The position numbers and the translations under genes were made by a program. A DNA stretch of 60,593 bases from assembly GCA_002269645.1 (NCBI GenBank), contig NIVC01004102.1, positions 1 through 60,593 on the forward strand, written 5' to 3'. Source of the stretch: Macrostomum lignano. Its lineage: Eukaryota. Within the stretch, counting starts at the first letter, position 1. Every line of letters begins with the position of its first letter. Below the pieces are notes generated by a model. That model was not told the DNA's origin and ran no database searches. It saw nothing but the letters and a program-made list of their open reading frames with translations. This document shows, one piece after another, positions 1 to 60,593 of this stretch.

Positions 1-2568
1 TCGCCAACTGGGCCAGCGTCCAGCTGAACAAGCGTCTGGAAAGTGTCGACGTTGATTCATGGTTGCGGAGGCCAAGACGCGGCTGGGCTGGTAGCCGGCG
101 TCAAAAGTCGAACTATGAGTAATCGAGACGAAGTCCTCCGTGAGCAGACGCCTCGCTCGCCAACAAGAAGTGCACAGAATCAGCGATGGTTTGCAGTGAA
201 AGGTAGGATCTCTACAGATTTATTGCCGCTGCTGGTTGCCACCACCCGAAACTACTGGGGTTCTGTCCTGGTTGCCACCACACGAAACTACTGGGTTCTG
301 TCCTGGTTGCCACCACCGCGAAACTACTGGGGTTCTGTCCTGGTTGCCACCACCCGAAACTACTGGGGTTCTGTCCTGGTTGCCACCACACGAAACTACT
401 GGGGTTCTGTCCTGGTTGCCACCACCCGAAACTACTGGGGTTCTGTCCTGGTTGCCACCACCCGAAACTACGGGGTTCTGTCCTGGTTGCCAGCACCCGA
501 AACTACTGGGGTTCTGTCCTGGTTGCCACCACACGAAACTACTGGCGGTTCTGTCCTGGTTGCCACCACCCGCCGAAACTACTGGGGTTCTATCCTGGTT
601 GCCACCACCCGAAACTACTGGGGTTCTGTCCTGGTTGCCACCACCACGAAACTACTGGGGTTCTGTCCTGGTTGCCACCACACGAAAACTACTGGGGTTC
701 TGTCCTGGTTGCCACCACCCGAAACTACTGGGGTTCTGTCCTGGTTGCCACCACCCGAAACTACTGGGGTTCTGTCCTGGTTGCCACACACCCGAAACTA
801 CTGGGGTTCTGTCCTGGTTGCCACCACCGAAACTACTGGGGTTCTGTCCTGGTTGCCACCACCGAAACTACTGGGGTTCTGTCCTGGTTGCCACCACCCG
901 AAACTACTGGGGTTCTGTCCTGGTTGCCACCACCCGAAACTACTGGGGTTCTGTCCTGGTTGCCACCACCCGAAACTACTGGGGTTCTATCCTGGTTTGC
1001 CACCACCCGAAACTACTGGGGTTCTGTCCTGGTTGCCACCACCCGAAACTACTGGGGTTCTATCCTGGTTGCCACCACCCGAAACTACTGGGGTTCTGTC
1101 CTGGTTGCCACCACCCGAAACTACTGGGGTTCTGTCCTGGTTGCCACCACCCGAAACTACTGGGGTTCTGTCCTGGTTGCCACCACCGAAACTACTGGGG
1201 TTCTGTCCTGGTTGCCACCACCCGAAACTACTGGGGTTCTGTACTGGTTGCCACCACCCGAAACTACTGGGGTTCTGTCCTGGTTGCCACCACCCGAAAC
1301 TACTGGGTTCTGTCCTGGTTGCCACCACACGAAACTACTGGGGTTCTGTCCTGGTTGCCACCACCCGAAACTACTGGGGTTCTGTCCTGGTTGCCACCAC
1401 ACGAAACTACTGGGGTTCTGTCCTGGTTGCCACCACCCGAAACTACTGGGGTTCTATCCTGGTTGCCACCACCCGAAACTACTGGGGTTCTATCCTGGTT
1501 GCCACCACCCGAAACTACTGGGGTTCTGTCCTGGTTGCCACCACGAAACTACTGGGGTTCTGTCCTGGTTGCCACCACCCGAAACTACTGGGGTTCTGTC
1601 CTGGTTGCCACCACACGAAACTACTGGGGTTCTGTCCTGGTTGCCACCACACGAAACTACTGGGGTTCTGTCCTGGTTGCCACCACCGAAACTACTGGGG
1701 TTCTGTCCTGGTTGCCACCACCCGAAACTACTGGGTTCTGTCCTGGTTGCCACCACCCGAAACTACTGGGGTTCTGTCCTGGTTGCCACCACCCGAAACT
1801 ACTGGGGTTCTGTCCTGGTTGCCACCACCCGAAACTACTGGGGTTCTGTCCTGGTTGCCACCACCCGAAACTACTGGGGTTCTATCCTGGTTGCCACCAC
1901 CCGAAACTACTGGGTTCTGTCCTGGTTGCCACCACCCGAAACTACTGGGTTCTGTCCTGGTTGCCACCACCCGAAACTACTGGGGTTCTGTCCTGGTTGC
2001 CACCACCCGAAACTACTGGGGTTCTGTCCTGGTTGCCACCACCCGAAACTACTGGGGTTCTGTCCTGGTTGCCACCACCCGAAACTACTGGGGTTCTGTC
2101 CTGGTTGCCACCACCCGAAACTACTGGGGTTCTGTCCTGGTTGCCACCACCCGAAACTACTGGGGTTCTGTCCTGGTTGCCACCACCCGAAACTACTGGG
2201 GTTCTGTCCTGGTTGCCACCACCCGAAACTACTGGGGTTCTATCCTGGTTGCCACCACCCGAAACTACTGGGGTTATATCCTGGTTTCAGCTCTTTCATC
2301 CTAGCCTATACCCTGTCCTCTATTAGCATTATTTTAACAGTCTGTGCGCGCTTGACAATTTTAGTAGAAAATCACCCGTAATCATCGTATTTCTGTTTAT
2401 CTGCGTAGGCAACCACTGCAGCGACCAAACCAGCGACCATATATTCATCGACCTGATCGGAGGCCAAACCAGCGGCCACCCCGGCGATCGGGCCGTCAGT
2501 CAGACTCAGAAGATTCAATATCGCCGTTGGCCGCAGCCGCAGACAAGCCCTATCAATCACGCCATCAC
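1..2568 (-). CDS. Possible partial spliced CDS of an unidentified gene (exons 2568-2376 and 211-<1), running off the window start
   Basis: GC-rich exon-like block 2568-2376 with acceptor ctccaag| and donor TACGG|gtgatt (phase 2). It joins in phase to acceptor tctgtag| at 212, and the frame then stays open to base 1 (...DKQKYDDYGDPTFHCKPSLILC...). The 36-bp satellite would sit wholly in the intron. No family recognised. Confidence 0.3.
232..2286. repeat. 36-bp tandem satellite, about 57 copies (CGAAACTACTGGGGTTCTGTCCTGGTTGCCACCACC)
   Basis: Directly visible. The 12-aa period (RNYWGSVLVATT) in the ORF track confirms 36 bp. No spacers; occasional 1-bp indels in G/C runs. Confidence 0.97.
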
Positions 2569-3308
2569 CTTGGAGCTAAGCTCGCCAGGCTCTCCTAAAG
2601 TTTTGAGTTTCCTAGTTTTAATTAGTTTGCGTTTATTAGGCCTTTTGAACCGTAGCCCTGAATGTTATTTTCTTAGAATATGTAATATGATTTTTTATTG
2701 AAATATTTGTTATAACTTATAATTTCAATTCTTGCTGGCAAGATGTCATTCGATTCTCAGCGGCACGTTTTTTGTGTCACTCGCGTTCAATTTGAAACTC
2801 AAATTTAATTAACAAAATATTAATAACCCACTCATTCGATGTTTTTTGTTCGTCTTCATTGACACCATCTGAACCTGCTCTGATGACAGCTGGTCTGCTT
2901 TTGTCGGCTAAGTAATTTACTATTTTTGTAATTCTTTTTAATCAATCGGTGATGGTTTAAACGCACACACTTTATTCACTTGGACTTGTGCTTTTTGTAT
3001 TAAACTTGATGCAATTCCACAGCTAGCTAGTTCAGTACTGTTGAGTTTCTGTTAAAGTCAGCCATCTTTGTGTTAGTCATTTTATATTTCGTAGATTTTT
3101 TATTAGACTCTTCTGTCACTTTTTATTTCACTTTCCTGTCTGTCTGTCTACTCTCTGCTTAAGACTAATCCATATAGTTTGGATTTGCTCTCATAAGCTT
3201 TCTCTCAAGTTATTCTCCCAATAACTTGATAAGCCACTTAGGCATAGAATTCTTAGTAAAGCAGCCTTTCTACTGCAATGTCTACTGCAATACTGCTATT
3301 TTTAGAAC

Positions 3309-3738
3309 TGACGTCACTTGAGGTCTCCGGCCAGAGTACACGCGGCTGTGACTCAGTTGCTATTTTTAGCAACATGAGTCACTCCTCTCCTTAGAGAAGG
3401 GAGGGGTCCGAAAGCACGTGATTCTCCCGGTAAACAGGGCCAACGAGTGCAGTAAACATGTTTACGTTTACTGCACTTTAAGACTCCAAGAACACAAGAT
3501 CTGTCATGTGACTTGCTCACAAGACAGAGGAAAACGGGACGGGAACGAAACAGAGACAGCCTACAGCAGAGAAGCTGAGGGCTGAGAACAGAGACGCAGA
3601 AGGGCAGAACAGGCCAAGGGCAGCAACAGACGGGCGGGAAGCTGACCAGCGGCATACAGCAACCCAGGGCGGGGGTGAGGGCGAAGGAAGCTGCTGACAA
3701 TAGTGCGACGCCTAACACCAAACTAGCGGATCACTACA
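3309..3738 (-). mobile_element. Possible solo LTR (430 bp)
   Basis: GC-richer block in AT-rich flanks, bounded by TG...CA (TGACGT / ACTACA, imperfect inverted ends). The minus strand is CT-rich with AGTAAA-type signals. Flanks GAAC / CAAC are only a 3/4 TSD match. Confidence 0.35.
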
Positions 3739-4564
3739 CAACCTCAGACTAAAATATCGTACGAAGTGTCGAGGCTCAAGCATTCATCAAGGAATACACA
3801 GAATAGGTGGGCTCTAGTTCATATCTTTTCTTTCACCTGTTTCTATGCTACACCTTTTCTATGCTACAGACTATGCTACAGACTCAGGATAATTTTGTCT
3901 ATGGCTAAACCTTACTTCGGTTAGAATGTTTTGAGCTGGGGTTAGACTGGGTCCCAGTCTAAATTGTCTGAATTGAATTTCCGCTAGTTTTTTTAGAACT
4001 GGACTTTGATCAAAATCGAACGTGAAAATGTGTATTGCATTGCATGCATAAGCCGGAATTCGATGCTTCGGATGTGTCACAGTGAGTCATTCCCCCAGCC
4101 AAAACCCCCAGCTCACATAACAGCAATATTGTGTCAAAAAACACTGTCCAGGGAATACTCTCTCTGTCCAGGGAGTATTCCCTGCACTGTCCATGGAAAA
4201 ACACGCCATCTTTGTTCCAAGTTGATCTCCACGCGTGGCTGAAATTATAGATAGACTTAGACTGATTGAGAAATGCAATACTCAGGTATAAATAGACATG
4301 AATGGAAGTCTCTGGTGACTGGAGAGACGGTTGGATTCTAGAAGCGAGTTAACTCTGTATCCTGCTATCTCAATACTCTGAGTCAGAACATTGCTATTTC
4401 GTCTACGGGGGAGGTAGAGAAGCAAAGCGCTACATTGCGCAAAATAACAGTCATACTTCAAATCCTCTTTATTCCTTTACTCTATTGACTTAAAACATTT
4501 TTCGTCATTATATTCTGCTTTAAAAATATGCTCTATTATTATTAGCATGGTTTACATATTGCAG

Positions 4565-7225
4565 CGTGACTTGGACATGGCCTCGGCAGCCTATAACAAG
4601 AAATCCGCCTCATTTAGATCAGACACGCGTTTTCTACGCATGCTGCTGACTGTACGCTGGAGTCTGCGCAACGTCGCCAGCAAGGAGGCCGCAGAACAGT
4701 TGAAACAGGCGGCTGCACTTGAGTTCCGCGAGTTACAGGTGAGCAGTTTTGGCATTTATTTGACGCATTACAATAGTTGAAAGTCATTATCCGACATCAC
4801 GGAAAGTAGCAAAGAAATCGGTAGCATGTCCACTCTCGCGCCAAAGCCACTGGCTTTGATTCCGCTCGACCGTGCATGGAAATCTGCTTCTCGTGAGCTG
4901 AAATGGGTCCGGGGAATGTACGATATGGGTCGGCTCCTAGGGCTTTGTGCACATGCACACTGCCTAACGTTGAAAAGTCCGGCCACTTTACGCTGTGTGC
5001 TTGCGTTTGCGTATTGTAAGGTGCGCATTTACGTATTCAGGGGTCAGTGGTATGAGCATTTAGCTACAGTGCTTTCCTACTCGCTGGCTGTGTATAGACT
5101 TTCGCCTTGATTTGCGACAGTGCCTGAAGCCCCACCTGCGTCTATGTAGCACTAGTTGCAGACCGTAAGGCTAAAATTGAATTAAGAATTTAAGAATTGC
5201 ACGTTTACTTAATAATGATTCGCCCTCATCATGTTTGCTCCTCAGATCCGGCTGCCAGACTCTGAGCTGCGCCACCTACTGCGCGTCGAGTTGGTTCGCG
5301 CATTCTCCTCCATCGCTTTGGAGCCGGCGCTTCTACCGCTCTTGGCCGCCGGTGAGCATCGGCAGCCGGACGTTGTCAGCGTGCGGAAGTCTTGGCCAGT
5401 CTGGTGCAGCCTATGCGTTGAAGCGTTGCACGAGTTAACAGAGCTCAGTGGTTTCAGTTCGCCGCTTCCGAATATATGCGATTTGCTTAACGTTATTCAA
5501 GGCATTGAGGATATTATTGTTACCCAGCTGAGAAGCCGCTGGTCTAAGCTGCAGGCGCTGGAGTTCATCGGACGCCGATCGACCCCTGCTACATCAACCG
5601 CTGCTGTTACTGTCTCTGAATCTACTACAGCGTCCGTCCCACCTGCCGTAGCTCCAATCATGCAGTCTTCTGTAGAAGCTGCTAGCGATCGTCTGCAGGT
5701 GCCGCCGATGATGTCCTCATTAGTGCGCCCTTCATCGGAATCAGCAGCGTCGTCTTGCCAGGTAGGCTTCAGCAGCAGCGACTCCGGCCTGCTAAACTAT
5801 TCGACAGTCTTGAACTCAACGCAACCATCGGGCGCTGCACCGTACGGTCACGTTCAGCAATCAAGTCCGATGGCGATACCGCCTCTCATGTCGATGCCAT
5901 TTTCTGTCTCAACCTCCTCTAACTGCGGTTCTTCTGCTCAAGTTGTATTTCCCCAACCGCCGCCTCAGTCGTCACCACTTCCGGCTTGCCCAGTAATGGC
6001 GGCTTGCTTTTCAGGAAATGTAGGAGTAGCCCCATCATTGCCTGTGTCGCCTCATTTAAACATTTTCCCTCCTATGGACTTATTCGCACAGCCTTTGCCA
6101 CCTCTTCCTGCTAAGGCTTCCTGTCCTATGCAAATCCGTCTGTCAGAAACAATTTCGGCTGAGTTAGCTTCTGGAACTTCTACATGTAAAGCTTCTGTAA
6201 TAAATCCTGCGATACCCAGCTCACGTGTCACGACTTCGACTTCAGTAGTTGACTCTGGAACAGCTGCACCGTCTATTAATGAAGTAACAGTTGCGTCAGC
6301 TGTGACCACCACTTCCTCTGCAACCGGTTCGGATAATTTGCTACAGGCTGCACCAAACTTAAAATATTCCGTTAATGCCACAGCTTCTTCATTGCTTAGC
6401 TCTACCGGTACCTGCAGCTCCACCACTGTTGCTTCTTCTGTCACAGCTGCTGCTTCATCGTTGAGCTCTACCCGCTGCTCTACCCCTGTTGTAACAACAG
6501 CTTCCAAAGCTTCTACTTCGTTGCTAGACGCTTTCAGAAACTCTGCTTCCGGTACTGCTGCTTCTTTGTTTGGCTCTTTTAGAGTTTCAACTTCTAACAG
6601 CTCTGTTCCTGTCACATCCGCGTCGGTTAAAAAATCGATTGCAAGTACCTCTACCCTTGGTAGCGAATCGACCACACTGACTTCTGTCAAAATTGACGCG
6701 ACAAAAAACAAACCCGAGCTGATCGCTGCCTCGGATGCGTTAGCACGGAAAAAGTCATATAAACCCATGAAGTCTGCCTCTAAACAAAAGGAATCTATCG
6801 TTAATGCTCAAAGGTTAGCCAAAACCGCGTCGGTTAAAAGTAAGCAAAAATCATCTACGTCTGCTTCTACTGCCTCGCTGAAAAGAAAGTACAGCGCACG
6901 TACATCCGTCTCAGGTACTGCAGTGCACAGGAAGTCCAGCGCACGTACATTCGTCTCAGGTACTTCAGTGCACAGAAAGTCCAGCGCACCTACTTCTGTA
7001 TCAGACAAATCCAAGTCTAAACACTCGTCAACTTCAGATCTACATCAACATAGAAAGCGTCGAAATGAAGGCCCATCTAGCCAATCATCTTCATCAAAGA
7101 TTAACAAGGCTGTTATAAATATGGCCACAGCAGATAGAAACTGTGCTTCCTCGCATTTAAACGGTGAACTTTTATACTTTAATGATGAAATCGAACTAGA
7201 AGAGGGCGAAATTGTATCTGATTGA
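4565..7225 (+). CDS. Orphan protein: helical N-terminal region, long S/T/A/P low-complexity region, basic K/S-rich region and C-terminal ELEEGEI motif
   Basis: The 664-codon open frame 5231-7225 is solid. Upstream in-phase (phase 0) exons at 4565-4738 (ttgcag| ... CAG|gtgagc) and 4784-5020 (AAG|gtgcgc), joining acceptor cctcag| at 5245, are plausible but less certain. The true start is not located. Internal 45-bp coding repeat (SARTSVSGTAVHRKS x about 2.5). Confidence 0.65.
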
Positions 7226-7719
7226 TTTCTGAGGAAGCCGTCTCAAGTTATTTTATTCTGGTTAATTTCAATCTATCATTACCTCAATAATTATTGCTTG
7301 ATTTATTTAGTGGCTTTATATACGCGTCAGATGTGAACCCAGACCCAGCAATTGCTTTTGATCAATGTACATCCTGCTTGCCTGTTTTGCAAATCTTATA
7401 GTCATACATGTGATCCACCCTTAACTTGTGTTCAGAAACGCAGCTATTGCAATAAGTTACCACGCACTTTAGTGGCATGGTGCATGTGGAATAGTGTAAT
7501 CGACAGTGGCATGACTGAGCCCGGTGGCTGGGCAAAGTGGTCTTGCTTATTTTGATGCATTATTTATGTTTTAAGTGCGAACTGTCCCAATATTTAAATC
7601 TCTGAGCACCGGCTTTGTACACCAATCTAGCCACAGCTTGTGCCATAGACGAAAAACGTGGTAACCGGAGGGTCAGCTATGTGGATAAAAAAATAGGTTT
7701 CAACTTTTCGTCTTTATTG

Positions 7720-8077
7720 GTATTGCTTTTGTCAGCCTAACTGAGAATAAAGCCATCCAAAGTGAGAATCCTGCCTACGCTGACTGCGAAGGGCCTGGCT
7801 GCGTGCAGCCTTAGTCTATGGGCCATAGACAATAAAGGACAAGCAAAGTGATAAAAAGCCATCCAATGTGAGAATCGATTGGTCTATGCGTCGTATTCTT
7901 TTATTTTTATACCTTCTGAGCTTCTGAGCCATTATATGACTAGCCAATCCTAGCTTATCCTTTATAGTCTATGGCCCATAGACTAAGGCTGCACGCAGCC
8001 AGGCCCTTCGCAGTCAGCGTAGGCAGGATTCTCACTTTGGATGGCTTTATTCTCAGTTGGGCTGACAAAACCAATAC
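7720..8077. mobile_element. MITE-like foldback element with about 111-bp inverted arms
   Basis: 7720-7830 is the near-perfect reverse complement of 7967-8077. The inner end of each arm carries the palindrome GTCTATGG(G/C)CCATAGAC. Spacer is about 136 bp. Confidence 0.85.
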
Positions 8078-11000
8078 TGCAATGCTCTTTGGTTTATATA
8101 TTGTTTGTTGGCACATTCATCCGACATAGTTTTAATATTGTTGTTGGTTTCGATAAACGTGGATCAACTAATCAATCAAGTTTCTTGAGCCACGAGTCGG
8201 TCCTGCTCGGAGGTCTCACACAGTATGAGCACCCGCTCGGGCACTGATCTGCATTACGCACAATTTCTTTTTTTACCTTTCAGGGGCACAAAATTGTCTC
8301 AAAATCTATATTGTTTTGTTTGCATGTATCGACAAAATGTTTTTAGTAATTTTTTTAATTATGTCGGCTTCGTGCTTGTTTGCTTTTGTACTGTGTTATT
8401 GTATTATCATTATTATTTGTATTACTGTATTAGTTATGAACTTTCAGTTTTTCTCAAAAAACTGCAAAATTCTGCAATAATTTTTTGTTTTTACTTGTAG
8501 CAGGTTCTACCTGAAGCTTTTTAAATTTATTTATTTAATATCGTTTGCAGGGCACTTTCATTTAATTAGATAGTACAGCTAGTTTGTTTTGCATCTGCAT
8601 GATGTGTTACCTCACTATTTCGGATAGATCGAATGAATTAAATTTGAGAAGACCCTAGGGGACCTTAGCTATAGGAACTTTTTGCGTATCTAAGCGATGC
8701 ACATTTATCGGGACGGCATATAATGTACAAGACATAAGCTTAACAGGCTCTTGCAAAAACTTGCAATAAAATGAAGGGAGGCAGACAGTTCGTACGAAAT
8801 AGCAGCAGTCATTTACGAGAGGGTATGAACCAATAGAAATCTGGATGGGAGAGAGAAACAGACCAGGCTATTGAATTGAGTGTACGGAGGGTTAACCCCA
8901 CGTTTCTGAATGAAGCCGCCCTAAAGCTAAAAATGTATTATCTAAGAATGTACATTGACTAAGTACATCTAAGGGTTTGGTTGGCTGGGGGTAGGGCGTT
9001 TGTCCAATTTATCGATCCACTCAAGGCTTTTGCCTAACCCCTATTTTTTATCGCTCTCGTGCCACAAACAGTCAACGACCCAACCACCCCACCTCCCTTA
9101 GTTTTATTTATTTAAAGAAGGCATCGTCTCAATGACTGAGCATTTTTGCTTAGACTTTTAGAGAGAAAGTATATGGAAGCTTGTGAGTTGTGACAGTGTC
9201 AGATGAAACCATTCATATATTTGCCCAAATCCCTTACGGCGCGGCCGACACAACATGCAAATTGCATACAGAAATTGATATTAGTTATTAGTATTAACAT
9301 TCAGGACTTGCTCCGGTACGTGTATTACTGTATTACCCATGTTTTTGAAAAACTTTTAAGCAAACTCGCTGCTGATCAAGATGCCACGACGGGTAACGGC
9401 ACTTTGGCGTGCTCGTAGTTCCTACATACGTTACTGCAACTAGCATTAAAGACATTGCTTAACTTGAGTGCCGCGTGACAGCGCGAATAGGGGGAGAGCT
9501 GTTGCTGAGTGTATTACAATGTGTGCCAAGAGTCCTAATTAGTTTTAAGGCAAGTGTCTCATACATAGGTCAAGTTTGCCAAGATGGCATATTCTAATTC
9601 ATGTTAATCGTTTTTTACCTATTTCAGCGTTTTGGAATACGATTCGTTAAACAATTCTACTCTAGTAGATCATTAAAATATTATCTAAAGATATTATGTA
9701 CGCAGCAAAATTGAAATAAAAGGTTCGATGCTGCTACTGCAATCGTTGTGATGTCCAACATCCCTACATAGTGTGTACTATATATGAAGCATTTACAAAT
9801 CAGGATAAAGAGTAGAGTAATATTAGAGTAGACTCCGCTCCGGACAGTTAAGTAGAGCCCTCTCGCCTCAAAAAGGGATAACTTCTCAAGTTTCAATCAC
9901 GAATGATGTAACCTGCGGATTGCGCAGAGTGTCTCTTTATATAGAATCATGGCTTCTATTTTATTTCTTCCTGCGAGAGATTGTTCTGATTCTCCCATTG
10001 ACTATACATGTATCGTGTAACCTTCCCATAAAGCCTTCGTATTCAGCAGACGCCACGGCTTTAAATTAAATAAAAATATTGACTGTAATTTTGTCTAAGA
10101 ATAAAAGCCAAGACCTCCAGCGTAAAAGAAAAATATATATATTTCTAGCTTCAAAACAGGTTCGACTGGCTAGCATTTGTTTTTAGTTTTTGGCCTAAAC
10201 CGAAAAGTCCACCACTTACAAGAGTGTTTTCATCTCATTTCGATTTTGACATCGGAAAGCATAAAACGAATGCTTCAAGCTAGCTCAACTAGAATAGAAT
10301 AATAAAATTTTGCGAGGAATCTGCTTCAACTGAGGTAACTATAACAACTGAGCTAACGAGAAACGAGTGGACTCTTCGCTGAAAATTTCACGATGCAACT
10401 GCAATCGAGTGCTCCAACGTGGCAGGATTTCACAGCCGTGTCTGAACTCTTAGCCCGACTTCTGGTCTTGCCCTAATTTGTAATGCAACTAAACAAATTT
10501 AATGGTAAGTAAGACTAATATTTGCTGAAATTGACGCCACTAATGGTTAAAGCGGATACTTTTTCTTTTTTTAGGATGCATGCTTCCACAGGTCCAGCTG
10601 GATTGTACAGCACGTCTGGGCGGCTTCTCCTGCGCCGGTTTCGGAGGTTCTTATTAAAAGTATTTGATTACTGAACAAGCTTCAAACCGAAATCTGGATC
10701 CGGATTTCGGAACTTAGCGCTTTTTTGTTTACTGCTGAGCTGATAAGATATTGCCATGTACGAATTCCAATTCTCCCTTTCCACTCCCCGACTCGCTCAG
10801 GTCAGAAAACCGCGCAGGACTTCAGACCAGGTATTAAACCACACAAAGAACCACTTGAACAAATATTGTTGAGATGAGATCGCCTTATTGAGCCAGAACG
10901 ACAATAAGGCCAAAGCGTTGGCGCCGAGTTGTTACTTTGAAGTCCAAACCATCTGTCTGTGGCCCAGACTTGTCAGTTTCTGCACACAGTTCTGTCAGTA

Positions 11001-12536
11001 AGCTTATTGATAAGATACGCTCATCATGCGTGCACTTTCAAAGCCATAAAGTGCGCAGTATTCGGCTGCAGCGGTGCACTGCAAAATGCTTTTGTGTCTA
11101 ATGTCAGGTTTGCTTGTTTCTCGGTCGAGTTTCAGTAATTTGAGCGTTGTCTATGGCCTAAGCCTATCTATGTTTTGTAGGATTTCCCCTTTGATGTCTG
11201 TTTTTAACTTGACGTGAATAGAAAAGGAACAGCTAGGAATTTAAGAAGATAAAATTGGGGCAGGCCCACAGGACCTTCTTTACCCTCAATCCTCGAGGGT
11301 AGTCTATATCCTTGGAACCGTGGGTTATCCACCCTTATCAGTGCCAAGGGACCGTAGGGTCTGCGTTCGGGCTTATTTTATACCCTATACGCATCTGTCC
11401 AGAGAAAGATTGAGTCATCACTATTTCCGTTCTTTCCCCACCGGGCTTTTTTGTATATAAAATTCTGGTCTGGTAGAAGTTAAAAGAAGCGATTTTGGCA
11501 TAGTCTGTCCTAACAATGGAGTCTAGACAGGACACTACATGCTTGTCGAATTATGGTTGGTTGAAGGATCATGACAAATGTGCATTGCTTGCTCGTATAC
11601 CACTCACCTCCATATAGTTGATTCGTGCTTTGGGGTCCTTCCCCCCCCCCCCCCTGTACCGAAACCCCTCTTCTCCCCCATAGTTAAACAACCCGCATTC
11701 TGATTCACCTAGAGACCCGAATCATTTGAACATTAGCGGCTGTTTTCCAATTTGGTGTCGGTAATAGCACGTAAGAGTTCACTATTTTCTGCGAGTTTGT
11801 TATTCGTTGTATTTGCTATACTTTATATTTAGCTTCATAACTTTGAACTGCAAAATCTAATTTGACTAAATCCGAATTAAATTTTGCTTGTATCAATTCT
11901 GACTGCTTGCAATTTTGTCTATTCGAACGGGCCACTATTTCAATTGAAGCCGCAACTATACGACTGGAAAACGCGCTTTAAGTGCACATGGGACATCCTG
12001 AAGAAAGAACAAGTCAATTGTTGTTCGTCTTATCCGTACTACTGCTATTGTGAAAATATTTAATTCAACTCTGTTTTTGCCTTAAACCGCGCGCTACCTC
12101 CACTTTCTATCGGTATCCGGATGCTCTTGAGTTTAAGAGCATTTGAATTTGATAATACGAGAGTGTGAGACTGACTGCAATGCAGCTTCTTGACATTCTT
12201 ATTGATAAATCAACAAGTCTACTACTTTTTATGGATTGATTCTTACTGTGAATCATTCTTTACTCAGGTGGCTTACTCAATGCAATGTAAAAAGGAAAAG
12301 TTATCCCTAAGCTTGTGATTAGCTTAAAAATTTTTTTTTAGTTTAAGTCATCTTTGCTTAATCTTTGCTTGCTGTATTGTTCTATTCGGTGTAAGTGTTT
12401 TAGTGTTTGTCAGACAACATAAATTATTGATTTATTGATTATTTCGTTTTGTCTTGCTCGCGAATTTTTTTCTAATCTTTTTCTAGGTTATAATATATTT
12501 CAGGATGCAAGATAATCTGTGTAGGTTATTGGAGTA

Positions 12537-15500
12537 ATGAATTCACCCTTAATGCCGCCGTTTAAACCTCGCTGTTCAAACTCGCAATTCCAGGCGTTGA
12601 GGCACTGTCAAACGCCTTCATTATCGCTGTCGGAGAGAAGCTCCGGGCCAAAAGACAATAATAACATTGCCAACTGCAGCAACAATAATAATATTGGCTC
12701 GGCTTCTCCAATTAAAAAGAAGAAGAAAAAGGTCACCACCGCCGCTGCGTCTGGAGGCCTCAATCAGACAGCCGATTCCATGGCTTCGGGTTCGGCCGGC
12801 AGGTTTCATCCAAATGTTGTTAACGAGCGCTACGTTGGCACAGAGGCTTTGAAACAGATCCGGGTGCCCAAAGTGGCGCATAGCTCCAAGGGTGACTAAG
12901 CTAATAACCAATTTAGCCTTAGTAAATAGCTTTTTCAGGCTGTAGACTACTTACCTTTCTTCTTTCTATTTGCAGAATTTCTGCGCAGCGTTGACCTAAA
13001 TTCCAACGAGTACAAGCACGACATTAACTGCATCATATCGCGCGGCTTCTTAAATAAGGAATTAAGAAGCAAATTTTCCCCGTCAAAAGTATTTGCTATC
13101 GGCAACAAGAGCCTCGGTGATAAGGTAAAAATAAGCAGTTTATAGAAATGCGCTTAGCTGGTTGCTGCTACTAGTAGTACTATATCGAATTCTAGTGCAC
13201 AAAAATAACCAAATTGAGTAATTCTGTTGTCACAGTTCGCCACCAAGAAGGCGGAGATCCAGGCCGCCATTGCCGAAGAAAACGCCAGCAATCTGGCCGC
13301 CCTGGCTGGCTCCGTCAAGCTGGATGAGCGGTACGGTTTCGTCTACCTGGCGCCCGTGCCGGACGTAATGGATCGATTGCGCGGCATTGCTGAGAACGGC
13401 ATCCGCCGCGGCAACCTGCCAGACTCTACTCTGGCCATCGGCTCTACCGGCGTCTCCCTGGGCCGGTACGTCGATCGGATCTCACCGAAGTTCGGCCTGC
13501 CAAAGACTGGCTGGCTGGTCATCTGTCGCTACGTTCGCGGCCGCGTCTGCTACTGGACCGAGGGCGACAGCGTTGTGGAGCCACAGCCAATGTACGACTG
13601 TCACGAGAGCGTTCGTCAGACGCTTACAGACGATGAATTGATTAATAGAAAAGCTGCAAGCATAATTGAAGCCGGATTTCATAGCAGCCAGGTGTTCCTA
13701 TTTGAGTACGGACCCGACCTGGAATTGATGGACCATCCCAGGCACGTGCTGCCTGTGGCTGCTGTTCAATTCAAGTTCGATGGCTTGGTAAGCATTTTGG
13801 CCTGGAATTTGAACCAGGCTCTGAAGCTGTCCACTAATAGAGTCTCCCTGTTGAGACCTTTCCAGTGTCGCGTTTATGGGACATTTCCTGCTCCCTAATT
13901 TGCTCACCAGCAAACGCAGACTTGCCTCTTGAATCTAGGCCATTCGTCATCAACAGTGAAGCTGTGATGCTTGAGTTCGAGCTCAGCGCACGCCCTGTAG
14001 GAAACTTTTCTCTGCTTACGATATTTGTGTTTATTAATTTGCATCTTGAGCATCTGTCATTTATTGAGAACTAGGTATCTTTAATAAGTTAATTTTTTGC
14101 ATCGCTTTTAATAGATTTACGATAGATTACTAGTAGATTACTGATTAGAATAGGCAACCTTCGCATACAAAGCATATTCTGAGACATCGAATAGTTTATC
14201 CCAAATCCCGTGCACCAGATCAGGGACCAGTGCTTCAAGCGGAAGACCCAGCCGACACTCGACCGCAAGCAGCCAAAGCAACAACAACAGGAGACGCAGG
14301 CGCAGCAGGTTCAACAACAAATGCAGCAGGATCAGAAGGATGAAGCTGAGACGCTGGAGCATGCGCCTAAACCTGAGCAGAAGCAGCAGGAAAATGCAAA
14401 GTGCTCTGCAGCATCAGCTGAAGCCGTGTCCTCCTCCGCCGAATCTTCCACTGAGTCGAGCCCGATTCGTAGCCGAAGTCAACGACGGCCGCGGCCCGTG
14501 TGCCCCGATCGGCAAGATTGGGTGAAGAAATTCAACGACGGCGCCTACCTTGTTGGCGAAGTCCTGCTGCCCCTGCTGCCAGCGGGACCCAGCCTGAAGC
14601 TCGGCCTGGTCTCGCTTGAGAAAACGCCCTCCGTGCTGCCATTTCTGCAGCTCGGCTCGCTGCCGTCGGCCACCCCCTGCCGCGTTGTCGACTCGGCCGA
14701 TCTGGAGGCCCGCCTGGCCAACTGTGGCGTCTCCCTGACCGAGGAGAAGCCCGTCTGCCGCCTGGCCGACTCCAGCGCCGGCTACGTCAGCTACCTGGCC
14801 GGACTGTTCGACCCGTCTAACGCCGCCCGGGCCCGGACACTCTGCGAGATGCTGATCACCAAGGACTGCCTGCTGCTGGCGCCCATGACCGAATCGGCTG
14901 ACGGCGCCGGCGCGCTCTGCTATTTGGTGCCGTCGCAGTCGGCGCTATCTAAGCGGCTTCAACTAGACAGCGCTACCCGCATGCTGGGCCGCACGAAGAA
15001 TCTGATTCACGTGCTGATCTGGCTGCCCATTCCCCGGCGCCAGTTGCTCTGCCAAGGCTCGACCGACCCGGGCGCGCAGTGGGCGCCAGTCTGCCGTTCA
15101 ACCGTTCGATGCTACAATCTGCAGGACTGTTTCAGCGGCCTGGCCGACCGGATGAAACAGGCGGCCGAGGCTATCGGCAAGCAGCGTATTGAGGCCGCCG
15201 CTAAGGCCGCCCAGGAGCAGGCCAAGCAGCTGGAGAGTCGGGATCCCAGGGTGCGCTTGGCGGCGGCCAGGTCGGGCGCTAAACCCGTTTCTGCCGCACC
15301 TGTGTCTGCTCCACGGGGGTCTGCCGCACCTGTGTCTGCTCCACAGGGGTCTGCCGCACCTGTGTCTGCTCCACAGGGGTCTGCCGCACCTGTGTCTGCT
15401 CCACCTGTGTCTACTCCACTGGTGTCCGCCGCACCTGAGTCTGCTTCATCGGTGTTTGCCACGCCTGTGTCATTGCTACGGGATTCTGCCACACCTGTGC

Positions 15501-16609
15501 CACCAGATCCACAGGTATCGGCTGTATCGGCTGTACCTGTGCTAGATCCACAGGAATCAGCTGTACCTGTTCTAGATCCACAGGTATCGGCTGTACCTGT
15601 TCTAGATCCACAGGTATCAGCTGCACCTGTTCCAGATCCACAGGTATCAGCTGGACCTGTGCCAGATCCACAGGTATCAGCTGCACCTGTTCCAGATCCA
15701 CAGGTTTCAGACTCGCTGATCGCAGCATCTACAGAAACACCGGTGCCTGTCACATCGAAATCCGGTTCACCAGTACCTGCCGCTCAGAATAAATCTGGGA
15801 AACCGGTGCCTGCAGTCATTCCTGGTATCAGCAGCCATAATAGCGGCAGTAGGGCTGCTGCTAGCGACAGGTAAGTCTGTAATCGCATTTTGTATTTCGC
15901 ATTTGCATGCATCATAGAGGCAGTGAATTTTAGTACAATTCAACCTGTTTGAATCGCGCAGGCCGAGCCGCAGTCAGGACAGGTATCGCAGCAGCGACCG
16001 AGGCAGCAACTATCGCAGAAACGACAGCCACTATAGAAGAAGCAGTCGTAGTCGTCGGATCAGTAGCAGCAGCAGCAATAGCAGTAGCAGCAGTAATCGT
16101 AAAATCAGCAGCGGCCATAGAAAAAGCAGCGACAGCAGAAGCCGTCGCAAAAGCAGCACCAGTGATAGAAGACGCAGCAATAGTCGCAGCCGAAGCAGCA
16201 ATCGCAGCGCAGCCGAAGCCGTGAGCGTCGCCATAGAGCGCGCAAAGAGCAGAAAAAACCTGACTGTCCTGCGGAGCCTATCGCCGATTACCAGCCCGAC
16301 TTCGCCTATCCTGCCGCCGCGCCGCCCTCTCTAAAGCGACGTCTCACAATGGAGGAGTCGCTCCGCCTGTGGGACGCCGAGGAGACGGCTGTTGCGGCCG
16401 ATGTTTTCAATAAATTCAACTTCTTTCTGGCCAAGCGGCGCCGGACAAGCCAACAAGCTGATCAACCGTCGGACTCTTCAGCCGCCGAGGCCAGCGCGAA
16501 CGGCGAAGCCTCCGACGCCGCCCCCGCCGCTGCCCCAGAAACTCCCAAGGCTTATTGGACTCTGCTTACTAAGCCAGAGTTTCTATCTTTTGTAAAGAAT
16601 TCCTTTTAA
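12537..16609 (+). CDS. TASOR: TASOR-like protein (DUF3715 pseudo-PARP + SPOC-like + P/A/V repeats + RS domain), about 1126 aa, 5 coding exons
   Basis: Exons 12537-12891, 12976-13124, 13236-13787, about 14195-15870 (this acceptor is uncertain; 14154 is an alternative) and 15962-16609. All are GT-AG and phase-compatible, with one missing base near 16208. Exon 3 has EPQPMYDCHES...SQVFLFEYGPDLELMDHPRHVLPVAAVQF, matching the DUF3715 end as I recall it from TASOR/TEX15 (ECHVS...YFYEY...PRHVCPYAVVSF). Exon 4 has a SPOC-like pattern (YVSYL...LCEMLITKDCLLLAP...LCYLVP...LIHVLIW). AATAAA overlaps the stop (16608-16613). The symbol denotes likeness; orthology is not proven. Confidence 0.8.
15290..15710 (+). 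repeat. Coding minisatellites in the TASOR-like gene: 30-bp x about 4 (GSAAPVSAPQ) and 27-bp x about 7 (PVPDPQVSA)
   Basis: Directly visible; unit lengths are multiples of 3 and in frame. Confidence 0.9.
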
Positions 16610-16976
16610 TAAAGCGAGGAACTTCTGTGATATATTGCCAAATAGATGAAGGGGACATGAAACTGCTGTCTTAGAAAAACTAAACCGACACAGCATACTT
16701 TGCATTCAGTTCAATAATTATTGCCGTTGAAAATAACGTTAAATAACGTCACTTACGAGCCAACAATACAGCGAAGATCAGACAACAGGAGATGCTCAAT
16801 CAAGCGGATAATTCCATTGAGAATCAAGAATGCTTGCTTGGAAATTTCCTACTTGATTGTCTTTTTCAACCAGAGAGCAGAGCCTTCACTTGTCGTCTGT
16901 GGTAGAAAGCAGCTTGGAATTGCGAGACTGGCTTTATTGTCTATGGCCCGAGTGGCTGTGGCTGCAGGGAAGCAAT

Positions 16977-17169
16977 GGGCCGTATGCAGAAAGCTTAGTC
17001 CAGACTAGCTAGTCCGGACTTGGGTAGTTAAGTCTATAGTCTATGGTCCAGCTACCCTAGTTCTGCTATAGTAGACCGGTCTAACTTTGTGTTTCTGCAT
17101 ACCAAATCCAAGTCCAGACTAGCTTTTCAAGACCGGACTACCCTAGACAGAGCTTTCTGCATACGGCCC
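16977..17169. mobile_element. 193-bp MITE with perfect 19-bp TIR GGGCCGTATGCAGAAAGCT
   Basis: 16977-16995 and 17151-17169 are exact reverse complements. GGGCC ends resemble PIF/Harbinger-type TIRs, but there is no matching 3-bp TSD. Confidence 0.8.
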
Positions 17170-18101
17170 TTTATCAGTTATTTGGTGCAAGTACTGGCAC
17201 AAATGAGCCAGCTAAGGCCATAGACTGTCTTGTCCCTTCCATCTATTGGTGATATATCAGAGGGAATGCGCTCTAACAACGCAACAATTTACTATGCCTT
17301 AACGTCTCGATTACCCCATCTGTCCTCGTCTGTCTATCGAACCTGAAGCTGATCCAAAGCGTGACTAAGACTATTCGTCACTCACAGAGATATCGGCAGC
17401 TTTTAAATTGCTTCCATAACCAACAGAAAACAGTAAATTTTTTTGCCAGGTTTTGCTTTTCGGCCAACTCGCAACTGTTCTCAAATTGTTTTGTTTGTAA
17501 CGAAGTTGTATTATTTTTTTTAAATCCAGTTGATTAGTGTGTTTTATTTGCCTCAGTAAATTCAGGTAGGCACCGCAAATCAATGGACGGGACGGTTGGT
17601 TATTGCTTGGAGCTCATTGCGTTTTGAAGCTCTTCTGCATTCTTTAATTTCTTTGATTTTCCAAGAATTTAAGCACAACCGTCCCGTTCTACTTTGTGTC
17701 TTGTGCCGAATTTACCTGGGTTTCAAAATTTATTATTTGTACCGTTTTTTGTTCAGAGCTTTGCGCTAATTCTGCCGCTCGACTACTTTTGTGCTTTTTG
17801 TTTGAGTTCGAGGCTTGACCGCATTTTCAATTTAGTTTCAAATTATAATTATTTTCTTGTGCTCTAATTATCGAATTTTGATTTGCTTGAATGTTAAAAA
17901 CCTGCATGCTTGAAAGCCACAGCTCCGCTCCAACCCCGTCTGTCAGTTTACTTTTACTGGCTTTGCTCTTTGTTAATGCACTTTATAGGTAAGGATAACT
18001 TTTGTTCCATTCTCTGTGTTTGGTGAAAGCCGGTTGTACGAGTTTGATCTTTACAGATCATGCATGTGAGCTTTTTAATAATTGCTTGAACTGAAGTAAA
18101 C

Positions 18102-18552
18102 AGAATGGATTGCTAATCTAGCCAACATCACTGTTGAAGGAATAGAATGGATTGCTAATCTAGCCAGCATCACTGATGAAGGAACAGAATGGATTGCTAA
18201 TCTAGCCAACGTCAGTCATAAAGGAATAGAATGGATTGCTAATCTAGCCAACATCACTGATGAAGGAATAGAATGGATTGCTAATCTAGCCAACACTTAC
18301 TGAATGGAAATCTAGAATTTGAATGAATGGATTGCTAATCTAGCCAACATCACTGATGAGGTAATAGAATGGATTGCTAATCTAGCCAACATCACTGATG
18401 AAGGAATATAATGGATTGCTAATCTAGCCAGCATCACTGATGAAGGAATAGAATGGATTGCTAATCTAGCCAGCATCACTGATGAAGGAATATAATGGAT
18501 TGCTAATCTAACCAACGTCACTCATAAAGGAATAGAATAGATTGCTAATCTA
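18102..18552. repeat. 42-bp satellite, locus 1 (about 11 diverged copies)
   Basis: Unit GAATGGATTGCTAATCTAGCCAACATCACTGATGAAGGAATA; same family and orientation as 24655-25786. Confidence 0.95.
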
Positions 18553-19496
18553 TTCCTCGTAACATAAGCTGAAACCATGAATTCTAGTTTACAAAAACTT
18601 TTTAGAATTATGACCAGTCTAGTGTTAAATAAATTACGTTTTAAATTTTCATTTTCTTTTATTCGATTTTTTTTTCACATACTTATCAGATTAAGGATTT
18701 CAAACTGCAATATTTGGCCTAAGTGCTTATTAATAGTCCGCTCAATTGCTTCCTTTTGCTTAAGCACCATGGCAACTAGGGTTTCGACTTGGTTGACTCT
18801 TGCAAGTAGTGCCGTTTGCCATGTACGTGCTTAGGTCGTATGCGACTCTTGTTTTAGTTAAACTGCGAATTGTATATAGTATTTTTTCTTTCTAAGAATC
18901 TTTAGTTAATTGACTCGGAATAATTATCAAATACATTTTGTCTATTACATCTCCCTTTCAACCAATTTACTTGTACATAGCTGTGCTTTTGTCCCATGAT
19001 TTTGCATTTCCTATATCTGCAGACTGCAGCACAATGCTTGAAACTGCTGACGTATGTACGTTTTTACCAAATCGATTTGTTTATCTGTTTTATGCTAATA
19101 ACATTTGTGTCTGAATATAGTGCCTATGATGAAGTTGTCTCTTTTTCAAAACTGCAAAATAATTACTGGGAACAAGAAAGAGTGGGTTTTTTTTAGCGAA
19201 ATCTGTGTTTCACTTTAATCGCAAGTCGTGTTGAAAGAAACACAATGCACTCAATTTATAGTTTGTTAATCTTTTATTCTCATGTGGACACGCGAACAGC
19301 TCATGTAGTCTGTGACTAGTATTAGACAGTAAAAAATCAAAATCAAAATCAAAACAATACAGAATAATCTGTCTGTCTGAAAGGGTTCGTCTTAGGAAAT
19401 ACGGAAACACATTGTTGGAATCATAACTGTGCGCATGGAAATTTTAGTGTTTTATAAGCTACTGATTTTAGAGTTGGGTCGCATGCAGTTACTTTG

Positions 19497-20110
19497 GGAT
19501 TGTGCATTGCGGTGGGTGTGGAATGGGCTGGCTGATTGTGGTGGGTGTGGAATGGGCTGGCTGTGCATTGCGGTGGGTGTGGAATGGGCTGGCTGTGGAT
19601 TGTGGTGGGTGTGGAATGGGCTGGCTGTGCATTGCGGTGGGTGTGGAATGGGCTGGCTGTGCATTGCGGTGGGTGTGGAATGGGCTGGCTGTGGATTGTG
19701 GTGGGTGTGGAATGGGCTGGCTGTGGATTGCGGTGGGTGTGGAATGGGCTGGCTGTGGATTGTGGTGGGTGTGGAATGGGCTGGCTGTGGATTGTGGTGG
19801 GTGTGGAATATGGGCTGGCTGTGGATTGTGGTTGTTGCAGAATATGGGCTGGCTGTGGATTGTGGTTGTTGCAGAATATGGGCTGGCTGTGGATTGTGAT
19901 GGTTGTGGAATATGGGCTGGCTGTGGATTGTGGTGGTTGTGGAATATGGGCTGGCTGTGGATTGTGGTTGTTGCAGAATATGGGCTGGCTGTGGATTGTG
20001 GTGGTTGTGGAATATGGGCTGGCTGTGGATTGTGGTGGTTGTGGAATATGGGCTGGCTGTGGATTGTAGTGGTTGTAGAATATGGGCTGGCTGTGGATTG
20101 TAGTGGCGGT
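19497..20110. repeat. 32/34-bp GT-rich minisatellite (GAATGGGCTGGCTGTGGATTGTGGTGGGTGTG)
   Basis: Directly visible. The left part is a 32-bp variant and the right part a 34-bp GAATAT variant. Confidence 0.93.
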
Positions 20111-20409
20111 GTGCAAAATGGTTAAGAAGCCGCTGGCGGTGCGGCTGCAGGGTCAAAGGGTTTTAGCGATCCAATCGAATTCGCAAAGTAAATAGTGTGG
20201 ATGGAAAAATAAGAAAACCGAACGAAAAAGCTCTGCTGATCAAGGATCACTAGAAGTACAAAGACGCAAATTTTGAAATCAGATGCTCCAAAAACTTTTC
20301 AAGAAGCGACGTGTCCCGTCCAAGTTGCGCGTGACTGTGTTAGCCACAGGAATTTCGGTATACCAGTCCAGCGCTATACACGAACGTGTTAAGAGCTATA
20401 TTCGAAGCC

Positions 20410-23082
20410 TTAGCCGAAACCGCAGGCGCAGCCTTTGTGGCATCGCAGCTCCGGCTCGAGCATCTTTTCCTTCTTCTGAAACGTGAACCAGCACCTGGCA
20501 TTGACAAAGGTCAGCAGGTCGTGGAAGGTTTTCACTTTGAACTTCTCCTGCGCCTCGGGACTCATGCGGGCCCGGAGACCCGCCGGCAGGCCGATGATCA
20601 GCGGGCCGAGCTGGGCGGCGAACCGGCGCAGCGCGTTGCGCTCGACCTCCGGTTGGATGACGCCCTTGGCCTCCTTGTGGCTGATGCCGGACTTGAGGCG
20701 GAGCCGCCACACCCGCTTGTAGATGTAGTAATTAATGCTGTAGGTAATGTTGCGCATCACGAAGCGGAGCGTGTTGCTTCTGGCTGGCTGCATCCCCATC
20801 AGTTCCTTGCGAACCTGCAACATGCGTTGGCGGAGTGGCAAGTTAATACAGCGGGTGCTTTCAGAGCGTATTTGTTTGCTGACCTTGAAAAAGCCATACC
20901 TATATGGGAGGTGCGGCTTAATGTACACCAGTGTGACCTTGAAAGAATGCCACGCAGAGATAAGGGTTGTGCGGCTAAATGTACATCAGTGTGGCCTTGA
21001 GAGAATTCCGCGCAGAGATAGGGTTATGCGGTTTAGTGTACATCAGTGTGACCTTGAGAGAATGCCACGCAGAGATTGGGTTATGCGGCTTAATGTACAT
21101 CCGCGTGACCTTGAGAGAATGCCACGCAGAGATGGGGTTGTGCGGCTTAATGTACGAGCGTACATCAGTATCACCTTGACAACGTGTAAAAGTTAATGAG
21201 CAAAGATTGTATACGTATTTTTTCTGGCTCTGTACACGATCCGGAAGTTTAGTATAGACAAAAAAACTGAGCTGCCAATCTAGCTATGAAATTATTAATT
21301 GTAAAAGTTTAATTTGGTGCCTCCTGTTGAATTATTAAAACTATACTACAAATGAGCGCGTCCTCATCTTAATAAATCATATCTCGAGTGGCTATGTTAC
21401 GCCAAAGGGAAATCATCTTCACCAAAGGGAGCCATAAGATTCTCCTGGGGAATTTCCTGCCCAGTGAGCAAATAAACAAGGAGATCTCTGGCATGGGTTG
21501 ATTTACTCAGCTGCTCCAGCAACATCAGATTTGTAGCTCTCTTAATCTAAAGAAAATTTTTATGCATGTAATTGTGTGCAAAGCTTAAAATATGGATTCT
21601 GAGCCTTGCTAATCACTGGATCTACGAGATCTACTTTTCTGCTCTAATTCTGCTCGATGGACTTCTGAAGAATGTTTGAACTGCTAGAGACTCAAAGCTT
21701 CCATGCAATGGATAGGTTGATATGTTTAAGTGCATGTACATTATTTACTAATTCTAGCAGCATGCGCGACATTCAGATGAACTGCGGCCATCAGTATTGC
21801 GAGTAGGCAGGCATCTCTTTGAAACTCTCTGAAGACCAGAAGGGAGTATGCGCAGAATACACGTAGGAAATCGATGAGGATTAGGCCGGGGAGTGCACTC
21901 TCAGACTCCCCGCAGGGATAACCCGGGGGCAGGTCTCAGCAGGGGGCCTGTACGCTCCCATTAGAAATGCTTATTGTCTCCCTGAGCCATTGTTTCAGGG
22001 AAATATATTGCTTCACTGAGACTGATGGAGCATCGCCTAGAGGATCTGTGCCCACCCCAGAGCTCTTCTCGGCCTCTCTTCTCCGCTTGCTGCAGGGAAG
22101 ATATTCGTCACCTTAGCGATCGCCCACTCAGAGAGCCTAGCAACCATGGCTGAACGAGTCCTGCTCCCAGCGGCAGCTCACTAATTCTCAGGTGCACGTG
22201 GGGAGAAAATACAGTAAGAAATGCGAGCTGATGGGATCGCAGCCTACATGCAAAATCCCCCTGTCTGTTGCTAAGCCAAAGCTTTATCTGTTTTTACTTC
22301 AACCTGTGTCAACCCGCGGCTGTAAATCTATGAGTTATGAAACCAAATTATTGATAATCAAATCCAGCTAGAGAATTCGTGTGTTTGTTGGATTCGTTTT
22401 GAGTATTACGCAACGTAATCGCTTCGTTGTCTGTCTGTCTGTCTGTCTGTCCCAGCTCACTCCTCACCTGCGCTCGCAGTCTGTTCTTGGCCTGGACCTC
22501 CTCCGTCCGGCCCTTGGCGCCGTCGCCTCCTTCGTCATCGTGGTACAGCCGCCCCAGCCGGCGGATGACCTCGTCAAAGTCCTGGGCCTCAACGGACACA
22601 AAGCGCTGCACGTCATCGATGAGGCGCTCCAGTTGCACGGAGCGGTGCATCATCAGCTGCGCGTACTCACCCGACTGCAGCAGCTCCGCCAACCGGTCCG
22701 ACATGCTGAACAGCGGCTCCTCCATCCTTCTCAGGTACTCCCTCATCAGCTCCATCAGCTCCTGGGCGGACAGCTCGTCCAGAATCCGAGCCACCGCTGG
22801 GCCCTGCTGAGCGGCGTACACCTCGTCGGCCGCCCGCTGGATCCTGGCGTCGTCGACCTCGCCTGGCGCCTCGACGAACGTGTCGCCCTCCTTGATTTCC
22901 TGGTCGAATTTCTCTCGCAGCTTGGAAACCACGGAGCCGATGAAGCTGGGCACCGGAGTCCACACCTCCTCGGGGCTGTCCTGGTTCATTGGCGACACGA
23001 TGAGGTACTTTTCGAAGTTCTTCGTCGGCAGCTTGGCCAATTCGTCGTAGGTGATGACGCGCTGTCGCGTTGCAGTCGCCAT
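20410..23082 (-). CDS. Degenerate RhoGAP-like protein, about 362 aa, 2 exons (23082-22468, 20883-20410)
   Basis: ATG at 23082 with an in-frame stop 18 nt upstream. Donor CAG|gtgagg and acceptor ttttcaag|GTC are both phase 0. RhoGAP-like motifs appear in the right order across the two exons: VPSFIGSVVSKL, EGDTFVEAPG, LMREYLRRMEEPLF, MQPARSNTLRFVMRNI, AAQLGPLI, DLLTFV. Further small exons in the 1.6-kb intron cannot be excluded. Confidence 0.55.
20912..21180. repeat. About 58-bp tandem repeat, 4-5 copies, next to the acceptor in the RhoGAP-like intron
   Basis: GCGGCTTAATGTACA..CAGTGTGACCTTGAGAGAATGCCACGCAGAGAT.GGGTT units are visible. Confidence 0.85.
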
Positions 23083-23805
23083 GACAACGGAGTCGAGTTA
23101 ATCCTTAATTCGTTTCTCAACTAGCTGGTTGGTTTTTTGTTTTTCTCTCACTTGTTCGCTCCGTATCTGGGGGCAGGCCCTCTAAGCCTCTTCTTACTCA
23201 AGCTCTTGAGCACTTTAATAACTGGCTGCTTGGCGGGCAGGCGGTCTGAACAATGCGGGGAAAATTCAATGGAGTATTTAGAGGCAGAGAGAGGAGAGAG
23301 ACAAGACAGTTTAGCTGCATGGAGACAGAGTTGAGACAGTTGCGGAGCGGCTGACTGAGAGCTGCCGGGCGGGGGCCTCCCAGAGGCGCTGTTGGCAACA
23401 GACTCAGCACCTATTGGAGCAGATGTAGGGGGGGGGCAGGCAGGGGCTGCAGCCTCCGACAAAAAAATAACCGGGCCAAGCGATTATGGCACTGCAGGTT
23501 GGGTCAGAAAGAGAAACACAGAAATGATGAATAGAATGCGAGAGAGAATAGCTGCTGCGCCACCTGTTGAACTCATGGTCGGCGTAAGGGGTTGGTGCTG
23601 AGCTGCTCTGAGACAGACAGGCGGTTGAGGGGCCAGGGTGAGACCTCAGAGTAGTTGTAACAGCCACCCAGAGGGCGAGGTGAAGTGTCACAAGCTGACT
23701 GTTAGGCATGCAGGTTTTTTTTGCCAGAGCCCAGGAAAAAGTGCGTTAGATGAAGGTGGCCTCAGGCAGATCTTTCGTAGCTGGATGATGGCAGTGAATA
23801 GTCTG

Positions 23806-24218
<413 letters not shown>

Positions 24219-24654
24219 ACAAACTATAAGAAATGAATTACATACCAAACGTAGCCGACTTGAGACAAAATTGATCCAAATGAATCAAATATCAGCGTTT
24301 AGCCGTGGGAGGATGTGTCACATGCCAGAACCAGTTGAGAACCAGCCTTAATCCGGCCTATTATCGACGCAAAACCTTCTCTAAGAAAGAAGCGAAATTA
24401 CCAAATAATAATTAAGACAGCTGACTCGCCCGAGGAGAAATTGAAGCCGAAAGACAAGGGAGAAGGATCGATTAGATCCAGGTACAAGCGGAGCCCAATT
24501 CCAAATCGAGTTTTCCATGTGCAAGGGACTGAGGATCTGAAATTAATTGTGTCTTGGCAAATTTCGTGTGTTCAATACAATTCTTAGGTAAATAGCAATT
24601 GGCGTGTTTCTACGGCTTGTTGACGTCTAGTCTAGAGTTCTCAATCCTAGATAA

Positions 24655-25786
24655 CAACATCACTGATGAAGGAATAGAATGGATTGCTAATCTAGCCAAC
24701 ATCACTGATGAAGGAATAGAATGGATTGCTAATCTAGCCAACATCACTGATGAAGGAATAGAATGGATTACTAATCAAGCCAACATCATTGATTAAGGAA
24801 TAGAATGGATTGCTAATCTAGCCAGCATCACTGATGAAGGAATAGAATGGATTGCTAATCTAGCCAACGTCACTTATGAAGGAATAGAATGGATTGCTAA
24901 TCTAGCCAATATCACTGATGAAGGAATAGAATGGATTGCTAATCTAGCCAATATCACTGATGAAGAAATAGAATGGATTGCTAATCTAGCCAATATCACT
25001 GATGAAGGAATAGAATGGATTGCTAATCTAGCCAGCATCACTGATGAAGGAATAGAATGGATTGCTAATCTAGCCAACATCACTGATGAAGGAATAGAAT
25101 GGATTGCTAATCTAGCCAACATCACTGATGAAGGAATAGAATGGATTGCTAATCTAGCCAATATCACTGATGAAGGAATAGAATGGATTGCTAATCTAGC
25201 CAGCATCACTGATGAAGGAATAGAATGGATTGCTAATCTAGCCAACATCACTGATGAAGGAATAGAATGGATTGCTAATCTAGCCAACATCACTGATGAA
25301 GGAATAGAATGGATTGCTAATCTAGCCAATATCACTGATGAAGGAATAGAATGGATTGCTAATCTAGCCAACATCACTGATGAAGGAATAGAATGGATTG
25401 CTAATCTAGCCAATATCACTGATGAAGGAATATAATGGATTGCTAATCTAGCCAACATCACTGATGAAGGAATAGAATGGATTGCTAATCTAGCCAACAT
25501 CACTGATGAAGGAATAGAATGGATTGCTAATCTAGCCAACATCACTGATGAAGGAATAGAATGGATTGCTAATCTAGCCAACATCACTGATGAAGGAATA
25601 GAATGGATTGCTAATCTAGCCAACATCACTGATGAAGGAATAGAATGGATTGCTAATCTAGCCAACATCACTGATGAAGGAATAGAATGGATTGCTAATC
25701 TAGCCAACATCACTGATGAAGGAATAGAATGGATTGCTAATCTAGCCAGCATCATGAGTGATGAGAATCGATTGCTAATCTAGCCA
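24655..25786. repeat. 42-bp satellite, locus 2 (about 27 copies)
   Basis: Same unit as 18102-18552 but more homogeneous; the 14-aa period in the ORF track confirms 42 bp. Confidence 0.97.
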
Positions 25787-26354
25787 AAAACTATAGTCTA
25801 GCAAGCAAGTCTTGGAAAGTCACCCAACTCAACAGTGTATCTTTGCTATTCTTTAATTAAGCTTTAGTATAATTATTGATAATTGGATTAAGAGTTGCAC
25901 AAAGACTAGACCAGTAAATGTCTTGTATACAGATAAACATAGTAAAGGTAAATGGCGACATTCTTTTCACTGTACAAAAGCAGCAATGAAAGTGATTCCT
26001 GAAAGAGTTTGCATTCCTAAAAAAGAAATCATTCCTTGGAAGCAGAAACCCCCAAAACTGCATGGCTGGGGAAGAGCAGAAGAGAAAGCAAAACGCATAG
26101 TTTCTGAGTTCTGCATTGCTTTTATGCATCATCAATTCAGAGGATGCTGATGAGGCTTGAGTTCACACGGGCTGGAGTGCGGAGCCGCCCAGATGAGTGG
26201 CGGTGTTAGGGCGCCTCAGCTTCAGCAAATGCTTCGTCAATTGCCTGGCTCCGAAATTAATATTGAAGCTCTGCATATGCCTTGTGCTCACCCAATTCTT
26301 TGCTGGCTTCTGGGAGTGCTCAGGCTGAAAGAAAGTAACGTTGACAGACTCAGG

Positions 26355-26896
26355 CACTGACAGTCACTGACAATCACTGACATATTTACTGATACAGCCA
26401 CTGACAGTCACTGACATATTCACTGATACAGCCACTGACAGTCACTGACATATTCACTGATACAGCCACTGACACATTCACTGATACAGCCACTGACAGT
26501 CACTGACATATTTACTCATACAGCCACTGACAGTCACTGACACCTGACACTGGCACAATCCCTGACCGAGGCACTGACACAGTCACTGGCACTTGTCACT
26601 GGCACCTGGCACTGACACAGTCACTGACACAGTCACTGACACAGTCACTGGCACTTGTCACTGGCACTTGTCACTGGCACCTGGCACTGACACAGTCACT
26701 GGCACAAGCGCTGACAGTCACTGGCACTTGGCAATGACACAGTCACTGATACAGTCACTGACACAGTCACTGACAAAGTCACTGACACAGTCACTGACAC
26801 AGTCACTGACACAGTCACTGACACAGTCACTGACACAGTCACTGGCACAGTCACTGACACTGACACACGCATAGGTTTTGTCAGTCACTGACACAC
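26355..26896. repeat. Degenerate 12-bp minisatellite (CACTGACACAGT)
   Basis: Directly visible. Confidence 0.9.
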
Positions 26897-27240
26897 TCAT
26901 TAGTGCTAACAATAAGACAGCCGCAAATGAAGCTGGAGAAGACTCAAACATGCAGCTTCTGAAGTGGCACTTCAAGCTGAAGTTGCGAACAGCATCTCAA
27001 GCACCGCAGGTGTCAAACGCCTACGCGCACCTCCGGTATGCGAGTGAATGCGCCAGAACTTGAAACGAGAGTCACCTGCAGCAGGTTGCAAGTGTTCGCT
27101 GCCATCGCGGTTGTCGCTAGCCGCAGAAGACAGCTTTCCCTCATTAAAATCGGAGCACAGGTTTCCAAGAAAGCGACGCTCGCTCCCTCCTGCCCCTCTG
27201 CCCAATGATGGAGCGGCCCCGCCTACGCGGCTGAGACGGC

Positions 27241-27246
27241 TATAAG
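27241..27246 (+). promoter_or_regulatory. TATA-like box (TATAAG) upstream of the 108-aa secreted gene
   Basis: Lies upstream of a candidate 5' UTR intron (CCG|gtaggc at 27367 to tttcag| at 27434) and the ATG at 27486. Confidence 0.4.
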
Positions 27247-27485
27247 ACTGCCTGCCATCTTCCCGTGTCTTGAAGGGCCCTCTTCTCTCCCTGACAAATC
27301 CTCACCGGCTCCCCTGTCAAGCCGCAGACTTCATTGCAGCAGTTCGAAGTTCCATTCTTGTTTCCGGTAGGCGACTTGAATTTTGCAGCAAAAAGTCCAG
27401 GAAAGTCAAAAGTTGTTACTGTTGTCATTTTCAGCTGCAGCTATAAGAAGATTCGAACAAAACCGATCGAGTCCCGAGTTCACAG

Positions 27486-27812
27486 ATGCCGATAGACAGG
27501 CGAATCGCTCTCATCTGCTCTCTGCTGTTGCTCATGGCTGCAGCTGCCTTTGCTGCTCCTAGTAGCAGCAGGAAGGTCAAGACCGAAGTGCACAAGCCCG
27601 CTGAGCAGCAGCACCAGCAGAAGCAGGAACAGCTGTTCTCCGAGCTCCAGTTCGAGCAGCTGTGGCTGGAGTTCCTTCGCCGCATGCAGGAGCGGCCGCC
27701 CATCCGCCAGGTGAGGCCAGAGCAGCCGGTGCCGGTGGAGCTCGACCCTCAGTTCGTCACGGACTTGCTCATGACGTCGCCAAGGCACCGAGCCGAACTG
27801 CTGGAGCAGTGA
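27486..27812 (+). CDS. Small secreted orphan protein (108 aa), prepropeptide-like
   Basis: Basic-hydrophobic-AXA signal peptide (MPIDRRIALICSLLLLMAAAAFA-AP), GC3-rich codons throughout, dibasic RK and RR sites, AATAAA near 27932. An internal CAG|gtgagg at 27710 could allow an alternative 3' end. Confidence 0.65.
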   Translation: MPIDRRIALICSLLLLMAAAAFAAPSSSRKVKTEVHKPAEQQHQQKQEQLFSELQFEQLWLEFLRRMQERPPIRQVRPEQPVPVELDPQFVTDLLMTSPRHRAELLEQ

Positions 27813-28446
27813 ATCGTCACGCGTCTGCGGAACCGACTGAACTGGATGACGGACTTCAGTAGCTGTGCAGCGAATATTAACTAATTATAACTTGGCTCTG
27901 AGTAGGAAGCATTCCGACAACTGAGTAAACAAATAAAAAACCGCAAATTATCATTGAGAAAATGAATTCCACTCTGCTACTTTCTTTGCAATAGATACTA
28001 CTAAGATTGATCAGTTTATTAGTAGTATTGTATGGTAGTTAAATTCGAGACATTGATCGAATGTTTTTACACTAATAGCGCAAAATATAGCAGGCATGCG
28101 CTTTTAAACTACTGAGAAAATTTTAATGCGGCTGCTGGCTGCATATGAGGGAAAGAGGGAGGGAGGGCTACACGATACAGTCAGTGAGTGAGACAGCAAG
28201 TGTTTAAAGTGAGTCAGACAGCGAAACACTGAGAAAGTTAGAAACTTGGATAGTTAAAAAATGGAATCGAAACCAAAACTAAACCACAGCTTGAAATGGA
28301 AGTGAACCGCTCACACACACGCTCACACAGTGTGTACAGTGGCCCTGACTTTCTAATCGTCAGGCCAAGGACCAAACGAGAAGTTACGTTGCTTCAGGCA
28401 TGTACATGTACACTCCCTGTGCCCTTGGGGTTGGCCCTCATGGGGG

Positions 28447-28752
<306 letters not shown>

Positions 28753-29266
28753 TCGCTGATTGACTCAGCAAGCACTTTAAAGTACCCTGGGTACTTGCAA
28801 AAAAACTGAGTCAATTGTTTGGTTGCAGTGAAACGATAGACTGCCGGAGTTATGGTGACATTATGAAAAATGTATTCTATAACAAAATGAACGCCTACAG
28901 TGCAGCTGGCTCATGCAGTTTCATTGTATTGGATTTGTACAGCAGTGCGGGAGTAAGCAGAACGAAAACGAATTAGAAGGCTATTAAAACTGGTCTTACT
29001 AGTACATCACATTCGTATTGAACAAAATACTTCCGTATAAAAATAGGGCAAGGATTCTCTATTTTTGGTCTTAAAAATTGTTTAATTTGAATAGTTCTTT
29101 ACCTGAAAATATCGTGGACGTGAATGTAAAAATATTTTCAAGCAAAAGATACCTGATAAGCTTTCAAAAACAAAGCATGCTAACTAGTGCCGGCTTCTTG
29201 TCTAATTCATAAAAAATATTTTGAGTCAGCTATAGAGAGTAGCACAATGTCAATCAGTCAGACTTG

Positions 29267-30154
29267 TCAATTTCCTACTTTCATCAACTGCATGTAGTTG
29301 AGGCCATTTGCCCCCAGCCTGATCCTGAACTGGTTCTGGCCGTGCAGGCCCCTCTGTCGATTCAGCGACACGCTGACCCGGCGGTCTCCTGGCGACAGGC
29401 GCAGGAAGCCCACAGCCAAGCAGGTTAGCGGCGACTCGGAGTTCATCGCTCTGCCAGCAATGGCGACTCTGCCGTCGAGGTTGACTCGGCACTCAAGATT
29501 GACCGGAGAGCTGCCGTTGTGGTTCTGAGCCGTCAGCTGGAGCACTGCCTGGTACAGTCCGGGGCTCAGGATCCGTAGCCCGAACGAGCTGTCATTTAGC
29601 AGGACAAAATTGGGTGCTGCAGGCCCACCGTCTGAGGTCCATGGTCCCACCAAGACATTGTTGGTGCCCTCTGGAATCGGAGGCGAAAGGTAAATGTCGT
29701 TGGGGCTTGCACTCGGTTGACTGCGAATATTCAGCAAGCTCACCTCTGCTAGTGATCTTCCCTGCTCCCCAGCAGAGAGTTCCGCTGTAGTTTGATGAGC
29801 ACAGGGGCAGACCCTTGTGCGTCAGTCGGAGCAGAATTGACTGAAAAAGCGGACGGGGGAGCCTCTGCAGCCAAGGACTTCTCGAAGAGAAAGAATACTC
29901 ACAAAAATACTCACATTGGCCGAGTCATGACCGCTGCTGGCTTCAGCTGTGGCCGCTTGAGTGGCTCCTCCAGCGATGGCCAGAGCGCCCAGGACGCAGG
30001 CGGCCACGGCGACCGCCGCTAGCAGCAGCCGCGGATGACGGCGCGTCTCAGCGGCCGGTTTTGTACCGGCGGCGGGCACCGCGGACGGCTCCGACGGCTG
30101 CTGACGCTCAGCGTGTCCAGCCTCCAGAAGAAGCGATTGAGCCTGGTGGGACAT
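29267..30154 (-). CDS. TNF-superfamily ligand-like paralog A, type II membrane, 246 aa, 3 exons (30154-29915, 29840-29744, 29670-29267)
   Basis: TM segment LLLAAVAVAACVLGALAIA. Introns of 74 and 73 nt are GT-AG, phases 0 and 1. TNF-homology motifs GPW, LRILSPGLYQAVLQL, LEC...LTCLAVGFLRLSPGD, NYMQLMKV. Confidence 0.85.
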
Positions 30155-30257
30155 TGTTGCTTTGAAGAGAAGATGTTTATTTCGCTGTCTTTGCAAGTAT
30201 GCTTCTGCTTTGCAAGCAATTTTTGGTTGAATTTTTTTTAGTCGAAGCTGTCGCCTC

Positions 30258-30264
30258 TTTTATA
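30258..30264 (-). promoter_or_regulatory. TATA box (TATAAAA) of paralog A
   Basis: About 105 nt upstream of the ATG; the other paralogs have comparable TATA positions. Confidence 0.6.
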
Positions 30265-31103
30265 GAGTTTGGCGAACTGCTTTGCTTCCCTCAACAGCCA
30301 ACGGATGCCGAGGGGACGTTCCATTGTGTGCCAAATCTTGTTGCAACAAAAATAGAATCCAGCTCGAGCTAAACTGGGAAGTCTGTGCCGGGCCAGGCTG
30401 CAGAAGAATAGCCAGGCTCGAGGCAAGTTCGCGAGTCCAATTGTGCGCCGATGGGTAAATTTAGCAGCTGTCTGTTGGCGAGACTCTGCACAGCGCAGCC
30501 TGCGGACAGCCACTGATTCTATTTTTAGAAACAGTCGTTATTATCTTTAGCAGTTGGCAGTTTTCGAATTTCCTGTTAGTTCTTTTCAACACTTTTAGAA
30601 ATATGATTGCGCCACATCTGACGGAATGAAGGCGAAGGTTTCTGGCATCGATGGACTTGAAAATAGTTTACTTTAGAAAGAAATTAACTTGCGAATATCG
30701 GATAGTTGCTGATAATATATTGATATGTTGCTATCGTATATCGTCTATTAATAGCTCGTGTTTAATATCGTCTACATAGATCATTCTTTGATACTTTGTA
30801 TGCTCTTGATAGGCTGGTCTATACTCAGCAACATCGAAAAGTCGCCATCACAGAAGATTCCATTGATGGTGGCCACTTTTGAGAGTGCAGGTAAAGTCTC
30901 TCAGTGTTTGCGAGTGACGCAACTCAGCTACGCTGTGGCAGACTTGAGTTGAGGAATGAAGTGGGAATGGGGAAGCGGTGTGCGAGGGTTGGACGGATTA
31001 AAGCAACCCTCAGTTTTTTCTCGTATCTTTTATTTCAGAATAGTCCAAGATAAATTGCTCACTGGCGCAGAGAGTGCATGACGACTTTTCCAATATTGCT
31101 GAG

Positions 31104-32320
31104 TATATTGATAAACTGAGAGATTACTATAGTTGATATATTGATAAACTGAGAGATTACTATAGTTGATATATTGATAAACTGAGAGATTACTATAGTT
31201 GATATATTGATAAACTGAGAGATTACTATAGTTGATATATTGATAAACTGAGAGATTACTATAGTTGATATATTGATAAACTGAGAGATTACTATAGTTG
31301 ATATATTGATAAACTGAGAGATTACTATAGTTGATATATTGATAAACTGAGAGATTACTATAGTTGATATATTGATAAACTGAGAGATTACTATAGTTGA
31401 TATATTGATAAACTGAGAGATTACTATAGTTGATATATTGATAAACTGAGAGATTACTATAGTTGATATATTGATAAACTGAGAGATTACTATAGTTGAT
31501 ATATTGATAAACTGAGAGATTACTATAGTTGATATATTGATAAACTGAGAGATTACTATAGTTGATATATTGATAAACTGAGAGATTACTATAGTTGATA
31601 TATTGATAAACTGAGAGATTACTATAGTTGATATATTGATAAACTGAGAGATTACTATAGTTGATATATTGATAAACTGAGAGATTACTATAGTTGATAT
31701 ATTGATAAACTGAGAGATTACTATAGTTGATATATTGATAAACTGAGAGATTACTATAGTTGATATGTTGATAAACTGAGAGATTACTATAGTTGATATA
31801 TTGATAAACTGAGAGATTACTATAGTTGATATATTGATAAACTGAGAGATTACTATAGTTGATATGTTGATAAACTGAGAGATTACTATAGTTGATATAT
31901 TGATAAACTGAGAGATTACTATAGTTGATATATTGATAAACTGAGAGATTACTATAGTTGATATGTTGATAAACTGAGAGATTACTATAGTTGATATGTT
32001 GATAAACTGAGAGATTACTATAGTTGATATGTTGATAAACTGAGAGATTACTATAGTTGATATATTGATAAACTGAGAGATTACTATAGTTGATATATTG
32101 ATAAACTGAGAGATTACTATAGTTGATATATTGATAAACTGAGAGATTACTATAGTTGATATATTGATAAACTGAGAGATTACTATAGTTGATATATTGA
32201 TAAACTGAGAGATTACTATAGTTGATATGTTGATAAACTGAGAGATTACTATAGTTGATATATTGATAAACTGAGAGATTACTATAGTTGATATATTGAT
32301 AAACTGAGTGATTACTAGTT
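31104..32320. repeat. 33-bp AT-rich satellite, about 37 near-identical copies (TATATTGATAAACTGAGAGATTACTATAGTTGA)
   Basis: Directly visible; 11-aa period in the ORF track; only an occasional A>G variant. Confidence 0.98.
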
Positions 32321-33050
32321 GTTTTATTGATAAATTCAATAAAAGAAGCGTCAGGTCACAAAAAAGAAGAGTCAAGAAAACATAAAACACAAAAGAAGCG
32401 TCATGTCGAACATAGAAGATTCATTTGGGAATTGCTACAATGTCAAGACTTGGGGAGAATTTCTGAAATGTCCAGGCTTTAGGGTTAGGGGGAATTTGCT
32501 GAGATTTCAAGGCTTACAGGGCGGAATTGTTGAAAGGTCAAGGCTCACGGGAGAGTAGCCTAAACATAAAAAAGCGTCGCGGCAAATATGAAAGAAGCGT
32601 CATGTAGTTTTAGGGAGAATTGCTGAGATGTCAAGACTTGGGGGGGGGGGAATTGCTTAGATGTCAAGGCTGAGGTCAGAAGCTACATGTAGTTTATTCA
32701 AAAATTTGTATTACATTCTTTGTTGGCTCGCCAACGGGGGGGGGCGCTGGTTGCTAGTCAGCTTTCTACTATTGTTAACACCTTTAAAAACAGTTGAAAC
32801 TTCAATAAAATCAAGTCAATTTAAGGTGTACTTAAAGTCAAATTTATTTTCAACAGCAGAATATCATGAGGCATTGCAGTTCTGTAACAGAAACTCTGAA
32901 TATTGGAATTCCCCGAACACACCGTCTGAAATGCAGCAGACAAAAACTTTGCATGCCAGAATAAATGAAAATTTTCTGTTCTAAGAAAACAAGTTTGCGA
33001 TCAGAAAGGTGAGGTAGGTTCTGTAGCCTAATTGGCAAGGCGAGACGCGG

Positions 33051-33949
33051 TCAGCGGCCGAGTCGGGTCACCTGAAAATGGTTCATTGCCGGCCGTCTGG
33101 CACCGATGGAAAGCCGGTTCTGCCCATTGACGCTCTCATCGTACCTCAGCGACACCCAGATCCTGTCGCCGGCTTCCAGCCTGAACACACCGACTGTGGT
33201 GCAGGTGAGAGGAGCGCCCGTGCTCGGTGATTTCACCACTGACACGGCGGTGCCATTGACTCTGAGCGCGCACTCGACAATCCTGTGCGCGTTGTCGGCG
33301 GCCGGCAGTTGAGCCAGCAGCTGAGAGGTCACGTGGTACAGCCCTCCCAGCAGCACCTCCAGGGCAAAGTCCCCATCGATCAGAGCGAAGGCGCGCCTCG
33401 CAAAAGAATCGCCGCTACTGACGGGCGCCCACGGGCCCACGGTGATGTCGTTGTCTTCATCTGCAAGAACAACAGAGCCCGTCAGTCCAACAACCGCATA
33501 TCTGAGTGAGTGGCAGTGCTGCTTACCTCTGCTATGGACAATGCCTTTCTGGTTGCAGAGGCTCCCATTGAAGCCGCCCCGGAGACATGGAGGCAGCCGC
33601 TCGTAGGCGATTCGAAGCGACACCTGCAATGAAAAGCCGGGGGTTGCTGAGTGTTGGACAGTCTGCGAGGCATCCTGAAAATGAGAATGCCACTATGCTC
33701 TTTGCTCACCATTGGAACCGCAGGCTCACAGCTCAAGCCAGAGCAGTCCGCAGGCTGTGGCGGCTGCTGCAGTTTGGTCAGGCCAGCAACCGCAGCCACC
33801 GAGCAGAAGATGAAGCAGGCCGCCATCACGCCAATTTTCGAGAGACTTTGCTGGGACTTGGCGACTCTGCGAGCTGCAGTCGGTGGCTCAGTTGGCACCG
33901 AAGTGCTGCCAGCTTCGACTACAATCAACGACTCGCTTGGAGAAGACAT
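33051..33949 (-). CDS. TNF-superfamily ligand-like paralog B, type II membrane, 248 aa, 3 exons (33949-33710, 33623-33527, 33460-33051)
   Basis: TM IGVMAACFIFCSVAAVAGL. Introns of 86 and 66 nt, phases 0 and 1. LEVLLGGLYHVTSQL and LTCTTVGVFRLEAGDRIWV closely mirror TNF LVVPSEGLYLIYSQV and GGVFQLEKGDRL. Confidence 0.88.
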
Positions 33950-34049
33950 TCTGCAGCTTTGGTGGCGCTGTTTGCTGTGTTTCTTGCAAGATGGCGAGAG
34001 ATCAGAAGATGACTTGAGATGTCTGAGCAAATTTACAGCTTGCCTCGAA

Positions 34050-34057
34050 TTTCTTAT
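34050..34057 (-). promoter_or_regulatory. TATA-like box (TATAAGAA) of paralog B
   Basis: About 100 nt upstream of ATG 33949. Confidence 0.45.
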
Positions 34058-34716
34058 AAAATTCTACAACGAGGTAATAAAAACGTAAGCATCGAAAGTA
34101 TTTTTTTCGTGCTAAGGTTGCCACGGAATTCCCCTGCGAGAGCGAGAGTTGAGTACAGCACAGACAATGGAGCAAGTCTTCCGATGCACACTTGCTGAAA
34201 TTACCGCTTTTGAAAGTGGAACGTTAGCGTGATGGGGAACGTCATTCGCGATTGAAGTTTTACGTCACACCAGTCATTGCCGTTTTGAGGCTCTTCAGGT
34301 ATCATAAAGATTACATCATTGATCTATTTACGATACTCATTTTTGTATCATAGTTCTGCAACGAAGTTCTGCAACAGGTGACCATTTTCACGAATGCACT
34401 TGAAACGGAAAGAAGTTTATAGAAATGATTGTTAAATAATGAGACAGGACTAAAAACACCAGCTGTTTTCGAAATTGACCCTCAAAAGTACGTACAAAAC
34501 CCTCGAGAAAACTTATTATTTATTGCTCGGTTTCAGTAAATCTCGCTTTGATTTTACATTTTTATTACACTTCGTTATTGATTATCTATTGACAGTTCCA
34601 ACTCAGTGTCTTGCTCGCTTGAAGAGTGCCTTAATGCTTTCGCAGTCACCAAGCAGACGTACAAAATTTAAAATTTCATAAACTTTGTAGAGAGTGAAAC
34701 CGAAGGCAAAGACAGA

Positions 34717-35244
34717 TCAGTGCTTGAAAACTCTTAGTCTCATTTCCCGTTGGGCTCCGTTCTGGGCTCCGCTCCCGTCTTGGTGATCAACTCCCGCGTC
34801 AAGCGCTGGGCTGACTCCCAGCATCTCCGCAGGCAATCCCGTGCTGCCACCCCCTGCCCCTCCCGCCTCCTGCGCAGAGCCCAACCGCAGGGATCTTAGA
34901 GCAGTCAGCATGGCCCTCTCCGGTGCTATACTTTCGGGATATCCGTGTCTTGTGTCATCCGCCCAGATAGTATAAGTACTTTCTGATCTCCCCTGGATAT
35001 TTTTCAAGCATCTTAATGTATCCGGTCCGGATATCCCAAGCTGCGTTGCCCGGGACTGGAGAGCGCAAGGCAGAGTCAAATTTATCTTGCAATCTCTGGC
35101 CGGAGACTGCAAACGCACGGAGATTGCAAAGCCTAACACCGGTACCTCAGGGACGAGGGGAGAGCTGAGTTCTTCCCCGACGCCGGTGAGGAGGACCGCA
35201 AATAGCCGGGTTCTCCTGAGCGACATCACTTCGTTATTGGTCAC
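34717..35244 (-). other. Unidentified 175-codon GC-rich open frame
   Basis: GC-rich island next to a transposon-like block. No TNF motifs and no family recognised; could be a TE fragment. Confidence 0.25.
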
Positions 35245-35439
35245 CAGAGGCTAGCGGAATGGGTGGTCTCCTCCGCCTCCACTCTGCATCTGCATCTCGT
35301 GATCGCGTATTTCTAGAGTCACTTAATTCACGAGAAATATATATCATGAATGCAATGCTACTGCAATGCTATTGAACCCCTCATTTAATCACTCGATTGG
35401 CGTTTAATGCGCTCAGAATCGGCTTAACACTCGTGCCTT

Positions 35440-37010
35440 TGCCATAGACGCACTCGTTTTCGTGCAGGAATATTATTCTTGTTGGATCAATTAGAGTGGA
35501 AGGGAGGTGCAGCGGGAAGCGGGGTTAAGGGGACGCAGTCCCCTTGCGGGGGGGGGCGAAGCCCCCACATGAAAAAAAACATTTACCATAGACAAAAAAT
35601 GTTTCAGCAGAACTCACGAGGATTTTTACCACAGACGAAAGCATTGTCGGCTGATTTTCCATGCAAGAATGGCATTCTTGCACTCTTTTGCGTGCAGGAA
35701 TGGATGTCTATGGTAAAATCTCACTGAAAAAGCGTTAGGCGCAGAAATGCATTCCTGCACGGTTTTGTGCATTCCTGCACGATGAATCATCCGACAATGG
35801 GATTCCTTCACGTTCACGAGTGCGGGAATGACATCTGCCCTGCACGCCGAATAAAATAAGAAGAAGAATGGCTGGAGTTAGTTACGTAGTGATAAGAGTA
35901 TTCGTTATTTAGAAAATTGAAATCAACCATGGCCACCCTGAGTGACAAAAATTTGGTTGGTCCATTGATAGACCTGCGCTACGTGTCTGTGTAAGTGACG
36001 GGGCACAAGGTAAGCTGAAAACCGTTACACTGTGTGTACACAACGTAGCAAAGCTTGCACATTGTATCTGATAGAATTATTCTTACGTTTATGTTAAAAT
36101 TTCAGTCCACTACATCCGTCGAACGGTATATTCGACGTGGAAAACGAAGAGACACTATAATGGCGGGCATGAGTGGACAATTGACTATTGCTCTTGACGG
36201 AACTGGCTCTGAGACTTCATCGGTCGGCATTCGGAGTGCGGCCCAGTCTGAAGTGCTGTGAACAAGTGAGCCGACTACGTCGGCGTCAACAAAGAAGATG
36301 AGGATCATCGCTGATGGGGATTCCAACGTGGTGCAGTTCGTTTTCGAGTAGATAAGGATTGAAATTGATCTACGAGCTATTGTTCTTGGAAAGGAAACTA
36401 TGTCTGTTTGAGTGTTCCATTGCTTTAATACGTTAATGTTGTTACTCATTTTTTGTCAATATTTCTCATTTTTTGTCACTTGTTTGTTCTTATTGAAATA
36501 CAATTCAGTCTATTACCGTGCAGGAATGAAAATGCATTCCTGCACTGTAAGCATTAACATTTTAAATGAAGATTTACCATAGACAAAAGCATTTCCGCAC
36601 GCTTAAATGCATTCCTGCACATAGAATCAAACAAGAAAAAATCAATCCTTCACTTTATTTTTTGTTGTCTTTTCAATTTCTGAAAATACATTTCAATCCT
36701 GCACCTATGATGCATTAGACTTAAAGATGATTTTGCCATAGACAAAATCATCGTCGGCTGATTTTCCATGCAAGAATGGCATTCTTGCACTCTTTTGCGT
36801 GCAGGAATGGATGTCTATGGTAAAATCTCACTGAAAAAGCATTAGGCGCAGAAATGCATTCCTGCACGGTTTTGTGCATTCCTGCACGATGAATCATCCG
36901 ACAATGGGATTCCTTCACGTTCACTCGTGCGTGAAGGACATCGTGAAATCGTGCGCTAGCGCGCACTCGTGCAGATGTCATTCCCGCACTCGTGACCGTA
37001 CAGGAATCAT
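35440..37010. mobile_element. Non-autonomous DNA-transposon-like block with repeated GTGCAGGAAT / CCATAGAC motifs and a 172-bp direct duplication
   Basis: 35646-35817 and 36753-36924 are identical except about 1 mismatch. About 10 copies of GTGCAGGAAT/ATTCCTGCAC and about 6 of CCATAGAC/GTCTATGG occur in both orientations. Boundaries are approximate. Confidence 0.6.
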
Positions 37011-37389
37011 TCAATTCTGTACGCGTGAGTGTGCAAGATCAGCAATAAGAATGATAAAAATAACCAACTTGTGCAACCCTCTTGCCAATGCAATTCTTGT
37101 ACGCTCAGCAATGTGCGTTCGTCGGTGCTCTCGGGCAATCCTCGAGTAGCATGCATGAAGCAGAGAGATTTGACTGTAGTAAAAGATTCTGTATCGTTAT
37201 CTCACATAAAGTTTTGTTATATTTTTGGGGCCAATTTAAATAAAACAAATTTGCGGGCTATTTGAAACAAATATGTATTCTGCATGTAGAAACATCATGA
37301 GGATTTCTAGCAACGTATTATGCTTGGATAATCTCTAAGAATTGCAACAAGGCATCTGGCGTGAGTGATTAGTTAATTCGGCTTTTTTG

Positions 37390-38817
37390 TCAAGGCCCGA
37401 TTCGGGTCACCTGGAAGAAGTTGAGTCGTTTGCGGTACACGTAGATCTGGAAGTCGTCGCTGTACTGGACGCTGTCCAGACGGAGCAGGGCCACCTGGAT
37501 CTGCTCCCCTGCCGTGAGTCGCAGCACGCCCACCGTCAGACAGGTGAGCGGGTGCTCCGCGCTCAGCACTCTGCCAGCGGTGACCACCTTGTCTTGGACT
37601 CTCAGGGCGCATTCCATTGTCCTGGCGGCGAACTTGCCCGGCAGCCGCACCAGCAGCTGGGCGGTCACGTGATAGAGCCCGGACTGCAGCACCTTCAGCG
37701 CCGAGCTGTTGTCGGCCAGCTCGAATGTGTCGCCTGGCCATTTCTTAACAGAGGTTGGCGTCGGCGCCCAGGGGCCCACGACAATACGAGTGCTCGGATT
37801 CCATTCTGTCTCTGCAATTGAAGAATCATTGATTTTGTTAGTTTGTCTGTGCTAAATGGATTTTTCAAAGTTTTCAAACAATGAGAAGGACATGCTGCAG
37901 CTTACTAATAATAGTAATAATAATATTGATAATAATAATTATTGATTACACCTGCCCCAATTGGGCCAGATGTGCAACCGACAGCTCAGCCGCAGCCATT
38001 GGCTGTTCAGTCCAAGGACTGGGGGGGGGGTCGCCACTCACACCCTCAATTACCCCAGCTAATGCTGGCACCCATTTTACACCTGGGTGAACTGAAGCAA
38101 TGCAGAGTTAAGTGTCTTGCTCAATGACACAAATTGTTCCAGTGGGATCGGGAATCGAACCCCCGACCTTCAAGTCGTGAAACCGACGCTCTGACCACTA
38201 GGCTACAACCCCCTAGTAGCAAGCATGTACCTCAATTCCAAAAAGCCCACTTTCTACTAGCCCACTACCCAGGTCCAAAATTGATAAGGGATCAGAGTGG
38301 CAAAAGAGACGTCAATTGGTCGCTAACCTCTGCCGATGATGAAGGGGCAGGGGTGGTTTCTCTGAGTGCAGTTCGGCTCGCAAAGACTTCCATTCGGGGT
38401 CTCCGAGCACGAAGGCAGGCTGGCGTAGTTTAGTTCGAGCGAAACCTGCGGAAGAAGCGGATAAAATGACTTTCTTACTATATTTGTTGAAATCTGACAC
38501 AGCAAAGGCATCCCCCAAATCTCCGAGGGCCGCAGCCCAGTGGTTTGATGTCACATTAATTTGGGGCTGAATTGGAATCTCGGCTTGGCTCTGCTCGTGC
38601 AATTAACGCCCTAGGGGGCCAACCCAGGCCTAACGATAAATAAGTCAGGGGCAATGTGTGACAATGTTGCTTAAAGTGCCTGAATTCCAAATTTCCTATG
38701 TAAGAAAGCAAAGAGGCTGGTCACCATTTTCGATGCAGCCGGAGCCGCAGCCACCAGACTGAGGACCGCAGTCATCACCAGAACGCTCCTGATTGTGTCG
38801 AGCAGAATGCTGGGCAT
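37390..38817 (-). CDS. TNF-superfamily ligand-like paralog C, predicted secreted, 210 aa, 3 exons (38817-38725, 38445-38328, 37811-37390)
   Basis: Exon 1 is a 31-aa signal-peptide-like sequence MPSILLDTIRSVLVMTAVLSLVAAAPAASKM with donor ATG|gtgacc. Exon 2 VSLELNYASLPSC...GSLC is homologous to exon 2 of B. Exon 3 has LKVLQSGLYHVTAQL and LTCLTVGVLRLTAGEQI. Same intron phases (0, 1). Confidence 0.8.
37905..38213 (-). mobile_element. tRNA-headed CORE-like SINE in intron 2 of paralog C
   Basis: Minus strand: A box TAGCCTAGTGG, B box GGTTCGATTCC, then TTGTGTCATTGAGCAAGACACTTAAC...CAGTTCACCCAGGTGTAAAATGGG, resembling the MIR/CORE-SINE core, and a (TTA)n-like tail near 37905-37940. Confidence 0.8.
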
Positions 38818-38925
38818 TTTGACTGTTTGATCAATCAAATTTTCTAGCTGAACTATTTTTCTTTAGTAGTAGAGAATACTAAAAAACGGATATTCATGTC
38901 ACAGTTGAAACCATTTCGCGGCTGT

Positions 38926-38933
38926 TATTTATA
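38926..38933 (-). promoter_or_regulatory. TATA box (TATAAATA) of paralog C
   Basis: About 110 nt upstream of ATG 38817; supports this ATG as the start. Confidence 0.55.
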
Positions 38934-39219
38934 ATTCATCGTCGCACATCCGGTTGCGCCAGCCTCGCCCTGGGTTATAAAATTAGCAACAAGTCAGAAA
39001 TTCGCCTTAGCCTAAAATTCTAAATAAGCGATTTGCTAAAAAACTTGAGCCGAAAAAACATAAAAATGCAGTTGTTTTTTATTCTTTAAAATTATTTTTA
39101 ACTGAAATAATAATCCAGTGAATGTCTGACTGCTTAAAATAGGCTTGCAGACCTGAAAGTGTTGCGTTTTCCTGACTAGTTTAGCTGAAGCCGTCAGTCA
39201 ATCAATTTATCTATATATA

Positions 39220-40081
<862 letters not shown>

Positions 40082-40544
40082 GGTATTCCTCCATATTGAG
40101 AATATAAAAGAGAACTTCACTATTTGCTTCATCTTTCCTTTCATAGAAGAAGTATTCGCTGGGCATGAATGAATTTACGTGGGTGAAAATCTCAGACAAC
40201 GCACTAAAAATGTGCTCATATTTACTCCGCTCCCCAGATAGACGAGCGTACATCATTCTGTTTAAATTCGTTGTGCGATCTGCCGTACGCCAGGACAGTG
40301 TGCACAAGATTAGAATCTAAAAACGAGGTCGTCAGGGTAAAGAACTTCTACATGTATATTCTGTAATCGCCATTACAATATTGGACTGCAATAAAAAATT
40401 CCGCGGGCAAACCGCGACAAGTACTTCTTATCTAAAGAGATTTTATCACGCAGGAATTACGCGGACCTGCCAAATGACCCGATCTTCAGTGCTTGTGCCG
40501 GGTGCCCTTCATATTGGGTTTTCTTTGATCTTCAACTCTGAATC

Positions 40545-41590
40545 TCTGAATCTGTCTGCTATCTATCTGTCTCTCCTCTCCCATCTACCTGTCTCTGCTC
40601 TCTCATCTACCTGTCTCTGCTCTCCTATCTACCTGTCTCTGCTCTCTTATCTAGTCTCTCCTCTCCTATCTACCTGTCCCTCCTGTCCCATCTACCTGTC
40701 TCTCCTCTCCCATCTACCTGTCTCTGCTCTCTCATCTACCTGTCTCTGCTCTCTCATCTACCTGTCTCTGCTCTCTCATCTACCTGTCTCTGCTCTCTCA
40801 TCTACCTGTCTCTGCTCTCTCATCTACCTGTCTCTGCTCTCTCATCTACCTGTCTCTGCTCTCTTATCTAGTCTCTGCTCTCCTATCTACCTGTCTCTGC
40901 TCTCCTATCTACCTGTCTCTCCTCTCCTATCTACCTGTCCCTCCTGTCCCATCTACCTGTCTCTCCTCTCCCATCTACCTGTCTCTGCTCTCTCATCTAC
41001 CTGTCTCTGCTCTCTCATCTACCTGTCTCTGCTCTCCTATCTACCTGTCTCTGCTCTCCCATCTACCTTTCTCTGCTCTCTTATCTACCTGTCTCTGCTC
41101 TCCTATCTACCTGTCTCTCCTCTCCCATCTACCTGTCTCTCCTCTCCTATCTACCTGTCTCTCCTCTCCCATCTACCTGTCTCTCCTATCCCATCTACCT
41201 GTCTCTGCTCTCCCATCTACCTGTCTCTGCTCTCCCATCTACCTTTCTCTGCTCTCTTATCTACCTGTCTCTCATCTCCTATCTACCTGTCTCTCCTCTC
41301 CTATCTACCTGTCTCTCCTCTCCTATCTACCTGTCCCTCCTGTCCCATCTACCTGTCTCTCCTCTCCCATCTACCTGTCTCTTCTCTCCCATCTACCTGT
41401 CCCTCCTGTCCCATCTACCTGTCTCTCCTCTCCCATGTACCTGTCTCTGCTCTCCCATCTACCTGTCTCTGCTCTCCCATCTACCTTTCTCTGCTCTCTT
41501 ATCTACCTGTCTCTGCTCTCCCATCTACCTTTCTCTGCTCTCTTATCTACCTGTCTCTCATCTCCTATCCACCTGTCTCTCCTGTCCCAT
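40545..41590. repeat. CT-rich, about 22-bp degenerate minisatellite (CTACCTGTCTCTGCTCTCTCAT)
   Basis: Directly visible; almost purely pyrimidine on the + strand. Confidence 0.92.
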
Positions 41591-41839
41591 TCTTCATATT
41601 TACCGTTACAAATTTCAATTGCGAACAATATGAGCTTAAGCCAGCAGGTTGTATTGCTGAAAAAATAGCAGCATTCGCGACTTGTATTTCGTTATATGAA
41701 AATTATTAAAGACATGCAGTTAAAAAATAAGGTTGATAAAATTGGTTAGAAATCGGAAAGTATAAAACAGATGAGCTATATAATCTATTAGCAACCGAAT
41801 CATAGATGGGATGGAAGCCATCAACAAATGGTTTCCCAG

Positions 41840-42634
41840 TCAAGCCATAGCAACTACTTTAATGAAGGTGCTGGACTCGGTGACCTGCAGCTCCTGGCCG
41901 CTGAGCAGCAGCAGCAGCAGGGAGAGCCGATCTCCGGCCTTCAGTCTGACGAAGCTGTTCACCTGGCAGAGGAGAACAACTGACTTGGCTGGGACAGACC
42001 AGCTCTTGTCCTCGCAGATGACATTGCTCAGCGAGCCATTGACAGCCAGGCCGCCAGACAGCTGGAGGTAGCCAGTGCGGAATCGAACCCGGGCCCGCGC
42101 GTTCACGGCGTAAACTCCGTCTCGACGAACGAGAATCTCCTTGCCATTGTTGGTCAGCGCCAGGTCCTCGGTGGGCTCCCCGATCTGCCTGAGCGGCCCC
42201 AGACTGCCGAAGGTCATCAGCCGTCTGCCAGTCCAGCAGGGCTGCCTGCGGCTGTCAGGCCCGTTGCCATGGCAACTGGCGGTTTTGCTCAGGTCAAGCA
42301 CGAACTTGGCTAGCTGGGCTGTTGGTCGAACTTTCAGTGGTTGCTGGCTCAGCTCGCGAATCTTCATCATGTTAATGACGGTTAGTACAATTAGGATGGG
42401 AAAACCAGCGGCCAGAATGACCTTCAATAGAAGGCAAAAATGCTTCTTGCATCCCTTCTGTACTCGGCTGGACCATGGCTTGTCTGACGCTTGCTCAGAC
42501 GGCTCGGGCCCATTGTTAATAGTCAGGTCAGTGTACACCTGGTTGTCCAGGCACTTGTCCACGGCACCATCCGAGCTGCTGTAGACCTCATTGTCCACAG
42601 ACTGTTGCGGTGCCAGAGTTCTCGGTTGATGCAT
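41840..42634 (-). CDS. TNF-superfamily ligand-like paralog D, intronless, type II membrane, 264 aa
   Basis: Single ORF. TM FCLLLKVILAAGFPILIVLTVI. Motifs ILVRRDGVYAV, VIC...LLCQVNSFVRLKAGDRLSL, STFIKVV. Confidence 0.88.
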   Translation of the reverse strand: MHQPRTLAPQQSVDNEVYSSSDGAVDKCLDNQVYTDLTINNGPEPSEQASDKPWSSRVQKGCKKHFCLLLKVILAAGFPILIVLTVINMMKIRELSQQPLKVRPTAQLAKFVLDLSKTASCHGNGPDSRRQPCWTGRRLMTFGSLGPLRQIGEPTEDLALTNNGKEILVRRDGVYAVNARARVRFRTGYLQLSGGLAVNGSLSNVICEDKSWSVPAKSVVLLCQVNSFVRLKAGDRLSLLLLLLSGQELQVTESSTFIKVVAMA

Positions 42635-42694
42635 TATTCACCTGTTGCTCGGATTGAAACAATTGAATGAATACCTGGCTTGCTCCACTACCCG

Positions 42695-42702
42695 TATTTA
42701 TA
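42695..42702 (-). promoter_or_regulatory. TATA box (TATAAATA) of paralog D
   Basis: About 60 nt upstream of ATG 42634. Confidence 0.6.
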
Positions 42703-42864
42703 GCCAAGCCAGACGTTCCCACGGGCAGGCCAAAAACACACTGTTCCTTGTTATGACACACAGCTGGGCGAGTAGGGCAGGCATATTTTGGTAGCTACCG
42801 CTTCTAATTTTAGGTCTGCTCGGGGCAGCTCGCGGTTATTCCAGGGGTGCCCAATTCGGCTCTT

Positions 42865-44035
42865 GTTGTGTGTCTCAGTGTGTGTCTTAATGTGTGTCTT
42901 AATGTGTGTCTTAATGTGTGTCTTAATGTGTGTCTTAATGTGTGCCTCAGTGTGTGTCTCAGTGTGTGTCTTAATGTGTGTCTTAATGTGTGTCTTAATG
43001 TGTGTCTTAATGTGTGTCTTAATGTGAGTCTTAATGTGTGTCTTAATGTGTGTCTTAATGTGTGTCTTAATGTGTGTCTTAATGTGAGTCTTAATGTGTG
43101 TCTTAATGTGTGTCTTAATGTGTGCCTCAGTGTGTGTCTCAGTGTGTGCCTCAGTGTGTGTCTTAATGTGTGTCTTAATGTGTGTCTTAATGTGTGTCTT
43201 AATGTGTGTCTTAATGTGTCTCTTAATGTGTGTCTTAATGTGTGTCTTAATGTGTGTCTTAATGTGTGTCTTAATGTGAGTCTTAATGTGTGTCTTAATG
43301 TGTGTCTTAATGTGTGTCTTAATGTGTGTCTTAATGTGAGTCTTAATGTGTGTCTTAATGTGTGTCTTAATGTGTGCCTCAGTGTGTGTCTCAGTGTGTG
43401 TCTTAATGTGTGTCTTAATGTGTGTCTTAATGTGTGTCTCAGTGTGTGTCTTAATGTGTGTCTTAATGTGTGTCTCAGTGTGTGTCTTCATGTGTGTCTT
43501 AATGTGTGTCTTAATGTGTGTCTTAATGTGTGTCTCAGTGTGTGTCTTAATGTGTGTCTTAATGTGTGTCTCAGTGTGTGTCTTAATGTGTGTCTTAATG
43601 TGTGTCTTAATGTGTGTCTTAATGTGTGTCTTAATGTGTGTCTTAATGTGTGTCTTAATGTGTGTCTTAATGTGTGTCTTAACGTGTGTCTTAATGTGTG
43701 TCTTAATGTGTGTCTTAATGTGTGTCTTAATGTGTGTCTTAATGTGTGTCTTAATGTGTGTCTTAATGTGTGTCTTAATGTGTGTCTTAATGTGTGTCTT
43801 AATGTGTGTCTTAATGTGTGTCTTAATGTGTGTCTCAGTTTGTGTCTTAATGTGTGTCTTAATGTGTGTCTTAATGTGTGTCTTAATGTGTGTCTCAGTT
43901 TGTGTCTTATTGTGTGTCTTAATGTGTCTCAGTGTGTGTCTTAATGTGTGTCTTAATGTGTGTCTCAGTGTGTGTCTCATTGTGTGTCTCAGTGTGTGTC
44001 TCAGTTTGTGTCTCAGTGTGTGTCTCAGTGTGTGC
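42865..44035. repeat. 12-bp satellite (TGTGTGTCTTAA)
   Basis: Directly visible; variants CTCA-G. Confidence 0.97.
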
Positions 44036-44377
44036 ACCCAAGAGACTCCGAGTCGCTGACAGACCCCGAGAAAAGCAATCAACAAAAGCAAACTATGAAA
44101 TTTTAATTTTGCTTTGTGTGATACTTCCAAATTTCTATTCCAGAGTAGATCTAGTGCTATTTTTAGCTCCTGACTAGAGACACGCGGGTTTCCCACGGAC
44201 TGAACATTACTCATCGTGGCATAGAAAGGTAAGAGAAAAGTGTATAGTTTTTTCGTTTCACTAACGTGAGAGTAGCGCTTGGCGCAGCGCAGCAAAGGGG
44301 GATGTTTGCAGCAAGTGTCTGTTAGCGCATTGCACTCTTAAGGAGCAATTTTAGAGACACAGGAACCGGATACGAGA

Positions 44378-45865
44378 CCAGGGGCGTCTATAGATTTTAT
44401 GGAGGGGGGACAAAGCCAAGAATTCTACATGTACATGTACATTATTTTCAGAATCGGTGTTGTCAGCGCTCATTTTGGCGCCGCAGTCACTTATTTTAGC
44501 GCCACATGTACTCATTTTGGCGCCTAAGGCACTCATTTTGGCGCCTAAGGCACTCATTTTGGCGCCTAAGGCACTCATTTTGGCGCCTAAGGCACTCATT
44601 TTAGCGCCTAAGGCACTCATTTTGGCGCCGCAGGCACTCATTTTGGCACCGCAGGCACTCATTTTGGCGCCTAAGGCACTCATTTTGGCACCGCAGACAC
44701 TCATTTTGGCGCCGCAGACACTCATTTTAGCGCCACAGGCACTCATTTTAGCGCCGCAGGCACTCATTTTAGCGCCGCAGGCACTCATTTTGGCGCCGCA
44801 GGCACTCATTTTGGCGCCACAGGCACTTATTTTGGCGCCTAAGGCACTCATTTTGGCACCGCAGACACTCATTTTGGCGCCGCAGACACTCATTTTAGCG
44901 CCGCAGACTTTCATTTTGGCGCCGCAGGCACTCATTTTGGCGCCGCAGACACTCATTTTAGCGCCACAGACACTCATTTTGGCGCCACAGGCACTCATTT
45001 TGGCGCCACAGGCACTCATTTTGGCGCCGCAGGCACTCATTTTAGCGCCGCAGGCACTCATTTTGGCGCCGCAGGCACTTATTTTGGCGCCTCAGGCACT
45101 CATTTTAGCGCCGCAGACACTCATTTTGGCACCGCAGACACTCATTTTAGCGCCGCAGACACTCATTTTAGCGCCACAGACACTCATTTTAGCGCCGCAG
45201 ACACTCATTTTGGCGCCGCAGACACTCATTTTAGCGCCGCAGACTCTCATTTTGGCGCCGCAGGCACTCATTTTGGCGCCACAGGCACTTTTTTTGGCGC
45301 CTCAGGCACTCATTTTAACGCCGCAGGCACTTATTTTAGCGCCGCAGACACTTATTTTGGCGCCGCAGACACTCATTTTGGCGCCGCAGACACTCATTTT
45401 AGCGCCGCAGACTCTCATTTTAGCGCCGCAGACACTCATTTTGGCCCCTAAGGCACTCATTTTAACGCCGCAGGCACTTATTTTAGCGCCGCAGACACTC
45501 ATTTTGGCGCCGCAGACACTCATTTTGGCGCCGCAGACACTCATTTTAGCGCCGCAGACTCTCATTTTGGCGCCGCAGGCACTTATTTTGGCGCCTCAGG
45601 CACTCATTTTGGCGCCTCAGACACTCATTTTAGCGCCGCAGACACTCATTTTAGCGCCGCAGACACTCATTTTGGCGCCACAGGCACTCATTTTGGCGCC
45701 ACAGGCACTCATTTTAGCGCCGCAGGCACTCATTTTGACGCCGCAGACACTCATTTTGGCGCCGCAGGCACTCATTTTGGCGCCTCAGAAACTATGCCCC
45801 CCATATCTTTTGCTGGGGGGGGGGGACATGCCCCCCTGTCCCCGTCCCGGTGGCGACGCCCCTGG
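44378..45865. mobile_element. MITE-like element with 11-bp TIR CCAGGGGCGTC / GACGCCCCTGG enclosing a 21-bp satellite
   Basis: Perfect TIRs at 44378-44388 and 45855-45865, with subterminal GGGGGACA / TGTCCCC. No TSD recognised. Confidence 0.7.
44455..45788. repeat. 21-bp satellite (GCAGGCACTCATTTTGGCGCC), about 63 copies
   Basis: Directly visible; 7-aa period in the ORF track. Confidence 0.97.
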
Positions 45866-46166
45866 ATAATGCATGACTGAATGAGCAACTCACTGTCAAG
45901 CGCTGTCAATTGGTAACTGAGGCATCCCAGCAAGGTTTGTCAATAGCATGAATGAAATCGTTTATTCAAATATCTCAATTGTCAATAACACAAGCTTCAA
46001 TGAATTAAATTTTACAACAAAATGTACACATAACAAAATAGCTTGGCATTTAAACAAAATTTGGCGCAAATTTAACATTTTGTTCAAGTAAATAGCTAAA
46101 AAAAATCCTGAGGCTGCCCAAATTTGTATTTAATATTCTAATTGATCAACTTAGGTTAATGTGTCT

Positions 46167-46919
46167 TCAGCCCAGCTTCACCAGCCTGATGAAGCTGCTG
46201 CCGGTTTGGCTGAGCACGGGCTGGACTTTGAACAGCTCCAGCCTCACGGCCAGCTGGTCTCCGGCTTGAAATTTTGCAAACCCGTTCAGCCGGCAGGTGA
46301 CGGTGCGCCTTGCAGACTTCTCCTGGCTGGTGGCCAGGGCGGCCGGGGTTCGCTCCCCGCAGAACAGTTTGCTTGGCAACCCGTTGACCTCCAGGTGACC
46401 CCTCAGCGTCGGGTGGCTGCCATCCAGCTTCACCCGCACCTGCGCGTCGATGGCGAACACGCCGTCCTGCAACAGGCGGACTTTGCGCCGGTCCTCCGTC
46501 AGGGCGAAGCCGTCGCCGCTGAGCTGGCGCAGCGGGCCCAAGTCGCCCGAGGTCAGGTAGCTGCCGCCCTGCCAGCAGGGCTGCTGCGAGTTCGGGCCGC
46601 AGTTGCCAGGGGAGGACTCGGTGTCCAGGGCGAACTCGGCAAATCGCACACCTGATGGGCGCTGCGAATCCGTGGACAGCTGAGCGGCCAGCAACTGCCG
46701 TCCGCCGCCGCGGCCACTGTCGGCACCAGACTTCTCGACACCCCTCTGAGCAGCGAAGGCCAGTCCAAGGATGAAGCCAGCAGCCAGCAGCAGCAGCAGC
46801 AGCAGCACGCCTGAGGCAGTCGCCAGTGCCGGTGGAAGTTGCCTTCGATGGCCGGTTGCCGTGGGATCTGCTCCGAGCTCGACACCCGATGCAGTCTCAA
46901 TCAGCTGATTGGAAGCCAT
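46167..46919 (-). CDS. TNF-superfamily ligand-like paralog E, intronless, type II membrane, 250 aa
   Basis: Single ORF. TM VLLLLLLLAAGFILGLAFA. Motifs VRLLQDGVFAIDAQV, LFC...VTCRLNGFAKFQAGDQLAV, SSFIRLV. Shares the QPCW..G..LGPLRQ block with D. Confidence 0.88.
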   Translation of the reverse strand: MASNQLIETASGVELGADPTATGHRRQLPPALATASGVLLLLLLLAAGFILGLAFAAQRGVEKSGADSGRGGGRQLLAAQLSTDSQRPSGVRFAEFALDTESSPGNCGPNSQQPCWQGGSYLTSGDLGPLRQLSGDGFALTEDRRKVRLLQDGVFAIDAQVRVKLDGSHPTLRGHLEVNGLPSKLFCGERTPAALATSQEKSARRTVTCRLNGFAKFQAGDQLAVRLELFKVQPVLSQTGSSFIRLVKLG

Positions 46920-46988
46920 GATGATGATGACTCTGGCGGCTGAACTTTGTGGAAGGTTTAAAGCAGCAATGCTAAAAACTTTTGCAGG

Positions 46989-46996
46989 TATTTATA
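46989..46996 (-). promoter_or_regulatory. TATA box (TATAAATA) of paralog E
   Basis: About 70 nt upstream of ATG 46919. Confidence 0.6.
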
Positions 46997-47303
46997 CAGA
47001 TTGTTGCGAATCCAGTGATGCACTTGGTCTGCAAGACAGTTGGAATCGCGGTCTGAATTGAATGTGTGTAAAATTCTAAAAATAGAACGGATTTAGATTA
47101 AAAAAACCACACGTGTTGTTTAGTTTAGGTGGGCGTCCGCCCGCCACCCACGAGGTGGCTTAGTTGATGAACTAAGAAATTAAGTTATTTCTGCTTCCTG
47201 CATGGCGTAACCATCCTCGAATGTTGAGTGACCACACACTGAGCTCAGCTGTACAGCTTTAATAATTTAACTATTTTTTGGAGAAAATTTGGAGACCACT
47301 CTA

Positions 47304-47655
47304 AACCTTCACTGGATGCCACTACCCTCCCCTGATCCTTCACTGGATGCCGCTACCCTTCCCTGATCCTAAACTGGATGCCGCTACCCTTCCCTGATCC
47401 TTCACTGGATGCCGCTACCCTTCCCTGATCCTAAACTGGATGCCGCTACCCTCCCCTGATCCTTCACTGGATGCCGCTACCCTTCCCTGATCCTAAACTG
47501 GATGCCGCTACCCTCCCCTGATCCTTCACTGGATGCCGCTACCCTTCCCTGATCCTAAACTGGATGCCGCTACCCTTCCCTGATCCTTCACTGCATGCCG
47601 CTACCCTCCCCTGATCCTTCACTGGATGCCGCTACCCTCCTCTGACCCTTCACAA
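47304..47655. repeat. 31-bp minisatellite with alternating TTC/TAA variants (62-bp dimer)
   Basis: CCTTCACTGGATGCCGCTACCCTTCCCTGAT alternates with CCTAAACTGGATGCCGCTACCCTTCCCTGAT. Confidence 0.9.
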
Positions 47656-48039
47656 GGTGTTGCGCTACCCTAAGAACCTAACTTGTTATAAAAATTGTAA
47701 AATATAATTACAGTTTACGCCAGTGCCTTTACCAAGAAGTTCAAATCGTATTAATTTCATATTTTAACCGGAAAACGGCCCGAGAATTCAGCCATGAACG
47801 CAATCTGCACTCTCTGATATTCCGGATGCGGTTTAAGGACGCGAAGGGAAACAGTAGCAGAATGCCTCGGAATTGGCGGCCCAGTTCTTGGCCAGGAAAA
47901 CTTGTGCTAGCGAAACACGCGGACTATGCGTCATACAGTTTAACAATGTCAGTGAGACACGGATGGGGTGCACAAGCGGAGTGCGGGCACGGGGGTAGAG
48001 AGAAAGGCCCAGGACAGATACTGAGACAGACACTGAGAT

Positions 48040-51000
48040 TCACTTAGAGACACACACAAAGACACTCACTACATACACTAGGACACATACTAAGACACAC
48101 AAGAAGACACATACTAAGATAGACACTAATAAAGAGACTGAAACGAACACTAAGACAGACACTAGGACACACACTAAGACACACAAGAAGACACATACTA
48201 AGATAGACACTAGAACAGACACCAAAACCCTAGGACAGACACTAAGACACTAGGACAGACACTAAGATACTTGGACAGACACTATGACACTAAGACACTA
48301 GGACAGACACTAAGATACTAGGACAGACACTAAGATACTAGGACAGACACTAAGACACTAGGACAGACACTAAGATACTAGGACAGACACTAAGATACTA
48401 GGACAGACACTAAGACACTAGGACAGACACTAAGATACTAGGACAGACACTAAGACACTAGGACAGACACTAAGACACTAGGACAGACACTAAGACACTA
48501 GGACAGACACTAAGACACTAAGACACTAGGACAGACACTAAGATACTAGGACAGACACTAAGACACTAGGACAGACACTAAGACACTAAGATACTAGGAC
48601 AGACACTAAGATACTAGGACAGACACTAAGACACTAGGACAGACACTAAGACACTAGGACAGACACTAAGACACTAAGATACTAGGACAGACACTAAGAC
48701 ACTAGGACAGACACTAAGACACTAAGATACTAGGACAGACACTAAGACACTAGGACAGACACTAAGACACTAGGACAGACACTAAGATACTAGGACAGAA
48801 ACTAAGACACTAGGACAGACACTAAGATACTAGGACAGACACTAAGACACTAGGACAGACACTAAGATACTAGGACAGACACTAAGACACTAAGATACTA
48901 GGACAGACACTAAGATACTAGGACAGACACTAAGACACTAAGATACTAGGACAGACACTAAGATACTAGGACAGACACTAAGACACTAGGACAGACACTA
49001 AGACACTAGGACAGACACTAAGACACTAAGATACTAGGACAGACACTAAGACACTAGGACAGACACTAAGACACTAGGACAGACACTAAGATACTAGGAC
49101 AGACACTAAGACACTAGGACAGACACTAAGACACTAAGATACTAGGACAGACACTAAGACACTAGGAAAGACACTAAGACACTAGGACAGACACTAAGAT
49201 ACTAGGACAGACACTAAGACACTAGGACAGACACTAAGATACTAGGACAGACACTAAGACACTAAGATACTAGGACAGACACTAAGACACTAGGACAGAC
49301 ACAAAGACACTAAGATACTAGGACAGACACTAAGATACTAGGACAGACACTAAGACACTAGGACAGACACTAAGACACTAAGATACTAGGACAGACACTA
49401 AGACACTAGGACAGACACTAAGACACTAGGACAGACACTAAGATACTAGGACAGACACTAAGACACTAGGACAGACACTAAGACACTAAGATACTAGGAC
49501 AGACACTAAGATACTAGGACAGACACTAAGACACTAGGACAGACACTAAGACACTAAGATACTAGGACAGACACTAAGATACTAGGACAGACACTAAGAC
49601 ACTAGGACAGACACTAAGACACTAAGATACTAGGACAGACACTAAGACACTAAGATACTAGGACAGACACTAAGATACTAGGACAGACACTAAGATACTA
49701 GGACAGACACTAAGATACTAGGACAGACACTAAGATACTAGGACAGACACTAAGATACTAGGACAGACACTAAGACACTAGGACAGACACTAAGACACTA
49801 AGATACTAGGACAGACACTAAGACACTAAGATACTAGGACAGACACTAAGATACTAGGACAGACACTAAGACACTAGGACAGACACTAAGACACTAAGAT
49901 ACTAGGACAGACACTAAGACACTAAGATACTAGGACAGACACTAAGATACTAGGACAGACACTAAGATACTAGGACAGACACTAAGATACTAGGATAGAC
50001 ACTAAGACACTAAGATACTAGGACAGACACTAAGACACTAAGATACTAGGACAGACACTAAGATACTAGGACAGACACTAAGACACTAAGATACTAGGAC
50101 AGACACTAAGATACTAGGACAGACACTAAGATACTAGGACAGACACTAAGATACTAGGACAGACACTAAGATACTAGGACAGACACTAAGATACTAGGAC
50201 AGACACTAAGATACTAGGACAGACACTAAGACACTAGGACAGACACTAAGACACTAAGATACTAGGACAGACACTAAGATACTAGGACAGACACTAAGAC
50301 ACTAGGACAGACACTAAGACACTAAGATACTAGGACAGACACTAAGACACTAAGATACTAGGACAGACACTAAGACACTAGGACAGACACTAAGACACTA
50401 AGATACTAGGACAGACACTAAGACACTAGGACAGACACTAAGACACTAAGATACTAGGACAGACACTAAGACACTAAGATACTAGGACAGACACTAAGAT
50501 ACTAGGACAGACACTAAGATACTAGGACAGACACTAAGATACTAGGATAGACACTAAGACACTAAGATACTAGGACAGACACTAAGACACTAAGATACTA
50601 GGACAGACACTAAGATACTAGGACAGACACTAAGACACTAAGATACTAGGACAGACACTAAGACACTAAGATACTAGGACAGACACTAAGATACTAGGAC
50701 AGACACTAAGACACTAAGATACTAGGACAGACACTAAGATACTAGGACAGACACTAAGATACTAGGACAGACACTAAGATACTAGGACAGACACTAAGAT
50801 ACTAGGACAGACACTAAGACACTAGGACAGACACTAAGACACTAAGATACTAGGACAGACACTAAGACACTAAGATACTAGGACAGACACTAAGACACTA
50901 GGACAGACACTAAGACACTAAGATACTAGGACAGACACTAAGACACTAGGACAGACACTAAGACACTAAGATACTAGGACAGACACTAAGACACTAAGAT

Positions 51001-51727
51001 ACTAGGACAGACACTAAGATACTAGGACAGACACTAAGATACTAGGACAGACACTAAGATACTAGGATAGACACTAAGACACTAAGATACTAGGACAGAC
51101 ACTAAGACACTAAGATACTAGGACAGACACTAAGATACTAGGACAGACACTAAGACACTAAGATACTAGGACAGACACTAAGACACTAAGATACTAGGAC
51201 AGACACTAAGATACTAGGACAGACACTAAGACACTAAGATACTAGGACAGACACTAAGACACTAGGACAGACACTAAGACACTAAGATACTAGGACAGAC
51301 ACTAAGACACTAGGACAGACACTAAGACACTAAGATACTAGGACAGACACTAAGACACTAAGATACTAGGACAGACACTAAGATACTAGGACAGACACTA
51401 AGATACTAGGACAGACACTAAGATACTAGGACAGACACTAAGACACTAAGATACTAGGACAGACACTAAGACACTAGGACAGACACTAAGACACTAAGAC
51501 ACTAGGACAGACACTAAGACACTAGGACAGACACTAAGACACTAGGACACTAAGACACTAGGACAGACACTAAGACACTAAGACACTAGGACAGACACTA
51601 AGACACTAGGACAGACACTAAGACACTAGGACACTAAGACACTAGGACAGACACTAAGACACTAGGACAGACACTAAGACACTAGGACACTAAGACACTA
51701 GGACAGACACTAAGACACTAGGACAGA
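48040..51727. repeat. 3.7-kb modular 20/28-bp satellite (GGACAGACACTA + AGACACTA/AGATACTA modules)
   Basis: Directly visible; largest array in the window; no ORFs in the track. Confidence 0.97.
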
Positions 51728-52293
51728 TACATGACATGCAGTAGAAACAGTAATCTAAGGACAGCCTCTGGAGGTAGCATTTGGCTGCTTTAACTTCCTG
51801 TAGCCAAATTGAAGCATTTCCAAAAATAGTATGCGTTTGTGTTAAATTTAGTCATAGCAGGCCATTCCGGATTCTAAAACCGCAGACGAACGCTGCACTT
51901 ATTCCAGTCATAACCTTGTTTTAAAACACCTTGTGACCACCCCAGTCAAGTTTAAAAGATAATAAAGCACTGATAAAACTACCTTTCAATGACTGCAATA
52001 AGGTTGTGTGCTTTCGATGAGTTTGGTAATTCACAAACATGACTCAGAAGTTCGCTCTCTGGCAAATGCTTATCACCTGGCTGCTTCAGTCCTATTTTCT
52101 CAACATCCTTGTTTGTTTATCAGTCCCTTGTGTTGTAGAAAAGCACGCACAATGTGGCAAATGCATTTTGTATGCACAGGACTCAGTGTACACTGCCGAG
52201 TGCTTGTGCGCAGCTGCACAGTACACTGGAGAGTAGGGAGAGAGAGGGAGAGAGAGAGAGGGCAGAGAAAGAGAAGCCCCATCTGCCAAACAG

Positions 52294-52300
52294 TATAAAA
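52294..52300 (+). promoter_or_regulatory. TATA box (TATAAAA) of paralog F
   Basis: Followed by a candidate 5' UTR intron 52340-52392 (gtaagg ... pyrimidine tract ... ttgcag). Confidence 0.6.
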
Positions 52301-52596
52301 GGGAAGTTCCCTGGCTAACAGGGATTTCCAATTCTCCCAGTAAGGCAACGCGACTGTTTTTTTCGTTTTTCGTTTCCTATTTAATCTTGCAGTCTTCACC
52401 TGAGGCCCCTACGATCTTTGTCAGACAGAATCTTCCACAACCAAAGCCAAAACAATGAACGGGCCCTACGAGAACCTGATGCAAACATGCACGAGAACCC
52501 GGCCTGCGAATACTCCATAGAATCCTCGATTCCACAGGACTGTCGCAAAGTTCGCCAAGTGACGGCGACGGCGGCGGGTGCGGGCAGCGATGCCGA

Positions 52597-54494
<1,898 letters not shown>

Positions 54495-55837
54495 AAAATG
54501 GAAGCTGAGCGATGGGGCTCCGTTGATGTCGTGTAGCAGCTGTACACGCAAATAATTGACCAATGAAACTTTTAAATGTGGAAAGCTTGCAGCCTAATTA
54601 TTGTCTGTTTGCATGGATTCTAGATACTAAAATAGATGGGCCACTCAAGTATATGTACTTTGTAAAACAGCTTTCTACTTTCAGTTCAATAGCAAAGAAG
54701 AATACATTAGCTGTTATATAAAAATAACGACTGATAAAGTTTAGAAGCCCAAGCGTGCAGGCACAAACAACTTGCTAATTGGTTCAGCAGTAATGTACAT
54801 TAGCCAGTCCACTGAAATGTACATGGCAGCTTTAGGCTGGAATTCCGAGAAAGGCAATAAAAATTAGGGCGGGGCGGCGGGGTAGTGTGGAAAGGCGCGG
54901 TTGGAGGGTTTAAGCCGGAGGGGGGGGGGTTAGAGCCAATAAATGAGTCTTGGCTTTAAAAATAGATTAAAATGCTTCTGCTAAACTAGCTACTGAACTG
55001 AAAGTAGTTTACACGCAAATGTGCTGAGTGCCCATCTAGTTATTCTAGTATCTGTGATTTTAGTCTGTTAGCCTACTGCCCATTATTTATTGCTTGCTTG
55101 TTATTCTCTCTTGTGTACAGAATGCCTGACTCATAAAATGTGATGTGCTGACACTAGCTCGTACTGGAATGTTAGCGCCGAAAAGAGTTGATCAATAGTC
55201 TTAACTTTTAGATTATGCTAATGTATTATAATTCTGTAGTCGAAGTTTTAATCTGGACCAACTTTTGTACTTTTATATTTCATTCAGCTGCTGTTCCCGT
55301 GTCTGTCCTGCGTAAAATATGTAAAGAAATACACATTCCGAAAACGTAACAAAGGACTATATATAAGTCACTTGAAGGAATTAAAAACAATTATTAATCT
55401 GCTTACCCATTGAGTGTCGCTTTGCAGATTATTTAATTTTTATTTTGCAGAGAAAGTAAAACTAATTAATGAAAATTAAAATAATTCAAATATTTATTAA
55501 GGCAATATAGTAGACATAGCTTAGCAGATAAACAGCTTCATTTGAACACCAACCCTGTTGAATTTTTTAATAAAACATGTGCAAAGCCGAGCCATTTTTG
55601 TGTCTTTTAAACTTCTATCAGCAGTAAAAAACAGAAAAAAGCATTAAAACTAATTCAGACTTCTGAGTGAAAAAGAAGCACGTTTCGAATCAGCCCTACA
55701 CAAGTCCATACAATCAGTTTGCAAACTAAAATTCGAAGCACCACTTCTAAGATCATGTACATCAGTAACAGGCGATTCCTTCACCACAGTCAGGCACCTA
55801 ACCCTCTCCCATACATGTAGGGGCAGACCTGCTTAGC

Positions 55838-56821
55838 GGCAGCCAGCAGTCACCCCAACCCCCATCGCAGCCAGCAGTCACCCACCCCCCATCGCAGCCA
55901 GCAGTTTCCCACCCCCCCTATCGCAGCTAGCAGTCACCCACCCACCATCGCAGCCAGCAGTCACCCACCCCCACCCCCATCGCAGCCAAGCAGTCACCCA
56001 CCCCCATCGCAGCCAGCAGTCACCCACCCCCATCGCAGCCAGCAGTCACCCACCCCCACCCCTATCGCAGCCAGCAGTCACCCACCCCCATCGCAGCCAG
56101 CAGTCACCCACCCCCACCCCCATCGCAGCCAAGCAGTCACCCACCCCCATCGCAGCCAGCAGTCACCCACCCCCCATCGCAGCCAGCACCCCCCCATCGC
56201 AGCCAGCAGTCACCCACCCCCCATCGCAACCAGCAGTCACCCACCCCCATCGCAGCCAGCAGTCACGCACCCCCATCGCAACCAGCAGTCACCCACCCCC
56301 ATCGCAGCCAGCAGTCACCCACCCCCATCGCAACCAGCAGTCACCCACCCCCCATCGCAGCCAGAAGTCACCCACCCCCCATCGCAGCCAGCAGTCACGC
56401 ACCCCATCGCAGCCAGCAGTAACCCACCCCCCATCGCAGCCAGCAGTCACCCACCCCCATCGCAGCCAGCAGTCACGCACCCCCCATCGCAGCCAGCAGT
56501 CACCCACCCCCATCGCAACCAGCAGTCACCCACCCCCCATCGCAGCCAGCAGTCACGCACCCCCATCGCAGCCAGCAGTCACCCACCCCCCCATCGCAGC
56601 CAGCAGTCACCCACCCCCATCGCAGCCAGCAGTCAACCACCCCCATCGCAGCCAGCAGTCACGCACCCCCCATCGCAGCCAGCAGTCACGCACCCCCATC
56701 GCAGCCAGCAGTCACCCACCCCCATCGCAGCCAGCAGTCACCCACCCCCATCGCAGCCAGCAGTCACGCACCCCCATCGCAGCCAGCAGTCACGCACCCC
56801 CATCGCAGCCAGCAGTCACCC
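55838..56821. repeat. About 26-bp C-rich minisatellite (CATCGCAGCCAGCAGTCACCCACCCC)
   Basis: Directly visible; variable C-run lengths; starts about 9 nt past the GT32 stop codon on the minus strand. Confidence 0.95.
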
Positions 56822-56829
56822 CTGCCCAG

Positions 56830-59800
56830 TCAAGCGAAGCACATTTTGGCAGCCAGCGGCGCGGCCTCCAGGTCCGATGGCGCCAGCGGTCCGGCGCCCC
56901 CATTATTTGGGCGGCCGTGCAGCAGTTCGCCAACTTGGAATCTTTTCAATGGCCGGCGCCGGTCCCGGTTAGCTGCCGCCGGGTAGCCCAGGTGAAGGAA
57001 CCGGTGAATTCCTAGGGTCTCGATGGTTAGCCACTGGTCTGCCTGCTGACTGTAGCCAGACTGGCTGAACTTTTTACAGGCGGTCAACTTCAAAGATATG
57101 GGATCCTCAAAGCCTGACGGCCTGTCATTCAGTTCCCGAGGCTGGTAGTGCTGTCGAAGGCGATACAGTCTGTGGAATACCGCCGGTCTTTTTGTCGGAT
57201 TCAGCAGGCGTTCTTTATTGGATGAAAAAACAGTGGCGAGATAAAAGTCAGATAAAAAAATTCTATGAAGTACACAGTGCCCTCTTTTCGTTATCAAATA
57301 AGCCATTAAGAAATCAGCTTTCAATCTGCTGTGCTATTTTTAGATCCGTAATGTGCGTTAGTCTTGATGTACCCGAGCTATTTTTAGACTATGGCAGAGT
57401 GGATCAATCTCTGACTGTGCGGTGTCAATGTACGCGAGCTATTTTTAGACTCTGGCTAAAGTGGATCAATCTCTGACTGTGCGGTGTCAATGTACGCGAG
57501 CTATTTTTAGACTCTGGCCAAAGTGGATCAATCTCTGACTGTGCGGTGTCAATGTACGCGAGCTATTTTTAGACTCTGGGCAAAGTGGATCAATCTCTGA
57601 CTGTGCGGTGTCAATGTACGCGAGCTATTTTTAGACTCTGGGCAAAGTGGATCAATCTCTGACTGTGCGGTGTCAATGTACGCGAGCTATTTTTAGACTC
57701 TGGGCAAAGCGCGGCGATTACATACGATTATTGTTGTTTTGTTTTACTGTAGTAGTTAATTAATTGGCTTTAGCACTTACCGCAGACGGAGTTCAGAAGT
57801 GCAGACATGTCCAGCAGAGGTGAAAACACACTCGGGCTCAGTAGTCGCAGTCGCTGACTCCCAATTTTGGCACCTCAGCAATGTACTGCTGGTACTGCTG
57901 TGTCAGGTAGAGAGGACCCGTTGAACTGATTATGTCGTCAACTGGTGAACGAGAAGCCAAGGTGAACATTTGACAGTCTCTCAGTCCACTGAGGTATATC
58001 TCAGCTAGCACTTCAAAAGCTATTTCATTACTTACCGTCCTTCTTTCGTGGTAAATTCTGAATCACTTTTGCTAGAAACGGGTGCTTCTTGACGCAGCCA
58101 ATGACCGAGTTCATCACCGAGTACTCAGTGCCGTGAAGGATTTGAGTCTGCTCTGGGCGCTCCTGATCGAAGAAGCAGGCCTCTGTTGCCACCAGAGTGT
58201 CGAACGGTTGAAGGCAGTGTACATCCATGTCGATGTACACTCCTGTTGACGGTGTTGTTAGGGGAGTGAGTCACTGCTCACTAGGATGTACATTCCAAAC
58301 ATTACACACTAGAGATGTACATTCCAAAAATTACACACTAGAGATGTACATTCCAAACATTACACACTAGAGATGTACATTTCAAATATTACAATAGAAT
58401 GTTGATACTTGGATTTATGGCCGCTACAACAAGCAATTTTTATGCATGCCATTGTTTTGGAGCAAGCAGCGTCTCAGGAACAATAGTTTGGGATTTCTTC
58501 CCCCTCAATTTTTCCCCTTCCATATGCTGCTGCGGATTAGAAAAAAATACCATCAATATTTCATGCGTCGAGAGAAGCAGGCCCCCATTTAGCTGCAGTG
58601 GCCCAGAGATGGCAGGGCTGGGGGGCTGCAGGACATTAATAGCTGAGAAATTTCAGACTTTCAGGAAATTTTTCCTGGCTTTTTCTCTTTCAGCAATATT
58701 TTTTGTTGCTGGAGATATTCCATCCCGTTGTCCAATGCAATGAGAGCTTGATTCAAATACTACGGCTAAAGTAGAGTTTATGATTTCCAGGAATAATTGG
58801 TGCCGCAGCAAAATGGACTCTTAGGAAATTCTTGCCAAAATAAATTGCTATAGGAAGATCCAAGTCAAAGTCTTCTATGGAAAATCCCTGTAGAAATCAT
58901 CTCTAACAATAACCTGAGGGAAATCCCTATGGAAATCCCCTGTGGGATATATTTTTTGATAAATCGGGAAACCCCTTGCGGGAAACCCCTTGCGGGAAAC
59001 CCCTTGCGGGAAACCCCTTGCGGGAAACCCCTTGCGGGAAACCCCTTGCGGGAAACCCCTTGCGGGAAACCCCTTGCGGAAACCCCTTGCGGGAAACCCC
59101 TTGCGGGAAACCCTTGCGGGAAACCCCTTGCGGGAAACCCCTTGCGGGAAACCCCTTGCGGGAAACCCCTTGCGGGAAACCCCTTGCGGGAAACCCCTTG
59201 CGGGAAACCCCTTGCGGGAAACCCCTTGCGGGAAACCCCTTGCGGGAAACCCCTTGCGGGAAACCCCTTGCGGAAACCCTTGCGGGAAACCCCTTGCGGG
59301 AAACCCTTGCGGGAAACCCCTTGCGGGAAACCCTTGCGGGAAACCCCTTGCGGGAAAACCCCTTGCGGGAAACCCCTTGCGGGAAACCCCTTGCGGGAAA
59401 CCCCTTGCGGGAAACCCCTTGCGGGAAACCCTTGCGGGAAACCCCTTGCGGGAAACCCCTTGCGGGAAACCCCTTGCGGGAAACCCATTGGGGGAAATCC
59501 CCTGTAGGAAATCCCTTGTGGGTACAGGAAGCTGTCAGCCCTAGAATTCAGTGCCGTCACCTCCAAAGTGGTACAGAATGAAGTAGCGCAGGGCATCGGA
59601 TCTCTGCAAGGTGTTCTTGTATCCGTCGAACATGGCCAGGTAGGCCGGGTAGTTTGCCGCTACAAATCTTCTCGCCTCAGTATCTGTCCAGAGCACGTAG
59701 ACAAAGTCCGGATGCCGACGAATGCAGGAGGCGATGGAGTGCCTGTACAGCTCTGGCACGCTGTCGCTGGTGTAGATCTGGTGCAGCAGCAGCGGTATCC

Positions 59801-60038
59801 GGCCGTCGCATCGGCTGCTCAAATTCAGTCGGCGAGGCCGGCTTGCTGCGGCCAGCTGGCGGATTCTCGCGTCAATTTGGGGGTCTCCGGTGAGCTGCAG
59901 CCAGGCCGGCTCCTCCCAGGTGAAGTAGATCCAGCCCCGGCCGACCGAGTACACGAATAGCAACAGCAGCAGCAGCAGCAGCAATGAGAGCAGAGGAGAG
60001 CAGCCCGAGCCGCGGCGCAGGCAGCGGAAGAGGCGCAT
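56830..60038 (-). CDS. GT32-family DXD glycosyltransferase, SUR1/CSG1 (MIPC synthase)-like, type II membrane, about 409 aa, 4 exons (60038-59561, 58242-58036, 57941-57781, 57212-56830)
   Basis: N-terminal anchor LLSLLLLLLLLLFVYSV; IPLLLHQIY; YVLWTD; QRSDALRYFILYHFG|GVYIDMD joined across a phase-1 intron; STGPLYLT; LLSPSVFSP; GIHRFLH. All introns phase 1. Exon 3 is 161 nt but needs 162 (missing base at the run 57860-57868). Confidence 0.88.
57362..57708. repeat. 62-bp tandem repeat, 5-6 copies, in GT32 intron 3
   Basis: GCGGTGTCAATGTACGCGAGCTATTTTTAGACTCTGG..AAAGTGGATCAATCTCTGACTGT. Confidence 0.92.
58286..58390. repeat. 29-bp tandem repeat x about 3.5 in GT32 intron 1
   Basis: GATGTACATTCCAAACATTACACACTAGA units. 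Confidence 0.85.
58965..59490. repeat. 14-bp satellite (GCGGGAAACCCCTT), about 38 copies, in GT32 intron 1
   Basis: Directly visible; occasional 1-bp indels. Confidence 0.97.
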
Positions 60039-60127
60039 GTCGACGGCTGGGGGCGCGCGGTCACTGCAGGAGCGCCTGCGGTTGGGGATGGGGAGGGCGT
60101 GGCGGATTCTGGTGGAGCACCGGCCTG

Positions 60128-60593
60128 ATGTGTCTGTAGATTTATTCACTGTGTCTGTAGATTTACTCACTGTGTCTGTAGATTTACTCATTGTGTCTGT
60201 AGATTTACTCATTGTGTCTGTAGATTTACTCACTGTGTCTGTAGATTTACTCATTGTGTCTGTAGATTTACTCATTGTGTCTGTAGATTTGCTCATTGTG
60301 ACTGTAGATTTACTCACAGTGTCTGTAGATTTACTCATTGTGTCTGTAGATTTACTCATTGTGTCTGTAGATTTACTCATTGTGTCTGTAGATTTACTCA
60401 TTGTGTCTGTAGATTTACTCATTGTGTCTGTAGATTTTCATTTTGCTGTAGATTTACTCATTGTGTCTGTAGATTTATTCATTGTGTCTGTAGATTTACT
60501 CATTGTGTCTGTAGATTTATTCATTGTGTCTGTAGATTTACTCATTGTGTCTGTAGATTTATTCATTGTGTCTGTAGATTTACTCATTGTGTC
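60128..60593. repeat. 21-bp satellite (TGTGTCTGTAGATTTACTCAT), running off the window end
   Basis: Directly visible; reads MSKSTDT on the minus strand. Confidence 0.95.

What the first reader, a model, noticed from the sequence alone, without database searches (positions are those of the whole stretch)
12537..16609. TASOR-like (HUSH scaffold) gene carrying an RS domain
Seen: a DUF3715-like exon followed by a SPOC-like region, the TASOR domain order, then a roughly 85-aa Arg/Ser-rich stretch (RRSSRSRR...RRRSNSRSRSSNRSRSRSRERRHR after restoring one base) in the last exon. Known: TASOR is the core of HUSH, which silences intron-poor retroelement transcripts, and RS domains mark splicing and nuclear-speckle proteins. 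TASOR-like proteins outside vertebrates are already reported, so presence alone is not new. I do not recall an RS domain in human TASOR. Inference: this invertebrate version may couple transposon silencing directly to splicing or intron sensing in a very repeat-rich genome.
Basis: partly seen in the sequence, partly recalled or inferred. Interest (0 to 1): 0.78.

Follow-up and report, generated by a model that had tools for sequence, protein, structure and literature searches.

The report
Flatworm TASOR-like gene with Arg/Ser tail
This is a five-exon gene of the flatworm Macrostomum lignano for a divergent TASOR-like transposon-silencing scaffold (pseudo-PARP plus SPOC domain), and its last exon encodes an Arg/Ser-rich tail of about 100 residues that all three public protein models recovered here miss; any link to splicing is untested.

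Summary
Window 12537-16609 (+) is a five-exon GT-AG gene of Macrostomum lignano. The isolated N-terminal domain passes Pfam DUF3715 (34.3 bits, cut-off 28.5) and hits the human TASOR pseudo-PARP crystal structure 6TL1 (E 3.6e-9).

The second domain has no Pfam hit. It aligns collinearly with the SPOC domains of invertebrate TASOR-like proteins, beats 200 of 200 shuffles in profile comparison, and models as a SPOC barrel. That model used a non-independent alignment.

DomI, DomII and the PIN domain were not found, so it is "TASOR-like", not a shown TASOR orthologue.

Exon 5 enters the Arg/Ser frame through a strong splice junction. About 100 residues are 66% R+S, with 21 RS/SR dipeptides. Reaching the C-terminal tail needs one extra base at about 16208. 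A second assembly of the same locus differs almost only by 1-3 bp indels, including at this site, so an assembly error is likely. The three public protein models recovered here lack the tail.

Parasitic-flatworm orthologues also carry R/S/Y-rich C-termini; non-flatworm homologues have sparser ones.

No transcript evidence was available, and the proposed coupling to splicing is speculation. The nearest functional analogy is Periphilin's Arg/Tyr- and Ser-rich RNA-binding region. Interest is moderate.

The parts
12537..12891 (+). Exon 1. ATG at 12537. Low-complexity N-terminus with a KKKKKK run (possible nuclear localisation signal, inferred). The start of the pseudo-PARP domain (IRVPK motif) is at 12858.
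   Evidence: identical to P0001
12976..13124 (+). Exon 2, the N-terminal part of the DUF3715/pseudo-PARP domain.
13236..13787 (+). Exon 3, the core of the DUF3715 (RDTS, pseudo-PARP) domain. It carries the family motifs EPQPMYDCH and HPRHVLPVAAVQF.
   Evidence: PF12509 34.3 bits, above the 28.5 cut-off; 6TL1 E 3.6e-9; alignment
14219..15870 (+). Exon 4: Gln-rich linker, SPOC-like domain, helix, DPRV motif and Pro/Val/Ser/Ala decapeptide repeats.
   Evidence: intron 4 donor is CAG|GTAAGT
14543..15040 (+). SPOC-like beta-barrel domain (about residues 461-626).
   Evidence: hhalign score 22.6 against a shuffle null of 11.8 +/- 1.9, 0 of 200 shuffles reaching it; collinear MAFFT alignment; AlphaFold2 pLDDT 82; Foldseek top hits are the SHARP, RBM15 and PHF3 SPOC domains. 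No Pfam hit.
15239..15259 (+). RDPRVRL, a copy of the short DPR[ILVM] motif that recurs in DUF3715 proteins.
   Evidence: 25 occurrences against 2.5 expected in 52 proteins (51 homologues plus this one)
15290..15710 (+). Two arrays of 30-bp (10-residue) tandem repeats: SAAPVSAPQG type at 15290-15404 and VSAAPVPDPQ type at 15524-15710. Presumed disordered spacer.
15962..16609 (+). Exon 5: Arg/Ser-rich region, C-terminal tail and the TAA stop at 16607-16609.
15962..16258 (+). Arg/Ser-rich (RS-like) region of about 100 residues. It starts R/Y/S-rich (DRYRSSDRGSNYRRNDSHYRR), then has a poly-Ser part, then RS runs.
   Evidence: GC is 55.5%, like the exons (58-61%) and unlike the introns (34-41%).
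16206..16209 (+). Frameshift site. One extra base here joins the RS frame to the tail frame (…SNRS|RSRSRERRHR…).
   Evidence: The other assembly carries +AG at this site and -G at 16113.
16259..16606 (+). C-terminal tail of about 115 residues (…LKRRLTMEESLRLWDAEETAVAADVFNKFNFFLAKRRR…KAYWTLLTKPEFLSFVKNSF). No known domain.
   Evidence: Present in P0001 and P0002. No Pfam or PDB match.

Best explanation
This is a real, probably functional Macrostomum lignano gene for a highly divergent TASOR-like protein.

Shown:
- An N-terminal pseudo-PARP (DUF3715/RDTS) domain is followed, after a Gln-rich linker, by a SPOC-type beta-barrel.
- The C-terminal 40% is low-complexity: decapeptide P/V/S/A repeats, then an Arg/Ser-rich region of about 100 residues, then a unique tail of about 115 residues.
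- The RS-coding stretch is in frame with exon 4 through a consensus splice junction.

Inferred:
- The single frameshift at about 16208 is an assembly indel, so the real product is about 1118 aa.
- The protein is nuclear and acts, like TASOR-family proteins, as a scaffold for transcription-coupled repression of transposons.
- The R/S(/Y)-rich region supplies non-specific binding to RNA or nascent ribonucleoprotein, and/or phosphorylation-regulated self-association. In vertebrate HUSH that role is contributed in trans by the Arg/Tyr-rich and Ser-rich regions of Periphilin.
- It is not an SR splicing factor, and a specific intron-sensing role is not implied by the data.
For: Identity:
- PF12509 scores above the gathering cut-off on the isolated domain.
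- phmmer hits the TASOR crystal structure 6TL1 at E 3.6e-9.
- An exhaustive phmmer search gave 54 hits, nearly all over residues 100-352, including proteins named 'TASOR pseudo-PARP domain-containing' from six parasitic flatworms.
- The family motifs are retained.

SPOC:
- The parasitic-flatworm second domain matches the TASOR-like SPOC profile at 92.9% probability, E 3.6e-7.
- The M. lignano domain scores 22.6 and 24.7 against the two profiles, with 0 of 200 column shuffles reaching either.
- The alignment is collinear end to end.
- AlphaFold2 gives pLDDT 82. Foldseek top hits are the SHARP, RBM15 and PHF3 SPOC domains, then Ku.
- Five of the homologues in that alignment hit PF07744.

RS region is exonic and in frame:
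- Splice phase places it in frame.
- The NCBI model P0003 uses the same intron 4 and reads exon 5 contiguously.
- GC is 55.5%, against 34-41% for the four introns.
- All six Arg codons are used.
- RS character continues in the tail frame right after the shift (RSRSRERRHRARKEQKK).

Frameshift as assembly error: 29 of the 32 differing positions between the window and NIVC01004496.1 over 14 kb are gaps, in runs of 1-3 bp. Five of those indel sites lie inside this coding sequence. In that assembly the two exon-5 indels sum to the +1 needed.

Lineage trait: the next seven proteins after this one in RS/SR density are all parasitic-flatworm orthologues (the taxon of one, P0052, is inferred from its similarity to the Fasciola protein).
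Against: - No transcript or peptide evidence could be obtained. The three public protein models recovered here all lack the RS region: P0001 and P0002 splice it out, and P0003 reads it in the Ala-rich frame.
- The M. lignano domain 2 has no Pfam SPOC or any other hit, and hhalign E-values are only about 0.01.
- The confident AlphaFold2 model used an alignment containing known TASOR-like SPOC sequences. With only the M. lignano paralogue in the alignment, pLDDT was 35.
- DomI, DomII and PIN are absent or undetectable, so the HUSH-type partners are unproven.
- The RS/SR dipeptide count equals what the composition alone predicts. Ser is encoded only by AGC and AGT, so the region could be a decayed (AGC)n tract.
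- The function is entirely by analogy.
Confidence: 0.6

Rival explanations
1. The Arg/Ser stretch is not part of the mature protein. Either it is removed by splicing (as in the UniProt models, or by a possible in-frame intron 15984-16212), or exon 5 is read in the Ala/Val-rich frame as in the NCBI model.
For: - P0001 and P0002 join 15236 to a 14-nt micro-exon (15835-15848) and then to 16337, skipping the repeats and the RS region.
- P0003 reads GRAAVRTGIAAATEAAT….
- A GT…AG pair at 15984 and 16212 would link exon 4 to the tail in frame with no base correction (my reading of the sequence).
- Openness of the frames is uninformative, because AGC-type repeats rarely mutate to stop codons.
Against: - The P0001 path needs donors GTCGGG and GTAGGG and a 14-nt micro-exon, while the perfect donor CAG|GTAAGT at 15871 goes unused. 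It looks like a predictor rescuing a frame in an error-prone assembly (inference).
- The frame of P0003 is caused by a 1-bp deletion at window position 15764 in that assembly.
- The hypothetical intron has 53% GC against 34-41% for the real introns, a weak donor and no pyrimidine tract.
Confidence: 0.2
2. The frameshift is real. This copy encodes a 1026-aa protein that keeps most of the RS region but ends in an unrelated 41-residue peptide, or it is a decaying duplicate in a genome with extra gene copies.
For: - Both assemblies are disturbed at exactly this site.
- M. lignano has at least one more near-identical copy, P0002, with several substitutions, and a divergent paralogue, P0006/P0066.
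Against: - About 2.7 kb of upstream coding sequence is intact.
- The tail ORF of about 130 codons downstream is open and nearly identical in P0002.
- Indels dominate all differences between the two assemblies, in exons and elsewhere. That is the signature of long-read consensus error rather than of mutation.
Confidence: 0.12
3. One reading: the RS domain makes this TASOR-like protein a direct sensor of splicing or introns, coupling spliceosome or speckle contacts to transposon silencing.
For: - RS domains mediate contacts among splicing factors (general knowledge).
- Vertebrate HUSH targets long intronless transcripts (PMC8770142).
- The RS-like region is far denser here than in any other DUF3715 homologue scanned.
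Against: - There is no RRM or other splicing-factor domain.
- The related parasitic-flatworm tails are R/S/Y/D/H-rich rather than canonical RS.
- No paper in the library links TASOR to an RS domain.
- Nothing in the sequence speaks to intron sensing.
Confidence: 0.08

Closest known systems
Invertebrate 'TASOR-like' DUF3715-SPOC proteins (Schöpp et al. 2023, PMC10578480), for example Saccoglossus XP_006818571 and Branchiostoma LOC118416698
   Same: An N-terminal DUF3715 pseudo-PARP is followed directly by a SPOC barrel. A DPR[ILVM] motif lies downstream, and the C-terminal half is long and disordered.
   Different: - The sequence is much more divergent: 34 bits on PF12509 against 53-157 bits for the others scanned.
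- The SPOC domain is invisible to Pfam.
- No DomI was detected.
- The protein is shorter (about 1118 aa).
- It carries a dense Arg/Ser region.
Parasitic-flatworm 'TASOR pseudo-PARP domain-containing' proteins (Schistosoma mekongi KAK4468083, Fasciola THD22322, Opisthorchis XP_009164792, Rodentolepis VDO03432)
   Same: Same phylum and the same DUF3715 plus SPOC-type second domain, with an R/S/Y-rich low-complexity C-terminal region.
   Different: - Only profile-level similarity in domain 2.
- Their tails carry their own motifs (EEGEIVDD, DVDYRR, PRYSVYHP) that are absent here.
- Their RS/SR density is half or less (7-11 against 22 per 100 aa).
Vertebrate TASOR / TASOR2 (HUSH core; 6TL1)
   Same: The pseudo-PARP domain is directly recognisable (E 3.6e-9) and a SPOC-like domain follows it.
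   Different: - No DomI, no TASOR alpha/beta (DomII) domain and no PIN domain.
- The Periphilin-binding linker is not identifiable.
- The vertebrate TASOR-type homologues scanned have no RS-like region.
Periphilin-1 (HUSH RNA-binding subunit)
   Same: The layout of exon 5 resembles Periphilin: an Arg/Tyr-rich stretch, then a Ser-rich stretch, then a short C-terminal region (predicted helical by eye only). [quoted passage not shown]
   Different: No sequence homology was found: no Pfam or PDB match for the tail. Here the region sits on the TASOR-like chain itself. The resemblance is one of composition only.
SR and SR-related proteins (RS domains)
   Same: A region of about 100 residues with 66% Arg+Ser and runs such as RSRSRSR.
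   Different: No RRM. The RS/SR alternation is no higher than the composition predicts. It is interrupted by poly-Ser and by N, K and D residues.

Membership tests
TASOR-like (DUF3715-SPOC-DomI; Schöpp et al. 2023) | N-terminal DUF3715 / RDTS pseudo-PARP domain | tested here: met
   PF12509 at 34.3 bits against a cut-off of 28.5, E 2.8e-8, on residues 88-352. 6TL1 at E 3.6e-9. The P.P..DCH and PRHV.P.A.V.F motifs are kept. The domain is missed on the full-length protein.
TASOR-like (DUF3715-SPOC-DomI; Schöpp et al. 2023) | SPOC beta-barrel immediately C-terminal to DUF3715 | tested here: met
   Moderate strength. hhalign exceeds 200 of 200 shuffles. The alignment is collinear. The AlphaFold2 model (pLDDT 82) best matches the SHARP, RBM15 and PHF3 SPOC domains. 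The model's alignment included homologues' SPOC domains, and there is no Pfam hit for the M. lignano domain itself.
TASOR-like (DUF3715-SPOC-DomI; Schöpp et al. 2023) | DomI (MPP8-binding domain) after SPOC | tested here: not met
   Only about 75 residues lie between the SPOC domain and the DPRV motif. hhalign against vertebrate DomI aligns 18 columns at P 0.055. A very divergent DomI cannot be excluded.
Vertebrate TASOR/TASOR2 orthologue | C-terminal DomII (TASOR_alpha-beta, PF23314) and PIN_TASOR (PF24630) | tested here: not met
   No Pfam hit on the full protein or on the tail. Both domains are found in the vertebrate homologue P0046.
HUSH complex subunit | Assembly with MPP8 and Periphilin; recruitment of SETDB1 and MORC2 | not testable with these tools
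   This needs the whole M. lignano proteome and biochemistry. Only this 60-kb window was available.
SR protein (classical) | One or two RRMs plus a C-terminal RS domain of at least 50 residues with consecutive RS/SR dipeptides | tested here: not met
   No RRM. The RS-like region is present (66% R+S, 21 dipeptides) but with no alternation beyond what the composition predicts.
Periphilin / Lge1-type | Homologous C-terminal helical dimerisation domain | tested here: not met
   The tail gives no Pfam hit at E up to 10 and no PDB chain at E up to 10.
TEX15 | DUF3715 plus TEX15 domain(s); vertebrate-specific | tested here: not met
   No TEX15 domain hit in Pfam. The domain after DUF3715 is SPOC-like.

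The most novel reading that the evidence does not exclude
Flatworm TASOR-like proteins carry in cis the Arg/Ser/Tyr-rich, RNA-binding, self-associating low-complexity module that vertebrate HUSH obtains in trans from Periphilin. On this reading the M. lignano gene encodes a single-chain scaffold-plus-RNA-sensor, whose RS-type tail (possibly regulated by SRPK-type phosphorylation) ties nascent-transcript recognition to silencing in a genome that is mostly repeats.
Probability: 0.12. Interest if true: 0.7.

Novelty: new variant of a known kind. Interest (0 to 1): 0.4.

Why it matters
TASOR-like proteins outside vertebrates are known only from sequence surveys, and none has been studied functionally as far as the searched literature shows.

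M. lignano is a transgenic and RNAi-tractable flatworm with an extremely repeat-rich genome (my knowledge), so this gene is a practical entry point to ask what a DUF3715-SPOC protein does without DomI, DomII or PIN.

The R/S-rich tail is shared in weaker form by the parasitic-flatworm orthologues. This raises a testable idea: the RNA-binding low-complexity function may be built into the scaffold in this phylum.

Practically, all three public protein models recovered for this gene are corrupted by assembly indels and hide about 330 residues, including the tail.

Tried and rejected
- Full-length Pfam scan: no hit (probably composition-bias filtering, my inference). The domain appeared only when scanned in isolation.
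- Word-index homology search with the C-terminal tail: nothing, not even the identical P0001.
- The same search with the domain-2 alignment: only the M. lignano paralogues P0006 and P0066.
- Look-ups of contigs encoding P0001, P0002, P0004 and P0006: not on record. So no second genomic copy or relative's locus could be read, and no transcript evidence was reached.
- AlphaFold2 of domain 2 with the two-sequence alignment: pLDDT 35, unusable.
- DomI search by hhalign: no signal.
- PDB sequence searches with domain 2, the tail and the RS region: nothing meaningful.
- Periphilin homology of the tail: rejected for lack of any hit.
- TEX15 and classical SR protein membership: rejected because domains are missing.
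- The long ORFs elsewhere in the window (43-2304, 24874-25755, 31059-32390, 40381-41709, 42751-44295, 44457-45869) turned out to be minisatellite arrays, not genes.
- Literature searches for M. lignano with HUSH, and for TASOR with RS domain: no paper.
Full report
**Source and gene model.** The window is Macrostomum lignano DNA. The translated domains are 100% identical to UniProt A0A1I8H9D3 ("DUF3715 domain-containing protein", P0001). They also match the NCBI model BOX15_Mlig000723g14 (P0003).

Three-frame translation and splice-site inspection give five exons on the + strand: 12537-12891, 12976-13124, 13236-13787, 14219-15870 and 15962-16609. The four GT-AG introns are 84, 111, 431 and 91 nt long. 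Exon junctions 1-4 are identical to those in P0001. Introns 3 and 4 are also used by the NCBI model, as shown by mapping P0003 onto its contig.

**First domain.** Pfam finds nothing on the full-length protein. That is probably a composition-bias effect (my inference), because residues 88-352 alone hit PF12509 (DUF3715) at E 2.8e-8 and 34.3 bits, above the 28.5 cut-off. The paralogous model P0002 hits it as well.

The same segment finds the crystal structure of the human TASOR pseudo-PARP domain (6TL1) by plain phmmer at E 3.6e-9. An exhaustive phmmer search of 1.84 billion representative proteins returned 54 hits at E below 1e-3, almost all confined to residues 100-352. They include:
- Saccoglossus, Branchiostoma and Dimorphilus proteins and hagfish TASOR;
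- proteins that UniProt calls "TASOR pseudo-PARP domain-containing" from Schistosoma, Calicophoron, Opisthorchis and Fasciola, plus related proteins from Spirometra and Rodentolepis.

A multiple alignment shows the domain is complete, from the F/I-x-V-P-K motif in exon 1 to the PRHV-P-A-V-F strand at the end of exon 3. The hallmark EPQPMYDCH is retained. At 34 bits it is the most divergent member scanned; the others score 53-157 bits.

**Second domain.** Residues 441-700 have no Pfam hit, neither PF07744 nor anything else. At sequence level they find only two M. lignano paralogues, P0006 (39% identity) and the fragment P0066. Three lines of evidence nevertheless point to a TASOR-type SPOC barrel:
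- **Profile comparison.** The parasitic-flatworm orthologues share a second domain that matches a profile of invertebrate and vertebrate TASOR-like SPOC domains at 92.9% probability, E 3.6e-7. The M. lignano domain scores 22.6 against that SPOC profile and 24.7 against the parasitic-flatworm profile. Column-shuffled nulls are 11.8 +/- 1.9 and 14.3 +/- 2.5, and 0 of 200 shuffles reach the observed value in either case. The nominal hhalign E-values are only about 0.01.
- **Alignment.** MAFFT aligns the domain collinearly with the homologues' SPOC domains from the first strand (AYLVGEVLL against Y-x-V-W-x-G-x-L) to the last (LIHVLIWLP against L-H-x-L-F-x-S). Five of those homologues hit PF07744 themselves, best E 9.8e-10.
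- **Structure.** AlphaFold2 with that 14-sequence alignment gives pLDDT 82 and pTM 0.82. Foldseek places the SPOC domains of SHARP (E 2.7e-4 and 5.8e-4, probability 1.0), RBM15 and PHF3 at the top, followed by Ku barrels.

The caveat is that this alignment contained known SPOC sequences. With only the M. lignano paralogue in the alignment, the model was useless at pLDDT 35. I therefore treat "SPOC-like" as supported at moderate strength.

**What is missing.** Only about 75 residues separate the SPOC barrel from the repeats, and they show no similarity to vertebrate DomI. The Pfam families TASOR_alpha-beta and PIN_TASOR, found in the vertebrate homologue P0046, are absent.

By the definition in Schöpp et al. 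2023 (DUF3715-SPOC-DomI; PMC10578480), the protein meets two of three features. It is "TASOR-like" in architecture, but it is not shown to be a HUSH scaffold. In human TASOR, DomI is the MPP8-binding element (PMC7532188).

A supporting detail is the motif RDPRVRL, directly after the domain. DPR[ILVM] occurs 25 times in the 52 proteins scanned (51 homologues plus this one), against 2.5 expected, usually as [KR]-D-P-R-[LVI]-x-[KR] downstream of the SPOC domain. I know of no described function for it.

**The Arg/Ser region.** Exon 4 ends with two arrays of 30-bp repeats that encode P/V/S/A decapeptides, followed by the consensus donor CAG|GTAAGT. With the acceptor at 15961/15962, the phase puts exon 5 in the frame RPSRSQDRYRSSDRGSNYRRNDSHYRRSSRSRRISSSSSNSSSSSNRKISSGHRKSSDSRSRRKSSTSDRRRSNSRSRSSNRS. 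Together with the next 17 residues in the tail frame (RSRSRERRHRARKEQKK), this makes a 100-residue region of 36% Ser and 30% Arg with 21 RS/SR dipeptides.

That dipeptide count is what the composition alone predicts (my arithmetic). Ser uses only AGC and AGT, so the tract may have grown from an (AGC)n repeat. Arg, however, uses all six codons. The region's GC content (55.5%) matches the exons (58-61%) and not the four introns (34-41%).

**The frameshift.** As written, the RS frame runs on into AAEAVSV… and stops at 16332-16334. The long tail ORF lies in another frame, starting at 16208. One additional base at 16208/16209 joins them.

The same locus in assembly GCA_002269645.1 (NIVC01004496.1, L001) is 99.77% identical over 14 kb. 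Of its 32 differing positions, 29 are gaps, in runs of 1-3 bp. Five of these indel sites fall inside this coding sequence: 13440, 14979-81, 15764, 16113 and 16207. In that assembly the two exon-5 indels (-1 and +2) sum to the +1 that is needed, so exon 5 is a single ORF from acceptor to stop. This is the pattern of long-read consensus error, so I consider an assembly artefact the likeliest cause.

**Why the public models miss the tail.** P0001 and P0002 jump from a GTCGGG donor at 15237 to a 14-nt micro-exon and then to 16337. P0003 is thrown into the Ala-rich frame by the missing base at 15764.

A weak GT…AG pair (15984 and 16212) could also restore the frame by removing most of the RS region, and I cannot exclude it without cDNA. 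No transcript-level data could be reached.

**Relatives.** Scanning all homologues in 100-residue windows, the M. lignano protein has 22 RS/SR dipeptides at 68% R+S. The next seven are all parasitic-flatworm orthologues with 7-11 (the taxon of one, P0052, is inferred from its similarity to the Fasciola protein). The best non-flatworm proteins have at most 8, and the vertebrate TASOR-type proteins at most 6. The parasitic-flatworm tails are R/S/Y/D/H-rich with their own motifs and cannot be aligned to this one. An R/S-rich disordered C-terminus therefore looks like a flatworm trait of this family, taken to an extreme here.

**Mechanism.** By homology, the N-terminal module is the RDTS pseudo-PARP plus SPOC unit that is essential for TASOR-dependent silencing (PMC7532188, PMC10578480).

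For the tail, the best-grounded analogy is not an SR splicing factor, because there is no RRM. It is Periphilin, whose disordered Arg/Tyr-rich N-terminus and Ser-rich region bind target RNA and self-associate, and are essential for HUSH (PMC11754731). The first 30 residues of exon 5 are R/Y/S-rich, followed by poly-Ser and then RS runs.

I therefore propose, as inference, that the tail provides RNA or ribonucleoprotein binding or condensation in cis. No paper in the library connects TASOR with an RS domain or M. lignano with HUSH.

**Verdict.** The gene is a divergent new variant of the known TASOR-like kind. It already exists in databases as a truncated model, and its hidden R/S-rich tail is worth checking by cDNA. 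Interest is moderate (0.4).

Noticed in passing
window 15239-15259 (RDPRVRL); homologues P0008-P0053: A short motif DPR[ILVM], usually [KR]-D-P-R-[LVI]-x-[KR], occurs 25 times in the 52 DUF3715 proteins scanned (51 homologues plus this one) against 2.5 expected. It typically lies downstream of the SPOC domain, and the M. lignano protein has one copy. I know of no described function.
   Followed up: partly
window 3581-17622 versus L001 (NIVC01004496.1): The two assemblies of the same locus differ at 32 positions. 29 of them are gaps, in runs of 1-3 bp, and five of these indel sites lie inside this gene's coding sequence. All three public protein models of the gene (A0A1I8H9D3, A0A1I8H023, BOX15_Mlig000723g14) are truncated or frame-shifted as a result.
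   Followed up: yes
window 232-2286, 18102-18552, 19501-20106, 23806-24218, 24655-25787, 28447-28752, 31104-32334, 39218-40081, 40561-41590, 42867-44034, 44469-45788, 48157-51727, 52714-54227, 55839-56821, 58965-59522, 60129-60593: The window is dominated by long micro- and minisatellite arrays (units of 3-68 bp, up to 3.5 kb). Most of the long ORFs listed mechanically are these arrays, and their weak Pfam hits (MgtE_N, GerPC, RFC_C) are spurious.
   Followed up: partly
window 18102-18552 and 24655-25787: The same 42-bp satellite unit (…GAATGGATTGCTAATCTAGCCAACATCACTGATGAAGGAAT…) forms two separate arrays about 6 kb apart.
   Followed up: no
window 7720-7844 and 7953-8077: An inverted repeat pair of about 125 bp at about 96% identity, separated by about 110 bp. 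It lies between the upstream gene and the TASOR-like gene and could be a MITE-like or hairpin element.
   Followed up: no
window 5231-7225 (+) (called gene at L001 1003-3645, roughly window 4583-7225): An upstream neighbour gene with a 664-codon ORF and no Pfam family. Function unknown.
   Followed up: no
window 59541-60422 (-): This ORF has a glycosyltransferase DXD sugar-binding region (PF04488, E 3.3e-11). It is probably an exon of a glycosyltransferase gene that runs off the window end.
   Followed up: no
P0006 (A0A1I8I998) and P0066 (A0A1I8FQ60), elsewhere in the M. lignano genome: M. lignano has a divergent paralogue of the SPOC-like domain (39% identity) besides the near-identical copy P0002. 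The family has therefore duplicated and diverged within this species.
   Followed up: partly
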